DNA of 56,207 nt from Elusimicrobiota bacterium (GCA_046153645.1 JBJXGI010000046.1:1-56207), one strand, 5' to 3'. Shown: positions 1-56,207, counted from the stretch's first letter. A program made the numbers and translations. The notes: generated by a model not told the origin, from the sequence alone.

Positions 1-127
1 ACCATTTCGCATCTCAGATGCTCAAAGCTAAAGAAAAACTCTTTTCTTCTCTCGGTACAACTTGATTTCTACGACGCACGGCTTGATTCTTATTTGAGGC
101 TCATTCTTGGATTGGAATATGCTGACA

Positions 128-706
128 TCAATAATCAATCCCTGCCTGAGCCGTGATCCCTTTATTATACGGGTGTTTTATCTCTCGCATTTCAGTCACA
201 AGATCGGCCATATCAATCAGCTCTTGGGGAGCATCTCTCCCCGTTAAAATGACATGTGCTGAAGGTGCTTTATATTTAAGACCGCCAATAACCTCTTCTA
301 AAGTTAAAAATTTATACTTAAGCACATAAATAATTTCATCAAATAAAAATATATTATTTTTTCCTTCTTTGAGAAGTTCAACACATCGGTTCCACCCCCG
401 CTTTGCACAAGCGATATCTCGAGCCAAGTCTTTGGTGTCCCACGTAAAACCTTCCCCTTCTGAGAAATAGCTTACTTGAGCCCCAAACTTCTCAAGCGCC
501 TTTATTTCTCCACTGATCCACTCACCTTTTATAAATTGAACCACAGCCACTTTAAAGTTTCGCCCAAGAGAACGAAAAACAGCACCAAAAGCGGCGGTGG
601 ATTTCCCTTTTCCATTTCCGGTATAAATAATAAGAAGTCCCTTTTGGATGCGTTCTGTGGGACCATTAAATTCGCGCGGGGCTAAATCAACAGGAGATTG
701 GGTCAT
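128..706 (-). CDS. cobO: cob(I)yrinic acid a,c-diamide / cobalamin adenosyltransferase (CobO/BtuR)
   Basis: P-loop YTGNGKGKSTAAFG, VVQFIKG, GEGFTW, LFDEI, VILTGR, ADLVTEM..IKHPY..G..AQAGIDY are all CobA/CobO/BtuR hallmarks. Confidence 0.95.
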   Translation of the reverse strand: MTQSPVDLAPREFNGPTERIQKGLLIIYTGNGKGKSTAAFGAVFRSLGRNFKVAVVQFIKGEWISGEIKALEKFGAQVSYFSEGEGFTWDTKDLARDIACAKRGWNRCVELLKEGKNNIFLFDEIIYVLKYKFLTLEEVIGGLKYKAPSAHVILTGRDAPQELIDMADLVTEMREIKHPYNKGITAQAGIDY

Positions 707-1134
707 AATTTTGAAATAATTTTTAAAAATTCTGCTGGCGATATAATTTTTATTCCATGATATTCATAAATTCTTAAAAGACCTGGAATATCTCCGGTTA
801 CAAGAAAGTCTGCATTTCCCCCTACAGCTGTTTCAATAAAAATATCATCATCCGGATCTGTTGAAATTTTAATATCAGGCAAATTAAAGATAATTTCAGC
901 TATCTCCGTCAAAATAAAAGCAATATCTGGGATAAATTGGGTAACTTTGTACTTGCTCTTAATTTTGGGCCTATTTAAAACTTCAAGAATTTCGGCGTTG
1001 ATTGGCAAACTCGTCAATAATCTAAACTTACCTAATTTAACCGCTTTCAATATCTCCCCAGGAACTCCAGCTCTATTGATGACACCAGAAATAAAAACGT
1101 TGGTGTCTAAAACTGCCTTAATTTTATTTTTCAT
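703..1134 (-). CDS. PIN-domain toxin (VapC/PIN_3-like)
   Basis: N-terminal VLDTNVFIS, DPDDD..IETA, ADFLVTGD; overlaps the upstream antitoxin and has an ATGA overlap with cobO. Confidence 0.9.
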   Translation of the reverse strand: MKNKIKAVLDTNVFISGVINRAGVPGEILKAVKLGKFRLLTSLPINAEILEVLNRPKIKSKYKVTQFIPDIAFILTEIAEIIFNLPDIKISTDPDDDIFIETAVGGNADFLVTGDIPGLLRIYEYHGIKIISPAEFLKIISKL

Positions 1135-1378
1135 TTCTTACAGCTTTAATAGCTTTAAAAATGTCTTTATTAAGTTCTTTTTCAGAGATATTTTTATTTG
1201 TAGACCAAACTTGTTCAACACTTTTCCATGGATCATATTGTTTAAGTGCTTTACGAGCCAAAATAGCTCGAACACACAAATCATTAATAGAGCTACCAGT
1301 CTGAACTGCCTCTTTATTCAACTCTTTATGAATTTTTGAAGGAACTCGTATCAATATTTTACCAGCATACTTTTTCAT
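1124..1378 (-). CDS. HicB-like ribbon-helix-helix antitoxin
   Basis: YAGKILIRVPSKIHKEL..EA...G.SINDLC matches the HicB C-terminal RHH pattern; GGAG RBS upstream; directly upstream of the PIN gene. Confidence 0.8.
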   Translation of the reverse strand: MKKYAGKILIRVPSKIHKELNKEAVQTGSSINDLCVRAILARKALKQYDPWKSVEQVWSTNKNISEKELNKDIFKAIKAVRNEK

Positions 1379-1398
1379 GGTTAACTCCTATTTCCAAC

Positions 1399-1428
1399 AT
1401 TATATCATGGACGATAACCAAATGATAT
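1399..1428 (-). promoter_or_regulatory. Probable TA promoter/operator: TATAAT -10 plus ATATCAT-N13-ATGATAT inverted repeat
   Basis: attata at 1399-1404 is TATAAT on the minus strand; inverted repeat arms at 1402-1408 and 1422-1428; no good -35 at normal spacing. Confidence 0.5.
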
Positions 1429-1456
1429 CAACATTATTTCAATGAATATCGAAAAT

Positions 1457-4400
1457 TTACGCATTTAATGCGGCGACAAGGGCACCTTTCAGTCGTTCGG
1501 AAACAGGCGTCACTTTTAAATCACCGGAAAGGACATAAATAATAAATTGGACCAAGGGGTCATGCATATTAACTTCTTCCGGGAGGGCTGTATAAAAATC
1601 AAAACGAAGGTGAGACCTCTCATCATAATGGGCTTTTTTTAACACTACACTAGGAGAAATAAGGCCAACATCAGACACGAAAACAAACTCTACTCGTTTT
1701 AAATAAGCATCAACCTCTGACTCATATCCAGGATATAATTCTTTCATCATTTGCATGAGTGTTACAGCAAATAGTTGTTCTGCCTCTTTATTGCCCGCTA
1801 TTTTTGAGCGCAAAACCAAAATATCTTTTTTCCGGTCTTTTTCCTTATCTTGATTAAATGTTTTGATTCGGCTTAACAGGTGTTCTTTTGTTTGTTCAAA
1901 GACTGCTGGGTTTAAATCTTTATTCATTAATGGACCAATGTAGAACCCATTAACGACGTGAGGTTCAAGTTCTGCCGCTGATTTATCAGCATAAAAAGCT
2001 CTGACCGTTGGATTTCTCTTGTCTAAAATAAATTGTGAAATTCGGCCCCGCAACCACTCAAAATAACTCAACCAAGAATAAGACAGAGTTCCTTCCGTTG
2101 ATAAACCTTTTAAGATCTCACGCATTTCATTATAAGTAAGGTTTGCTCGTCCACCTAAATAAGTGAGGTTTAAAAGAAGTTTCTCCAAATCTTTTTTATT
2201 TGCCTGAGAATCAACACCAACCCGATAATACTCCACTTGACTCTTTAAACGACTTCTCAACATTCGCCCTGTCGCATCAAAATCAAAACCTTTGGCAATC
2301 AATTGATCCTGAAGAGGGCCCACTAATGCCGCAATAAACTTAGCTATTTCTTCATTTGAAATATTGATTGAATCCTCATCTGACTTTTTGGTGACGGCTA
2401 TTCGAGGATCGAGAGTTTTTGTGGTGATCTGATGACCTGAGAAAAGCTGCCATTTTGAATCCTTGCCTTGACGAGAATAAATTTCGTAGTCGCCAAACTT
2501 TCTCCCTTCTGTTAACCCTTGACGGAGCGCTCGAAGAACCTGCAAAGTGCCTTGAACATGACTTTCGCCAGCACCGCTTTGACGACGAATAAAAATTAAA
2601 TTGCCCTTGGGATAACTTTCAACGATTTGTGATTCCCCTACATGAAAACCGAGGTGCCCTTTCAAAGAAACTTCGTGCATAGGAAAATCTCCGTGAGTGT
2701 CTCCTATGGTTACATAGAGAACTTGCCCCTCAGCGCTCTGCCCCTGTTCGGTTAAAAACAAACGGGTTCTTTCTTTTTTTGTTGTTTTACTGACCTTTGC
2801 AAAAACTTTTCCACTCAGAACACTTCTTTCCGACTCAGGAAGAGCTTTCAATAAGACTGAATTATCAAAATTAAACCGAACCGCTAAATTATTCAGATCA
2901 ATATCTCTTACTGGTGCATAAAACTCAACATCGGTTCCCCTCCAAATAAGGCGCGCACCAGGATTTATTCCACCATCACGGATTTTCAACATGATTTCCT
3001 TAAAAGGATCGGTAACCGATTCCATTATTACTTGAAAATCACTCAGCGAAAGCGGTAAATCGAATGAAGTCTTAACATGAGAAGGAAACTGAATATTTTC
3101 TAACAATTCAAGCAAAGGCAAGACCAGCTTTTTATTTTTTGGATCAGAAAACTGCGAATCGCGAACTTCTTCTAGATAAGCTTTTAAAATGACATGTATC
3201 GCCTCAAAAGCTTGCTCCGGAGTATACATATCCAATAATTGAGCGGTGCCGCTATTTCCATGAATGTTTTGTCCGCCCATACTTCCATAAAGATCTATAT
3301 ATTGAGGAGAATAGCCCTCCATTTCATTGTTGAAAGCAGGACCAATGGCAAGATTATCTCGGCGCCAATCATCCGTTTCAATTCCTCCAACGGCTGACCC
3401 GGAAATGGCCGCAAATCGGACGCGACCTGTTTTATCAAGATTTATCAATTCTTCCATAATTTCCGGATCCACATTTTTATGTTCATCGTCTCGAAGCGTT
3501 CCATCAACATCAGCAGCAATAACAATCCGCGCAATTGGTTTTGATTGATCTAAGCCTGCCGAAAAAGCTTGCGTTGGCACTGAACCAACAGGGTTATCGA
3601 TAGAATCGTGATAAAAAGTGAGAGGAATAATAAGTAATGGAAAAAGAATCGCAAAAAAAGTAAGCAACGTGAGCCACAAAACATCAAAACCAGTCATGGC
3701 TTCCCAAGCCTTTCTAAAAGAAAAGGTTTTATTATCGAAAGAAAATCCGCGCAAGATATGTAAACCCCAGAAAATAACGGCTCCCACAAAGGCCGATAGA
3801 ATCAAACTCAGCAAAAATCCCAAATCATAACGATAAAAAGACGCTAAAAATATAATTGTTGGAATGGCCAAACGTGCAACAATTGTTTCAATCCACGAAG
3901 CGTTACGTTTATAAGCGGGGCGATCAATCCAAAAACCACCAGAGCCAAGGGCCGAAATAGAATCGTCTTCCTGAGAACTCATACCTCTGATATAGCTATC
4001 TCTTTCAGAAGAAGGCCAAGACAATCTTTTTAATATATCGTTAAGAGGTCGTTCAGTTTTTCTTTCAATTGTTACGGAAGGGTAATTTACTAAGCCTCCG
4101 AATAAGAATGCTGAAATAAGCCTCCCTTCTAATTCATTTTGACCAACATCCCAAACGTCTTGCGCATTAGTATTTCTCCATAAAAATATAACTCGTCCTT
4201 TTGAGATAAAAACATGATGCGGAATGCCTTGTTCAAGAAGATATTTGGCCTGAGCTGTCATAGCCGTTGAGAGTGCGGCCATATCTTCACCTTGAAATAC
4301 TGTGCTTGTCCCAAGGTAATTTTTCAAAATTCCAAATTCGACTTTATCATCAATACTTCCTTTCACATTAGTTTGGAGTTCATCGATAGGAAGAGGATTG

Positions 4401-7400
4401 AAATAAATATGATCATGAAGTCGAGGCAGTGTCCCTAGCCCCCAACTATTAATATAACCTCTCAACCCGGTCATATTATGGAAAGTAAGAAGATCCAAAT
4501 TAGCGGTTTCATTATCTAAACGTAAATGAAGTTCTTGATCTTGCGGAATAAGCAAACTTTCATGCAATAGGGTTGGTGCATTATCAGTCAATATCCAATA
4601 TTTTCTCTCATTGATAATTACTGTTAAAAGACTTTGGTTAGGAATTATTCTACTTGCGAACAATGGTGAAGTTAAAGGCATAACTGCTGATAAGGGAATG
4701 GGGTGAAGATTTATTTTCTCAATTGAATCAGGTAAATTTCCGGGGTCAAAAGGAAGCGTTTGAAACCAACCAGCCTGACCCAATGAATGGATGTCTGCGG
4801 GAGCTTTCATTTTCCCTTCACCAAATCGACTATCCCAACGTTTTCTCACTTGATCGGGAATAATAGCGGCTGTTTCAGGATCAAGAGTTAATGTTAACTC
4901 GCCTAGCTTAATAGGGACATTTACTTCTCCTTTTTCAGCATGCATCCACTGGGTTTCGTTTGAAAAATGAAGGGTTTCTACTTTTATTTGATCTGGAACT
5001 CCTGCATCCTTAAAAACTCGAGAAAGATTGGCGTATTTTTTGTCGAAAGCTTTAATGGCTTTAACTTGTTCTTCGTTTGGAGTGACTTGGCTTAATGAAC
5101 GGAAAAGAGTAACAATAACAAAAGGACTAGCGGCGGTTCCTTTATATTTATTAGGAGCGTTGGCTTTTCCTTGCTCAGATAAGTTTGTTCTTAAAACGTG
5201 AAGTTCGGGGCTCCAATCCAGCACCAAAACTAAAGATCCATCTTCACCTGCTCGAATACCTTGCGGCACAAGCCCAAATGACTTGGTTTCACTTAATATT
5301 TTCTTGGCCGTGGTGAGAATATTCTTTAGTTCCTCATCTGATAACTTTTTATCTTGAGCATCAAACCCACTTCCGCCTTCAGCAATATTTTGAGCGACAT
5401 TGACACTCACATGATAAGTTTTCGGGTCCACCTTATAAAATTCTTTATTGTCTTGATTTAAACCAGTGATCAAAATCCATTCGTCCACAATTTTTTCGAG
5501 AAGTGCAGTCAGCTGCGGGTTTCCTTCCGCAATTTCAGCGGCAAATGAATAAATATCAGTCTTTAGAGGCTCACCATCAGGAAAATTTTCTTTCATGGAC
5601 TCTAATTTCTGATCATTAAATAAAGACTTTCCTGGAGAGGCCTTCATCATCGTTCCTCTCATGTTCACATATAAAAAATCGGCTTGATCGGCCGGTGAAT
5701 TTGGTTCTTTCGCAGGTTGGCCAGGGGCTTCTTTTGGGACACTGGGATTCATTGTAGTTGAGTTAACATCAACAGCAATGGCGGCGTCCTTAATTCGGTT
5801 ATGAATAGCAATCGCAATTCCGCGGGCCGATTCTCCATCAGACTCCAACTTATCAGCTATATAGAGAGAACTTAAGAAAGCATCTATATTGTTTCGCGTG
5901 TATTCAGGTGAGTATTTTTCTATTAAATACCATTTGGCAATAAAAGCTTTACTCAAAAATTGAGCCGCATAAGGAAGGTCCTTCTCAATCAAAGACCAAA
6001 TGCCATCTACAACGGGGTTGTTTAACCCTTCTGATAATGGAACAAAACGCTCACCTGTATTTAGTAAAACCTGTATCGACTTATCGTTAAAAACCAATTT
6101 CAACGTAAAATTTTCATTCACTACCTCTTGGAAAACACTGCGCAATTCATCTTCAGTCAATTCATATAAAGAACGACTGGTCGCAAGTAAGGCGGGAACA
6201 ACTTTTTTAGAGTCGTAAAAATCAACAAGTGGGATATCTAAACCTACCCTTAATTTCCTAGACAACAGATACAAAATAAAGCCAAAATGTTTTGGCACTT
6301 CTGAATTATTATGAAGAGAAACAAAATAATAAAAAAAGAAACTACCTATTTGTTTTGAGGGCTGTTCAGATTGAACAGCTCCGTTTAAATAACCAAAAAC
6401 CTCATCAACACTCTTCGCCATTTCAAACTGAAATTCTTTGGTAGTCAAATTTGGATACGCCTTAGAATTGCTCTCATCTCGGTAAGCTTTTTCTAATTCA
6501 CTATCAGGGTTAATAATGAAATCTACGCTGGGAATAACCTGTGTATTAGAAAGCTGAGATTCCAAAAAAGAATCGAAATAAAGTTTTAATGCTTCTGATC
6601 CACCTTCATAAACAAAGTCGCCAATATATCGAAAAACCATATGTGCCAGCTCATGGAATGTTTCAAATTCAAGCTTACTCTCTACTAATTGATCCAATGG
6701 AACATGAGTCCCAAAGTTTTTCTCAAACCATAGAGTGCCATGTTTAAGCAAATTATTTTCAAACGCACTGGAATCATCTTTAATTGTTTCAAGATACTCA
6801 TAAATTCTTTTTATATTCTCTAAAGCCTTTGGGAAATTGTCACGCGCCCCAAGAGAACTAACGATAATGCCTATGAGCTTATTGGCAACTGCGGACTCTC
6901 CTCCTTGAAAAACAGCTATCCCAGCAATATCATGCATGCCAATTTTCTTATTAAAATCTGTAACATTAAAATAGGCGAGTTTATCTATTTGAATAGGCAG
7001 AATTTGTATTTGTGGGTTATGGGGATTACTGCCTTTAGAAGAAGCAACTTGCACAATAACCCCATTTGGTGCGAGCCAAGCGTTAAGTTCCTCAACAAAA
7101 CTAAGCAATGCATATCGCTTTCGAACTAAAGGTTTAGTCGAATTCTCAACTGCACTTTCTGCTGCGGCCGTTAGCTGCTCGGGAATTTTTCTTACAAACC
7201 CTCCCAATTTTCCTTTTACTGAATTCCATTCTTTTTTATCAATGTAGCCATTTAAAAATGACTTTTTGAGAAACGGCAAAAGTTCTGATTTAGCTAAATC
7301 CATCAATCTATCTTGATTAACTACCAACGGTGCTAACCCCAACTGAGGGAATTGAATTGTTAACCAATTCCAAGAAAAATGCGCGGCGTTGTAAATTAGA

Positions 7401-9766
7401 AAACCTGCTGCCGCGGCAAACCCGATATGCTGAGATCCGCCATAAACACCCCAGAATGCCAGGAGCGCTGTTATATTAACGATGGGAGATGAAACAAAAA
7501 ATAACTTAACCAAACCTTTTGAGCTGTGGGATTTTAAGTGCGGGAATAAGGTGATCATTCCGGTGAAAACAACAGAGAAAAAACTCATAATCACAAAATT
7601 TAAAACGGAGATTTCACTCTGCGTGATCGTTGCAAAAACCAAGGAAACCGCAGGCACCACCATCGCCACAGCTCCAAACCACCACTCACGTTTCGTGGCG
7701 CTCAAAATTTCCGCGTCGTCTTGAATGCGAGTCCCTACTTTTGCCCAGGGGTGAGCAGATGTTGCTTTGCCCTCTTTGTCGATCCACCTTTTCTCCATGA
7801 ATAAGGCCAGGTTTCTAACCACTTCCCTATTAAAAGGCAATACTCCCGCCTCAGGAATGGGATTGGTCTTTAAAGTTCGAACCAATGAAATTGTTGGTGC
7901 CTCAAAAATCTTTTCAAGAGGCGTTTTTTCTTGGGTGAAAATACTTAAATATGAATTATCTTGATCGGTCCCACTCTGCGTTAATTTTGGCGTAACGATA
8001 ACCAAGTTCACATTTTCTTTAGAAAGAATTTCGCTGATTCCTTGGGAATGAAAGCCACCGGCGACGAGAATAACCGTTCCTAGCTCCTGGCTCCTGGTTT
8101 CTGGTTTCTGATTCACAACGACTGTTTTTTTATCTTTACTAGGAACAGCCTTTAAAAGATTATTAACCATTTTCTCATTGCGTGCTTCGGCCAGTTCATA
8201 GAATTTTTCGAAAGGAAGGAAATGCCCCTCACCCTGACCCTCTCCCCGAGGGAGAGGGAAGACGCTATTTTGAGAAAAAGTGGAAACGTTTTCTTGTCGC
8301 ATCAGAGGGGATCTGTCATATCCCCTCTCCCTCGGGGAGAGGGTCAGGGTGAGGGGCTTTATAAACTCCTTATATTCTTTCCACTCCATTGGAGTGAGCC
8401 TCAGCCCAACTAATTTTTCTTTGAGGGCTAATAATTGAGAAGCGTGACAAAGTTCTTTTTGTTCTGATGTTTGACATAGCTGCGCCCACACTTTCTTTTC
8501 TAAATCAGCTATTTCTGAAAAAAGTTTTTCAGGTTGGATTGCATCTGAGGTTAAAACATACTGAATATATTTTTGAAACTCTGGTGTTCTAGAAAGGAAA
8601 ACGCCCGTTTTTTTGGCGACATTTTGAAGTGATTGATAGTAGTCGGGATATCGAATTTGCCCTGCTTTTAAAGCCAAACTCTGATGAATCAGCTGGTCAA
8701 TTTCTTGTTTGCTTAGTTTTCCAACAAGATTTTCAAGAAAATAACTGCGCTCCCGTTCCGCTTTTGAAAAGTTGATAGATTTTTCTAGGTCATAAGCTTC
8801 AATAAAAGTACTCAGTTCCTGGTGGTGAGTGCTTAGAGAAGTTTTTAGCGCTCCCTTTATATACTCCCCCAACCCCAATTTTCCCTCATTATAATTTCGC
8901 CACTTCTCATCTAACGCGAGCAGTTCTTGTGAATAAACCGTTTTTTTCTGAATTTCCAGTTGTGCCTTGGTTTTCCCCATTTTTTCAAGTTCTTGTTTCT
9001 GTTGAGAAAGCGCTTCTTTTACTACGGTGACATGTGCCAGATATAATTCTTTGTCTTCAACACCAAACATATTCGGTATTTCTTTCGAAGAAAAACCCGC
9101 ATATTCGGCCCCGGTAATGACTTCGTTCTTCAAAAAGAAAGAACCCACTTCTTTATTAACTTGGTTTGTAGAAAACCGAAATTTTTCTATAGGAATGCGT
9201 CCTGCGCTTCCTTCTAAACCAATGGCCGCGGCAGGATCTAAATCCAAAATCTTTAAAATGGTTTGGCCTATATTTTCTTGAGCTTCAAAATTGCCATGAA
9301 CATCCTGAATGTAAACAATATTTTTGGTTTCTTTATTCTGGGTTTTTGAAAAGCGAATTTGGTGAATGGTGGCATTTTGAGAGAGTGTGGAAAGAAGGTT
9401 TGACTCAACACCATTTCTAAGGCCGTCACCCTGGTAGAAACTGGGGTCTAAGTTGTAAACTTTTTTTAAAAGAGTATTTGAAAACGGCTGGATCCCGGGC
9501 TTGCCCGCCATGCTACTTGGCGGGCAAGCTGGGATGACGGACTGAGATCTAAATAAAGCCGCATATTTCTCGTGAGAGTTTAAATTCGAGTTGTTTTGGC
9601 GAGCTGTTCTTTGACGCTCTTCCCATAGGCTCTTTTCTCGATTATTGGCTGTAGCGGGCAAATGAGCAAATAAAACTTGCGTAAAAATAATAACAAAAGA
9701 CAACCCCGTCGCCATTGACTTCCGATAGAACTTACATTGTTCATTATCGACAAATGTCACTTTCAT
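1457..9766 (-). CDS. Giant (2,769 aa) multidomain membrane protein: conserved N-terminal domain, TM modules, HExxH region, 2H-like region, HIT/GDP-sugar phosphorylase-like region, HAD phosphatase domain
   Basis: 8.3-kb uninterrupted ORF; hydrophobic N-terminal segment; IQDVHGNFEAQ..I/GLEG/LVAGGFH motifs; FHELAH (6641-6655); YHVS (5405-5413); NSWGLGTLPRLHDH (LHDH at 4409-4420); DVDGT (3497-3511) and GDTHGD (2687-2704) HAD motifs. Confidence 0.85.
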   Translation of the reverse strand: MKVTFVDNEQCKFYRKSMATGLSFVIIFTQVLFAHLPATANNREKSLWEERQRTARQNNSNLNSHEKYAALFRSQSVIPACPPSSMAGKPGIQPFSNTLLKKVYNLDPSFYQGDGLRNGVESNLLSTLSQNATIHQIRFSKTQNKETKNIVYIQDVHGNFEAQENIGQTILKILDLDPAAAIGLEGSAGRIPIEKFRFSTNQVNKEVGSFFLKNEVITGAEYAGFSSKEIPNMFGVEDKELYLAHVTVVKEALSQQKQELEKMGKTKAQLEIQKKTVYSQELLALDEKWRNYNEGKLGLGEYIKGALKTSLSTHHQELSTFIEAYDLEKSINFSKAERERSYFLENLVGKLSKQEIDQLIHQSLALKAGQIRYPDYYQSLQNVAKKTGVFLSRTPEFQKYIQYVLTSDAIQPEKLFSEIADLEKKVWAQLCQTSEQKELCHASQLLALKEKLVGLRLTPMEWKEYKEFIKPLTLTLSPRERGYDRSPLMRQENVSTFSQNSVFPLPRGEGQGEGHFLPFEKFYELAEARNEKMVNNLLKAVPSKDKKTVVVNQKPETRSQELGTVILVAGGFHSQGISEILSKENVNLVIVTPKLTQSGTDQDNSYLSIFTQEKTPLEKIFEAPTISLVRTLKTNPIPEAGVLPFNREVVRNLALFMEKRWIDKEGKATSAHPWAKVGTRIQDDAEILSATKREWWFGAVAMVVPAVSLVFATITQSEISVLNFVIMSFFSVVFTGMITLFPHLKSHSSKGLVKLFFVSSPIVNITALLAFWGVYGGSQHIGFAAAAGFLIYNAAHFSWNWLTIQFPQLGLAPLVVNQDRLMDLAKSELLPFLKKSFLNGYIDKKEWNSVKGKLGGFVRKIPEQLTAAAESAVENSTKPLVRKRYALLSFVEELNAWLAPNGVIVQVASSKGSNPHNPQIQILPIQIDKLAYFNVTDFNKKIGMHDIAGIAVFQGGESAVANKLIGIIVSSLGARDNFPKALENIKRIYEYLETIKDDSSAFENNLLKHGTLWFEKNFGTHVPLDQLVESKLEFETFHELAHMVFRYIGDFVYEGGSEALKLYFDSFLESQLSNTQVIPSVDFIINPDSELEKAYRDESNSKAYPNLTTKEFQFEMAKSVDEVFGYLNGAVQSEQPSKQIGSFFFYYFVSLHNNSEVPKHFGFILYLLSRKLRVGLDIPLVDFYDSKKVVPALLATSRSLYELTEDELRSVFQEVVNENFTLKLVFNDKSIQVLLNTGERFVPLSEGLNNPVVDGIWSLIEKDLPYAAQFLSKAFIAKWYLIEKYSPEYTRNNIDAFLSSLYIADKLESDGESARGIAIAIHNRIKDAAIAVDVNSTTMNPSVPKEAPGQPAKEPNSPADQADFLYVNMRGTMMKASPGKSLFNDQKLESMKENFPDGEPLKTDIYSFAAEIAEGNPQLTALLEKIVDEWILITGLNQDNKEFYKVDPKTYHVSVNVAQNIAEGGSGFDAQDKKLSDEELKNILTTAKKILSETKSFGLVPQGIRAGEDGSLVLVLDWSPELHVLRTNLSEQGKANAPNKYKGTAASPFVIVTLFRSLSQVTPNEEQVKAIKAFDKKYANLSRVFKDAGVPDQIKVETLHFSNETQWMHAEKGEVNVPIKLGELTLTLDPETAAIIPDQVRKRWDSRFGEGKMKAPADIHSLGQAGWFQTLPFDPGNLPDSIEKINLHPIPLSAVMPLTSPLFASRIIPNQSLLTVIINERKYWILTDNAPTLLHESLLIPQDQELHLRLDNETANLDLLTFHNMTGLRGYINSWGLGTLPRLHDHIYFNPLPIDELQTNVKGSIDDKVEFGILKNYLGTSTVFQGEDMAALSTAMTAQAKYLLEQGIPHHVFISKGRVIFLWRNTNAQDVWDVGQNELEGRLISAFLFGGLVNYPSVTIERKTERPLNDILKRLSWPSSERDSYIRGMSSQEDDSISALGSGGFWIDRPAYKRNASWIETIVARLAIPTIIFLASFYRYDLGFLLSLILSAFVGAVIFWGLHILRGFSFDNKTFSFRKAWEAMTGFDVLWLTLLTFFAILFPLLIIPLTFYHDSIDNPVGSVPTQAFSAGLDQSKPIARIVIAADVDGTLRDDEHKNVDPEIMEELINLDKTGRVRFAAISGSAVGGIETDDWRRDNLAIGPAFNNEMEGYSPQYIDLYGSMGGQNIHGNSGTAQLLDMYTPEQAFEAIHVILKAYLEEVRDSQFSDPKNKKLVLPLLELLENIQFPSHVKTSFDLPLSLSDFQVIMESVTDPFKEIMLKIRDGGINPGARLIWRGTDVEFYAPVRDIDLNNLAVRFNFDNSVLLKALPESERSVLSGKVFAKVSKTTKKERTRLFLTEQGQSAEGQVLYVTIGDTHGDFPMHEVSLKGHLGFHVGESQIVESYPKGNLIFIRRQSGAGESHVQGTLQVLRALRQGLTEGRKFGDYEIYSRQGKDSKWQLFSGHQITTKTLDPRIAVTKKSDEDSINISNEEIAKFIAALVGPLQDQLIAKGFDFDATGRMLRSRLKSQVEYYRVGVDSQANKKDLEKLLLNLTYLGGRANLTYNEMREILKGLSTEGTLSYSWLSYFEWLRGRISQFILDKRNPTVRAFYADKSAAELEPHVVNGFYIGPLMNKDLNPAVFEQTKEHLLSRIKTFNQDKEKDRKKDILVLRSKIAGNKEAEQLFAVTLMQMMKELYPGYESEVDAYLKRVEFVFVSDVGLISPSVVLKKAHYDERSHLRFDFYTALPEEVNMHDPLVQFIIYVLSGDLKVTPVSERLKGALVAALNA
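8078..8112. repeat. Five degenerate 7-nt tandem repeats inside the giant CDS
   Basis: tcctagc tcctggc tcctggt ttctggt ttctgat, read as NQKPETRSQELG on the minus strand. Confidence 0.75.
8224..8357. repeat. Palindromic element with perfect 35-bp inverted arms, inserted in frame in the giant CDS
   Basis: 8224-8258 gcccctcaccctgaccctctccccgagggagaggg is the exact reverse complement of 8323-8357; 64-nt spacer; GC-rich in an AT-rich gene. Confidence 0.95.
9423..9540. repeat. GTCA-type REP-like doublet with nested 12-bp hairpin, in frame in the giant CDS
   Basis: ccgtcaccctgg...ctggggtcta at left and tggatcccgg...tgggatgacgg at right; inner stem gcttgcccgcca (9499-9510) / tggcgggcaagc (9518-9529). 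Confidence 0.85.
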
Positions 9767-9839
9767 ATAGTGAAACGATACTGATTCAACATTAAGATCG
9801 CATTAAAATGATGTAAATCTTTCGTAACAAAAAAACTTA

Positions 9840-9869
9840 TTGACACCTCCTTATCAGAATTGATATGAA
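9840..9869 (+). promoter_or_regulatory. Putative sigma70 promoter of glnA
   Basis: TTGACA (9840-9845), 18-nt spacer, TG-a-TATGAA (9864-9869). Confidence 0.5.
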
Positions 9870-9893
9870 GGAGCCCTAGTTTTAAAGGCGATG

Positions 9894-9931
9894 AGGCCTT
9901 CTCTGATGATCCATTGGGGAAGGCTTTTTTT
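9894..9931 (+). terminator. Intrinsic terminator/attenuator in the glnA 5' leader
   Basis: 13-15 bp stem 9894-9908 / 9912-9926 that relies on G-U pairs (so it forms on the + strand RNA), followed by T7; lies upstream of the RBS and ATG 9978. Confidence 0.75.
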
Positions 9932-9977
9932 ATTTAAAGCCAAATTTATTCTAATTCTAAATAATAGGGGAAAACAT

Positions 9978-12149
9978 ATGTCAGTACTTCAAGAAATCAA
10001 AAAATTAAGCACGACCAATGGACACTCCCACAACGGACATTCAAAAGTCTCGAGTGATGTGACCGATATCTTCGGATCCAATGTATTTAATGACCGAGTG
10101 ATGAGAGAACGCCTTCCTAAAGATACTTATAAAGCACTCAAAAAAGTAATCGAAAGCGGTTCAACTCTGACTATTGAAGTGGCTGATGTTGTGGCCAATG
10201 CCATGAAAGATTGGGCCATTGAAAAAGGTGCCACTCACTACACTCACTGGTTCCAACCATTAACCGGAAAAACAGCTGAAAAACACGACTCTTTTATTTC
10301 TCCAACCAACGATGGCGGAATTGTTATGGAATTTTCTGGCAAACAGCTCATTCAAGGTGAACCCGATGCCTCATCTTTCCCCAGTGGAGGCTTAAGAGCC
10401 ACTTTTGAAGCCCGTGGTTATACAGCCTGGGATTGCACTTCCCCTGCTTTCCTCAAAGAAGATGGTGCTGGAAATGTAACCCTTACCATTCCCACCGCTT
10501 TCTGTTCCTACACTGGTGAAGCATTAGACAAAAAAACCCCTCTTTTAAGATCTATGGAAGCTGTTTCAAAACAAGCTCTCCGCGTTTTAAAAGCATTGGG
10601 AAATACCACATCTAAAAGAGTCACCGCCACCGTTGGTCCAGAACAAGAATATTTCCTTATCGACAAAAAATATTATGACCAACGTTTAGACCTTATTTCT
10701 GCTGGCCGCACCCTTTTCGGCGCCGCCGCTCCCAAAGGTCAAGAATTGGAAGACCAATATTTCGGAGCCATCAAAGATCGCATTTCATCTTTCATGAAAG
10801 ATCTCGATACAGAACTCTGGAAAATGGGCGTTCTTTCTAAAACCAAACATAACGAAGTGGCGCCAGCTCAATATGAAATGGCTCCTATTTTCTCAACCAC
10901 CAATATTGCCACAGATCACAACCAACTTGTAATGGAAACCATGCAAAAAGTCGCGCTTCGCCACGACCTGGTTTGTTTACTTCATGAGAAGCCCTTTGCG
11001 GGCGTTAATGGTTCTGGTAAACACAACAATTGGTCCTTGGCCACTGATGATGGTTTTAACCTTCTTGAACCAGGTAAAACACCTCATGACAATGAACAAT
11101 TCTTGGTGTTTTTGGCGGCCGTTATTAACGCTGTTGACATACACGCTGACAAACTTCGCGCTGGTGCTGCCAACACAGGAAACGACCTTCGTTTAGGTGC
11201 CAATGAAGCGCCTCCCGCAATTATTTCCGTTTTCATGGGAGAAGAATTGACTGACATTCTCATGAGTCTTGGAAAAGGAAAAGAAGCCAAATCAAAAGGT
11301 CAACATTTCTTAGATATTGGCGTTGACTCACTTCCCAATCTTCCCAAAGATAACACCGACAGAAACCGAACCTCACCGTTTGCTTTCACCGGAAATAAAT
11401 TCGAATTCAGAATGGTTCCTTCATCCTCTTCAATTGCCGGTCCCAACACAATCTTAAACACGATTGTAGCCGAATCTCTTGATGAAATTGCCGATCGTTT
11501 AGAAAAAGCCAAAGACGTGAACAAAGAAGCTGCTGCTATTGTTAAAGAAGCGGTCAATGAACATGGCCGCGTGATTTTCAATGGTAATGGTTACTCTGAA
11601 GATTGGGTTAAAGAGGCCAAAAAAAGAGGTCTGCCTAACATCACTTCTACTGTTGAAGCCATTGGCGCTATGGCCAATAAAGATGCCGTTCGCTTATTTG
11701 AAAAATATAAAGTTCTTTCAGGTGGAGAATTACACTCTCGTTATGAAGTGTATTTAGAAATCTACGCCAAGAACATCAACATTGAAGCACAGTCTTCAAT
11801 TGCCATGGTCAAGAACCAATATATTCCTTCGGTGATTTCTTACTCAACTGAACTGGCCAACAGCGTTTCCAGCCTCAAAAATGCAGGCGCTTCAAACAAA
11901 GTTCAAAAAGACTTACTCGATCAACTTTCTGATCTTTTAGAGTCTGCCACTAAGAAATTAGGAACTCTTGAATCATTAACCAAAAAAGCTCAAAATTCAA
12001 AAGATGCGAAAGACAAAGCGGAAACATATCGGGACGACGTTGTGCCCGCGATGAACGCCCTTCGGGCCGACATTGACGCACTTGAAAACATTGTGCCCAG
12101 CAACAAATGGCCAGTGCCTTCATACGCAGAAATGCTCTTTAAGCTATAA
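9978..12149 (+). CDS. glnA: Glutamine synthetase type III
   Basis: [80 protein letters not shown]; start moved from 9891 to ATG 9978 after an AGGGG RBS. Confidence 0.97.
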
Positions 12150-12189
12150 AATTAGATTCCCTGCCTGCCAACGGGAAGACGTTTCAATA

Positions 12190-12228
12190 AAAAAAGCCTC
12201 CGCCAATATTTCTGGCGGAGGCTTTTTT
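12190..12228. terminator. Bidirectional rho-independent terminator
   Basis: aaaaaagcctccgcca-atatttc-tggcggaggctttttt, between convergent genes. Confidence 0.9.
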
Positions 12229-12238
12229 ATTGAAAAAT

Positions 12239-12528
12239 TTATCTCACTATGCAACAGTGTTTTTCAAGAGCGGTTAAACGATATTCGTGAATAATCGCAT
12301 TTCTATCTAATCTTATCTTAATGTGCTAGCAGAAAAAGCATCTACTTTATCCATGATTTTTTGAATATCCATTTTTGTTGCCATGGTTTCACGAATTTCT
12401 TTTACCTCTTCCTGAGTCTTAACAAGAGCTATCGCAATTCCGTTAATCTTTTGATCTATTTCCCTATTCTTTTCCAAGAATAGTTCTGTTGTTACATATT
12501 TTTCATTTTGTTTCATTATTTTCTCCAT
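12239..12528 (-). pseudogene. Small coiled-coil hypothetical protein disrupted by a 5-bp tandem duplication
   Basis: tctta-tctta at 12311-12320 creates the stop; removing one copy extends the frame with LDRNAIIHEYRLTALEKHCCIVR to TAA at 12239-12241, beside the terminator. Confidence 0.65.
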
Positions 12529-12613
12529 TTTGGAGGGTTCACTTTTTGAGGGAATCGTATTGTAGCAGAGATTAATAAAAAGTAAAAATTTTTATCAAAA
12601 AGACAGCGAATTA

Positions 12614-14230
12614 TTAATAAATTTCTTCCATCTGGCGTGTTTTTAATGCTGAATCAGAAAACTCAATGGCAGGAAACATACAATCTGTTGTTTCAAGAAA
12701 TTTAAGATAATCTAAATTAATTGATTGTGATTCAATTTGATGCGATAACTGTTTAAAACGATCTAAATGTTCTCGAAACCTTTTGGTTGCATATGAAACG
12801 GTCGTACCCGTTGTCATAATAAAGGCCCAATCACTAGATTGCAGAAGCAAAAGTTCTCTTAACATTTGGTTTAAGGCCCGCTTCAAATCTCCCCCTGCGC
12901 TTTCAAAACGAGTGGCGAGTTCTTCCATTTTCTGCTCTGCCCAATGTTGATGACGATAAATCCAACTATTGCCGCCATTAAGCCAAACCAAATTGTGTCC
13001 CTCAGATCCCCAGGTAGAAGGATTGGGTCGTTGTAACTGTCGAACAGGATATAAATCTAGATATTCACCAGGCGTCACCATTTTGACGGTAGCTTGATCA
13101 AAGTAACACTTGCGAATAAACATTTCTAAAAACTGTGGTCCCTCAAACCACCAATGTCCAAACAACTCAGCATCATAGGGTGAAATAATGATAGGAGGAT
13201 TGGTTGTTTTCCCATTTAAATGTTGAACTTGAGCCTGACGATTGAATAAAAAATTACCAGCGTGTTCTGCTGCTTTTTCAAAAGCACGCTCTGGCTCGTA
13301 ATATTGTTTTTCATGTAAACCACAGGAACCTGTGATTCGGTGATATTTAATTCCAATACCACGCCTTATTCCATCTGAATGTAAATAAGGCTTAATATAA
13401 TCATACTCAGCGTCATAACCAAGATCTCGATAAAACTCCCGATAACTTGGGTCTCCTGGGTAACCTTCTTTGGAACTCCAAACCTGCTTACTTGATTCCG
13501 GGTCTCTGGCAAAAGCACTCACACCATAAGTGGTAACAACAGGGGCATACACGCCATCAACAGGTTGAGGGTCACCAAATAAGATCCCATGAGAATCAAG
13601 GAAAAAATACTCTAAGCCAGCTTCCGCCAAAATAGGCGCCACTCGGTCGTCATAACCACACTCTGCGAGCCAAATACCTCGGGGTGCTTTACCAAAAGTC
13701 ATGGTGTGTTGTTTGACCGCCGATTTAACTTGCGCTCGAATGGCAGAAATAGAACTCATCAACGGAAGAAAGCCATGCGTAGCAGTACAAGTAATAAGCT
13801 CTAAATGCCCCGAATCTTGCAAACTTTTAAATGCCTGTAATAAATGGCCGTGATATTGGTTAAAGAGATAATTTCTCACATTTTCGAAATGCTCTTTATA
13901 AAAATAAGCCAACGAACCGATATGATTTGAAGAATTATTATTGAGCTCTTTTTCGATGATATCAAGGCGAGATTCAATATATGTTTTTAACCTTAATACA
14001 AGTAATTGATCCCCTAACATGGCACACAAGGGAGGAGTCACTGTCATTGTTAAACGAAAAGGAACACCTTCACAACGAAGCCGCTCAAACCGTGATAAAA
14101 GGGGAACATACGTTTCAACAACGGCTTCAAAAAACCAATCTTCTTCTAAAAAATCAGGGTATTCAGGATGCCGAATAAAGGGAAGATGAGCGTGCAGAAC
14201 AAAAGCAATATAACCAGTGGGTGGACTCAT
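12614..14230 (-). CDS. GH57 1,4-alpha-glucan branching enzyme (DUF1957-containing)
   Basis: LHAHLPF, ETYVPL, ATHGFLPL, GIWLAEC (catalytic E), PYDAELFGHWWFEG (catalytic D), LQSSDWAF. Confidence 0.95.
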   Translation of the reverse strand: MSPPTGYIAFVLHAHLPFIRHPEYPDFLEEDWFFEAVVETYVPLLSRFERLRCEGVPFRLTMTVTPPLCAMLGDQLLVLRLKTYIESRLDIIEKELNNNSSNHIGSLAYFYKEHFENVRNYLFNQYHGHLLQAFKSLQDSGHLELITCTATHGFLPLMSSISAIRAQVKSAVKQHTMTFGKAPRGIWLAECGYDDRVAPILAEAGLEYFFLDSHGILFGDPQPVDGVYAPVVTTYGVSAFARDPESSKQVWSSKEGYPGDPSYREFYRDLGYDAEYDYIKPYLHSDGIRRGIGIKYHRITGSCGLHEKQYYEPERAFEKAAEHAGNFLFNRQAQVQHLNGKTTNPPIIISPYDAELFGHWWFEGPQFLEMFIRKCYFDQATVKMVTPGEYLDLYPVRQLQRPNPSTWGSEGHNLVWLNGGNSWIYRHQHWAEQKMEELATRFESAGGDLKRALNQMLRELLLLQSSDWAFIMTTGTTVSYATKRFREHLDRFKQLSHQIESQSINLDYLKFLETTDCMFPAIEFSDSALKTRQMEEIY

Positions 14231-14232
14231 CT

Positions 14233-15591
14233 TTATTTCCGCACAATAGATGAACTTGATTCATGGGCAATTTCAAAAAGAACATTTTTTTCTGAAGCGC
14301 CCAACGAATATGAATATTTCTCCCAACGGTGAGAACCTTTTTTCAACTTGCGGCTTTTATCTCGAACATTAATGAACACAGCTTCGGTGTAAGGACTTTC
14401 TGAATTTCGTGGAATACGAACCAAGCGAGACCGGAGTAAAACATTTATTTTCCCACTAGAATCCCAACCTAAAAGTTCAACGATATATTCATGCGCGGGG
14501 CTAACATCAAACCAAAAATCGCCCAAATCACTTAAACCTTGCCCTAAAACAATTTGAACTTCTTCAGTTTTGTCTATTAATCTTAAACCAAAAACAGAAT
14601 ATTCAAAACCACTCCATTCCCAAAATACATAGGCCTTTTCAGGGGATTGCACTAAAAAACTAAGCGTGTTAACTCCATAACGAATGGGAAGCAAAGGCCC
14701 CCACATTTCGATAAGTTTATCAATCTGTACTGGCTGAGAATGAATTTTATCTTTCATTTTCAATAATGCTTTTCGAGAACAAGGAAGCTGTAATAATTCA
14801 GAATACGCTTCGAAATGATTTTTAACAGACCGCGCAGATGCCCACTTTTTCAATTTAAAAGACGCGCGCTCAATAATTCCTTCAAAACCATGTTTCGTTT
14901 TATTTTTTGATCCCGATAAAACACTATCAATAAGGATAACCATATCCGATATCAAGAAACCGGCTTTCAACAAACTAACTCGCCCAAAGAATTCAAATCC
15001 TTCCGGATGAAACAATTCTCTCTCAATTCCTAAAAATGAAAGCATCGTGTGAGGAAAGTTACCTTGCTGCTTAACAGACGGAACAATGAGCAAGGTTTTG
15101 GTATTTTTAAATAGTGTAGAGGAGTCTTCTTGTTGTATAAAATAAGATAAAAGCCCTCCCTCCCATCCAAAAGATTGAATTAAATCGACAGGTTTCCCAA
15201 TCCACTGAATTAATTTAATTGCCGATTTACATAACAAAACCTCTTGAAGAGGACTTTCAAGAATGGGGCTTTTCGTCATAAAAATAGCCGGAGATAAATT
15301 CCCACGAGTCAACTTGATAATTTCAATTGGATAATTCTGAGATAGCGTTACAGAGGTTTTATGAATTCTTGAAGCGGAAAGTTTTGTTTTAGGAAGAAGA
15401 GTGGGGTCATAAGGAATAAGAACACTTATTCGAATACCACTTTCAACTAGTTTAGGTATAACAGAACCTGGCCTTGATCGAACCTCCCCCTCGGAACGAA
15501 AAAAAAGGTCACTGTTGGAACACACCCACATCACATGAGGTGATTTTTTTGCGTTTATTTTCACCAAGCTATCCTCGATGAGACGGATCAT
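14233..15591 (-). CDS. Degenerate glycogen-synthase N-terminal (GT5-like) domain fused to a DUF4912-like domain
   Basis: QQGNFP...LFHPEGFEFFGRVSLLKAG resembles GlgA; P.RYG...L..LVQSP...YVFWE resembles DUF4912; adjacent to GH57. Confidence 0.65.
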   Translation of the reverse strand: MIRLIEDSLVKINAKKSPHVMWVCSNSDLFFRSEGEVRSRPGSVIPKLVESGIRISVLIPYDPTLLPKTKLSASRIHKTSVTLSQNYPIEIIKLTRGNLSPAIFMTKSPILESPLQEVLLCKSAIKLIQWIGKPVDLIQSFGWEGGLLSYFIQQEDSSTLFKNTKTLLIVPSVKQQGNFPHTMLSFLGIERELFHPEGFEFFGRVSLLKAGFLISDMVILIDSVLSGSKNKTKHGFEGIIERASFKLKKWASARSVKNHFEAYSELLQLPCSRKALLKMKDKIHSQPVQIDKLIEMWGPLLPIRYGVNTLSFLVQSPEKAYVFWEWSGFEYSVFGLRLIDKTEEVQIVLGQGLSDLGDFWFDVSPAHEYIVELLGWDSSGKINVLLRSRLVRIPRNSESPYTEAVFINVRDKSRKLKKGSHRWEKYSYSLGASEKNVLFEIAHESSSSIVRK

Positions 15592-15634
15592 CCATCCCCT
15601 TTATCTTCATGATCATATTCTAGTTGGGACTGTG

Positions 15635-15660
15635 CCTTCAATGATTTAAATCATTGAAGG
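15635..15660. repeat. Perfect 26-bp palindrome beside a REP-like half site
   Basis: ccttcaatgattt|aaatcattgaagg followed by aaacagggatgacg. Confidence 0.8.
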
Positions 15661-15691
15661 AAACAGGGATGACGAAAAATATGTGAAAGGT

Positions 15692-15967
15692 CTACCCTCC
15701 TTTGTTCATGGATGGCAGACGAGTTTGTTTATTTACATCTTTACTTGAAGCAAATTTACCTTTGACTTGTTGTAGCCAAGATTTTTTAGGTGTAGCGTTA
15801 TTTTTTTCTGGAGTATCAGTCTCCGCCGCAGCAGCAACACTCGCTGCATTCAGTGCGGCTTTCTCTCTTTCTTTACTATCGGCTATCTGATCTTTATCTA
15901 AATGACATTTTTTATATTTTTTTCCAGACCCACAATGACATTCGTCATTTCTTCCTAGCGTTGACAT
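15692..15967 (-). CDS. SEC-C (zinc-binding) motif small protein
   Basis: GRNDECHCGSGKKYKKCH; start set at ATG 15967 after an AGGAG RBS. Confidence 0.85.
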   Translation of the reverse strand: MSTLGRNDECHCGSGKKYKKCHLDKDQIADSKEREKAALNAASVAAAAETDTPEKNNATPKKSWLQQVKGKFASSKDVNKQTRLPSMNKGG

Positions 15968-16084
15968 AAATTCTCCTAGTTTCAAACTTCTATTAACTAT
16001 CCACTAATTTCTTTCCTCATCTTTGTATTAAGAATTTAGAACGTAGTAAATAGTTAATAGAGGGAAATTTTTCCTTGAAAAATT

Positions 16085-16158
16085 TCGGGGTGACAGGACT
16101 TGAACCTGCGGCCTCCTGCTCCCAAAGCAGGCGCTCTAGCCAACTGAGCTACACCCCG
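16085..16158 (-). tRNA. tRNA-Pro(TGG)
   Basis: CGGGGTG acceptor stem, TAGCTCAGTTGGCTAGAGC D arm, CCTGC-TTTGGGA-GCAGG anticodon arm, GGTTCAAGTCC T arm; CCA not encoded. Confidence 0.97.
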
Positions 16159-16178
16159 ACTACAACTAACCTTCAAGT

Positions 16179-16210
16179 CAAAATATCATTTTTAATGAAA
16201 ATGGAGAATG
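16179..16210. repeat. 32-bp direct repeat, copy 1 (left of the MNT-HEPN cassette)
   Basis: caaaatatcatttttaatgaaaatggagaatg; 31/32 identical to 16910-16941. Confidence 0.92.
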
Positions 16211-16215
16211 ATGAA

Positions 16216-16590
16216 TTATGAGGAAAAGTATCGAGAAACTTCGGTAAAAAAGACATGCGCGCTTTCAAGCAACACTCTAGCTTCCTTCTCGGAAATAACA
16301 AAGTCATATTCATAGTCACTCAATTGACGTTTTTCAAATGCCCTATTAAGCTCTCTTCCCAAATCTTTATGAAAAACTCCTGTCTTAATGAAATGCTCTC
16401 CAAAAGCAGAAATAACAGCTTTATGAGATGAAAAAGATAACTCTTTAGATAATAAAACTGCCTGAGCACCATAAAACATAGAATAATAGCTTCTAGAAGT
16501 GGCCGATTCAAAATCACCTGAATTAATTAACAACTCAGAACTTTCGAGATATTTTTTAGCTCTTTTAAGCAATAATTGAGATTCTTTCAA
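16216..16590 (-). CDS. HEPN domain protein (toxin partner of MNT)
   Basis: SRSYYSMFY..QA.L, SSHKAVISAFG, FEKRQLSDY; overlaps the MNT gene. Confidence 0.9.
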   Translation of the reverse strand: MKESQLLLKRAKKYLESSELLINSGDFESATSRSYYSMFYGAQAVLLSKELSFSSHKAVISAFGEHFIKTGVFHKDLGRELNRAFEKRQLSDYEYDFVISEKEARVLLESAHVFFTEVSRYFSS

Positions 16591-16901
16591 GCGGCTAAAC
16601 CTTCTCGGCGAATATTTCTTAATAAGGGACTTTGTAGGTCAGTGTAATTCTTCTCTGAAACAGGATAAACAGAAAGCAAAACCCCATGTTGAAGGTTTAA
16701 ATCAGTAATTATTTCAATCATGCGATCTATTTCTTCACCCGGTTTTATATGCCCTTTAATAACAACAACAATATCAATATCAGAATCTTCTGTAGCCTGT
16801 CCCCTAGCCCAAGAACCATATAAAATAATATTGGCCAATTGACTGCCATAGAGAAGTTCAATTTTCCCTCGAAACTCTTTTAAAATATTATCGATTTTCA
16901 T
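16587..16901 (-). CDS. Minimal nucleotidyltransferase (MNT) antitoxin
   Basis: LYGSWARG..TEDSDIDI polymerase-beta motif; C-terminal NIRREG. Confidence 0.92.
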   Translation of the reverse strand: MKIDNILKEFRGKIELLYGSQLANIILYGSWARGQATEDSDIDIVVVIKGHIKPGEEIDRMIEIITDLNLQHGVLLSVYPVSEKNYTDLQSPLLRNIRREGLAA

Positions 16902-16909
16902 TTGAATTC

Positions 16910-16941
16910 CAAAATATCATTTTTGATGAAAATGGAGAATG
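16910..16941. repeat. 32-bp direct repeat, copy 2 (right of the MNT-HEPN cassette)
   Basis: caaaatatcatttttgatgaaaatggagaatg; carries TG-a-TATTTT (extended -10-like) on the minus strand. Confidence 0.92.
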
Positions 16942-16942
16942 T

Positions 16943-19150
16943 TTAAAACGCATTACACTCAACCACCGCCCCTTCTTCAATCTGTTTTTCGGTAATGAGG
17001 AGAGACTTCACTTGAGTTGGTGAACGCATGATTTGGTAGGCAAACAATGGTTTTGTAGCAGATACAGGAATCTCATGCGTGGCATATGGAACCGTCATTG
17101 AAATCTGCCCTTTTTCATTTGCGATAGAAAAATGTGTGTAATTAAATTGTCGATCCGTGTTTGACTTAAGAATCAGTTGCAACATGACTCTCTCACCTGG
17201 TTTATAATTTTTCCCCACAATTTTGGCTCCGGTTACTTTTTCAAAAATTTTAAGTCCATTAAACCGATGTTCAAAGGTACCTTTTTGAGAGCGCATGGGA
17301 ATCGTAACCAATTTGGGGACTTCATATACAAGTCTAAAATGTTCTACGGGTGGCGTTTTTTTCCACCTCAACTCACCATCGAAATATAAAAGATTATTTC
17401 GCAATAAAAAAGGCGACGCCTTTGCTTGTGCATATTTCGAGAAATCAGCTTCTCCTTTAAGAACCCCTTTCAAAAACTCAATCATTGTGTTATCTCGGTT
17501 ATCTAAAACCAAATAACGAGACTGATACTGACTCATTATTTCTAACGCTTCAGTTTCTTGCATGGTGAGAGTCAAGCGAGCATAATCTTGCATGTGTTTA
17601 AGAAAGTCGGGCGTGGAAAAAGGACTGATCACAGTCGGGCGCTGGGCAATTCTAGCAATCATGTGACCATGATCCCGATGAGCGAAAACAGAATATTCTG
17701 GGGGCCCATCCCCCCGCTTTTGATAAGAAGTACTAGGAGTATGATCTCGCAACCAACCAAACGCGTTCATGGTTTGAGCAATATCATTTCTTTGACTTAT
17801 TTCAGGGCCTCTTTTGTCAAAATGCTGCGTCCATCCCAAATGAGTTAACTGAATAAAAAAAGGAGCAAAGATAACCAAACGAAAACTTTTCCACGACTTA
17901 CAATAATCCCACAACAACCAAAAACCAATAGAGGCCTGTAAAGCCATCCATGGAAATAAATATTGAACATAAAGAAAGTGGCTAAACCCAGTCAATATTC
18001 CATAGAAGAAAAAGATGCCGCAAATGGCAAAGAAAAAAAATGGTTTTTGGTTTCTTCTAAAAAAAGAAATGGTCCCAAAAGGCACCATCAAAACAAAAAG
18101 GGTAAAAATGCTTATCCAAAGAGGGTAATACGTTTTAATAGAAACTTCTTCTCCTTGAATGGAATTGAGAACATTTCCTACCAATAAAAACTGCGCGCCT
18201 TCTTTTATTCCTCCAATAATTTTAAAGCTAACCCCCAATAAAACCAACATCAAAACGCCATAAAAGAGTGTCTTTATAGTGGGCGAAAATTTATTTCTAT
18301 TTAAAAAGACATAACCTATTAAATGAATCAAAAAAAGAAAAAGAATCAGCAGTGCTTGAAAAAGTGACGTTTGATCGTACCGAATGGCCAAAGTTCCTCC
18401 GACAGGAGTACTTAAACCCGCCAGACAAGAAAAAATGATTGCCGTAATAAATGAAAAACAAGAAAGCTTAAACAATTCCTTTTCAAAAAAAAGGGTTGAA
18501 AGAGAAAACGTAAAAAGGATAAACAAGCCAAACTGAATGGAAGAGACATTAAAAAAACTCATAAGACCAACGAGAGAACCAAAAAGAGTGGCTGTCAAAA
18601 TACCAGGTTTTTCATGAAACCAAGCCATCAAAACCACGCCACTCATAATTAATAAATTAATGAAATAGTGATGATCTATATAGCCCAACTCTGAATAGCC
18701 TACATTCTGATATGACAATGCATATAAAAGGCTCGCAATAAACGCAGTTCTAAGACTCATATAACGCAAAATAAAAAAGAAGAATAAAAGGACTGAAAAA
18801 GAATCAAACACGCAAGGCATAAAACCAACAAATGTCTGAACGGTTAATGGAGAAGCGCCCATCACTTTCAAAGGCAAAGCTAAAGTGGCCAAAAAAAGAG
18901 TGTATCCAGGGGGCCAAGGAACATCTGGCGTCTGAGGAAAATAGTGGTAAGTATCTTTAAATGGAACCTTCGGATATTGATCAAGGGTTATTTCAACCCG
19001 TCTCATGTGATAAGTACTATCAAATATTTCGAAATTTCTAAAACCAGGTTCTATCTTTTGAAAAAAATAGCTTGAAGATGAAAATACTCGCGCTGACAAA
19101 GCCAGCAAAAACAATATAAGCGCCGCTCGAATGCTATTTCGATTAATCAA
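16943..19150 (-). CDS. STT3/AglB/PglB-like oligosaccharyltransferase (GT-C fold)
   Basis: DSTYHMRR, S.LG..DHH, many TM segments, WLRDHTP..., HRDHGHMI in the WWDYG position, FRLVYE, KIFEKV.GA, G.....VPY as in archaeal-type AglB. Confidence 0.8.
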   Translation of the reverse strand: MINRNSIRAALILFLLALSARVFSSSSYFFQKIEPGFRNFEIFDSTYHMRRVEITLDQYPKVPFKDTYHYFPQTPDVPWPPGYTLFLATLALPLKVMGASPLTVQTFVGFMPCVFDSFSVLLFFFFILRYMSLRTAFIASLLYALSYQNVGYSELGYIDHHYFINLLIMSGVVLMAWFHEKPGILTATLFGSLVGLMSFFNVSSIQFGLFILFTFSLSTLFFEKELFKLSCFSFITAIIFSCLAGLSTPVGGTLAIRYDQTSLFQALLILFLFLIHLIGYVFLNRNKFSPTIKTLFYGVLMLVLLGVSFKIIGGIKEGAQFLLVGNVLNSIQGEEVSIKTYYPLWISIFTLFVLMVPFGTISFFRRNQKPFFFFAICGIFFFYGILTGFSHFLYVQYLFPWMALQASIGFWLLWDYCKSWKSFRLVIFAPFFIQLTHLGWTQHFDKRGPEISQRNDIAQTMNAFGWLRDHTPSTSYQKRGDGPPEYSVFAHRDHGHMIARIAQRPTVISPFSTPDFLKHMQDYARLTLTMQETEALEIMSQYQSRYLVLDNRDNTMIEFLKGVLKGEADFSKYAQAKASPFLLRNNLLYFDGELRWKKTPPVEHFRLVYEVPKLVTIPMRSQKGTFEHRFNGLKIFEKVTGAKIVGKNYKPGERVMLQLILKSNTDRQFNYTHFSIANEKGQISMTVPYATHEIPVSATKPLFAYQIMRSPTQVKSLLITEKQIEEGAVVECNAF

Positions 19151-19347
19151 TATTTTTCTTCTTCATCCGAATCCAAATTATCAAGGGTATCATCTTCAAT
19201 ATCTTCATCAGTAAAATCGATTGGAACGCCTTTAAACTTTCTTAGCTCTTTTTCTGATGGCTCATCTTCAAAGTCTAAAACTTTTTTCCTTTTTGTCTTT
19301 TTAGGCATTTCAGAATCTTTTTGTAACTTTTTATGATTTTTTGGCAT
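19147..19347 (-). CDS. Small basic/acidic hypothetical protein
   Basis: GAGGTG RBS; 4-nt overlap with the downstream gene; Lys-rich N-terminus and Asp/Glu-rich C-terminus. Confidence 0.6.
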   Translation of the reverse strand: MPKNHKKLQKDSEMPKKTKRKKVLDFEDEPSEKELRKFKGVPIDFTDEDIEDDTLDNLDSDEEEKY

Positions 19348-19465
19348 TAGATCACCTCAAAATTTTAAAAATATTAGTACTGTTTTAGCATCCTTAGGGT
19401 TTTATTTTCAAGAGGATAATAAAAAATTTATACAATCATTGTCATTCCCCATTTAGGAGTTATTC

Positions 19466-21163
19466 ATGAGTTCCCCAAACGATACACGCAAACACAGCAA
19501 AACCGTTACCGAAGGGTATGAAAGAGCCCCTCATCGTGCCTTTTTCCGAGCGATGGGCTTAGATGATAAAACCATTCATCAACCTTTCGTAGGTGTTGCC
19601 AGTAGTTGGAATGAAGCCACCCCATGCAATATGACTTTAAACCGCCAAGCGCAACTCGCTAAAAAGGGCGTTAATGAACATGGTGGAACCGCACGAGAAT
19701 TTGTCACCATCGCTGTTTCAGATGGAATTGCCATGGGCCACGAAGGAATGAAAGCCTCTCTCATCAGTCGCGAAATTATTGCGGATTCCGTTGAGCTTAT
19801 GGTTCGTGCACATTGTTATGATGCACTCGTCACCTTGGCGGGCTGCGACAAAAGTCTCCCTGGAATGATGATGGCCATGCTTCGGCTAAACATCCCTTCT
19901 ATCTTTTTATACGGTGGAACCATTCGTCCTGGAAATTTCCGAGGAAAAGATGTCACTGTTCAAGATGTTTATGAAGCCGTGGGCTCTTATGCCGCAGGCA
20001 AAATGAATGACGCCGATTTATATGAAATGGAATGTTCAGCCTGTCCCGGTCTTGGTTCCTGCGGTGGACAATTTACCGCAAACACCATGGCCTGTGTGGC
20101 CGAAGCCATTGGCCTTGCCCTTCCCGGCTCCAGCTCTCCCCCCGCAGAAGAAATCGCTCGTGACCAATACGCGGAAAAATGTGGAATTCAAGTGATGAAT
20201 CTGCTCAAAATGAATATTCGCCCACGAGATATTGTGACTCGAAAAGCATTGGAGAACGCGGTTGCTATTGTGGCGGCCACCGGTGGGTCTACCAATGCAG
20301 CGCTTCATTTACCAGCCCTCGCCAATGAAGCGGGTATTAAATTCACTATCGATGATGTTCAAAAAATTTCAAATCGTACACCTCTTATTGCCGATTTAAA
20401 ACCTGGTGGAAAATATGTGATGCAAGATGTTGATAACATTGGTGGCGTTCCTGTTATTATTAAAACATTGCTTGACGGTGGATATTTACATGGCGACTGT
20501 TTAACTGTGACAGGTAAAACACTCAAGGAAAATGTGGCTTATGCTTCACTTCCCTTGAACCAAGATGTGGTGGTTTCAACTTCCAAACCGTTAGATAAAA
20601 CAGGTGGCCTGGTTATTCTCAAAGGCAATTTAGCCCCAGAAGGAGCCGTCATTAAAGTAGCGGGCGTTAAAAAACGAATTCATAGGGGACCCGCAAAAGT
20701 GTTTGATGGAGAATATGCCGCTATGGACGCCGTAAAAGCCAACAAGATCAAAAAAGGCGATTGCGTTATTATTCGTTACGAAGGGCCGAAAGGGGGCCCT
20801 GGCATGAGAGAAATGCTCGGTGTGACAGCCGCCATTGTTGGACAAGGCTTAGGATATGAATGCGCACTTTTAACCGATGGGCGCTTTAGCGGAGCAACCC
20901 GCGGCCTTATGATTGGCCACGTGGGCCCTGAAGCTCAAGCGGGAGGCCCGATTGCCATTATCAAAAATGGCGACATCATTGAAATCGATGCTGAAAAAGG
21001 AAAACTAAACGTTAAAATTTCTGCGGCCGAAATTAAAAAACGTCTCAAAAAATGGAAACCCAAAAAATCAATGTACAATGCTGGCGCTTTGCATAAATAT
21101 GCTCAATTGGTGGGACCTGCTTTTTATGGCGCCGTAACACATAAGGGACCGGCAAAATACTAA
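19466..21163 (+). CDS. ilvD: Dihydroxy-acid dehydratase
   Basis: [61 protein letters not shown]. Confidence 0.97.
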
Positions 21164-21166
21164 TTA

Positions 21167-21481
21167 TTACTTTTCAAACATGGATGCATCTAATAAACGT
21201 GAACCGTGGATAATTCGTAAAACAAAAACTGTATCACCAGTAATTCTTATGATAGTGCGGTAGTGTTCATAAATAAGATGCCGATAATTAGTCCCCAATA
21301 ATTCGTTCTCTGTTATTAAAGGACATCGCATTGGAAAATAACTTAATTTGATAACCTGATTTTCCAATTGAGCTATAAATTTAGAGGCATTTTCCCTACT
21401 GTCATTAGCGATGTATGTCCAAATTTCTTCAACATCCTGCTTTGCTGAAGATGTAATTTGAATACTAAACTTTATGGGCAT
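21167..21481 (-). CDS. RelE/ParE-family toxin
   Basis: A..DVEEIW.YIA.DS...A, L..FP.RCP, V.VLRIIHGSR. Confidence 0.9.
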   Translation of the reverse strand: MPIKFSIQITSSAKQDVEEIWTYIANDSRENASKFIAQLENQVIKLSYFPMRCPLITENELLGTNYRHLIYEHYRTIIRITGDTVFVLRIIHGSRLLDASMFEK

Positions 21482-21743
21482 TTTTAAAAGATTTTAAAAA
21501 TTTCTTCATAGGAGTGGTTCTTTTTGATTGAATATCTTGCTCAGCCTGAACAAGCATCTTTGAAAGATTACTTGCTTTTAAATATTTTTCGTACGTTTTT
21601 GCATCAATAAGAATAGCATCTGCCCTCCCATTCACCGTCAGCACAACCGGCCTTCCTGTTTCGTGAATTTGAGCAAGAATATCTTTCGTGTGTCTTTTCA
21701 AATCAGTCACAGATCGAATATCATCATTAAAATTAAAAACCAT
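21465..21743 (-). CDS. Phd/YefM-family antitoxin
   Basis: DIRSVTDLKR, RPVVLTVNGRA.AIL.D...YE; GGAGG RBS. Confidence 0.9.
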   Translation of the reverse strand: MVFNFNDDIRSVTDLKRHTKDILAQIHETGRPVVLTVNGRADAILIDAKTYEKYLKASNLSKMLVQAEQDIQSKRTTPMKKFLKSFKNAHKV

Positions 21744-21776
21744 ACGATTCCTCCAGAAACGCTTTATTTAATATCT

Positions 21777-21805
21777 AATATAGCATCAGATATAATGCTT
21801 TACAA
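21777..21805 (-). promoter_or_regulatory. sigma70 promoter with GATGCTA operator-like site for phd-parE
   Basis: TTGTAA (21800-21805), 17 nt, TGc-TATATT (21777-21782). Confidence 0.7.
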
Positions 21806-21831
21806 TACCTCTCTTAAGGAGAAAAAACCTA

Positions 21832-23369
21832 TCATTGCAAAGTTTTATAGCTAAGGTAAAAAGACCGGCCTCGTCGGACAACGTCTAAAACAAATCCTTT
21901 CTTTTCATCGAGCGTTTTCTCTAATTTTTTTAGATCTTGAACATTACCCACTTCTTTTCTATTAACGGCACGAACCACGTCGCCTTCCAGGAGTCCGGCT
22001 TCCACCGCTAAACATTGCGCTGGTAAATCAATCAAAAGAACGCCTTCTATAGCATCATCAATTTTATAGTTTTGCCTGAGCATATTATTGAGATTGGAAA
22101 ATTGAGCGCCCAACCATTCCACCTGGGACAATGATTCAGAAGGAGAAGAATCGTCATCATTATTTTTCAGTTCGCTCATATTCTCTTGTTTTGGCATAAC
22201 AGCCGTTGTTAGTTTCAAAAATTTAGACGACCCATCACGCAACACTTTAATAGATACCGTTCTGCCTGGATTTGCCGCAGAAACAAGATCCTGCAATGTT
22301 TGGACTTTGTCAATTTTTTTGCCGTCAAATTCAAGAACAATATCCCCTCGTTTGAGGCCCGCTTTAGAAGCAGGTGAATTTGGAACAACTTGATTAACCA
22401 GTGCCCCCTTCGTATCACTCAACCCAAACTGACTGGCTATGACTTCATCAACTGGTGCAATTTCAACGCCCATCCAACTTCTTTCCACAAATCCTTTTTC
22501 AATGAGGTCTTTAATCACCACTTTGGCATCATTAACAGGAATGGCAAAACCAATTCCAGAAAAAACGCCCGTCGGAGCGTAAATAGCCGTGTTTATTCCA
22601 ATTAATTGACCAGAGATATTGACCATCGGCCCACCAGAATTTCCGCGGTTAATCGCAGCATCTGTTTGCAAAAGATTTTTAAACGTTTTCCCCTCTATGG
22701 AAAGAGATTGGCGAATGGCTGAAATAACTCCAACGGTTAAGGTTTGTTCAAGGCCGAAAGGTGACCCAACCGCAATGGCCCAATCACCAATTCGAACTTT
22801 AGAAGAATCACCCAAGGGAACAAAAGGAAAATTTGTGGCGGACTTAATTTTTATAACGGCTAAATCTGTTCGAGGATCTAACCCAATGACTTTTCCTTTA
22901 AAAGATTTACCATCGATTAAGGTAACGGTGAGTTGATCGGCCCCTTGAACCACATGGTTATTGGTGAGAATATACCCTTCTTTATCAATAATAACCCGGA
23001 ACCCGTTCCTTCTTGCCTTTGCTCTCGTTCACGCGGACGTTGTTGTGGTAGACCGTCACCATGAAAAAATCGGTAAAAAAATTCGTTTGGATCTCCATAA
23101 TAAAATTCAGGGTCTTGTGAAACTTTTGTAATTTGAACTGCAGAGATATTAACGACAGCAGGTTTGACTGCTTCAGCTACTTTCGCAAAAGAATCTTGCA
23201 GAGAAACCACTTGAGGATCGGGTGTTACCAGTGTTTTTGATTCTGATTTAAGAACCTCTGGCTCTTTGCTGGGGAGAATTTTTTCCCACCATCCTTTTTG
23301 ATTTCCAAAAACCGCTGTTGAAGTGATAAGCACAAATATAAATAATTTAATTAACCGAGAATGAAACAT
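21832..23369 (-). pseudogene. htrA: HtrA/DegP (Do) serine protease with two PDZ domains, split by a 1-nt frameshift
   Basis: Signal peptide and PAVVNI in the upstream ORF; adding one G at ccc 22995-22997 restores GTGSGVIIDKEGYILTNNHV; RTDLA and GNSGG in the downstream ORF; start ATG 23369 with GGAGGG RBS. Confidence 0.88.
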
Positions 23370-23382
23370 TTTTCCCTCCGTT

Positions 23383-24597
23383 TTATTTATTATTTTCTTG
23401 GATCTCCGTAAAAAGAGCAATAGAACTGGTGTATCCATGCAAATAGGTACGCCCACTGACAGGGCCTATTTCCCCATTACAAAAAAATCCTCCAATAGGA
23501 ATATCACCAACGACTGATTTAATGATTGAAGAATCATAATTTTCTTTTCCATACAGTCTTTTTCCTCTACCTAAACATGAAAACAAAACAGCTCCCGCAT
23601 TCGCTGGGTTTCCAGTTAAAAAACCTTTTTCTTTAAATGTTTTTGAGCGTCTGAGCATCACGTGAAGATCATCTCTCGATGTATTAGCATCTCTTAGGTG
23701 AAATTGAACTGTCTGCCCTTTTCGTAGAAATGAACCGATGGCCATCATGCCATTATTTTGATCAAGACCGATGATGTTACGGATTAAGAAATCACCTTGT
23801 TTGGGATCTTTTTTAAAAGGATCCATTAAAATTCCTAAAAAAAGAGAGGATTGCAGCAATTCTTGATCGCGAGGAGACAGTTTGTCATACAATCCTTGCA
23901 AATAAGTTAAAGGTGTCGTATTTCCAACTTCCATGAGAACATTTCCATCAGAAGAAGTAATAGTTAACGGATCCCCAATGGGGCGACATCCTTGAGCAAC
24001 AACCGCCTCTACTTTAATATTTCCCGATAAAACAACTCCCACAGCTCCTTTCGAGAAAACTTTCCCATCACAAATCAATAAGTTTTCATTTATCTGAGTA
24101 CCCCCAGATGCCAATCCGCCTACTTTCGGTGAATGAGGGAATGCAAAATCAAGCCCGGCAATGAAGGAATCAACATCCAAAGAAAAAGGATCAGAAAAAA
24201 CCATAAAAGAATTTTCTTGATCACCATCAATACCCACAAGGTCTCTCCATTTTTTTGGTGGTGCATCACCATCAGGAAGGTTTTCTTGCTGAAATTGAAA
24301 TGTTTTTATATTGACCTTAGGAAGAGAGGCCACCGTTAAAGAAACGGCCGCCTGATCTTCACATTCATTGCCGTTACCAATGACACCACCACCTGTGCAT
24401 CCGATAAAATGTTTTGCTCCTAAACTTTTTGAAATGTCGGACCATAAATCAATAAGCTCCGAACGGAACGCAGCGGAAACGAATATAAACGCTAAATCCG
24501 CTTTCTCTTTACCAAGGCCTGCTTTGGCTTCTAGAGCGGCTTCTTTTAGCGACCTTTCAAGTGAGGAAGAACTTTTTATGGTAGAAAACCATTTCAT
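23383..24597 (-). CDS. FIST-domain (FIST_N + FIST_C) signal transduction protein
   Basis: IGCTGGGVIG, DPFS, GGLASGG, VAQGCRPIG, FSCLGRG, GFFCNGEIGP, LHGYTS. Confidence 0.92.
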   Translation of the reverse strand: MKWFSTIKSSSSLERSLKEAALEAKAGLGKEKADLAFIFVSAAFRSELIDLWSDISKSLGAKHFIGCTGGGVIGNGNECEDQAAVSLTVASLPKVNIKTFQFQQENLPDGDAPPKKWRDLVGIDGDQENSFMVFSDPFSLDVDSFIAGLDFAFPHSPKVGGLASGGTQINENLLICDGKVFSKGAVGVVLSGNIKVEAVVAQGCRPIGDPLTITSSDGNVLMEVGNTTPLTYLQGLYDKLSPRDQELLQSSLFLGILMDPFKKDPKQGDFLIRNIIGLDQNNGMMAIGSFLRKGQTVQFHLRDANTSRDDLHVMLRRSKTFKEKGFLTGNPANAGAVLFSCLGRGKRLYGKENYDSSIIKSVVGDIPIGGFFCNGEIGPVSGRTYLHGYTSSIALFTEIQENNK

Positions 24598-25022
24598 AAA
24601 TTTGCGTGCTCTTTATAAATACATTTATTCATAACCACTTTAAGTCCCGCTTCGATCGCTTTTTCAGCGGCGGCATTATTAATCACGCCTTCTTGCATCC
24701 AAATGAATTTAACTTTTCTTGAAATGGCTTCATCAACAACACTTGGCACATTTTCTGATCGAATAAATAAATCAACCATATCAACCGACTCTGGTACCTC
24801 AGATAACGATTTATAAACCTTAATTCCTAATATCTCAGAATGTCCCGGATTAACACCAACAACATGAAACCCGTGATCCACCAAATATTTCGAAATCCAA
24901 TGACTGGGGCGTTCTTCTTTTGGAGAGATACCAACCACCGCAATAGATTTTGTTTGAGATAAAATTTCTTTTATTTCTTGAGAAGTTGCCTGAAACTTTG
25001 GGAATTCGCATCCACCATCCAT
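24594..25022 (-). CDS. CoA-binding protein (YccU-like)
   Basis: IAVVGISPK.ERPS, VNP, VDMVDLF, WMQEG, VVMNKC. Confidence 0.92.
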   Translation of the reverse strand: MDGGCEFPKFQATSQEIKEILSQTKSIAVVGISPKEERPSHWISKYLVDHGFHVVGVNPGHSEILGIKVYKSLSEVPESVDMVDLFIRSENVPSVVDEAISRKVKFIWMQEGVINNAAAEKAIEAGLKVVMNKCIYKEHANL

Positions 25023-25421
25023 TTAATTATTCTCCTTTGATTCTTTTAAAACCGGCAAGTTTTCTTTTTTCCACATTTCAATTCCACCCTTCATGTTAAA
25101 TACTTGGGAATATCCTAACTTTTCTATTTTCCGCTGTGCCCAACCGGACCGCACACCCACGGTACAATACACCACGATGATTGAGTTTTTATTTTTAGGC
25201 AACACATCTTTCTTTTCATTAACCTGTTGATAAGGAATAAATAAAGAGCCCTCAATTCGTTCTCTTTTATATTCTTCTTCTGTTCTCACATCAATAAAAA
25301 CAGCTTTATTGGCTTTTTTTAACACGGCCGCTTCATCAACAGACATTAAATTCCTACTCGCGTATAAAAAATATACGCCTAAAACAGTAGTTAAAATAAA
25401 CAAAAAATAATATTTACGCAT
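25023..25421 (-). CDS. Rhodanese-like domain protein with N-terminal membrane anchor
   Basis: IDVRT.EEY...RIEGS, VYCTVGVRS, MKGGIEMW; start set at ATG 25421 because the longer 5' extension is REP-derived. Confidence 0.88.
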   Translation of the reverse strand: MRKYYFLFILTTVLGVYFLYASRNLMSVDEAAVLKKANKAVFIDVRTEEEYKRERIEGSLFIPYQQVNEKKDVLPKNKNSIIVVYCTVGVRSGWAQRKIEKLGYSQVFNMKGGIEMWKKENLPVLKESKENN

Positions 25422-25422
25422 A

Positions 25423-26286
25423 TTACCCTGGATTCCCGATAGAGACATTCGGGAATGACGGATTATTGAAACCTTTAACAAATTCTTCTAATCCTTGTTC
25501 CCAGGGAGGCAAACAAATTTCTTCTGTTCTCACCGTTGTTAAAGCGGAATAAGGTGGTCGAAAAGCAGGACGTGGAAACTCTTTGGTTGTCACTGGGTGG
25601 ACTTCTGTTTTGATTCCCATCAGCTCATAAAATGTTTTTGTTAAATCAAACCATGTGGTAACACCATGACCAGCCAAGTGATAAACCCCACTCACATTTT
25701 TTTCAATTAATTGTAACAAGCCTAAAGCCAAATGAGGCGCAAACGTGGGAGAACCGAATTGATCATTGACCACGCGTACCAAAGGTTTGTTGATTTGGCC
25801 ATACATGGTTTTTAAAAAATTTTTACCATGCCAATGGTAAACCCAAGCCGTTCGAACGACCAAATGTTGTAAATCTATTTTTATGACTGCCACTTCGCCT
25901 TCACGTTTGCTTTTTCCATACACAGATAAAGGGCGAGTGGCATCTTTTTCGTGATAAGGCCGCCCCAACAAACCGTCAAACACATAATCGGTTGAAATGT
26001 GAACCAACTTAACGTTGTTTTCAGAGCAAATTTGTGCCAAAAAACCAGGCGCCTCACGATTGATACGATAAGCTTCTTCCGCTTGAGTTTCAGCGCCGTC
26101 AACATTTGTAAATGCAGCAGCATTAATAAGAACATCTGGTTTTTCATGGACAATGACTTGGGCCACTTGTTTTTGATTGGTGATATCGAATTCTAATCGG
26201 TTTAAGGCAACAATTTGGGCTCTACTCTTAAGGTTTTGGAGAGCATTTCCCAACTGACCCTGGGCACCAGAAACGAGGATTTTCAT
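25423..26286 (-). CDS. rmlD: dTDP-4-dehydrorhamnose reductase
   Basis: GAQGQLG, NAAAFT.VD.AE, HISTDYVFDG, YGKSK, DQFGSPT, RP.YS.L. Confidence 0.95.
   Translation of the reverse strand: MKILVSGAQGQLGNALQNLKSRAQIVALNRLEFDITNQKQVAQVIVHEKPDVLINAAAFTNVDGAETQAEEAYRINREAPGFLAQICSENNVKLVHISTDYVFDGLLGRPYHEKDATRPLSVYGKSKREGEVAVIKIDLQHLVVRTAWVYHWHGKNFLKTMYGQINKPLVRVVNDQFGSPTFAPHLALGLLQLIEKNVSGVYHLAGHGVTTWFDLTKTFYELMGIKTEVHPVTTKEFPRPAFRPPYSALTTVRTEEICLPPWEQGLEEFVKGFNNPSFPNVSIGNPG
25428..25461. repeat. Single GTCA-type REP overlapping the rmlD 3' end
   Basis: ctggattcccgatagagacattcgggaatgacgg; near-identical to 32821-32851. Confidence 0.85.
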
Positions 26287-26849
26287 TTTTTAAAATATTG
26301 TGAGAAATGTTTTGTTTTTGAAATAATCTCATCCAAACTAAAACCCCCAACATCTTTAGAAGAAAGAATGGGGTTTCCATTGGGCCAGCGTATGGCTAAC
26401 TTGGGATCATTCCATAAAAGAGAAACTTCGCTTTTAGGGTCATAATAATCAGTACATTTATATTCAATCTCAACCACGTCACTCATTGAATAAAAACCGT
26501 GCGCAAAACCGAGAGGCACATAAACTTGTCTAAAATTTTCAGCTGAGAGTTCATACCAATCCCACTGTAAAAAAGTAGGAGATCCTGGCCTTAAATCAAC
26601 CACCACATCGTAAATTTCACCTTGCAACACTCGTATCAGTTTTCCTTGGGTATGATTCAGTTGCAAATGGAGCCCTCTTAAAACGCCTTTACTGGAACGG
26701 GAATGATTATCTTGAACAAAAGGCGCTTCAACCCCCAATTCTTGATATTTGGTTTGCTGATAACTTTCAAAGAAAAACCCACGGTCATCTTTAAACACGC
26801 GAGGTTCAATAACAATAACTCCATTTAATTTACTGGGAATAATTTTCAT
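26283..26849 (-). CDS. rmlC: dTDP-4-dehydrorhamnose 3,5-epimerase
   Basis: DDRGFFFESY, QDNHSRS..GVLRGLH, GFAHGF, YKCTDYY. Confidence 0.96.
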   Translation of the reverse strand: MKIIPSKLNGVIVIEPRVFKDDRGFFFESYQQTKYQELGVEAPFVQDNHSRSSKGVLRGLHLQLNHTQGKLIRVLQGEIYDVVVDLRPGSPTFLQWDWYELSAENFRQVYVPLGFAHGFYSMSDVVEIEYKCTDYYDPKSEVSLLWNDPKLAIRWPNGNPILSSKDVGGFSLDEIISKTKHFSQYFKK

Positions 26850-27722
26850 TTAAGAATTCTTTTTTTCAATCAGTTGAAGTAAATATTTTCCGTATTCGTT
26901 TTTAAGCGGCTCAGCTAATTTTTTCAGCTGATCAGGCGAAATGTATTTGAAATGAAATGCGATTTCTTCTAAACAAGCCACTTGTAAACCCTGCCGCTCT
27001 TCAATGGTTTGAATAAAATTCGACGCTTGTAACATGGATTCCGGAGTTCCCGTATCCAACCACGCAAATCCGCGTCCCATTTTTTCAACAAAAAGTTCAC
27101 CAGAACTTAAATACAATCGGTTTAAATCTGTAATTTCAAGCTCCCCCCTCGAGGAAGGTTTTAATTTGGCAGCCAGAGAAACCACTTTGTTGTCATAAAC
27201 ATAAAGGCCTGGCACCGCATAATCAGATTTAGGCGTTTTAGGCTTTTCTTCAAGGCTGATTGCCTTCCCTGTTGAATCAAACTCAACCACACCATATCGC
27301 TCAGGGTCCTTAACTTGATAAGCAAAAATGGTAGCACCTTTATTTCGAGAAGCGGCTCTTTCCAAAAGCTCTGGAAGCCCGTGCCCATAAAAAATGTTAT
27401 CTCCCAAAACCAAGGTGACAGAATCACTACCCACAAAATCTTTTCCAATAATAAAAGCTTGAGCCAAACCTTCTGGTTTGGGTTGGGCCGCATAAGAAAT
27501 ATGTAGCCCTATCCAAGAACCATCTCCCAACAATCTTTTAAACGCTTCTTGTTCGTGCGGGGTGGTGATAATCAAAATATCTTTAATACCAGATAACATT
27601 AAAGTAGAAAGCGGATAATAAATCATGGGTTTATCGTAAACAGGAACAAGCTGTTTACTAATACCTCTTGTAATCGGGTGAAGGCGGCTACCCGATCCGC
27701 CCGCCAAAATAATACCTTTCAT
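26850..27722 (-). CDS. rmlA: Glucose-1-phosphate thymidylyltransferase
   Basis: [14 protein letters not shown]...[37 protein letters not shown]. Confidence 0.97.
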
Positions 27723-28804
27723 GATTTTACCAACCCCAAACGTTCTCGTCGGTATTTACCAGATTGCACCAATTCACACCATTGTTTGTGTTCAAGGTAC
27801 CATTCCACGGTTTTTTTCATATTTTCTTTATAGGAGTGTTTCGGTTCCCATCCGGTTTCTTTTCTGAATTTGGTGGCATCAATTGCGTAACGTTTATCGT
27901 GACCGGGGCGATCTGGCACAAACGTTTTCAACTCTTTATAAGAAGAAATGTTTTTATCTTTTAAATTTTGGTTTTGTTGAATGGGTAAAAACTCATCTAA
28001 CAAAGAACAAATGGTATCAATAGTTTGTAAATTGGTTTTCTCGTTTTCGCCGCCAATATTATAGGTTTCCCCCACTCGACCTTTTTTCCACGCTAAATAA
28101 AGCCCCGCACAGTGATCTTCTACATATAACCAATCGCGAACATTGCTGCCGTCGCCATAAATAGGAAGCGGTTTTCCTTCCAACGCATTTAAAATGACGA
28201 GCGGAATTAATTTTTCAGGAAATTGAAACGGCCCATAATTATTTGAACAGTTGGTTACAATCACTGGAAGGCCATAAGTGTGGTAATAAGCTTTGGCCAA
28301 ATGGTCACCTGCTGCTTTTGAAGCCGAATACGGAGAGCGCGGGTCATAAGCGGTGGTTTCTTTAAAAGCCCCTGTTTTACCTAAACTGCCATACACCTCA
28401 TCGGTAGAAATTTGAAGATAACGAAACTTTTCTTTATTTTCATCGGAAAGACCCGCAAAATATTTTTTGGTTGATTCTAAGAGGACCATGGTACCCATCA
28501 CATTGGTGTTAATAAAAACATGGGGGCCTTCAATAGAACGATCGACATGCGTTTCAGCGGCCAAATTAAACACGCCTTGAGGTTCATATTCTTTGAAGAT
28601 ATTCGCCATCATATGAGAATCTTGAATATCGGCTTCAACAAAAACAAATCGCGGGTGATGCATAACTTCTTTAAGACTCGCTAAGTTCCCTGCATAGGTG
28701 AGTTTGTCAACAACAATAACCCGGTCTTGAGATGAGTTTAAGATGGTTCGAACTAAATTGGAGCCAATAAAACCGGCCCCACCAGTAACAATAAGCGTAT
28801 CCAT
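27719..28804 (-). CDS. rmlB: dTDP-glucose 4,6-dehydratase
   Basis: [60 protein letters not shown]. Confidence 0.97.
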
Positions 28805-28859
28805 AGAAATTTTTCCTTACCTGAGAGTAAAAATTAAATGTAATTTATTATCTCATTTT

Positions 28860-30197
28860 ATGCCTGATAATTCACCTTATGATGTTATTGTTGTAGGCGC
28901 GGGGCTTGCGGGCCTTACGGCCGGTTATTATTTATCTAAAAAGGGCTCCCAAGTTCTTATTTTAGAAGAAAGCGCGCGCGCAGGCGGCATGGTTTATTCT
29001 TCTTTAAAACAAGGTTATTTGCTTGAACACGGCCCCCAAACCGTTCAACCCAAAAAAGAGCTCATCGAACTTTTGAGTGATATCGGTATTTTAGACCAAG
29101 CGATTTATTCTAACCCCAAGGCCCCTCGATACATTTGGCAACAAAACACTCTTAAAAAAGTGCCCATGGGTCCTGCAGAACTTCTCAAAACAAATTTATT
29201 ATCTTTAAAAGCCAAAGTTAGATTGTTATATGAGCCTTTTATTTCAGCTCAAAATATTAACAACGAAAATATTTTTGACTTTGCCCAACGAAGAATGGGC
29301 ATTGAGGTGGCAAAAAATCTTATTTCCCCCTTTGTTTCTGGTGTTTGGGCAGGGGATCCACACTTATTAGACATTCAATATTCATTTCCTCAGCTAAAAA
29401 ATTTTGAACTAAATCACGGAAGTATTTTCAAAGGAATCGCCCATTCATTAAAAGAAAAAAAAGCTCCACTTCCCAAAGGACTTCTTTCTTTTCCAAAAGG
29501 ACTTGGAGAAATACCACAAAAACTCTCTACCCTTCTTAAAGAAAAGATTCGTTTTAACTCTTCAGTTGAAAATATTTCATTTCAAAACGATGAATGGGCC
29601 CTTCTGTTGAAAAGTGGCGAGACATTGATCACAAAACAATTAATAATCGCTTCCCCTGCCCATAAAATACAAGGAACTCTTCAAGGAGTTTCAAAAGAAT
29701 TATCTGAAAATTTAAAAAGACTCGAATATGCGGCCGTCAAAGTTTTATCGCTGGGGTTTGATGAAAGTCTATTCACAAAAAATACAAACGGTTTCGGGTT
29801 CTTAGTGGCACCTGATGAAAAGAAATCATTTTTGGGTTGTATTTTTAGCTCTCATTTATTCCCAAACCGCGCCCCTCAAGGGAAAAAATTATTAAGTCTT
29901 TTTATTGGTGGCACAACTCAGAAAGATAAATTCAATCAAAACGAAGATACCCTTCTCTCTGACATCCTCAAAAACTTAACAGACATGCTGGGGTTAAACG
30001 GACCCCCTGAATTTATTCATTGGACCCGCTACGATAAAGCGATCCCGCAATACAACCAAAATTACTCACAAGTCATCGACACTATCAATGACATAGAAAT
30101 AAAATATCCCACTCTCCACTTTATCGGAAATATGCGCGGCGGCATTTCCGTTGGAGATGTAGTTAAAACAGCGAAAGAAAGAGTTTTGTCTAGCTGA
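28860..30197 (+). CDS. hemY: Protoporphyrinogen/coproporphyrinogen oxidase (HemY/HemG, FAD-dependent)
   Basis: [45 protein letters not shown]; start set at ATG 28860 to avoid overlapping divergent rmlB. Confidence 0.9.
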
Positions 30198-30224
30198 ATA
30201 AAACCTTGCAAAATGAATATACCA

Positions 30225-30280
30225 TTGAGTATTGAGAACTGTGATGCTAAGATAGCATCTAATAAAAATCTAATTAGATG
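30225..30280 (+). promoter_or_regulatory. sigma70 promoter and palindromic operators of the second phd-parE module
   Basis: TTGAGT (30225-30230), 17 nt, TGc-TAAGAT (30248-30253); GATGCTA-aga-TAGCATC (30243-30259); ATCTAATTAGAT (30268-30279). Confidence 0.75.
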
Positions 30281-30292
30281 TGAGGTTAACCT

Positions 30293-30583
30293 ATGTTTAA
30301 TATTAGCGAAGACATTCATTCTCTCACCGACTTTAAACGCCACACTTCAAACTATGTGAAGAAAATAAAATATCGCCGCCGACCCATGGTTCTTACTATC
30401 AATGGAAAAGCCGCCATTATCGTCCAAGATGCAGGTTCTTACCAGAAATTAGTGGAACTTGCAGATCAATATGAAGCCCTTTCTTTTGTTCAAAAGGGCA
30501 TTGCACAATCCAAAAAAGGTAACGTCATATCATTAGAGAAGTTTGATAAGCATATGCGCAAAAAACATGCCATATTGCGTTAA
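30293..30583 (+). CDS. Phd/YefM-family antitoxin
   Basis: DIHSLTDFKR, RPMVLTINGKA..IVQDA.SYQ; paralogous to 21465-21743. Confidence 0.9.
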   Translation: MFNISEDIHSLTDFKRHTSNYVKKIKYRRRPMVLTINGKAAIIVQDAGSYQKLVELADQYEALSFVQKGIAQSKKGNVISLEKFDKHMRKKHAILR

Positions 30584-30878
30584 GCTGACCCCCCAAGCAC
30601 AAAAAGATACAGAAGACTTATATAAATGGATTATTCGACGGGCACCACATCAAGGGACCACTTGGTATAACGGATTAATTAAGGCTATTGCCTCTCTCGC
30701 TTATTCCCCTCAACGATGCCCCGTTACTATTAAAGGTAAAGAGCTGAATAAACCAGTTCATCAATTGTTATATGGAAAAAGACCCTACAGAATATTTTTT
30801 TGGATTATGAATCAAGAGGTACATGTTTTACATATTCGTAGGGGCGCCCAAAAACCATGGAGACCTAAAGAACTATGA
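30567..30878 (+). CDS. RelE/ParE-family toxin
   Basis: V.LTPQA.KD...LY.WI, SL...PQRCP, YRIFF, V.VLHIRRGAQ; start set at ATG 30567 overlapping the antitoxin end. Confidence 0.88.
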   Translation: MPYCVKLTPQAQKDTEDLYKWIIRRAPHQGTTWYNGLIKAIASLAYSPQRCPVTIKGKELNKPVHQLLYGKRPYRIFFWIMNQEVHVLHIRRGAQKPWRPKEL

Positions 30879-30882
30879 TACG

Positions 30883-30925
30883 ACTTGACGAAATACTTGA
30901 CGTAAACTTGACGTAACGGTAAACT
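30883..30925 (+). promoter_or_regulatory. fic promoter with three ACTTGACG direct repeats
   Basis: acttgacg at 30883, 30895 and 30906; TTGACG (30897-30902), 17 nt, TAAACT (30920-30925). Confidence 0.75.
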
Positions 30926-30934
30926 ACCGAAGTC

Positions 30935-31921
30935 ATGTATAAACCCATTTTTGAAATAACACCCGAACTACTGCGATTGATATCAGAAGCCACGGAATTA
31001 AAAACATGGATCCACGAATCACTGATCAATGTGCCGTGGCTTCCCCAACTTCAAAAAGAAACAATCATTCGACTTACGCATTCTTCAACATCGATTGAAG
31101 GAAATCCTCTTTCATTAGATGAGGTTGAAATGCTCCTAGATGGGAAAAAAACTTCTGGGTCAGATAAAGACAAACTCGAAGTCACCAATCAATACAAAGC
31201 TCTCAAATGGGTTTCCAAGAAAAAGGCGAGAAAAATTATTACGGAAAAATCCCTTCTGACACTCCATAAAATCATTACTAATAAATTGCTTTCTGATAAA
31301 GCGTCAGGGCATTATAAACAGCGTTCCAATAGAGTTATTAATCCAAAAGGGCACACCGTTTATTCCCCTCCTCCTCCAGAAAAAGCCGAAGCCTTAACCC
31401 AAAATTTAATTGAATGGATCAATTCAGATGAAGCAAAAAAATTACATCCCATTATGTTATCGGCCATTGCTCATTTTCAACTTGTTTCGATTCACCCTTT
31501 TTCAGATGGAAATGGCCGCATTTCAAGAGCACTGGGAATATGGCTTTTATACGCGCGCGACTTTGACATCGACCATGTCTGCGCACTTGATGATTATTTT
31601 AAAAATGAGCATCAACTTTATTACGACAAATTAACTCAAACAAGAGAGTTAGATGACGATTTAACTTATTGGCTTAAGTACGTGGCCAAAGGCGTGGTTC
31701 ATACATTAAAACAGACCAAGGAGCGGATTCTCTCGCTCCAAATTTCCCACAAGGGGTCAAAAATCATTCTTACCAAACGTCAGGAAGAAGTGCTGCGTCT
31801 GCTTCGAGATAAAGGCCGGCTCAAAGCACCTGACATTGAGAAAGCCTTTGATTTAACCCGCGCCCGTGTGGCGCAAATCATGAAACCCTTAACGGATGCT
31901 GGATTTGTCATTCGGGAATGA
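30935..31921 (+). CDS. Fic-family protein with C-terminal winged HTH, probably truncated at the extreme C-terminus
   Basis: HSSTSIEGN inhibitory motif, HPFSDGNGRISR Fic motif, C-terminal HTH (LTKRQ..VL..L...TRARV); the stop codon lies inside a REP sequence. Confidence 0.9.
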   Translation: MYKPIFEITPELLRLISEATELKTWIHESLINVPWLPQLQKETIIRLTHSSTSIEGNPLSLDEVEMLLDGKKTSGSDKDKLEVTNQYKALKWVSKKKARKIITEKSLLTLHKIITNKLLSDKASGHYKQRSNRVINPKGHTVYSPPPPEKAEALTQNLIEWINSDEAKKLHPIMLSAIAHFQLVSIHPFSDGNGRISRALGIWLLYARDFDIDHVCALDDYFKNEHQLYYDKLTQTRELDDDLTYWLKYVAKGVVHTLKQTKERILSLQISHKGSKIILTKRQEEVLRLLRDKGRLKAPDIEKAFDLTRARVAQIMKPLTDAGFVIRE

Positions 31922-31960
31922 CGCCCACTTCGTCGTTAGCTCTAAACGCTAAAGAGACAC
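31909..31960. mobile_element. Right-end fragment of the MITE-like element
   Basis: 45/52 identical to 32838-32889 and ends in the TIR gctaaagagacac. Confidence 0.8.
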
Positions 31961-31981
31961 TCAAGTCGACATCAAAGACAG

Positions 31982-32030
31982 CTGCGCTTTAAACTTGGGA
32001 AGCCCCTAAGCGGTACTCATCCAAATTAAG
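31982..32030 (-). repeat. Degenerate duplicate of the giant gene's 3' end
   Basis: 22-nt exact match ctgcgctttaaacttgggaagc (31982-32003 = 32988-33009); encodes NLDEYRLGASQV* versus NLDDVYNLAASQV*. Confidence 0.85.
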
Positions 32031-32077
32031 AAAGGTTCAATGTGTTATCTGTTGACTCTATTTTAATTTCCCATTTT

Positions 32078-32365
32078 TCATTGATTGGTTATACCCCGTC
32101 TTTCCACTAAGCTACCAATAACAAACTTATGAAGAACGCTCGCCATAAGTGTTTGATAAGGAATTCCTTCTTCTAAAGCCTTAGATTGGATGCCTTCCAA
32201 ATCGACAGAGGATAATCGAATGTTCACTCTTTTGTTTTTTTTGACTGTGGTTTGAGCAAACTTCTTCAGCCGATGTATTTCTTTTCTTAAATTGCTTATC
32301 GATTTCCATTCCCCCCGAGCAATAGATCTGACAATTTCTTTTTCTTCGTTTTTATATGAAGACAT
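32078..32365 (-). CDS. BrnA/CopG-like antitoxin
   Basis: GEWKS, KNKRVNIRLS..DL..IQ.KA.EEGIPYQTL..SVLHKF. Confidence 0.88.
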   Translation of the reverse strand: MSSYKNEEKEIVRSIARGEWKSISNLRKEIHRLKKFAQTTVKKNKRVNIRLSSVDLEGIQSKALEEGIPYQTLMASVLHKFVIGSLVERRGITNQ

Positions 32366-32644
32366 TTATTCACCTCGTTTTAAATAATTTTTAGTTAATT
32401 TTCGATCGGGAAATATTGTTTTTAAAAAAATCTCCTTTTTCGTCTCGACAAATGGAACACTATAAACATAGTTCGCGATCTCAACAACAATAACCCTCTG
32501 ATTGGGATACTTTTTTTTATTTTTATGCTCAATTATATCCAGAATTTTACCGTCTTCTATAAGAAGGAGAACTTGCTCAAAACTAACACCCCTCCAAACC
32601 TTAAGCCATTCATTTTTTTCATAATTCCAGACAATTAATTTCAT
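32366..32644 (-). CDS. BrnT-family toxin
   Basis: WN.EKNEWLK..RGVSFE, HKN..KYPNQ, Y.Y.VPFV, FLKTIFP.RK.T. Confidence 0.88.
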   Translation of the reverse strand: MKLIVWNYEKNEWLKVWRGVSFEQVLLLIEDGKILDIIEHKNKKKYPNQRVIVVEIANYVYSVPFVETKKEIFLKTIFPDRKLTKNYLKRGE

Positions 32645-32653
32645 AATTAAACT

Positions 32654-32681
32654 ATTTTACTTGACGTGTGCCTTTTGTCAA
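32654..32681 (-). promoter_or_regulatory. sigma70 promoter/operator of brnTA
   Basis: TTGACA (32676-32681), 16 nt, TAAAAT (32654-32659); TTGAC-N11-GTCAA inverted repeat at 32661-32681. Confidence 0.7.
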
Positions 32682-32718
32682 CACAGAAATAATTTGGCGG
32701 TATCTCTTTAGCATTTTA

Positions 32719-32889
32719 GTGTCTCTTTAGCAGTATTACTTTAGCATCTTGAGTGAATTCAAGAGGTGCAAGTCGTCATCCCCGAAATTCTCTATCGGGG
32801 ATCTAAACTTTGACAAAAAATAGATTCCCGATAACTACATTCGGGAATGACAGCCACTCCGTCGATAACTCAGAACGCTAAAGAGACAC
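32719..32889. mobile_element. 171-bp MITE-like element carrying a REP doublet
   Basis: TIRs gtgtctctttagc (32719-32731) / gctaaagagacac (32877-32889); flanking 8-bp direct repeat gcatttta (32711-32718, 32890-32897); internal gtcatccccga..tcggggatcta / tagattcccga..tcgggaatgac. Confidence 0.8.
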
Positions 32890-32994
32890 GCATTTTAAGT
32901 AAATTTAGAATCCAGTTCATGTTACACCGAATAATTCAGTTGAAATGAATTACCGTACATAGTTCTGAAATATTTTTTTGAACGCAACTGCGCT

Positions 32995-35900
32995 TTAAAC
33001 TTGGGAAGCTGCTAAGTTGTATACATCGTCCAAATTACTGATAAGGCTGGCAGGAGCTATTTGAACAACCATAGAATTCATTAAGTCATTGAGGACGGCG
33101 AAAAGGGCCAGGCGTTTTAAGTCTGATTCATTGAAGAATTGATCGTTGAGCCCTTGTTTTAACCAAGCTGGAATAAATACACGAGAAAAACCACTATCAA
33201 CAGTGGTGACCCATTCAGGTCGGGCTTGTTTTACAGCCGCTTCAATCTGCTTGAAGTTGGCATTGGGTTCTTGATAGGGAACTTGAATGACAATCATGTG
33301 CTCGGCTAAACCAGGCATTTTGGCTATTTCAGCCATGGCATAATTGTAAGCGTTCTCGTTATTTGCAATTAAAACTTCTTTTTGAAGCCTCACAGCGCCA
33401 GAAGTCTGCTGACGACGAGCAAAGGCAATTGAATTATTAATTTCTTTGCTACTTTGAACAAATCGATAGTTCAGGAGCATATCGGGAGTGATGTCTTTCG
33501 TGGTTTGATAAATACTTTCCATAGAGCCTGCGAGCATTTTTTCTTCAGCAGTCTGATCTCTCCTCATAAATAAATTCCAAATATTGCGCGCCATATTAAA
33601 ACGAACTCGCTGAACAAGGTCGGGATCTTGATCGTCTGTCATTGACTGGTTGAGGCGTTTATGCGCGTAGTGAGAAATATCGCCCCAATTATTTCCGGTT
33701 TTTTCTAGTTCATTATTTTTTATGGAGGATAAACCTAAGGAAATAGGTTGAGTTTTTAACACATTATTTAACTCTCTTATTAGAACAATGCGGTTTTTCT
33801 CGTTAGAGGACAGCGTTCGTACCACAGGGTCCTGAATTAATTTTCGGGCAGAGACCGTGTTAGGTAAGATGGCTAATTTTTGTAAGAGCGCCCAAGCAAG
33901 AATAACCACACTCGCAGCAATAACAAGAGGATTTGTAATAAATAAAAATGGCGCAGAAGCCAGTAACCCCATCCCCAATGTTCCTGTTCCAGCAGAAGCA
34001 GAAAAAGTTATAAAGCCCCATTTTTGAAGCATGACGGGCCAAACCAAATAAATAACAGTTAAGAATAAACCGCCAGCCAAAGTGGCCAGAAGAAGTGCCC
34101 TTAAAATTCGATATCGTAACGTAAACGAACTGGGTTTCTCGGCAGATACAACTCCCAATGTCACAACCGAGGCCAAACGTCGCGCCACAGTGGTTGTTTT
34201 TAAAGAGAAAATACTGAATAATTCTTGCATGTAAAGAGCAATAAAACGATGCGCGTCCCAGTTGTCCTGAATAAGATAAATACGGTTAGAAATTTGAACT
34301 GCGCGCGAATCGGCGGCTTCTATAGGGGCATTTAAGGCTTTGAGAACATCATCTGATTTCATATTTCCTAAATTACGACCTTCTCTTAAGTCGATTAAAA
34401 TATCTTTAATATTTTTATTCTTAATTTTTTGTTCTCTTAATAATTTCTCAAAAACATTCTGAACTTCAGGAATTCGAGAAATATTTTCGGGCGTGAGATC
34501 TTCTCGTGTCAGAACTTTAAATGTTCCTTGACCTTGTTTATATTGCTCATGCAACAAAGTCAGTCTGTGCTTAATATTCTGGAACAAGAAATAGCTGACG
34601 ATGATTCCGACCACTAAAACAAAAACAAACATAACAACCACGAGCATGGCTGCAATACCGGCTTCTTTTAACTGCACGACGAACAAATAGTTACCAATAT
34701 TATAACTGACCACACCAGCCACGGCTGCAATTGAAAACCACATGAGCCTAAACGAATTGGCTACAAAAGAACGGGTTAATACTGTCAGATAACGTGAATA
34801 AATCTCTTCTTTTTTTCCACCCGCCAAATCATCGGCAAGAGAAGGGTCAATAAACATGTTTAAGAGCCATAAACTGGGAGGGGCTTTCTTCGCGTCATCA
34901 TCTTCTTCTTTTTTTTGGCCAGCGGTGAGAATTTTTCGCTCTTGAGCCCCGATTTGAATCATAAACCAATTATTCATCACAAGGAGGAGAGCTACTAAGG
35001 ATAAAATAACACTCATCGCCAAAACCAAAATAGTTCTGATCGGATTTGCAACAAGAAATTTAACAATGGCTCGACCTAATTTGGCACGCCAAGATAAAGC
35101 CTCATAACCGGCTTTATCTTCAACCAAACCTAAGTTTCGAGCATTGTCTAAAAATTCCACAATAGAAGGGAAAACTTTATTAATGACAGGCGTCGCACCC
35201 AATACAAAAGCCAACATTAAAATGATCGTCTGAGTTACAACAATCCAAACAAATTGCAAAACAAAGAGCGCGACCATAGCGGCCAAGGACACAAAAAACC
35301 ACGGCCAAGAAATCACATTCAACATGAGAAGAACAGAAGGAAAAAGCATAATAACGGCTAAATGACTAAACGGTTTTCCTTGTCGCCCTCTCGGAATGGC
35401 CTTAAACACAGTGTAAGCGCCAAGAACAGCGGTTAAAACCAAACCACCCAACGCATTACCAATACCGGCATGACCATAAATTTCAGCAACAATAGCTGTA
35501 TTAAAGAGAAATGCCGTTATAAAACCAAGAATCGGCATCATCCAATGTAATTTTCCTTTTTCTCCAGTAACATTATCATGAATGAACGGAGCTAAAAATT
35601 GAGAGGTCACAATCATGAGCGGAAGCGCCAACATGACCACGTTAATAATATTCAATTGAATGAGTGCAAAATAATACAACGACACATAAAAAAATCCCGA
35701 AATAATCATTTCCCAATAAATAATAGGGGCTAAAAGTTTTTCTCTTTGTTGAGGAGTCGATTGGGGAGAGAGACCTTCCTTCGTCCATGGATCTATCACA
35801 GATCTTGTACTATCCGTGCCCAATTCACTTTGAAGCGATACCTGAAAAGCAAGCCCATAATCCGTCCCTAAAACAGCAGAACGTGCCCAGCCCACTGTTT

Positions 35901-38900
35901 CAATATTGTTTCCAGAAGCGTACACACTCACCCCCTTGGCAAAATTGGCCGCGCCAAGCGACCCACCCAAGAGAAGCCCACTAAGACGTGTATAACGAAG
36001 GATCCCATGCGCCGCTAAAATTTGCATAGCCAAAAACCCAAAGAGATACCAAAGCGCGTCAATCCCAACGAAAGGTGTCCAGTTCCGCAAAATAAGAACT
36101 CCCATAAGAGTGACTGTCGGATAAATAACAGGGCCTAACAAATAATATTCTTGACCATCGGCTCTGCCTTCTTTGTCAAAGAAAGAACCTCCTGAAAAAA
36201 TATCAATGGCTCCCACAAAAGGGCTTGCCAAAAGCTGAAACAACCCCATCACCCAACGCAAGCGAGCGTTATTAATACTGTAATGAGGGCCGCCTTCTCT
36301 GGCTTTTAAAGAGAAAAACCGCCACATTCGCCGGACAATACTTCGACCCACATCAGACTGCCCTTGATCCCCCAAAATAGAACCTAAATAATCTTCACTT
36401 TGATAAAAAAGACTAATACTACCCCCCACAGCACCAAACTTTTTTTTCATAAGGTTGTAACGTCCGGTACGAACAAGTTCTCTTGTCATGGGGCGAGTGG
36501 GATATTGCGGGTTCATCATTCCCACCATAACTGGGTACATAAAGCTGGTTCCCTGACTTGTACTCCACCCACAACCCAACGTATCCAAACGATTGAGCGC
36601 ATATATAGCTCTCTGAACGGAACTCGCTCCCCCCTCACCCATGAGAGCAATCATTGAATTAGCTCCACCACCTCTATGTCCTGCTGGTAACGCAGAATCA
36701 CGATCTGGAAAAACCAATGAAATATTTTGGTCTTGCATGACCGAAAATTTTTCGTCGGCCATGGTTTTGGGGTCGTCATAAATCATATTTCGGTCCCAAA
36801 TAAGGGTGTGAGCAACTTTTGAAAAATCGAATGTGCCTTCAACTTCAATTGTTTGGGTTTTCCCTGTTTCTGGATCTTTGACTGTTAATTGATGAGGTTG
36901 AACGAAACTTATCATAAGCCCTTGAACCGCGATGGCTTTAGATGCAAAGTCTCCCCCAACCTTCACACCAAAGGCCACTTTTTCGGTTTTTTCGGTTATA
37001 CGAGGATCATTTTTCTCTTTAACAAAATCGTCTTCTGTTTTACCGGTTGTAATAAAATTAATAAATTCCAAAAATTTGGAACGGTGAATAGATTCGGGGT
37101 CAGGATTTTCAGGGTTGGCTGTGGTAATGCCGAAATTATTTGGCAATAAAAACTTATTATTCGCTCGTTTATCTTTGGGAAGCGTGGCCCAGTATTTATA
37201 GTACTGCGCAATAGATACGGCTGTATCCATACTGGTCTCGCCATATTGTGCCGCAATCAAATATCTTAATTGAAATGCCATATTGAGAGCAGATTTTTCA
37301 GCAGGTGACATATTCCCATTTGGGTTTAATGAAAAATGCCTGGCGCTTTTTTCTAACTGTAGTAGAGGATCATAGAGAGTCATTTTTACATCTAATTCTT
37401 TTCTATGTAATTGGTTTAATAAATATTCCAAAACAAGATCGGCTGCCACACGACCATTTATTTCTTTTTGATTAAGCCGAACAAAAATAGGGCGAAACCC
37501 AAGAAAAGAAAGTTTTGATAACACCCGATCCATGGCAAAGGCTAAAGGTCCCACTGGCTCAAATAAAGAAGGGAGGTTATTGGCCCTTGTATATTCGTCA
37601 AAAAACTTGCGATTGGCAATCAACAAACTTTGCAGTCCTCTACCTCTGTTTTTTCGAGCGATAACGACATTTCTCATGAAATCATCTGTCGCCCCTTTCA
37701 GCCCTTTTGCGGGATCAAATACCGTACTTTTAATTGGGTCTAACCCCGCAAAAAGATCAAGGTAAATAGAACCTTCCGGATAAGGTATCGCGGTTGAGGC
37801 AATCATTATTCGCCGCACCAAAGCCATGAGCAGGTAAACTGAAACAAAAAATCCCAACACATAATATGACAAAGAAACCCCCGCTTTAGCCCCGGTGTAT
37901 TCTCCTTGAAACACCAAAAAGAGCGGAAGCATTAATATAATAGGAAGAACGGAATATCCCAGAGTCCAAGCCCATCTTGGTTTATGCCCGGCTTTGATAT
38001 AAGCCAGTAACCCATTAATAGCCGTCACCAAAATATACAACCCAACCAATATGGCAAACCCGGCGAAAGACCAAACGGCCACTTTACTGGCCCCCAGCAA
38101 AGTAAAGAAAAGAATGGCTGTTCCAATGGGGATAAAAGCGGCCACCCAACCAAATAATTTAACCTGGTCTCTCCTAAAAGGCTCCATCAAAAATTCGCCG
38201 AACATTTGAACAACTCCAGCAATAACAGTTAAGATCATTCTAAGCGCGTAACGAGACAGAATCATAATACTGATGAGGCTGGCCGTGGCCACCATAAGGC
38301 GCGTGTCATGTGGGGCCACTTGAGAGACAATAAACTGCACAATAAGCCCAATTGTGAAAATATGTTTCATCCCAATCCAGGTGATTATTTTGGGATCGTA
38401 ATTTCGAAGGTAATAATAACGTTTGGAAATCAAATCGCGCGCATTGCTAGACATCCAAGAAGGGTTATAGAAAGCAATAACTATTAAAATTCCAATAGCT
38501 GCAATAACCCAAGCAGCAACGGAAGAACCACTAATAATAAAAACAGGAATAATAAATCCAACACCAATTCCTAAAAAGACAATTCTCTTCAAGCTGCCCA
38601 TACGACCTTGCCAGTTTAAATAATTATCAACCCAATCCCAGTCAAAATGACGAATTATGCTTGCTAAGATAAAAGTAACAACCAATCCCGCCATGCTCAG
38701 AAGTTGCCCAGGGGAGGTAGACAGGTTATAGCTGGGCGTAAAAAATGTCCAAACGGTTAACCCCATCCCGATCACAAAAATAAAAAATACAATGGTTCGG
38801 ATATGAGAAGTTAAAATAGACCTAAAAGAAAGGCGCTGAACATAAGGGAAATGGTAAATAAAAGATCGGCTAAAAAGAGATTGGTTGTATCTGAGGCGAA

Positions 38901-41900
38901 TCAACGCTTCGAGCCCAAGGGCCACCATGAGCACCAGGCGAATAATGCCCACATCTTGCGTTCGTGAATCAATAAGAAATAAACCGGCCAAACCAATGAG
39001 AGAAAAAATGCCCCGGCCCCATCTTCCAATAGCTTTAGCTCTATTCACATTGGTCGTTCGGCCATAAGTAACCAATCGAATGAATAAATTACCAGCAATA
39101 GCGACAACGAAGATCATTGTTCCATAATAATTATGAGCAAGATTTAACACCTTGGGCAGAGAGTTATATATGGGGTCGACTCCAAATACCCCCACCCCAT
39201 GAAACACCGCAATGAGAAGTCCCGCAAAAAATAAATGAAAATACAGGTGATACATGAGTTTGACAGAACCATTGGTGGAATTATTCCCCAGCGAACTGTT
39301 TGGTTCGGTTTCGCGAAATTCTTTATGTTTACGTTCAAATGTGTTTTGGTCATACGTCCACTCAAAAACATTTTTCTGAATTTTCCTACCATTCTGATTT
39401 GATCGGACCTCTATGGTTTTTTCTCTCTCAACAAATCCCATTCGACTAAAAGCTTGATCAAATGTAATTTCATCTCCTCCACGTTCTTTTGGGAGTCCCA
39501 ATGCATCAGAAAAAGCCAAACGAAGCAATTCGCGAATTTCAAGCCAATAAAATTCCATGTCATCATAAACAAGAGAAGTGGTTTTTTCGTGGCTTTTTCT
39601 TGTTTCGGTGTAATAGTTTTTCTGTAGGAATGCTTTGTTTAAAGCATTGTCGTCCATCCACACTGTACCAGACCAGATAATGGTTAACTCAAAAAGTGCC
39701 GCCTTTTGTTCTGGGGAGAGAGAATCATCGCCGGCAAGCTTTGCTTGAATTAATGATCGTCTTTGTTGTTCAGATAAGGGGCGTTTCTGTTTTTTTGCTA
39801 GCTCTTTAAGTTCTGAAAAATTTGTGTATTTTTCTTTGAGTTCATTTCGAGATTGAAAAAAACCCCAATCATCATCCAACTGCTCTAATGCATTCCACAT
39901 CGCCACCAATTCCCTTAGCAATTCGCGTTGGTCGAGCGTGAGAGAATTATCAGCGTTAACAGATGGAATATCTTTATATTTATTTTTTAAATCTGGAATG
40001 GAAAGATTTAAGCCCAATGATGATACAAGCTGTTCTTGTTTTGTTGATACTTTTGTTAAGTCTTTAATATTTTCTGTTATTCCCAGATATTCATCGATTA
40101 AGGTTTTTTGATTCGAATTAAGATATTGATCACCTTTAACTTTTTTAAGTCTGTCTTCTAGTGAGTCTTCTTCTCTATAGCGTTCCAAAAGTTCTTCATC
40201 GGTTAAATTTAATCCAAGTTCATTTCGAATGGCACTTTTTCTAGCTACATAATCGTCATGATCGTTCTTTTTTTTGTCGATTTTGGCCAATTCCTCAACA
40301 AGTTGTGTATGTCGAGGAGTACCAAGCAGTCCATTTAAATCAGTATTAATTTTTTCTCTTCTGTTCTTTAAATGATCGAGGAACGAAGTTGGCCGCCACA
40401 AAGACAGCAATTTTTTCAAAAAGTTTTTCTGAGCAAAGTCCAAACTATTATCTACATCAATGGCAGCATCTTTTGGATATCGTTTAACTAAATCCTGTAT
40501 CGAAGCTCTTAACTGAACTTTCTCTAATAATTCTCTTTCTTTCAGAGACTCTCGTTCGGGATAGGTTGGTTTAACAAGGCCCGCATTTGCATTTCTTTGG
40601 AAGTGTTTCCATAATTTTTCCTCATTTTTAAAACGCCTCAAAACGATGCTCATGCGTTTTTCAGGAACAGGAAGCGCTATGTTGGCTTGAGAATAATCAC
40701 GCTCAAAATCACTCAGCTCTTTCTTCAGTATTTCTTCAATTGCATTTAAGTCAGTAGCTTGTGCTGTTGTAAGCCTTGTATATAATACAGCTAAGTCTTT
40801 TTCAAGCCAATCAAATGAATTAGTTCGAAGTGCATTTAAGGCTTTAAGCATGGCATCTTCCCGATTCATTTCTGGGTTCTTCTTAGAAAGTGCTGCGAAT
40901 TGATTTATTAATAATTTATAAACAGGACTTTGGTCGCTTCTATCCAATAAAGCTTTGGTGTCTACTTCGCCGATTCTAAAGGGGGTTTCGGGACGGCGTT
41001 TTCTCGCATTTAAATCTAATAATTTTTCAGAGAAGAATTCTTGTATACCGGCGAGCATTTTTTCAATTTGTTCTTTGGAAGGAACAATAGAACCGAAAGA
41101 GGTATAACTTGCATTTCCATCTAGTTCTAAAGAAAGATCTAACTCATCAGTATCCTGTTCGTCCTGAACAGGTGGGCCGGTAGCGTCTTCAAGTTTTGTG
41201 GTTTTAAATTGGGACTGTGCCATTCTTTCAATCACCACTGGTTCACTTAACAGCTGAAGCCAAAGATAACTGATCATCATATTGTAAATAAAAGACAATT
41301 CAGCAGCGCTGCGGTTTTTGCCATCCACAACTTTCCACATCAATTGATAATTATTAAGAGATGATGTTATTTCTTTTCCATTTTCTTTTTTCTTATAGGT
41401 CCATTTTCTAATACCAAGAACTTCTATTCCATAAACGCTCAATTTTTCTTGAACAAATCTGTGGATGAGTTTATCACCGGCACGGTCTTCGGCGCTTAAT
41501 GGTTTTCCTTCTTTTTGTGCCCGGTCGTCGTAAATATCTTGAAGAAGCTCCACCATTTCAGGAGGAAGCACGTCATATTCATCTAATTTATGAGAAACAC
41601 GGAACAGTCTTTTTCCGATAGCGCGTAACACCATGAAAATGGGAATCAAAGCTAACCCAACAGATGAAGCGAAAACCAACGTAACCGCCATTCCTAATAA
41701 TAATGTGCCCGTTACAAGAGGCCCAACAAAACGACCTCTTTTTGACATAGTCATGGAAAGTAAATAAGTCCCAACGTTCCAGAGGGTTACAATCAAATAA
41801 AACAAAGCCACAATAGCAGCCATTAAGGTAGCGCCATTTAACTGGCTAAAAAGCCGGTTTTCTAAACTTTCCCACGCAGTAATAAGGCGCCCACGGGTGC

Positions 41901-44900
41901 TGTCGTATTTAAGCTGCTCTACTTTAAAATTTGGATTCTGTAATCGACTTACTTCATCAATATTCAAGTTCGCCTCTTTATCAACCTCATCTGCCATGGG
42001 GGTCATCATGGGTTCTTGTTTGAGGGCCTTACGAACATGATCAGAGGCGTTAAGGTCTTCGCCCCACACTTTGGGCTCATTTTCTCTGCTAAGAAGTGGG
42101 TCCTTTTGCAGTGCTTGTGGTTTATCTTTGCCCAAAAAAGTATCGGGCCAAAAAGGCACTTCACTATTTGAATAATAAATATCATTCCCCACTCGAACGC
42201 CATTATTAAGAGACTCTGGGGCCAAACCAATAATGCTTGGCAAAAGTCCACCCTTGCCTTTGGAATAAGCATTGAGCGCCTGCTTAGCAATTTTTGTCAT
42301 TTCGTCTTCATCCATTCCCAAGGCATGGGCTACTTGTACGTAAAGAGCGGTTAAACGCACGTCAATGACATCAACCGATCCGTCGGGGGTTAGCGGTGTG
42401 AGCCCCCACACCTTTATTCCTTTATCCTCTACCCATACGCCGTGAACTTGGGCCACTTGGAGAAGCATATTTTTTAGATTCTTTTTAAATACCATCGCCT
42501 TCAAACGTTTAAAAAAAGAAACATCTTCAGCGTCCAAAGTCTTTCCATCTTCATCTACCATTTGGCTGCCGGCCATTAACGCATAGAGCGAGGAATAAGC
42601 ATTGGTTCTGTTTTCACGACTTAACTGATAAAAATCAAACTGAACACTTTTTTTGGTTCCATCTTTTAATGTGATTTCCCCTTTTGGACCTTCTGGTGTT
42701 TTGGCTCCCTCTACGCCTTCTGGAACACGGGTTTCGCGTACTCGTTCGGGAACTGAGCCATCACGTGCGTGAGCAAAAGCATTATCAATCAACCACTGCT
42801 GCTGAATGTTTCGACGCGCTTGAATATCATCTAATAAAGTCTGTAAACTAGTTTTAACAGTTGAGTTTTGGGCTGTACCAAGTGAGTTCTGTACAAATTT
42901 AGCCCATTCGCCAAGCCGCATCATGGCCAAAGCATTAGAGGTAATTTCATTTCCATCAGGAACTCTTTGCCCTTTAATAATGGTCCGCCCTAATGCTTTC
43001 CACTCAAAACCAGCGTCTGGCTGCCATTCCACAAAACCACGCGGCACTGTCGGCCCTTGTCGATATTCAGCTTTACCTGTTTCTAAATTAATGTATTTTT
43101 CAACAGCCTGGAAACGCACCAGATGTTGATAACATTTAATAAAAAGATCAAATGCTTTTGGATCGTTGGTTGATAACCATAACTGCATGGCAATATCGGC
43201 CCCATGAAGTTGGGCTTTTATCACGTTTTCCGCATTGCCCAGTCTGTCGTATTCTGGATATATTTTTTTGGGTTGCGCGTCAGCAATGTTGTAGGAATCA
43301 AAAAGTGGATTGTTTGCATCATCAATTAACGTAGAAAATTCTTTTAAAAACCCTTCTTTTTGTTCTTTAGTTCCATATTTTGCGAGTAATTCCACATAGG
43401 TTCGCAATTTTTCCGGTGTCACCAAATCTTTTACTTTTTCACCGGTTTCTGTTGGAGGAATAAATTTAAACGCACCGCCTTTTTTAATGCGGGCCACATA
43501 AGCATCAAAAATAGCTTTATCGATATTCTCTTCTTTCAGTTTATTTCGCTCGAAATGACGCATTGACTCAACCGAAGGATTTTCTCCGGTGAGTTTTGGA
43601 GCATGCGTCAGCGCAGGGTGAACAGTGGGTGTACGACCGATGACTTCTTCGACAGAAGCAGGGCTTACCAAAACAGGCAGAACCGGCCCTCTTAACTGAG
43701 CTATTCTATTTTCTTTTTTTCCTCCTACTGAAAATCGACCAACTAAGTTTGCAAATACGCTCGCCTGCGCTCCTTCTGGAGTTAAAAGTTTGGCGAGAGA
43801 AGTATCAGTGTCACTGGAAATTTTAAAACCAGCCGGCGTTCCAAAGAAAATAGCGGCTAAATTTTGTTCCGGCAGTCCTTTACTATCTAATTTAAATTGG
43901 CTGGTAGAAATATCATAAACAAGGAGTTTCATGGCTCCGCTATAACCATTGTCACGCAGGTAAAAAATAACCGTGTTTTCTTTTTCATTATAAACATAGG
44001 CGTAAACACCGGCCGACCAACCGGAATTCAAATCAGTAATATTGGCCACAGGCCCTGAATAACCAGGAGAATTATTCGGTAAATGGTTAACAGAAACGCC
44101 CACCACCTTTTTTCCTTCCTGTAAAGGGAAATTGGTTTGAGTTAATTGACCATGAATAAACACTTGTGATGTTCGCATCCATTTTCCATTTTCCGTTAAA
44201 CGCAAGGGACCAAAACTGACTGTTGTGTCTCCACGAGAACCATGATGTACGGTGACAGGTTCTGTGAGGGGTGTTAATACTTTTTTGCCACCAACCACTT
44301 CCACTCGACGGGACTGGGGAACACCCAAACCCACTTGAGAACCCGGCAACTGAAAACCAATCACATCACCCCTATAAACAAATGGATCCTGACTATCTGA
44401 ATCCATTTTTACTCCGATACTGGCAATTTGAGAAACGTCCAAACCCATCGCAGTTAAATCAGCTACTGTAATAAATAAAAATTCGCTGCCCTTATTTGTA
44501 TCTAAAGAGCGAGAAAAACCTCTCATCGGATTAGTGCCACCTCCGGCCAATTTGCCATTGGGTAATCTGACAAATTGTGGGTTAACTGACATTTCGCCGA
44601 TGGTTGAAAAACGCATGTTTCCATCTTTACCAATAACCACATCACTGCCAGCTTTATCTTTTATGGTCACTGTAATATCTAAATTTGGGTCCATCCAACC
44701 TTGACCAGAAGCTCTACGAACAGGAATGGCCACCATAAATCGGTCTGACCAATTTTCATCTCCTACGGGCACTCCAAATTGAGTTGATTTCCCATCTTTT
44801 CCGCCGACACCATATGTCTGCCAACTGTTTTCTTGTGGCGTAAATTCGAGAATATCAACTGTGTTCCTATTTCCATTCTCAGCAAAAACTTGTGTTCTGG

Positions 44901-47900
44901 TTTTGACAACAGGGTGTTCTCCATCGGTTAATACTTTCCAAGAATATTTTTCTCCTCCTGTGAAAACATTAAGCTCAGCCAGGCGAGACTCGTTTATTTT
45001 TCCTCTGAGAGGGATACCGCTCACATAGGGGTTTTGATCTAAAGTGGCCACAGTCTCGGAAGTAGACACAGGCATCAAACGATCGGGGAGAAGCTCGCCT
45101 GTTTGAAAATCAGCCGCGTTGGTCACTCGAGTTAAATTTTTGGCTCCTTTTTCTCTCCATTGTTGGGAGGGAGCGTGCCACTCAAAATCAGGAAATTCTG
45201 TTCGGTCCCATGGAGTTGATTGAGGACCACTGGCATAATTTCGATCAATGGCCACTCTTTGTCCTAAGGAGTTATGCCATTGAACAGACGGTGTATATCC
45301 GCCCATTAAATTTCTTTCCTGTTTTAACACCATAGCCAAACCTTTGGCAGTTAATTCGCCTTTCCATTCAAAAGGCCCTGAACGGAAGGAAGCGGAGGTA
45401 TAAATGGTGTCAGGCTCATTCTTTAATATGTTGTCTCCTCGTTTGTTATAAACCAAACGTCTTATTTCCGACCCATGTCCCATAACACCTGGTCGCAAAG
45501 GCGCTATTGATTTTTCATGCACAACGACATGAAACGGATCTTCTTCACGAACAACGGGGCTCACGGGGACGCCATATAAATCTCGAAGGCCAGGCGCGTG
45601 AGGTTCCATATTCACCACTTTCCAATAAATATTCGATGGACCGCTTTCAGGAATTTTTATTTCGTTTTTCTTATCATTAATAAAGGCATTCATTTCAGCA
45701 GAGCGAGAAGATGCCAACGGGCTATTGCCATAAAATTCTTGTGGATAAGCCCACAATTCCGTTGCTCTCGTCCAGTTGCCTTTTTTATCAACTTCGATCT
45801 TATTGGTTTTATAAAAAACCAAAGCGTGCCCTTTTTCATCAACTAACTTCGTTTTGAAATCGTAATTTTTACCATGAGCTAAATAATGATCTCGCGCCGC
45901 TTTTGTGTCGAAAAAAGTGGTTTGTCTATATCGTAAATCATCAATTGCGTATAAATGACCAAATTCGCCGTCATAAGTGCGGTCTTCTGACTTTGTGATT
46001 GTTTCACCCTCAGCCGTTTCAATAATATAGTCAATGCGGTAAACCACTCGACCTTCACTATCGACAAGCGGAACATCTGGTTTTGAAGGGTCAAATTGGA
46101 GTGTATAAACTTCTTTCCCTCCCCCAGATTTAACTTCAACAGCGCTCGGAATCATTCGGAAAGTTTTTGGGTTTTTTACGTAAGGACCGGGAAATGTGAC
46201 GGTCTCTCCTTCTAAGGATTCTTTCAGTTTTAAAAACTTCTCAGGTGTTTGCCAACTGACGGGAGAAAATTTTTCGTCGGTTCTTTTTTCGTTATCATCT
46301 ACCGTCACACGACTGCCGTCGGCTTTAAAGAGGGTTGTTTCAAGAACGCGAACCCCTCTCCTTTCTTTTGAATAATCCGACATGTTAATGGGAAATCGAG
46401 AGAAAAACTCATCAATTTTATTCAATAAAATTTTCTTGCTCGATATAATGTCAGAGGCACCATTGGGATTTCTGAAATTTGGTGTAAACGTATTTAACGT
46501 CAAAATAATATTTGTACCAACAACCGAAAGTTCAAGATCATCTTTTATTTCTCGACTGGTGTTTATATTTTGCAGCAATGGTTTTTTTATTGTTGTGATT
46601 GCACCATTTTCTTCTTTTTTGCCAAAAGAAATTCGAATATCAGCGCCTTCAATGACAGCCAAAACATCTCCAAAAGCATTATGAAGTTCTAAACGAGGAT
46701 GACCAGAGTTCGGAGAGGTCGCTCTCACCCATCTAAATTCAGCCCCTCCAGCCAACGTGATTGTTTTTAAAGGAACGTAATTATCAAGTGCCCCAGTCAC
46801 TTGGTTGGGCGCGAAAGGATGATCGGCCGGAGCAATGGTTTTTTTGAGGCGATTGGCATCAATTAAACCATCCTTAATTAAACCCCGAGCAATGGCCACG
46901 GTAGAACCAGGGTTCGCCACAAAATTCGGGTCAAAAATATCAATTTCATAAGGTTTTAAGAAATTTTCAATGAGTCGAACCAAATGATGACGAGATTGTT
47001 CCACACCAAAAAACTGGGTTACAATTTGCCCTCCATTGACACCTCTTCTTCTATAGGAATGATCTCTCAAAGCGCGAATGGCTTGTAAATATTTTGCTGG
47101 TTGAAAATTACCACCCTGTCTTTCTTTGGCATACAGGTCCAACAACCGGCGCAGCTCTTGAGCTTCATTGGAAACCATGCGTTCATATTGAGTTCCCAAA
47201 GAAAAAACAACATCCATGGGTTTATCAACTTCATGCCAACCCTGTTCTTTTGAAAGGTTAATAATCTTATATAAAGCAGCATATGACTCATTAAGCATTT
47301 TTAACTGCTCTTTTTCTTTATCATCTAAATTTTGTTTTTCCTCAAGTTTTAAAATTCTTCCATTTAAGCCTAACGCATATCTGATAGCTCGGTTATATTG
47401 TTCGTTTCCAATCACTAACACGTGTTGACTTCCATCCACACTGGCCCAATATAATTGCCGGGCGGCGTCAATTTTGGCCAGCTCTTTATCAATAAGCCGG
47501 TGTTCCGCTGCTTTTTGACCCCCTAAAAAAGTACCAGCCATTGTTCCGGCACCACTGAACGCGGCTAAATCTACTTTGGGAATGGCATTTTTTTTCTTTA
47601 GCAAAGCTTCTTCATGCTGTGATAACCAATAAAGAGCTTTTCGAACCCCAAAGTAGTCGTAACGAAAGGTGTCTAATATCTCAATTCGTTTTTTCATGAT
47701 TTGGTCAAAATATTTTTTATGAGCGAAATCGACTTCACCACTATTAACAAACTCATCATGTTCATCTAAAAGCTGAGCTAGTTCTCTCTCAAGCCCATAA
47801 ATATAATCTTTCGACCCCTCTAAAGCGGGATGTTTTTGATGTCCATTGGCGATTTCGAATTTGGGATCCAACGCATTTAAAAGCGAAGCCCTCAACGTTA

Positions 47901-50900
47901 AAGCAAGAGGGCTTTGATAGCCTTGCCCGATTAAGTTGGGATTGGCCAAGCGATTAATGAGTTTATTGGCCAAGCGGCGAACTTCAGGGTCAATAACCCG
48001 CTGGTGATTAGGGGCAAAAAGACCCTGATTTAAATATTTCATAATTTCACCTGGAGGAACCCCGGCAATAACGACGACACGAATAGGATCCAAAGGAAAC
48101 GCAAAACGTTTTCTTTTTCCGACTTTGGTTGGGTTTCCATCACCAGGGTGAGCGGGAAGTGCCGCCAAACCAGGAATTTCATTAATATAACCAACACTGG
48201 TTGGTTCAGCGTCTTTTTCAATGGCGCCGCCCAACAATTCAAAAAAGAGCACCAAATTTCCCATGTCTCTTTCAAAATCCTGAGTTGTTGAAAGCGGCGA
48301 ATTGGGGTTAAATAAAACGCGGGAGTTAATAACTTTTTTTGTTTGTGGGTCCCAATACACATTATCTAATACTTCTCTTTCTTTCCAACCCACTTGCCAC
48401 TTCATGTAAGCTTTTTTATTTTTCAAATCAATGGCTCGGAAACCTTGACTTCCAAGTTCACCTGTATAAGAAAAATCTAATTTTCCTTCTTTTTCTAATT
48501 TAGAAAACTTTTCAAATTCTCCAGGTTCAAGTTTCACTTCCATCACAATTTGTGGCTGCAGTTGAACCCCGTCAACATTTACGACGTACTCACCCGTGAT
48601 GCGGTCATAACGATCATGTCGATAAGTTCCAATTTTACTTTTTCTTAATCGATGAGTAATAACTCCGGTCTCTCGGTCATAGGCCACTTCAACATCTCCG
48701 TCGTCTAATATATGAGCGGCGACTTTTTTAATGGTTTCTGACATTTTTAAATTATGTGTGGCCTCTTCCATTTCTGTTGTGACCTGAGCGGCTGAACCAA
48801 AAAGCGGTTGTTGTTTTGATATATCAGGCGCTTTTTGAGCCAGCGCTTTTAATCCATCAAACCGAGGCAAATAAGTGGGGTTAAACCGGTGAGCGCCCAT
48901 CAAAGGCCGCTGCGCTGAAATGACACTGATTAAAGAGGTGCCACTCATTGATTTAAAAAATTCCATACCTCCCACGCCCACAGCTTTCCCTTCAGCGGGG
49001 ATCCATTTTGTTTTTCCATCAAAATCAGTAATGGGTTCATATAAATAAGCCAGTCCGCCCCCTTTTTGTTCAGGCTGCAAAGGCATTTTTGAAAGGAAAT
49101 CTTTCAATTCGCGAGACCTTTTTTCTAACTCATTCAATTTATTTCTCAACACAATAACTGCTCCCAAATCAATGGAAGACGCTGTTTGTTTCCACTGTCT
49201 CTCCATGCGTTCAAGATTAAATTTGACATAGGGAATCCCCACTTGATCCAAGGCCAATGAAGCGTCGCTTAACCACTCATAAACAAAAGCGGTTTTAGGA
49301 ATTTCTGTCATTTTCATTAAAAGTTGAAAGTATTGAACGCCTTTTTGTTCTAACTTTTCTGGTTCAATAGATAAAACGGCCAATGCTTTGGCGTCAATTG
49401 GATAACCTACTTTTGGCTGATTAAGTTTTTGATTGTCGCGAATAAAAAATTGTTGTGTTTCAAAATCAAACATTCTCGGTTCAATATTAAATTTATTTTC
49501 ATCTTTAAGATCTTGATACGGAACTTTCTCAAACATGTAATCGAGCGCTTTATTGGCAGCCAATTCATATTTTTTATCTTTGAATAAATCGTACCAGTCG
49601 CGGGCCGCTTTATAAAAACGTATTTGATATTCAGGGTTGGCATTTTGATAACCCGTTGCGTAGCGAACCTCACCACTGGCGAGTTGATTTTGAAGAGCAT
49701 AATCGAGCAAATTAACAGCCGCTTTGTAGTAGAAAGAATCTCCCGTCGTTAAATACAAGTTACGAAATGCCATGTGAAGCGACAGTGAAGGGCCAAAACT
49801 TTCTTCCATTTCAAAAATTTGACCACTGTCTCCATAAATGGCCTGCGCGGGAACTCCGTTAATTAAACGCCACGGTTTTTTAAGTTTGCTGGGGCTTCGG
49901 TCTTCAGTGCCCGTTAAAAGACGGTTGGCCAATTGTTTGGCTTTTTCAATGTCTCCTCGGCGAATCAAGTGATCAATTAATTCTGCGTGGTCATACAAGA
50001 AAACCGCATCTTTCAGTTTAGAATCACCCAAAGAAGAAGGCGGGGTGGGTTTCTTTAAAAATTGGGCAAGTACTTTTTCGAGTTCTTGAGCGCGAGCTTG
50101 TTCTGCTGCATTTAAAACAGGTTTTTGTTGAGGCGCATTTTGTTTGAAAATGGGTTCAAAAAGAGGGCCATTTCTTTCGGCCTCAACACGGCGCTCAAGA
50201 TTGTTTTTAAAGGGAGGTTTAAGAACTTCTTCTTTTTTTGTTTTTTTATCTTCAATGGGGGTGATATTTAAAGTTTTTACGTCAAATATTCTTAAAAAAC
50301 TAAAAGGTTCAGCTAATTTAAGTGAATAAAACCAAGCTGAATAACCAGCCCCACCCAACAAAGCGATGAGGATTGCATTTTTTAGTCCTCTCTTTAATGC
50401 GCTTATTCCATATTTATAAATTCCAAAAATGAGGATGGCAAAAACCAAAACAAAAATAAGCGCACCACGAAAATTTTGAGGCAGGGTCGGCAATGCAATA
50501 TATTGAGGGAGGTAAAAAGCGGCAATAATTAAAACGGAAACAAAAAAGAAAAGACCTGAAACTGGAGGTGGCGCTCTGCCTTTTGCAGTCCCTCTTTCAG
50601 ACCACATTTTCATGATAGCCACAGACATGGCCACACCACCACCTGCATACAAGGTAAGTTGTGGCAGAATCTCTGGCGACATGAGAGCAGAAAAAGCACT
50701 CGCGGTAAAAGACCCAAGAGCGGTCCATGCAAAAAGATTTTTAGAAAAACTTTTAAAACGTTTTTTTCTTAATTCTTTTATTGTGAGAACTGGTATTGGA
50801 GCCGCTGGTGTTTGAACACTTGGTTCTTCTTTTTTGGGATCCATTTTCTTTTTGAATTGGAATCGGGCCGCTTCATTGGCCAAAATGGCTGTTAATAAGA

Positions 50901-53900
50901 GAACCAGCATTTCCGGTGCGTATTTTTGAATTTGAGCCTTTAATTCTTCTAGAAGTGCGCTGTCACCTGTCCCATCGGATTCAATGGAGGTATTTGACTC
51001 AACAGGCGTTGGTTTTTTAGGTAATTGACCTTGTTCTTCCGCGATAAAAAAATCCAAATTATCTTGAACAATTTTTTTAATTTGGCCCAACTGATACAGA
51101 TTCAATCTATCCAAAGGGCTACCGCGAACAAGAGAGCGATTCCCTTCTTCAATATCTTCGACTGTTACGCTTTTATCAACAGGTTGTCTTTTGATGATCT
51201 GAATGTCAGCCGACCATTCTTTTTGAGGCAAAATGTCGTTTCCTTCATGAATTGTGACCACAATTTTTTTGGTCCCTTTCAAAGGTCCATAAATTCGGGT
51301 GGGGCCTGACATATTTTGAATGACTGAAAAAGCGACAATTTCACCATTGTCTTTAATCAAGTAGACCCTCATTGTCACCGGTCCTGATTCTCCACGAACT
51401 CCTTTTCCTGAATTTATTCCCAATTTCCCCCAAGTATAAAAAGGCTGAATATACATTTCATCGTTGTCATCAAGCGAGTGTCGAGAAACATCAGCAAAAA
51501 CGCGCTGTGACCAATTTTCCTCATGTATTCCAAATTGGTCTTCAAATTTTTTCATCCCACCCCAAGCAACATAATTATCGTAAGTGAGGGTAAAGTTTAA
51601 TTTGGGGTCATTGGTCGGAAGTGGCGCAATACTTCCATCATCAACGGTAAAATAACGTTGAGGCATACCACGAAATAAACCGTCCACATGTAGTTGTAAA
51701 AGCCGGTTTAAAGATTCAGCTTGTTGCCGAAGCCGATCATTGTCCGCTTGTCGTTGCCAAACTGGTATTTGGTTTAAGGATTCTGACCAGCGTTCATGCC
51801 AACTTCTTCCATCTTTATTATATTTTGTGGAAATAACTTTCCTAAATATTACATTTCTTCCGTCATCAGGAATTCTCCCTCCTACTATTTTTGTTTCGAA
51901 TACAACTTGACTCCCAACGGCATCTCCATCGGCACCATAGAGCGTTGTTTCATATATATAAGAAATAAGAAAGTAAGGATTTTCTCTCACAAAATTTGAT
52001 CCCTCATGAATAATTGCCATGTATAATTCGAAAGCTGCCCTATCAAAACCACCAACAGCTTGCGGCATAAGAGGCAATGCGCCTGGGACCGCTTTTCCAA
52101 ACAAGAAAGTAACCCCACCTGGAACAGGGAAAGGTTCTGTTTTCCCATTGGGGAGCGGTTTTTCTACGGTGACGCTGATGGCCGTGGTATTGGGATTTAA
52201 GGCGAAAACATTTTTTCCTTCTTTCATGAGGCGGTTTAATTCTTCTGAAGTCATTTGAATGGAAAACGTGGTGGGGTCACTTCCCACCGCGCGAACAGTC
52301 ACTTGAATGGTTACTTTTAAACCGGCGGGTAAATTAGTCATTTGAACAGAAAAACTTCCGTTATTGGCTACCAATTCTGCTGGAATATTCGCAAACCGGC
52401 TTTCAAAATGAAGACTGTTTAAAACTCCAAATTTGGGGACTTGTGTGGCTTCAATGCCATTCATTACTTCTCCACTCGTTTGTTGTCCCAGTTCAAAAGC
52501 CAAAAAGGAAGGAAGAGGAATTTCAATCAAAGAACCTGAAGCGTCATAACGCATCACTCGAATGCTGGGCGCCCCACCTTGTGGGTTCAAGCGAACATTA
52601 AACGCGTTACCACCCGCAATAAGACCCGTCGAATAAATATCATTGCCCACCTGCTGAAACACTTGCACAAAAGTTCCTGGGTCGGTGCCTCTGACAAGAA
52701 CATTGGTGGCATTCACCGCTTGACGCCCTAAATCAATTCCGCCTAAGGTGGTGCTGATTTCATCATTGACTTTTAAGGGGTTTACCAAATCTTCATTAAA
52801 CTCAAGCCCGTTGGATGAGCGCAGCGCAGAGGGTTTAACAAAAATAAGTTGTTCTGACCTTCCTAAATAAACAGGCTGGTCCGCCCATAAACTTTGAACG
52901 GAAATGGCTGTTTTGCCTAGACCGTCTGGAATATTAATTTGGGTTCCATAAGGAATACCATTGGGGAATACAATTCGTTTGAGAGGCTGGTAAGTCCCGT
53001 CCGGTAAAAGACGATTGATAATAACTGCAACCGGGCTAAAACCAATGAGTTGCCCTTGATAATTAAGTTGGACACTCCGAGTATTATCAGGCAGTTCAGA
53101 CCCATAAAATAAAGTATTTTTAGCTAAGGCTAAAACCAATTCAGAAATTTTAATCGCGTTAGTGGGTGTTGTTTCTCTTTGGAAAGAACGAACCTCACCA
53201 TCAAAACCAAGTTCTAAAGGAACCGATGAGTTTTCGGCAAAACCCAAAATGGCAAACCCACTGGCCCCTTGAGGGAATTTAAGTTCAAAGGTTCCGCCGT
53301 TTAACAATTCTTGCGTGACAAAAGCGGGTTGAATAATTTCTTTTCCATTTTCATCTGTCAGTATTTTTGTGTACATGACACGAATGCGGTGAACACCGGT
53401 GAAAGAAGGTACTTCAAGTCTCATGCCGGTCATGCCGTCTCTAATTATTCCAAAGTATCCACGGCCATTGGCCAGGGGCTTAAGCACATCAATATTAGCG
53501 GCGAGCATGTTATCTACATCTTGTGCGGAGGTTGTCCCAAATATAAGGTCTCCTTGTCCAATTTGGGAGAGCACTTTACTGTCACCTTCATAAGCTTCTA
53601 TTCCCATTCCGTCAATGCGTGGGTATAAATGGCGGGGCACATCAACCACAAAAACGCCGTCATCATTTACGCGGGCGGTGACCACCACTTTTTCTTTGAC
53701 CACAACACCATCTCTCATCACCACATTGCCTTGTAAATCTAAGAGCGGCTGCGAAAATGAAAATACCACACGGTCCGCATTAGGAAGATTGGGAAGTTTC
53801 ACTGTCACACTTTCAGCATCTAGGGGAATGGCCACGCTATAACGAGTCCCCACTTCATTAGGAACAAAAGCCAAATCGGTCGCCAAAATGGCACTGGCAA

Positions 53901-56207
53901 CCTCTTCACCAATAAAATCTGCAAAAACCAAAATACTGGGGTCTAACTTTTGGGGAGTGCGGTTTCCTTCTATAAAACCAATAATTCCGCCCCCTGTCAC
54001 ACCTGCTGGAACACGGACAATGTAGCGGCCTTGGCCATCCAACTGTTCTGGTGTGGCCCACACCACTTGATCAACCGGACCATTGGGTGTTTGAATGACT
54101 TTTGTAAATAAAAACCGAATGGTTGAGATATTCGGGATGTCTGAAAGTGAAAAGATAATGGTTTTTGTATTGGCCGGAATCGGAGAAGCAAAAGAACTAC
54201 CCGATTCACTGAGTTGGAGAACTTCAACGTCCAACGGAAGCCCTACATTATCAGATCCAAAACGACCATTAATAATCAATTTTCCCGCATCTAACACTTC
54301 TTTTCCGGTGGGGCCGATAATGCTTAATGCCACCACGCGTTTGCCATTGACCATTTCAGGGAAATCAATAGTGTAATTGAATTGATTATCTGAAACGAGC
54401 CGCGAAGATTTCACTACTCGTTCGTAGGTTTCGCCGGTGGCGATGTCTTCAATGGTCACCACAAAACGAATATTCTCAACAGACTTAATATTCGGCATGG
54501 TAATTTGAATGGACCGAGCCGGAGCGTCACTGCCAAGATCAGGAATTTTTATAAAAAATGCGGTGCCTGCTTTATTGGGTTTAAAGAGGTTTTGTTCTGC
54601 CCCCGCTAATTGGCCGGGAATGGCGCTATTTCTATACTCCACACTTCCTTCAGGTTGAGGGAAATTAATTTGTTCAAAATTTGAATTTAGCAACACAAAC
54701 CCAAGCGAGTTGCTTAACAACTCAACGGCAAGCCCTTGAACATAATTGATGTCATTGGTTGAAACAAGTCGTGTTCCCACCACAGCTCCATTGGCCAGGG
54801 TTTGGGCAATATAAAGGAAATGGTTGGGCGGAAGCACCGGCAAATGAACAAGGGCGGCCACCGCTTCAGCCGCATTGGTGGGGCGATCGGTAAATAAAAG
54901 ACTGTTATTAATTCTAATAATAGGAAGGCCGTTAGAATCCACTTCGCCCGTATCTTCGCCGGTAGGGGCAATTTGAGACAAAGGATTCACTTTTTCTAAA
55001 TTGCTTAAACCATTTTCAAAAGTGACAATACCCGTGGGAGAAGGAAAATCAGCTTTTTGACCATTGGCTCTGACCAATTCAACAAAAACCTGTGTCGTAT
55101 CGGCGCGTCTTTCAATATTGAGCCCTCCACCAAACATCGCTCTTTCAACACGCACATAGGCAGACCCAAATCTCTCTCCAGCAGCGTTAACTTGAATGAC
55201 TCGAACCAAAAGCCCTTGATCAATCGGGGCCTCAGATATGCGAACTTTCATTCCTTGCGTGGCGCTGATTCCTTCGGGCACTTTCGCAAATAAAAGATAT
55301 TTCACTTCCACTTCTTCTAAACCCTGCGGTACTCTCGCTGGTCCAAAACGGGCACTGGGCGCAACCGGTAAACCAGAGGTAAGCGTTGATTCCGCCTGAA
55401 GCCAAACATTTAAATCTTTTAAGTCTTCAAACTTAGTTGCTTTTCCAGCCCAATCCGTTAATGTAATGGTCATCCCCGTTGAACCAGGAAGACGAGCCAC
55501 TTGAAACCCATCTACAAAGTTAACAGAGCCATCACTCATATTAATTACATTTGTGATATAAACAATGCCATTAACTTCTTGGCCCACGGTTACAAAATAA
55601 CCGACTCCAAATATCGAACGTTCGGGAATTTGATCTTGTCTTATTTGAATTCTTACAAAGTTAGAAGGTTGAGTTGGCATGGGGGCATACAAAACATCTT
55701 CGCGGTCTTGATTGATGGTGGACCCATCAGGCAACGTGATTTTTACTTTGGCTGGGCCAAACAATGTGGAATTTAAGGAATTAACAACCGCGCTACCGGA
55801 ATCATTACTGAATACCACACGCCCCAATTTGATCGGGAATTCTTTCCGGTCTCCATCTGCTTCAACCGCGCTCACAGAAATTCCCGTCGCGCGCGGGTCC
55901 AACTCCACAAAAAAACCATTTTCATAATTAAGGTTTCCCGTATTTAAAAGTTTTGTCCCTAAAACAACTTTAACACCATTAATGGTGACTTCTTGAGTAA
56001 CCCGGATAAGCCCCGCATTTTGAATCATCGGGATATGAATCCTTACTTTGGTGATGTTTTCAGTACCCGCAGGTCTTGCCGCAAAAAGCTGGTCGTCTCT
56101 TGTGATGGGCCTCCCATTTGCATCTTTTTCACCCGCTGGTTCTAAAAGGGCACTGATCAGAGCCGGAGTTCCCGCAGTAAAACTGGGGTCGGCATCCAAA
56201 ATAATAT
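32995..56207 (-). CDS. Giant (>7,734 aa, 5'-truncated by the window) membrane protein with tandem beta-rich repeats, two glycosidase-like helical regions and a processive glycosyltransferase-like domain
   Basis: 23.2-kb frame open to the window edge (the called start is an internal TTG); roughly 110-140 aa repeats at 52060-56207; several TM clusters; SKA / WDRN (36787-36798) / SED (36391-36399) / ARLRW (36253-36267). Confidence 0.85.
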   Translation of the reverse strand, partial: IILDADPSFTAGTPALISALLEPAGEKDANGRPITRDDQLFAARPAGTENITKVRIHIPMIQNAGLIRVTQEVTINGVKVVLGTKLLNTGNLNYENGFFVELDPRATGISVSAVEADGDRKEFPIKLGRVVFSNDSGSAVVNSLNSTLFGPAKVKITLPDGSTINQDREDVLYAPMPTQPSNFVRIQIRQDQIPERSIFGVGYFVTVGQEVNGIVYITNVINMSDGSVNFVDGFQVARLPGSTGMTITLTDWAGKATKFEDLKDLNVWLQAESTLTSGLPVAPSARFGPARVPQGLEEVEVKYLLFAKVPEGISATQGMKVRISEAPIDQGLLVRVIQVNAAGERFGSAYVRVERAMFGGGLNIERRADTTQVFVELVRANGQKADFPSPTGIVTFENGLSNLEKVNPLSQIAPTGEDTGEVDSNGLPIIRINNSLLFTDRPTNAAEAVAALVHLPVLPPNHFLYIAQTLANGAVVGTRLVSTNDINYVQGLAVELLSNSLGFVLLNSNFEQINFPQPEGSVEYRNSAIPGQLAGAEQNLFKPNKAGTAFFIKIPDLGSDAPARSIQITMPNIKSVENIRFVVTIEDIATGETYERVVKSSRLVSDNQFNYTIDFPEMVNGKRVVALSIIGPTGKEVLDAGKLIINGRFGSDNVGLPLDVEVLQLSESGSSFASPIPANTKTIIFSLSDIPNISTIRFLFTKVIQTPNGPVDQVVWATPEQLDGQGRYIVRVPAGVTGGGIIGFIEGNRTPQKLDPSILVFADFIGEEVASAILATDLAFVPNEVGTRYSVAIPLDAESVTVKLPNLPNADRVVFSFSQPLLDLQGNVVMRDGVVVKEKVVVTARVNDDGVFVVDVPRHLYPRIDGMGIEAYEGDSKVLSQIGQGDLIFGTTSAQDVDNMLAANIDVLKPLANGRGYFGIIRDGMTGMRLEVPSFTGVHRIRVMYTKILTDENGKEIIQPAFVTQELLNGGTFELKFPQGASGFAILGFAENSSVPLELGFDGEVRSFQRETTPTNAIKISELVLALAKNTLFYGSELPDNTRSVQLNYQGQLIGFSPVAVIINRLLPDGTYQPLKRIVFPNGIPYGTQINIPDGLGKTAISVQSLWADQPVYLGRSEQLIFVKPSALRSSNGLEFNEDLVNPLKVNDEISTTLGGIDLGRQAVNATNVLVRGTDPGTFVQVFQQVGNDIYSTGLIAGGNAFNVRLNPQGGAPSIRVMRYDASGSLIEIPLPSFLAFELGQQTSGEVMNGIEATQVPKFGVLNSLHFESRFANIPAELVANNGSFSVQMTNLPAGLKVTIQVTVRAVGSDPTTFSIQMTSEELNRLMKEGKNVFALNPNTTAISVTVEKPLPNGKTEPFPVPGGVTFLFGKAVPGALPLMPQAVGGFDRAAFELYMAIIHEGSNFVRENPYFLISYIYETTLYGADGDAVGSQVVFETKIVGGRIPDDGRNVIFRKVISTKYNKDGRSWHERWSESLNQIPVWQRQADNDRLRQQAESLNRLLQLHVDGLFRGMPQRYFTVDDGSIAPLPTNDPKLNFTLTYDNYVAWGGMKKFEDQFGIHEENWSQRVFADVSRHSLDDNDEMYIQPFYTWGKLGINSGKGVRGESGPVTMRVYLIKDNGEIVAFSVIQNMSGPTRIYGPLKGTKKIVVTIHEGNDILPQKEWSADIQIIKRQPVDKSVTVEDIEEGNRSLVRGSPLDRLNLYQLGQIKKIVQDNLDFFIAEEQGQLPKKPTPVESNTSIESDGTGDSALLEELKAQIQKYAPEMLVLLLTAILANEAARFQFKKKMDPKKEEPSVQTPAAPIPVLTIKELRKKRFKSFSKNLFAWTALGSFTASAFSALMSPEILPQLTLYAGGGVAMSVAIMKMWSERGTAKGRAPPPVSGLFFFVSVLIIAAFYLPQYIALPTLPQNFRGALIFVLVFAILIFGIYKYGISALKRGLKNAILIALLGGAGYSAWFYSLKLAEPFSFLRIFDVKTLNITPIEDKKTKKEEVLKPPFKNNLERRVEAERNGPLFEPIFKQNAPQQKPVLNAAEQARAQELEKVLAQFLKKPTPPSSLGDSKLKDAVFLYDHAELIDHLIRRGDIEKAKQLANRLLTGTEDRSPSKLKKPWRLINGVPAQAIYGDSGQIFEMEESFGPSLSLHMAFRNLYLTTGDSFYYKAAVNLLDYALQNQLASGEVRYATGYQNANPEYQIRFYKAARDWYDLFKDKKYELAANKALDYMFEKVPYQDLKDENKFNIEPRMFDFETQQFFIRDNQKLNQPKVGYPIDAKALAVLSIEPEKLEQKGVQYFQLLMKMTEIPKTAFVYEWLSDASLALDQVGIPYVKFNLERMERQWKQTASSIDLGAVIVLRNKLNELEKRSRELKDFLSKMPLQPEQKGGGLAYLYEPITDFDGKTKWIPAEGKAVGVGGMEFFKSMSGTSLISVISAQRPLMGAHRFNPTYLPRFDGLKALAQKAPDISKQQPLFGSAAQVTTEMEEATHNLKMSETIKKVAAHILDDGDVEVAYDRETGVITHRLRKSKIGTYRHDRYDRITGEYVVNVDGVQLQPQIVMEVKLEPGEFEKFSKLEKEGKLDFSYTGELGSQGFRAIDLKNKKAYMKWQVGWKEREVLDNVYWDPQTKKVINSRVLFNPNSPLSTTQDFERDMGNLVLFFELLGGAIEKDAEPTSVGYINEIPGLAALPAHPGDGNPTKVGKRKRFAFPLDPIRVVVIAGVPPGEIMKYLNQGLFAPNHQRVIDPEVRRLANKLINRLANPNLIGQGYQSPLALTLRASLLNALDPKFEIANGHQKHPALEGSKDYIYGLERELAQLLDEHDEFVNSGEVDFAHKKYFDQIMKKRIEILDTFRYDYFGVRKALYWLSQHEEALLKKKNAIPKVDLAAFSGAGTMAGTFLGGQKAAEHRLIDKELAKIDAARQLYWASVDGSQHVLVIGNEQYNRAIRYALGLNGRILKLEEKQNLDDKEKEQLKMLNESYAALYKIINLSKEQGWHEVDKPMDVVFSLGTQYERMVSNEAQELRRLLDLYAKERQGGNFQPAKYLQAIRALRDHSYRRRGVNGGQIVTQFFGVEQSRHHLVRLIENFLKPYEIDIFDPNFVANPGSTVAIARGLIKDGLIDANRLKKTIAPADHPFAPNQVTGALDNYVPLKTITLAGGAEFRWVRATSPNSGHPRLELHNAFGDVLAVIEGADIRISFGKKEENGAITTIKKPLLQNINTSREIKDDLELSVVGTNIILTLNTFTPNFRNPNGASDIISSKKILLNKIDEFFSRFPINMSDYSKERRGVRVLETTLFKADGSRVTVDDNEKRTDEKFSPVSWQTPEKFLKLKESLEGETVTFPGPYVKNPKTFRMIPSAVEVKSGGGKEVYTLQFDPSKPDVPLVDSEGRVVYRIDYIIETAEGETITKSEDRTYDGEFGHLYAIDDLRYRQTTFFDTKAARDHYLAHGKNYDFKTKLVDEKGHALVFYKTNKIEVDKKGNWTRATELWAYPQEFYGNSPLASSRSAEMNAFINDKKNEIKIPESGPSNIYWKVVNMEPHAPGLRDLYGVPVSPVVREEDPFHVVVHEKSIAPLRPGVMGHGSEIRRLVYNKRGDNILKNEPDTIYTSASFRSGPFEWKGELTAKGLAMVLKQERNLMGGYTPSVQWHNSLGQRVAIDRNYASGPQSTPWDRTEFPDFEWHAPSQQWREKGAKNLTRVTNAADFQTGELLPDRLMPVSTSETVATLDQNPYVSGIPLRGKINESRLAELNVFTGGEKYSWKVLTDGEHPVVKTRTQVFAENGNRNTVDILEFTPQENSWQTYGVGGKDGKSTQFGVPVGDENWSDRFMVAIPVRRASGQGWMDPNLDITVTIKDKAGSDVVIGKDGNMRFSTIGEMSVNPQFVRLPNGKLAGGGTNPMRGFSRSLDTNKGSEFLFITVADLTAMGLDVSQIASIGVKMDSDSQDPFVYRGDVIGFQLPGSQVGLGVPQSRRVEVVGGKKVLTPLTEPVTVHHGSRGDTTVSFGPLRLTENGKWMRTSQVFIHGQLTQTNFPLQEGKKVVGVSVNHLPNNSPGYSGPVANITDLNSGWSAGVYAYVYNEKENTVIFYLRDNGYSGAMKLLVYDISTSQFKLDSKGLPEQNLAAIFFGTPAGFKISSDTDTSLAKLLTPEGAQASVFANLVGRFSVGGKKENRIAQLRGPVLPVLVSPASVEEVIGRTPTVHPALTHAPKLTGENPSVESMRHFERNKLKEENIDKAIFDAYVARIKKGGAFKFIPPTETGEKVKDLVTPEKLRTYVELLAKYGTKEQKEGFLKEFSTLIDDANNPLFDSYNIADAQPKKIYPEYDRLGNAENVIKAQLHGADIAMQLWLSTNDPKAFDLFIKCYQHLVRFQAVEKYINLETGKAEYRQGPTVPRGFVEWQPDAGFEWKALGRTIIKGQRVPDGNEITSNALAMMRLGEWAKFVQNSLGTAQNSTVKTSLQTLLDDIQARRNIQQQWLIDNAFAHARDGSVPERVRETRVPEGVEGAKTPEGPKGEITLKDGTKKSVQFDFYQLSRENRTNAYSSLYALMAGSQMVDEDGKTLDAEDVSFFKRLKAMVFKKNLKNMLLQVAQVHGVWVEDKGIKVWGLTPLTPDGSVDVIDVRLTALYVQVAHALGMDEDEMTKIAKQALNAYSKGKGGLLPSIIGLAPESLNNGVRVGNDIYYSNSEVPFWPDTFLGKDKPQALQKDPLLSRENEPKVWGEDLNASDHVRKALKQEPMMTPMADEVDKEANLNIDEVSRLQNPNFKVEQLKYDSTRGRLITAWESLENRLFSQLNGATLMAAIVALFYLIVTLWNVGTYLLSMTMSKRGRFVGPLVTGTLLLGMAVTLVFASSVGLALIPIFMVLRAIGKRLFRVSHKLDEYDVLPPEMVELLQDIYDDRAQKEGKPLSAEDRAGDKLIHRFVQEKLSVYGIEVLGIRKWTYKKKENGKEITSSLNNYQLMWKVVDGKNRSAAELSFIYNMMISYLWLQLLSEPVVIERMAQSQFKTTKLEDATGPPVQDEQDTDELDLSLELDGNASYTSFGSIVPSKEQIEKMLAGIQEFFSEKLLDLNARKRRPETPFRIGEVDTKALLDRSDQSPVYKLLINQFAALSKKNPEMNREDAMLKALNALRTNSFDWLEKDLAVLYTRLTTAQATDLNAIEEILKKELSDFERDYSQANIALPVPEKRMSIVLRRFKNEEKLWKHFQRNANAGLVKPTYPERESLKERELLEKVQLRASIQDLVKRYPKDAAIDVDNSLDFAQKNFLKKLLSLWRPTSFLDHLKNRREKINTDLNGLLGTPRHTQLVEELAKIDKKKNDHDDYVARKSAIRNELGLNLTDEELLERYREEDSLEDRLKKVKGDQYLNSNQKTLIDEYLGITENIKDLTKVSTKQEQLVSSLGLNLSIPDLKNKYKDIPSVNADNSLTLDQRELLRELVAMWNALEQLDDDWGFFQSRNELKEKYTNFSELKELAKKQKRPLSEQQRRSLIQAKLAGDDSLSPEQKAALFELTIIWSGTVWMDDNALNKAFLQKNYYTETRKSHEKTTSLVYDDMEFYWLEIRELLRLAFSDALGLPKERGGDEITFDQAFSRMGFVEREKTIEVRSNQNGRKIQKNVFEWTYDQNTFERKHKEFRETEPNSSLGNNSTNGSVKLMYHLYFHLFFAGLLIAVFHGVGVFGVDPIYNSLPKVLNLAHNYYGTMIFVVAIAGNLFIRLVTYGRTTNVNRAKAIGRWGRGIFSLIGLAGLFLIDSRTQDVGIIRLVLMVALGLEALIRLRYNQSLFSRSFIYHFPYVQRLSFRSILTSHIRTIVFFIFVIGMGLTVWTFFTPSYNLSTSPGQLLSMAGLVVTFILASIIRHFDWDWVDNYLNWQGRMGSLKRIVFLGIGVGFIIPVFIISGSSVAAWVIAAIGILIVIAFYNPSWMSSNARDLISKRYYYLRNYDPKIITWIGMKHIFTIGLIVQFIVSQVAPHDTRLMVATASLISIMILSRYALRMILTVIAGVVQMFGEFLMEPFRRDQVKLFGWVAAFIPIGTAILFFTLLGASKVAVWSFAGFAILVGLYILVTAINGLLAYIKAGHKPRWAWTLGYSVLPIILMLPLFLVFQGEYTGAKAGVSLSYYVLGFFVSVYLLMALVRRIMIASTAIPYPEGSIYLDLFAGLDPIKSTVFDPAKGLKGATDDFMRNVVIARKNRGRGLQSLLIANRKFFDEYTRANNLPSLFEPVGPLAFAMDRVLSKLSFLGFRPIFVRLNQKEINGRVAADLVLEYLLNQLHRKELDVKMTLYDPLLQLEKSARHFSLNPNGNMSPAEKSALNMAFQLRYLIAAQYGETSMDTAVSIAQYYKYWATLPKDKRANNKFLLPNNFGITTANPENPDPESIHRSKFLEFINFITTGKTEDDFVKEKNDPRITEKTEKVAFGVKVGGDFASKAIAVQGLMISFVQPHQLTVKDPETGKTQTIEVEGTFDFSKVAHTLIWDRNMIYDDPKTMADEKFSVMQDQNISLVFPDRDSALPAGHRGGGANSMIALMGEGGASSVQRAIYALNRLDTLGCGWSTSQGTSFMYPVMVGMMNPQYPTRPMTRELVRTGRYNLMKKKFGAVGGSISLFYQSEDYLGSILGDQGQSDVGRSIVRRMWRFFSLKAREGGPHYSINNARLRWVMGLFQLLASPFVGAIDIFSGGSFFDKEGRADGQEYYLLGPVIYPTVTLMGVLILRNWTPFVGIDALWYLFGFLAMQILAAHGILRYTRLSGLLLGGSLGAANFAKGVSVYASGNNIETVGWARSAVLGTDYGLAFQVSLQSELGTDSTRSVIDPWTKEGLSPQSTPQQREKLLAPIIYWEMIISGFFYVSLYYFALIQLNIINVVMLALPLMIVTSQFLAPFIHDNVTGEKGKLHWMMPILGFITAFLFNTAIVAEIYGHAGIGNALGGLVLTAVLGAYTVFKAIPRGRQGKPFSHLAVIMLFPSVLLMLNVISWPWFFVSLAAMVALFVLQFVWIVVTQTIILMLAFVLGATPVINKVFPSIVEFLDNARNLGLVEDKAGYEALSWRAKLGRAIVKFLVANPIRTILVLAMSVILSLVALLLVMNNWFMIQIGAQERKILTAGQKKEEDDDAKKAPPSLWLLNMFIDPSLADDLAGGKKEEIYSRYLTVLTRSFVANSFRLMWFSIAAVAGVVSYNIGNYLFVVQLKEAGIAAMLVVVMFVFVLVVGIIVSYFLFQNIKHRLTLLHEQYKQGQGTFKVLTREDLTPENISRIPEVQNVFEKLLREQKIKNKNIKDILIDLREGRNLGNMKSDDVLKALNAPIEAADSRAVQISNRIYLIQDNWDAHRFIALYMQELFSIFSLKTTTVARRLASVVTLGVVSAEKPSSFTLRYRILRALLLATLAGGLFLTVIYLVWPVMLQKWGFITFSASAGTGTLGMGLLASAPFLFITNPLVIAASVVILAWALLQKLAILPNTVSARKLIQDPVVRTLSSNEKNRIVLIRELNNVLKTQPISLGLSSIKNNELEKTGNNWGDISHYAHKRLNQSMTDDQDPDLVQRVRFNMARNIWNLFMRRDQTAEEKMLAGSMESIYQTTKDITPDMLLNYRFVQSSKEINNSIAFARRQQTSGAVRLQKEVLIANNENAYNYAMAEIAKMPGLAEHMIVIQVPYQEPNANFKQIEAAVKQARPEWVTTVDSGFSRVFIPAWLKQGLNDQFFNESDLKRLALFAVLNDLMNSMVVQIAPASLISNLDDVYNLAASQV

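Follow-up and report, generated by a model that had tools for sequence, protein, structure and literature searches.

A putative processive glycosyltransferase family combining GT48-type and GT2-type motifs within bacterial giant proteins

GT48 synthases, the family of Fks1/Fks2 and the plant callose synthases (PF02364; 9wzv, 7xe4), are antifungal drug targets. Beside them, the systems closest to the locus described here are the GT2 synthases of the BcsA type (with CesA, CslF6, CrdS and the hyaluronan and chitin synthases), PF02364-positive modules of the bacterial phyla Elusimicrobiota and Omnitrophota, and the cyclic beta-1,2-glucan synthase Cgs (GT84, 8rf9). In Fks1, residues K1082, D1102/N1104, E1221/D1222 and K1246/R1248 are required for function (PMC10499315), and a DAN takes the place of DxD, the activity being metal-independent (PMC12715860). 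GT2 synthases keep the D,D,D,QxxRW signature together with KAG and FxVTxK, and beta-1,3 and mixed glucans are made by GT2 enzymes too (PMC6821405). According to a callose synthase preprint, BcsA has R382 where GT48 uses RxTGR for the pyrophosphate (10.64898/2026.05.05.722910). GT48 has been called convergent with the GT2 synthases (PMC6821405) and a recent review takes the common GT48/GT2 fold as an evolutionary link (PMC12715860). The text of another account treats GT48 for algae, plants and fungi only (PMC3797821). In the full-text literature, a scope with most subscription journals outside it, we found no paper on the family described here or on bacterial GT48. Two preprints on giant proteins mention domains of GT1 and GT5, and no processive synthase is named in their main text (10.1101/2023.11.21.568195, 10.64898/2026.06.07.730766).

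The window, that is, the whole stretch of 56,207 nucleotides that was analysed, is an entire contig (G000:C38) of an Elusimicrobiota genome. Among proteins encoded next to family loci, those from loci labelled Elusimicrobiota resemble this genome most (mean 57% over 8 proteins, against 48% over 5 for Omnitrophota and 40% over 16 for Verrucomicrobiota), in keeping with this phylum. A 7,736-codon reading frame stays open over its right 23 kb (32995-56205, minus strand, as are its features given below) and encodes a giant membrane protein of 7,736 aa, the 5′ end of which lies beyond the contig edge and the synthase module of which sits near the C-terminus. A sequence-only reading of this DNA had proposed a soluble segment flanked by transmembrane blocks and carrying six motifs in a fixed order. 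Each of the six is present once in this frame and in that order, from 36948 to 36253: FASKAIA (36948-36928), LIWDRNM (36804-36784), GCGWST (36576-36559), QSEDYLG (36402-36382), LKAREG (36309-36292) and NARLRW (36270-36253). Hydropathy also places membrane blocks on both sides, upstream at about 39258-37792 and downstream at 36252-35167. The span initially given to the domain, 36200-37400, does enclose the motifs, but its upstream limit is too short, since the family alignment makes the soluble domain begin near 37770.

An exhaustive phmmer search (E ≤ 0.001) returned 74 proteins, one of them the window's own, which leaves 73 homologues, and the D, SED and RW residues proved near-invariant among them. 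Residues are numbered as in the window copy P0001 (window:35206-37908:-), and the counts that follow, taken over the ungapped rows of the 73 homologues at each column, are partly circular because the homologues were chosen by likeness to the query. K324 (36937-36939), which aligns with the GT2 KAG and would be the equivalent of Fks1 K1082 and of the BcsA KAG lysine in donor binding, is kept in 61/61 rows. At the DxD position lies DRN (36787-36795; D372 63/63, R373 62/63, N374 55/63), comparable to the Fks1 DAN (D1102/N1104), with N as third residue in 55/63 rows and D in 4/63. The family-specific G-x-G-W (36565-36576; G447 and W448, 64/64 each) is placed at the GT48 YGHP or BcsA FCGS by position only, being unaligned in hhalign, and the GCGWST of the window departs here from the family consensus GxGWGN. 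SED (36391-36399; S504 68/69, E505 and D506 69/69 each) starts the finger helix, and comparison with BcsA D343 and Fks1 D1222 makes D506 the predicted catalytic base. Taken by the sequence-only reading as a GT48 motif, SED is indeed the plant form, whereas yeast Fks1 reads NED. KARE (36295-36306), a GT48-type KxR[E/D] that aligns to the KxRE of bacterial GT48 and corresponds to Fks1 K1246/R1248, is complete in every row (K535, R537 and E538, 70/70 each). Finally, RWxxG (36244-36258; R551 71/71, W552 70/71, G555 69/71) is a GT2-type interface helix at the place where GT48 has K[FI]xxG, and the Q position of QxxRW is A, S or V in 71/71 rows and Q in none.

The mixture of patterns that had been claimed is thus real: DxN and KxR[E/D] are of the GT48 type, and RWxxG is of the GT2 type without its Q (0/71). 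The Fks1 residues required for function all have counterparts in the same order in the family (K, DxN, ED, KxR[D/E]), at similar spacings (E-to-K 30 versus 25 residues in Fks1; R-to-R/K 14 versus 13). With BcsA-type GT2 enzymes the family shares the K of KAG, the ED finger helix and an RWxxGxxQ helix; it differs from them in having no DD, DxN instead of DxD, no FxVTxK and KxRE where BcsA has xQPE. In comparison with GT48, which carries K[IF]xxG, YGHP and Y-x-x-TGR (RxTGR), the family has RWxxG, GxGW and F-x-x-SG. The first DD/YxE donor motif, including the first DD of the GT2 signature, is not kept in the family alignment, so that any assignment of the donor sugar from motifs is tentative. One member that lay outside every profile build (genome G392) keeps K, DxN, GWG, SED and RWxxG and has RxRA at KxRE. 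Chance occurrence of the motifs is ruled out by their conservation across the 73 homologues, and an intact QxxRW-type GT2 is ruled out by the lack of the Q in all 71 rows.

An AlphaFold2 model built from a 39-row alignment (pLDDT 70.9, pTM 0.75), together with fold searches, predicts a GT-A catalytic domain with insertions, presumably cytoplasmic, at 36232-37770, the start of which was set by the family alignment. It lies between the upstream membrane block (37792-39258) and the downstream one (35167-36252); the latter, the predicted export channel, holds an F-x-x-S loop at the gating-loop position (35836-35847). Hydropathy adds further C-terminal membrane helices at 33853-35070. The first strand, which the family alignment sets at residues 45-64, is poorly modelled (below 50 pLDDT). 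Elsewhere in the model D372 lies at the end of strand 365-371, K324 and E505 at helix starts (helix 505-519 in the latter case), K535 at a strand end and R551-W552 in the helix that follows, and these positions are those expected of a processive GT-A enzyme. Foldseek, the check proposed by the sequence-only reading, put BcsA (4p00) on top (E 5.2e-5) and Fks1 (9wzv) second (E 3.0e-4), followed by CesA, hyaluronan and chitin synthases. With VIA-align, BcsA 4p00 reached Z 14.7 (449 aligned, rmsd 4.1), PcManGT Z 13.8 (336 aligned, rmsd 4.4), Fks1 9wzv Z 13.4 (493 aligned, more than in any other of the 50 matches listed; rmsd 4.8) and the hyaluronan and chitin synthases Z 11-12.6; Fks1 was not among the best 50 of the wide structure search, and its Z of 13.4 comes from a later comparison. 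The alignments reach into the membrane part, over model residues 7-794 for BcsA and 1-788 for Fks1. The model supports a GT-A domain seated against a bundle of membrane helices, a fold of the processive type, and we consider it very probable that the family is one of processive synthases. The predicted structure by itself does not decide between GT2 and GT48.

In order to compare the family with both groups, we aligned profiles with hhalign as single pairwise comparisons without secondary-structure scoring. The family alignment A3 (54 rows) was partly picked by the SED, KxRE and RW patterns, three duplicate and two pattern-less loci being excluded; A4 holds 11 PF02364-positive bacterial modules, which match Fks1 at E 8.5e-52, and A5 holds 20 CelA-like GT2s, which match BcsA at E 3.4e-57. 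A3 matched A4 at 96.7% (E 3.2e-10, 259 columns) and A5 at an unconvincing 11.5% (E 0.0026, or 0.073 with a rebuilt alignment). The alignment with A4 is collinear, running from the strand after DRN through SED, KxRE and RW (opposite KF) into the membrane helices and on to the gating loop, and its score of 90.6 compares with 16.2 for the reversed control and at most 30.6 across 30 block shuffles. The link was kept for both bacterial GT48 subgroups (91.5% and 88.7%) and with rebuilt alignments (95.7% and 93.6%). Its signal arises mainly from the membrane half, because this half alone matches bacterial GT48 at E 1.4e-8 (GT2, E 0.09) whereas the soluble half alone reaches E 0.067 (GT2, E 0.0014); the N-terminal half gave no match (E 0.085-0.35). 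The window copy with its single close relative reached only E 0.013 against A4, and the GT2s themselves match the bacterial GT48 modules at 74%. To eukaryotic GT48 the link is a transitive one, through the bacterial modules, a direct match being absent (0.6%, E 0.088 with 19 sequences; E 0.033 with 18). By eye the N-terminal insert (LH..E, RxW..S..QT) resembles Fks1 residues 873-1003, but this likeness proved not significant (E 0.13-0.35) and was discarded.

These comparisons bear on whether the family could be an independent, strongly diverged GT2 lineage, to which the name synthase would still apply and in which the GT48 likeness would stem from convergence or from a bias of membrane composition. 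Its GT2-like RWxxG and F/xKA, the first rank of BcsA in the structural scores, the slightly better match of the soluble half to GT2 and the missing direct match to eukaryotic GT48 would all suit such an origin. We nevertheless regard it as improbable, given a membrane part that matches bacterial GT48 far above GT2 and above the reversed and shuffled controls, a collinear match that takes in SED, KxRE and the gating loop, the GT48 traits DxN and KxRE, and a QxxRW glutamine missing in 71/71 rows. Fairly read, the sequences would form a separate, highly diverged family, with the bacterial GT48 modules as its closest detectable relatives and a GT2-type RW in its active site; it is likely sister-like to these modules, distinct from them and processive. 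By the defining tests the family belongs to neither GT2 nor GT48, though apparently working like both. Of the new subfamily proposed by the sequence-only reading, its separateness is supported; a phylogenetic position between GT2 and GT48 is not supported, the soluble half matching neither convincingly.

The bacterial PF02364-positive modules resemble the family in lying inside giant membrane proteins and in carrying [SN]ED and KxRE, but unlike it they retain the GT48 motifs YGHP, K[F]xxG and TGR, and their match to Fks1 is direct. In 401 sampled genomes of the same phylum, the family profile found members in 6, with two copies in some and one in the window genome, and PF02364 matched in 14 (7 above cut-off), always in ORFs of 1,183-9,048 aa. 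The two module types never occurred in one genome among the 401, which we do not take as mutual exclusion because no overlap between 6 and 14 of 401 is expected by chance. A search with A4 of 5 further genomes carrying the family found nothing, and in the window genome PF02364 gave nothing at E 10, while PF13641 (GT2) matched 13 places, none of them on the window contig. True PF02364 modules occur in giant proteins of the phylum at G043:C1:1737323-1738792 and in 13 other genomes (L071-L092), with E down to 9e-65; they fall into NED-type and SED-type subgroups, and Omnitrophota proteins carry PF02364 modules too.

On balance, we think it probable that the family is an uncatalogued bacterial one of membrane-embedded, likely processive glycosyltransferases related to the bacterial GT48 modules. 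Its enzymes would likely build beta-glucan from UDP-glucose and thread it through a channel of their own. By comparison with BcsA and Fks1, K324 and D372/N374 would hold the nucleotide sugar and D506 would serve as base in an inverting mechanism; R551 would lie on the pyrophosphate and W552 stack under the acceptor sugar, as in BcsA, while K535/R537, like their Fks1 counterparts, would be found along the acceptor site. An RW without RxTGR is coherent, because BcsA places R382 on the pyrophosphate where GT48 places RxTGR. By analogy with Fks1, the DxN motif hints that the reaction may be metal-independent. The helices after W552 would form the channel, through which the product would be threaded towards a glycosidase-fold barrel encoded upstream. 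Across the membrane, this barrel would act on the chain as it emerges, whether by binding, trimming or remodelling it, and the window copy may only bind it. BcsZ acts likewise on cellulose.

Taken separately, a beta-glucan is quite probably the product, and beta-1,3 is the single most likely linkage, tentative as this assignment is; the motifs are unable to fix the linkage because GT2 enzymes make beta-1,3 and mixed glucans too. A processive synthase of this family that makes another polymer (e.g. mannan, galactan, HexNAc or a mixed one) is rather unlikely. The same fold is found in hyaluronan and chitin synthases and in PcManGT, the first donor motif differs, a family member (P0005) has sugar-nucleotidyltransferase domains of the fucose-pyrophosphorylase type, and a hydrolase neighbouring some loci scores best as GH42. 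The nearest profile kin, however, are GT48 modules, the characterised members of GT48 make beta-1,3-glucan, and UDP-glucose pyrophosphorylase is encoded next to the synthase in 4/54 loci. Among those 54 loci the large GH42-like hydrolase adjoins the synthase gene in 7; the loci with either neighbour are of the Verrucomicrobiota type and related to one another, and many of the 54 are too short to reveal neighbours. Neither neighbour is present in the window, and a UDP-glucose pyrophosphorylase query gave no match in the window genome.

The barrel belongs to the conserved regions upstream of the synthase, which we traced with iterated profiles starting from one 4,201-aa member. In the window this partner domain, predicted to lie outside the inner membrane, spans 42136-43461 (E 8e-72), and a second conserved partner region spans 44386-44922 (E 7e-8); a possible second, more diverged helical barrel at 49612-50127 has a weak match of 4.0 bits, which is not significant. 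In family members the barrel directly precedes a membrane anchor. Of the 33 phmmer homologues that have at least 1,500 aa upstream, 26 carry it; among 31 GT48 carriers scanned, none does. Its fold was taken from another member, L011 (30 rows; not the window copy), whose model is an (alpha/alpha)6 six-hairpin glycosidase fold (pLDDT 90.5) that aligns with MmpH at Z 25.9 (rmsd 3.0, 300 aligned), with epimerases, GH15, GH76, GH94 and GH8 close behind. No acid is invariant across the 30 rows, the best kept being E61 (24/30), E259 (25/30) and D320 (27/30), and in the window E61 is replaced by L and D320 by T, so that only the E259 equivalent is retained and two of the three best-kept acids are lost; any enzymatic activity of the barrel is accordingly putative.

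A comparable pairing in one chain exists in Cgs, which joins a processive GT-A (Z 10.5, 470 aligned) to an (alpha/alpha)6 domain, and its cyclisation domain (8wy1) aligns with the family barrel at Z 20.2. Cgs nevertheless scores lower than the other matches, and, unlike in Cgs, the family barrel precedes the synthase and has a predicted position across the membrane. The motifs of Cgs also differ from those of the family. Eukaryotic GT48 differs in context as well, since the family module follows a glycosidase-fold barrel and is part of a bacterial giant protein.

Could the window copy be non-processive, acting in lipid or protein glycosylation, or be an inactive domain in decay, carried as cargo by a polymorphic giant protein? 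In a family-only, unrooted tree, this copy and its relative in genome G318 form a long separate branch, with 39% identity between the window copy and its nearest relative, and this divergence, the GCGWST motif, the deviating barrel acids and the second rank of PcManGT by Z would be compatible with such a state. Both the window copy and the G318 relative retain every family-invariant catalytic residue, though, no stop codon interrupts the frame over 7,736 codons, and the BcsA and Fks1 alignments cover the membrane part too, and for these reasons we judge it very unlikely.

With pieces of the window protein and with 31 homologues out of the 73 as queries, Pfam matched no glycosyltransferase family. 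Searched against PDB sequences, neither the single protein nor either of two family profiles gave more than chance matches, and the profiles missed Fks1 and BcsA. The ESM Atlas yielded no usable match, a result without weight, and a word-index search with A3 among proteins of 1,141-3,255 aa scored none, which is weak evidence. Many of the phmmer homologues are 3,000-7,700 aa long, and when 10 homologues were checked by label, 4 were from Omnitrophota and every named one was annotated as hypothetical. A pattern scan derived from a sub-alignment located 54 loci, according to record titles mostly in Verrucomicrobiota and Omnitrophota, and also in Elusimicrobiota, Planctomycetota and single others. 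These observations support a separate synthase family that has been overlooked by Pfam and PDB sequence profiles, and hence missed by Pfam-based annotation.

A bacterial family with mixed motifs, to which the bacterial GT48 modules form a bridge, opens the origin of GT48 to testing. One doubtful but consequential idea is that the family is a living intermediate in that origin, with the GT48 channel, DxN and KxR[E/D] in place and the GT2 Arg-Trp still in use. If this were true, and taken together with the PF02364-positive modules, the fungal and plant beta-1,3-glucan synthases would descend from a GT2-like cargo of bacterial giant proteins, and a single chain would unite synthase, channel and glycosidase-fold barrel into an assembly line for beta-glucan. 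The family also offers natural chimeras in which to ask what determines linkage and metal need. For giant proteins, which are mostly discussed as degradative or predatory, it suggests a concrete role in building a surface or periplasmic polysaccharide.

Several further features of the giant proteins and of the window deserve mention. A full-length relative of the window ORF (P0003, genome G318) has 7,739 aa and an N-terminal signal-like segment, and several of its regions match the window ORF. A compact version of 4,200-4,600 aa with a C-terminal synthase is found in P0012 and in the Verrucomicrobiota-type loci L009-L036; it includes a long beta-rich region (P0012 residues 1000-1700), YD/RHS-repeat-like by eye, and a related region occurs in the GT48 carrier P0088. 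The family member P0005 is fused to NTP-transferase and fucose-pyrophosphorylase domains (Pfam; residues 1144-1618). At four loci (L027, L039, L030 and L031) the synthase gene is broken across several frames in the records, whether through assembly error or real breaks.

The window genome contains dozens of ORFs longer than 1,200 aa. The first 1,500 aa of the giant ORF (51700-56205) form beta-rich, repeat-like domains with one weak Big_6 match, below cut-off (Pfam). On another contig, an ORF of 1,822 aa (G000:C98:1-5466, minus) with a signal-like start runs off the contig end; it carries a head domain common to many giant proteins of this genome, and its repeats show 63% identity to the first residues of the window ORF. 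It is probably the missing 5′ part of the window giant gene, which would then exceed 9,500 aa in total, although no exact sequence overlap was found between the two contigs. A second giant ORF of 2,769 aa without a Pfam match occupies 1457-9766 (minus) of the window. At 12614-19150 and 25423-28804 (minus), 4-20 kb downstream, Pfam recognises a GH57 branching enzyme, a GT5/DUF4912 protein, an oligosaccharyltransferase of the STT3/AglB type and a four-gene cluster of the dTDP-rhamnose type. The small genes at 30293-32644, which separate the giant gene from that of a flavin oxidoreductase, include one for a Fic protein (Pfam) and two pairs that by eye resemble toxin-antitoxin modules.
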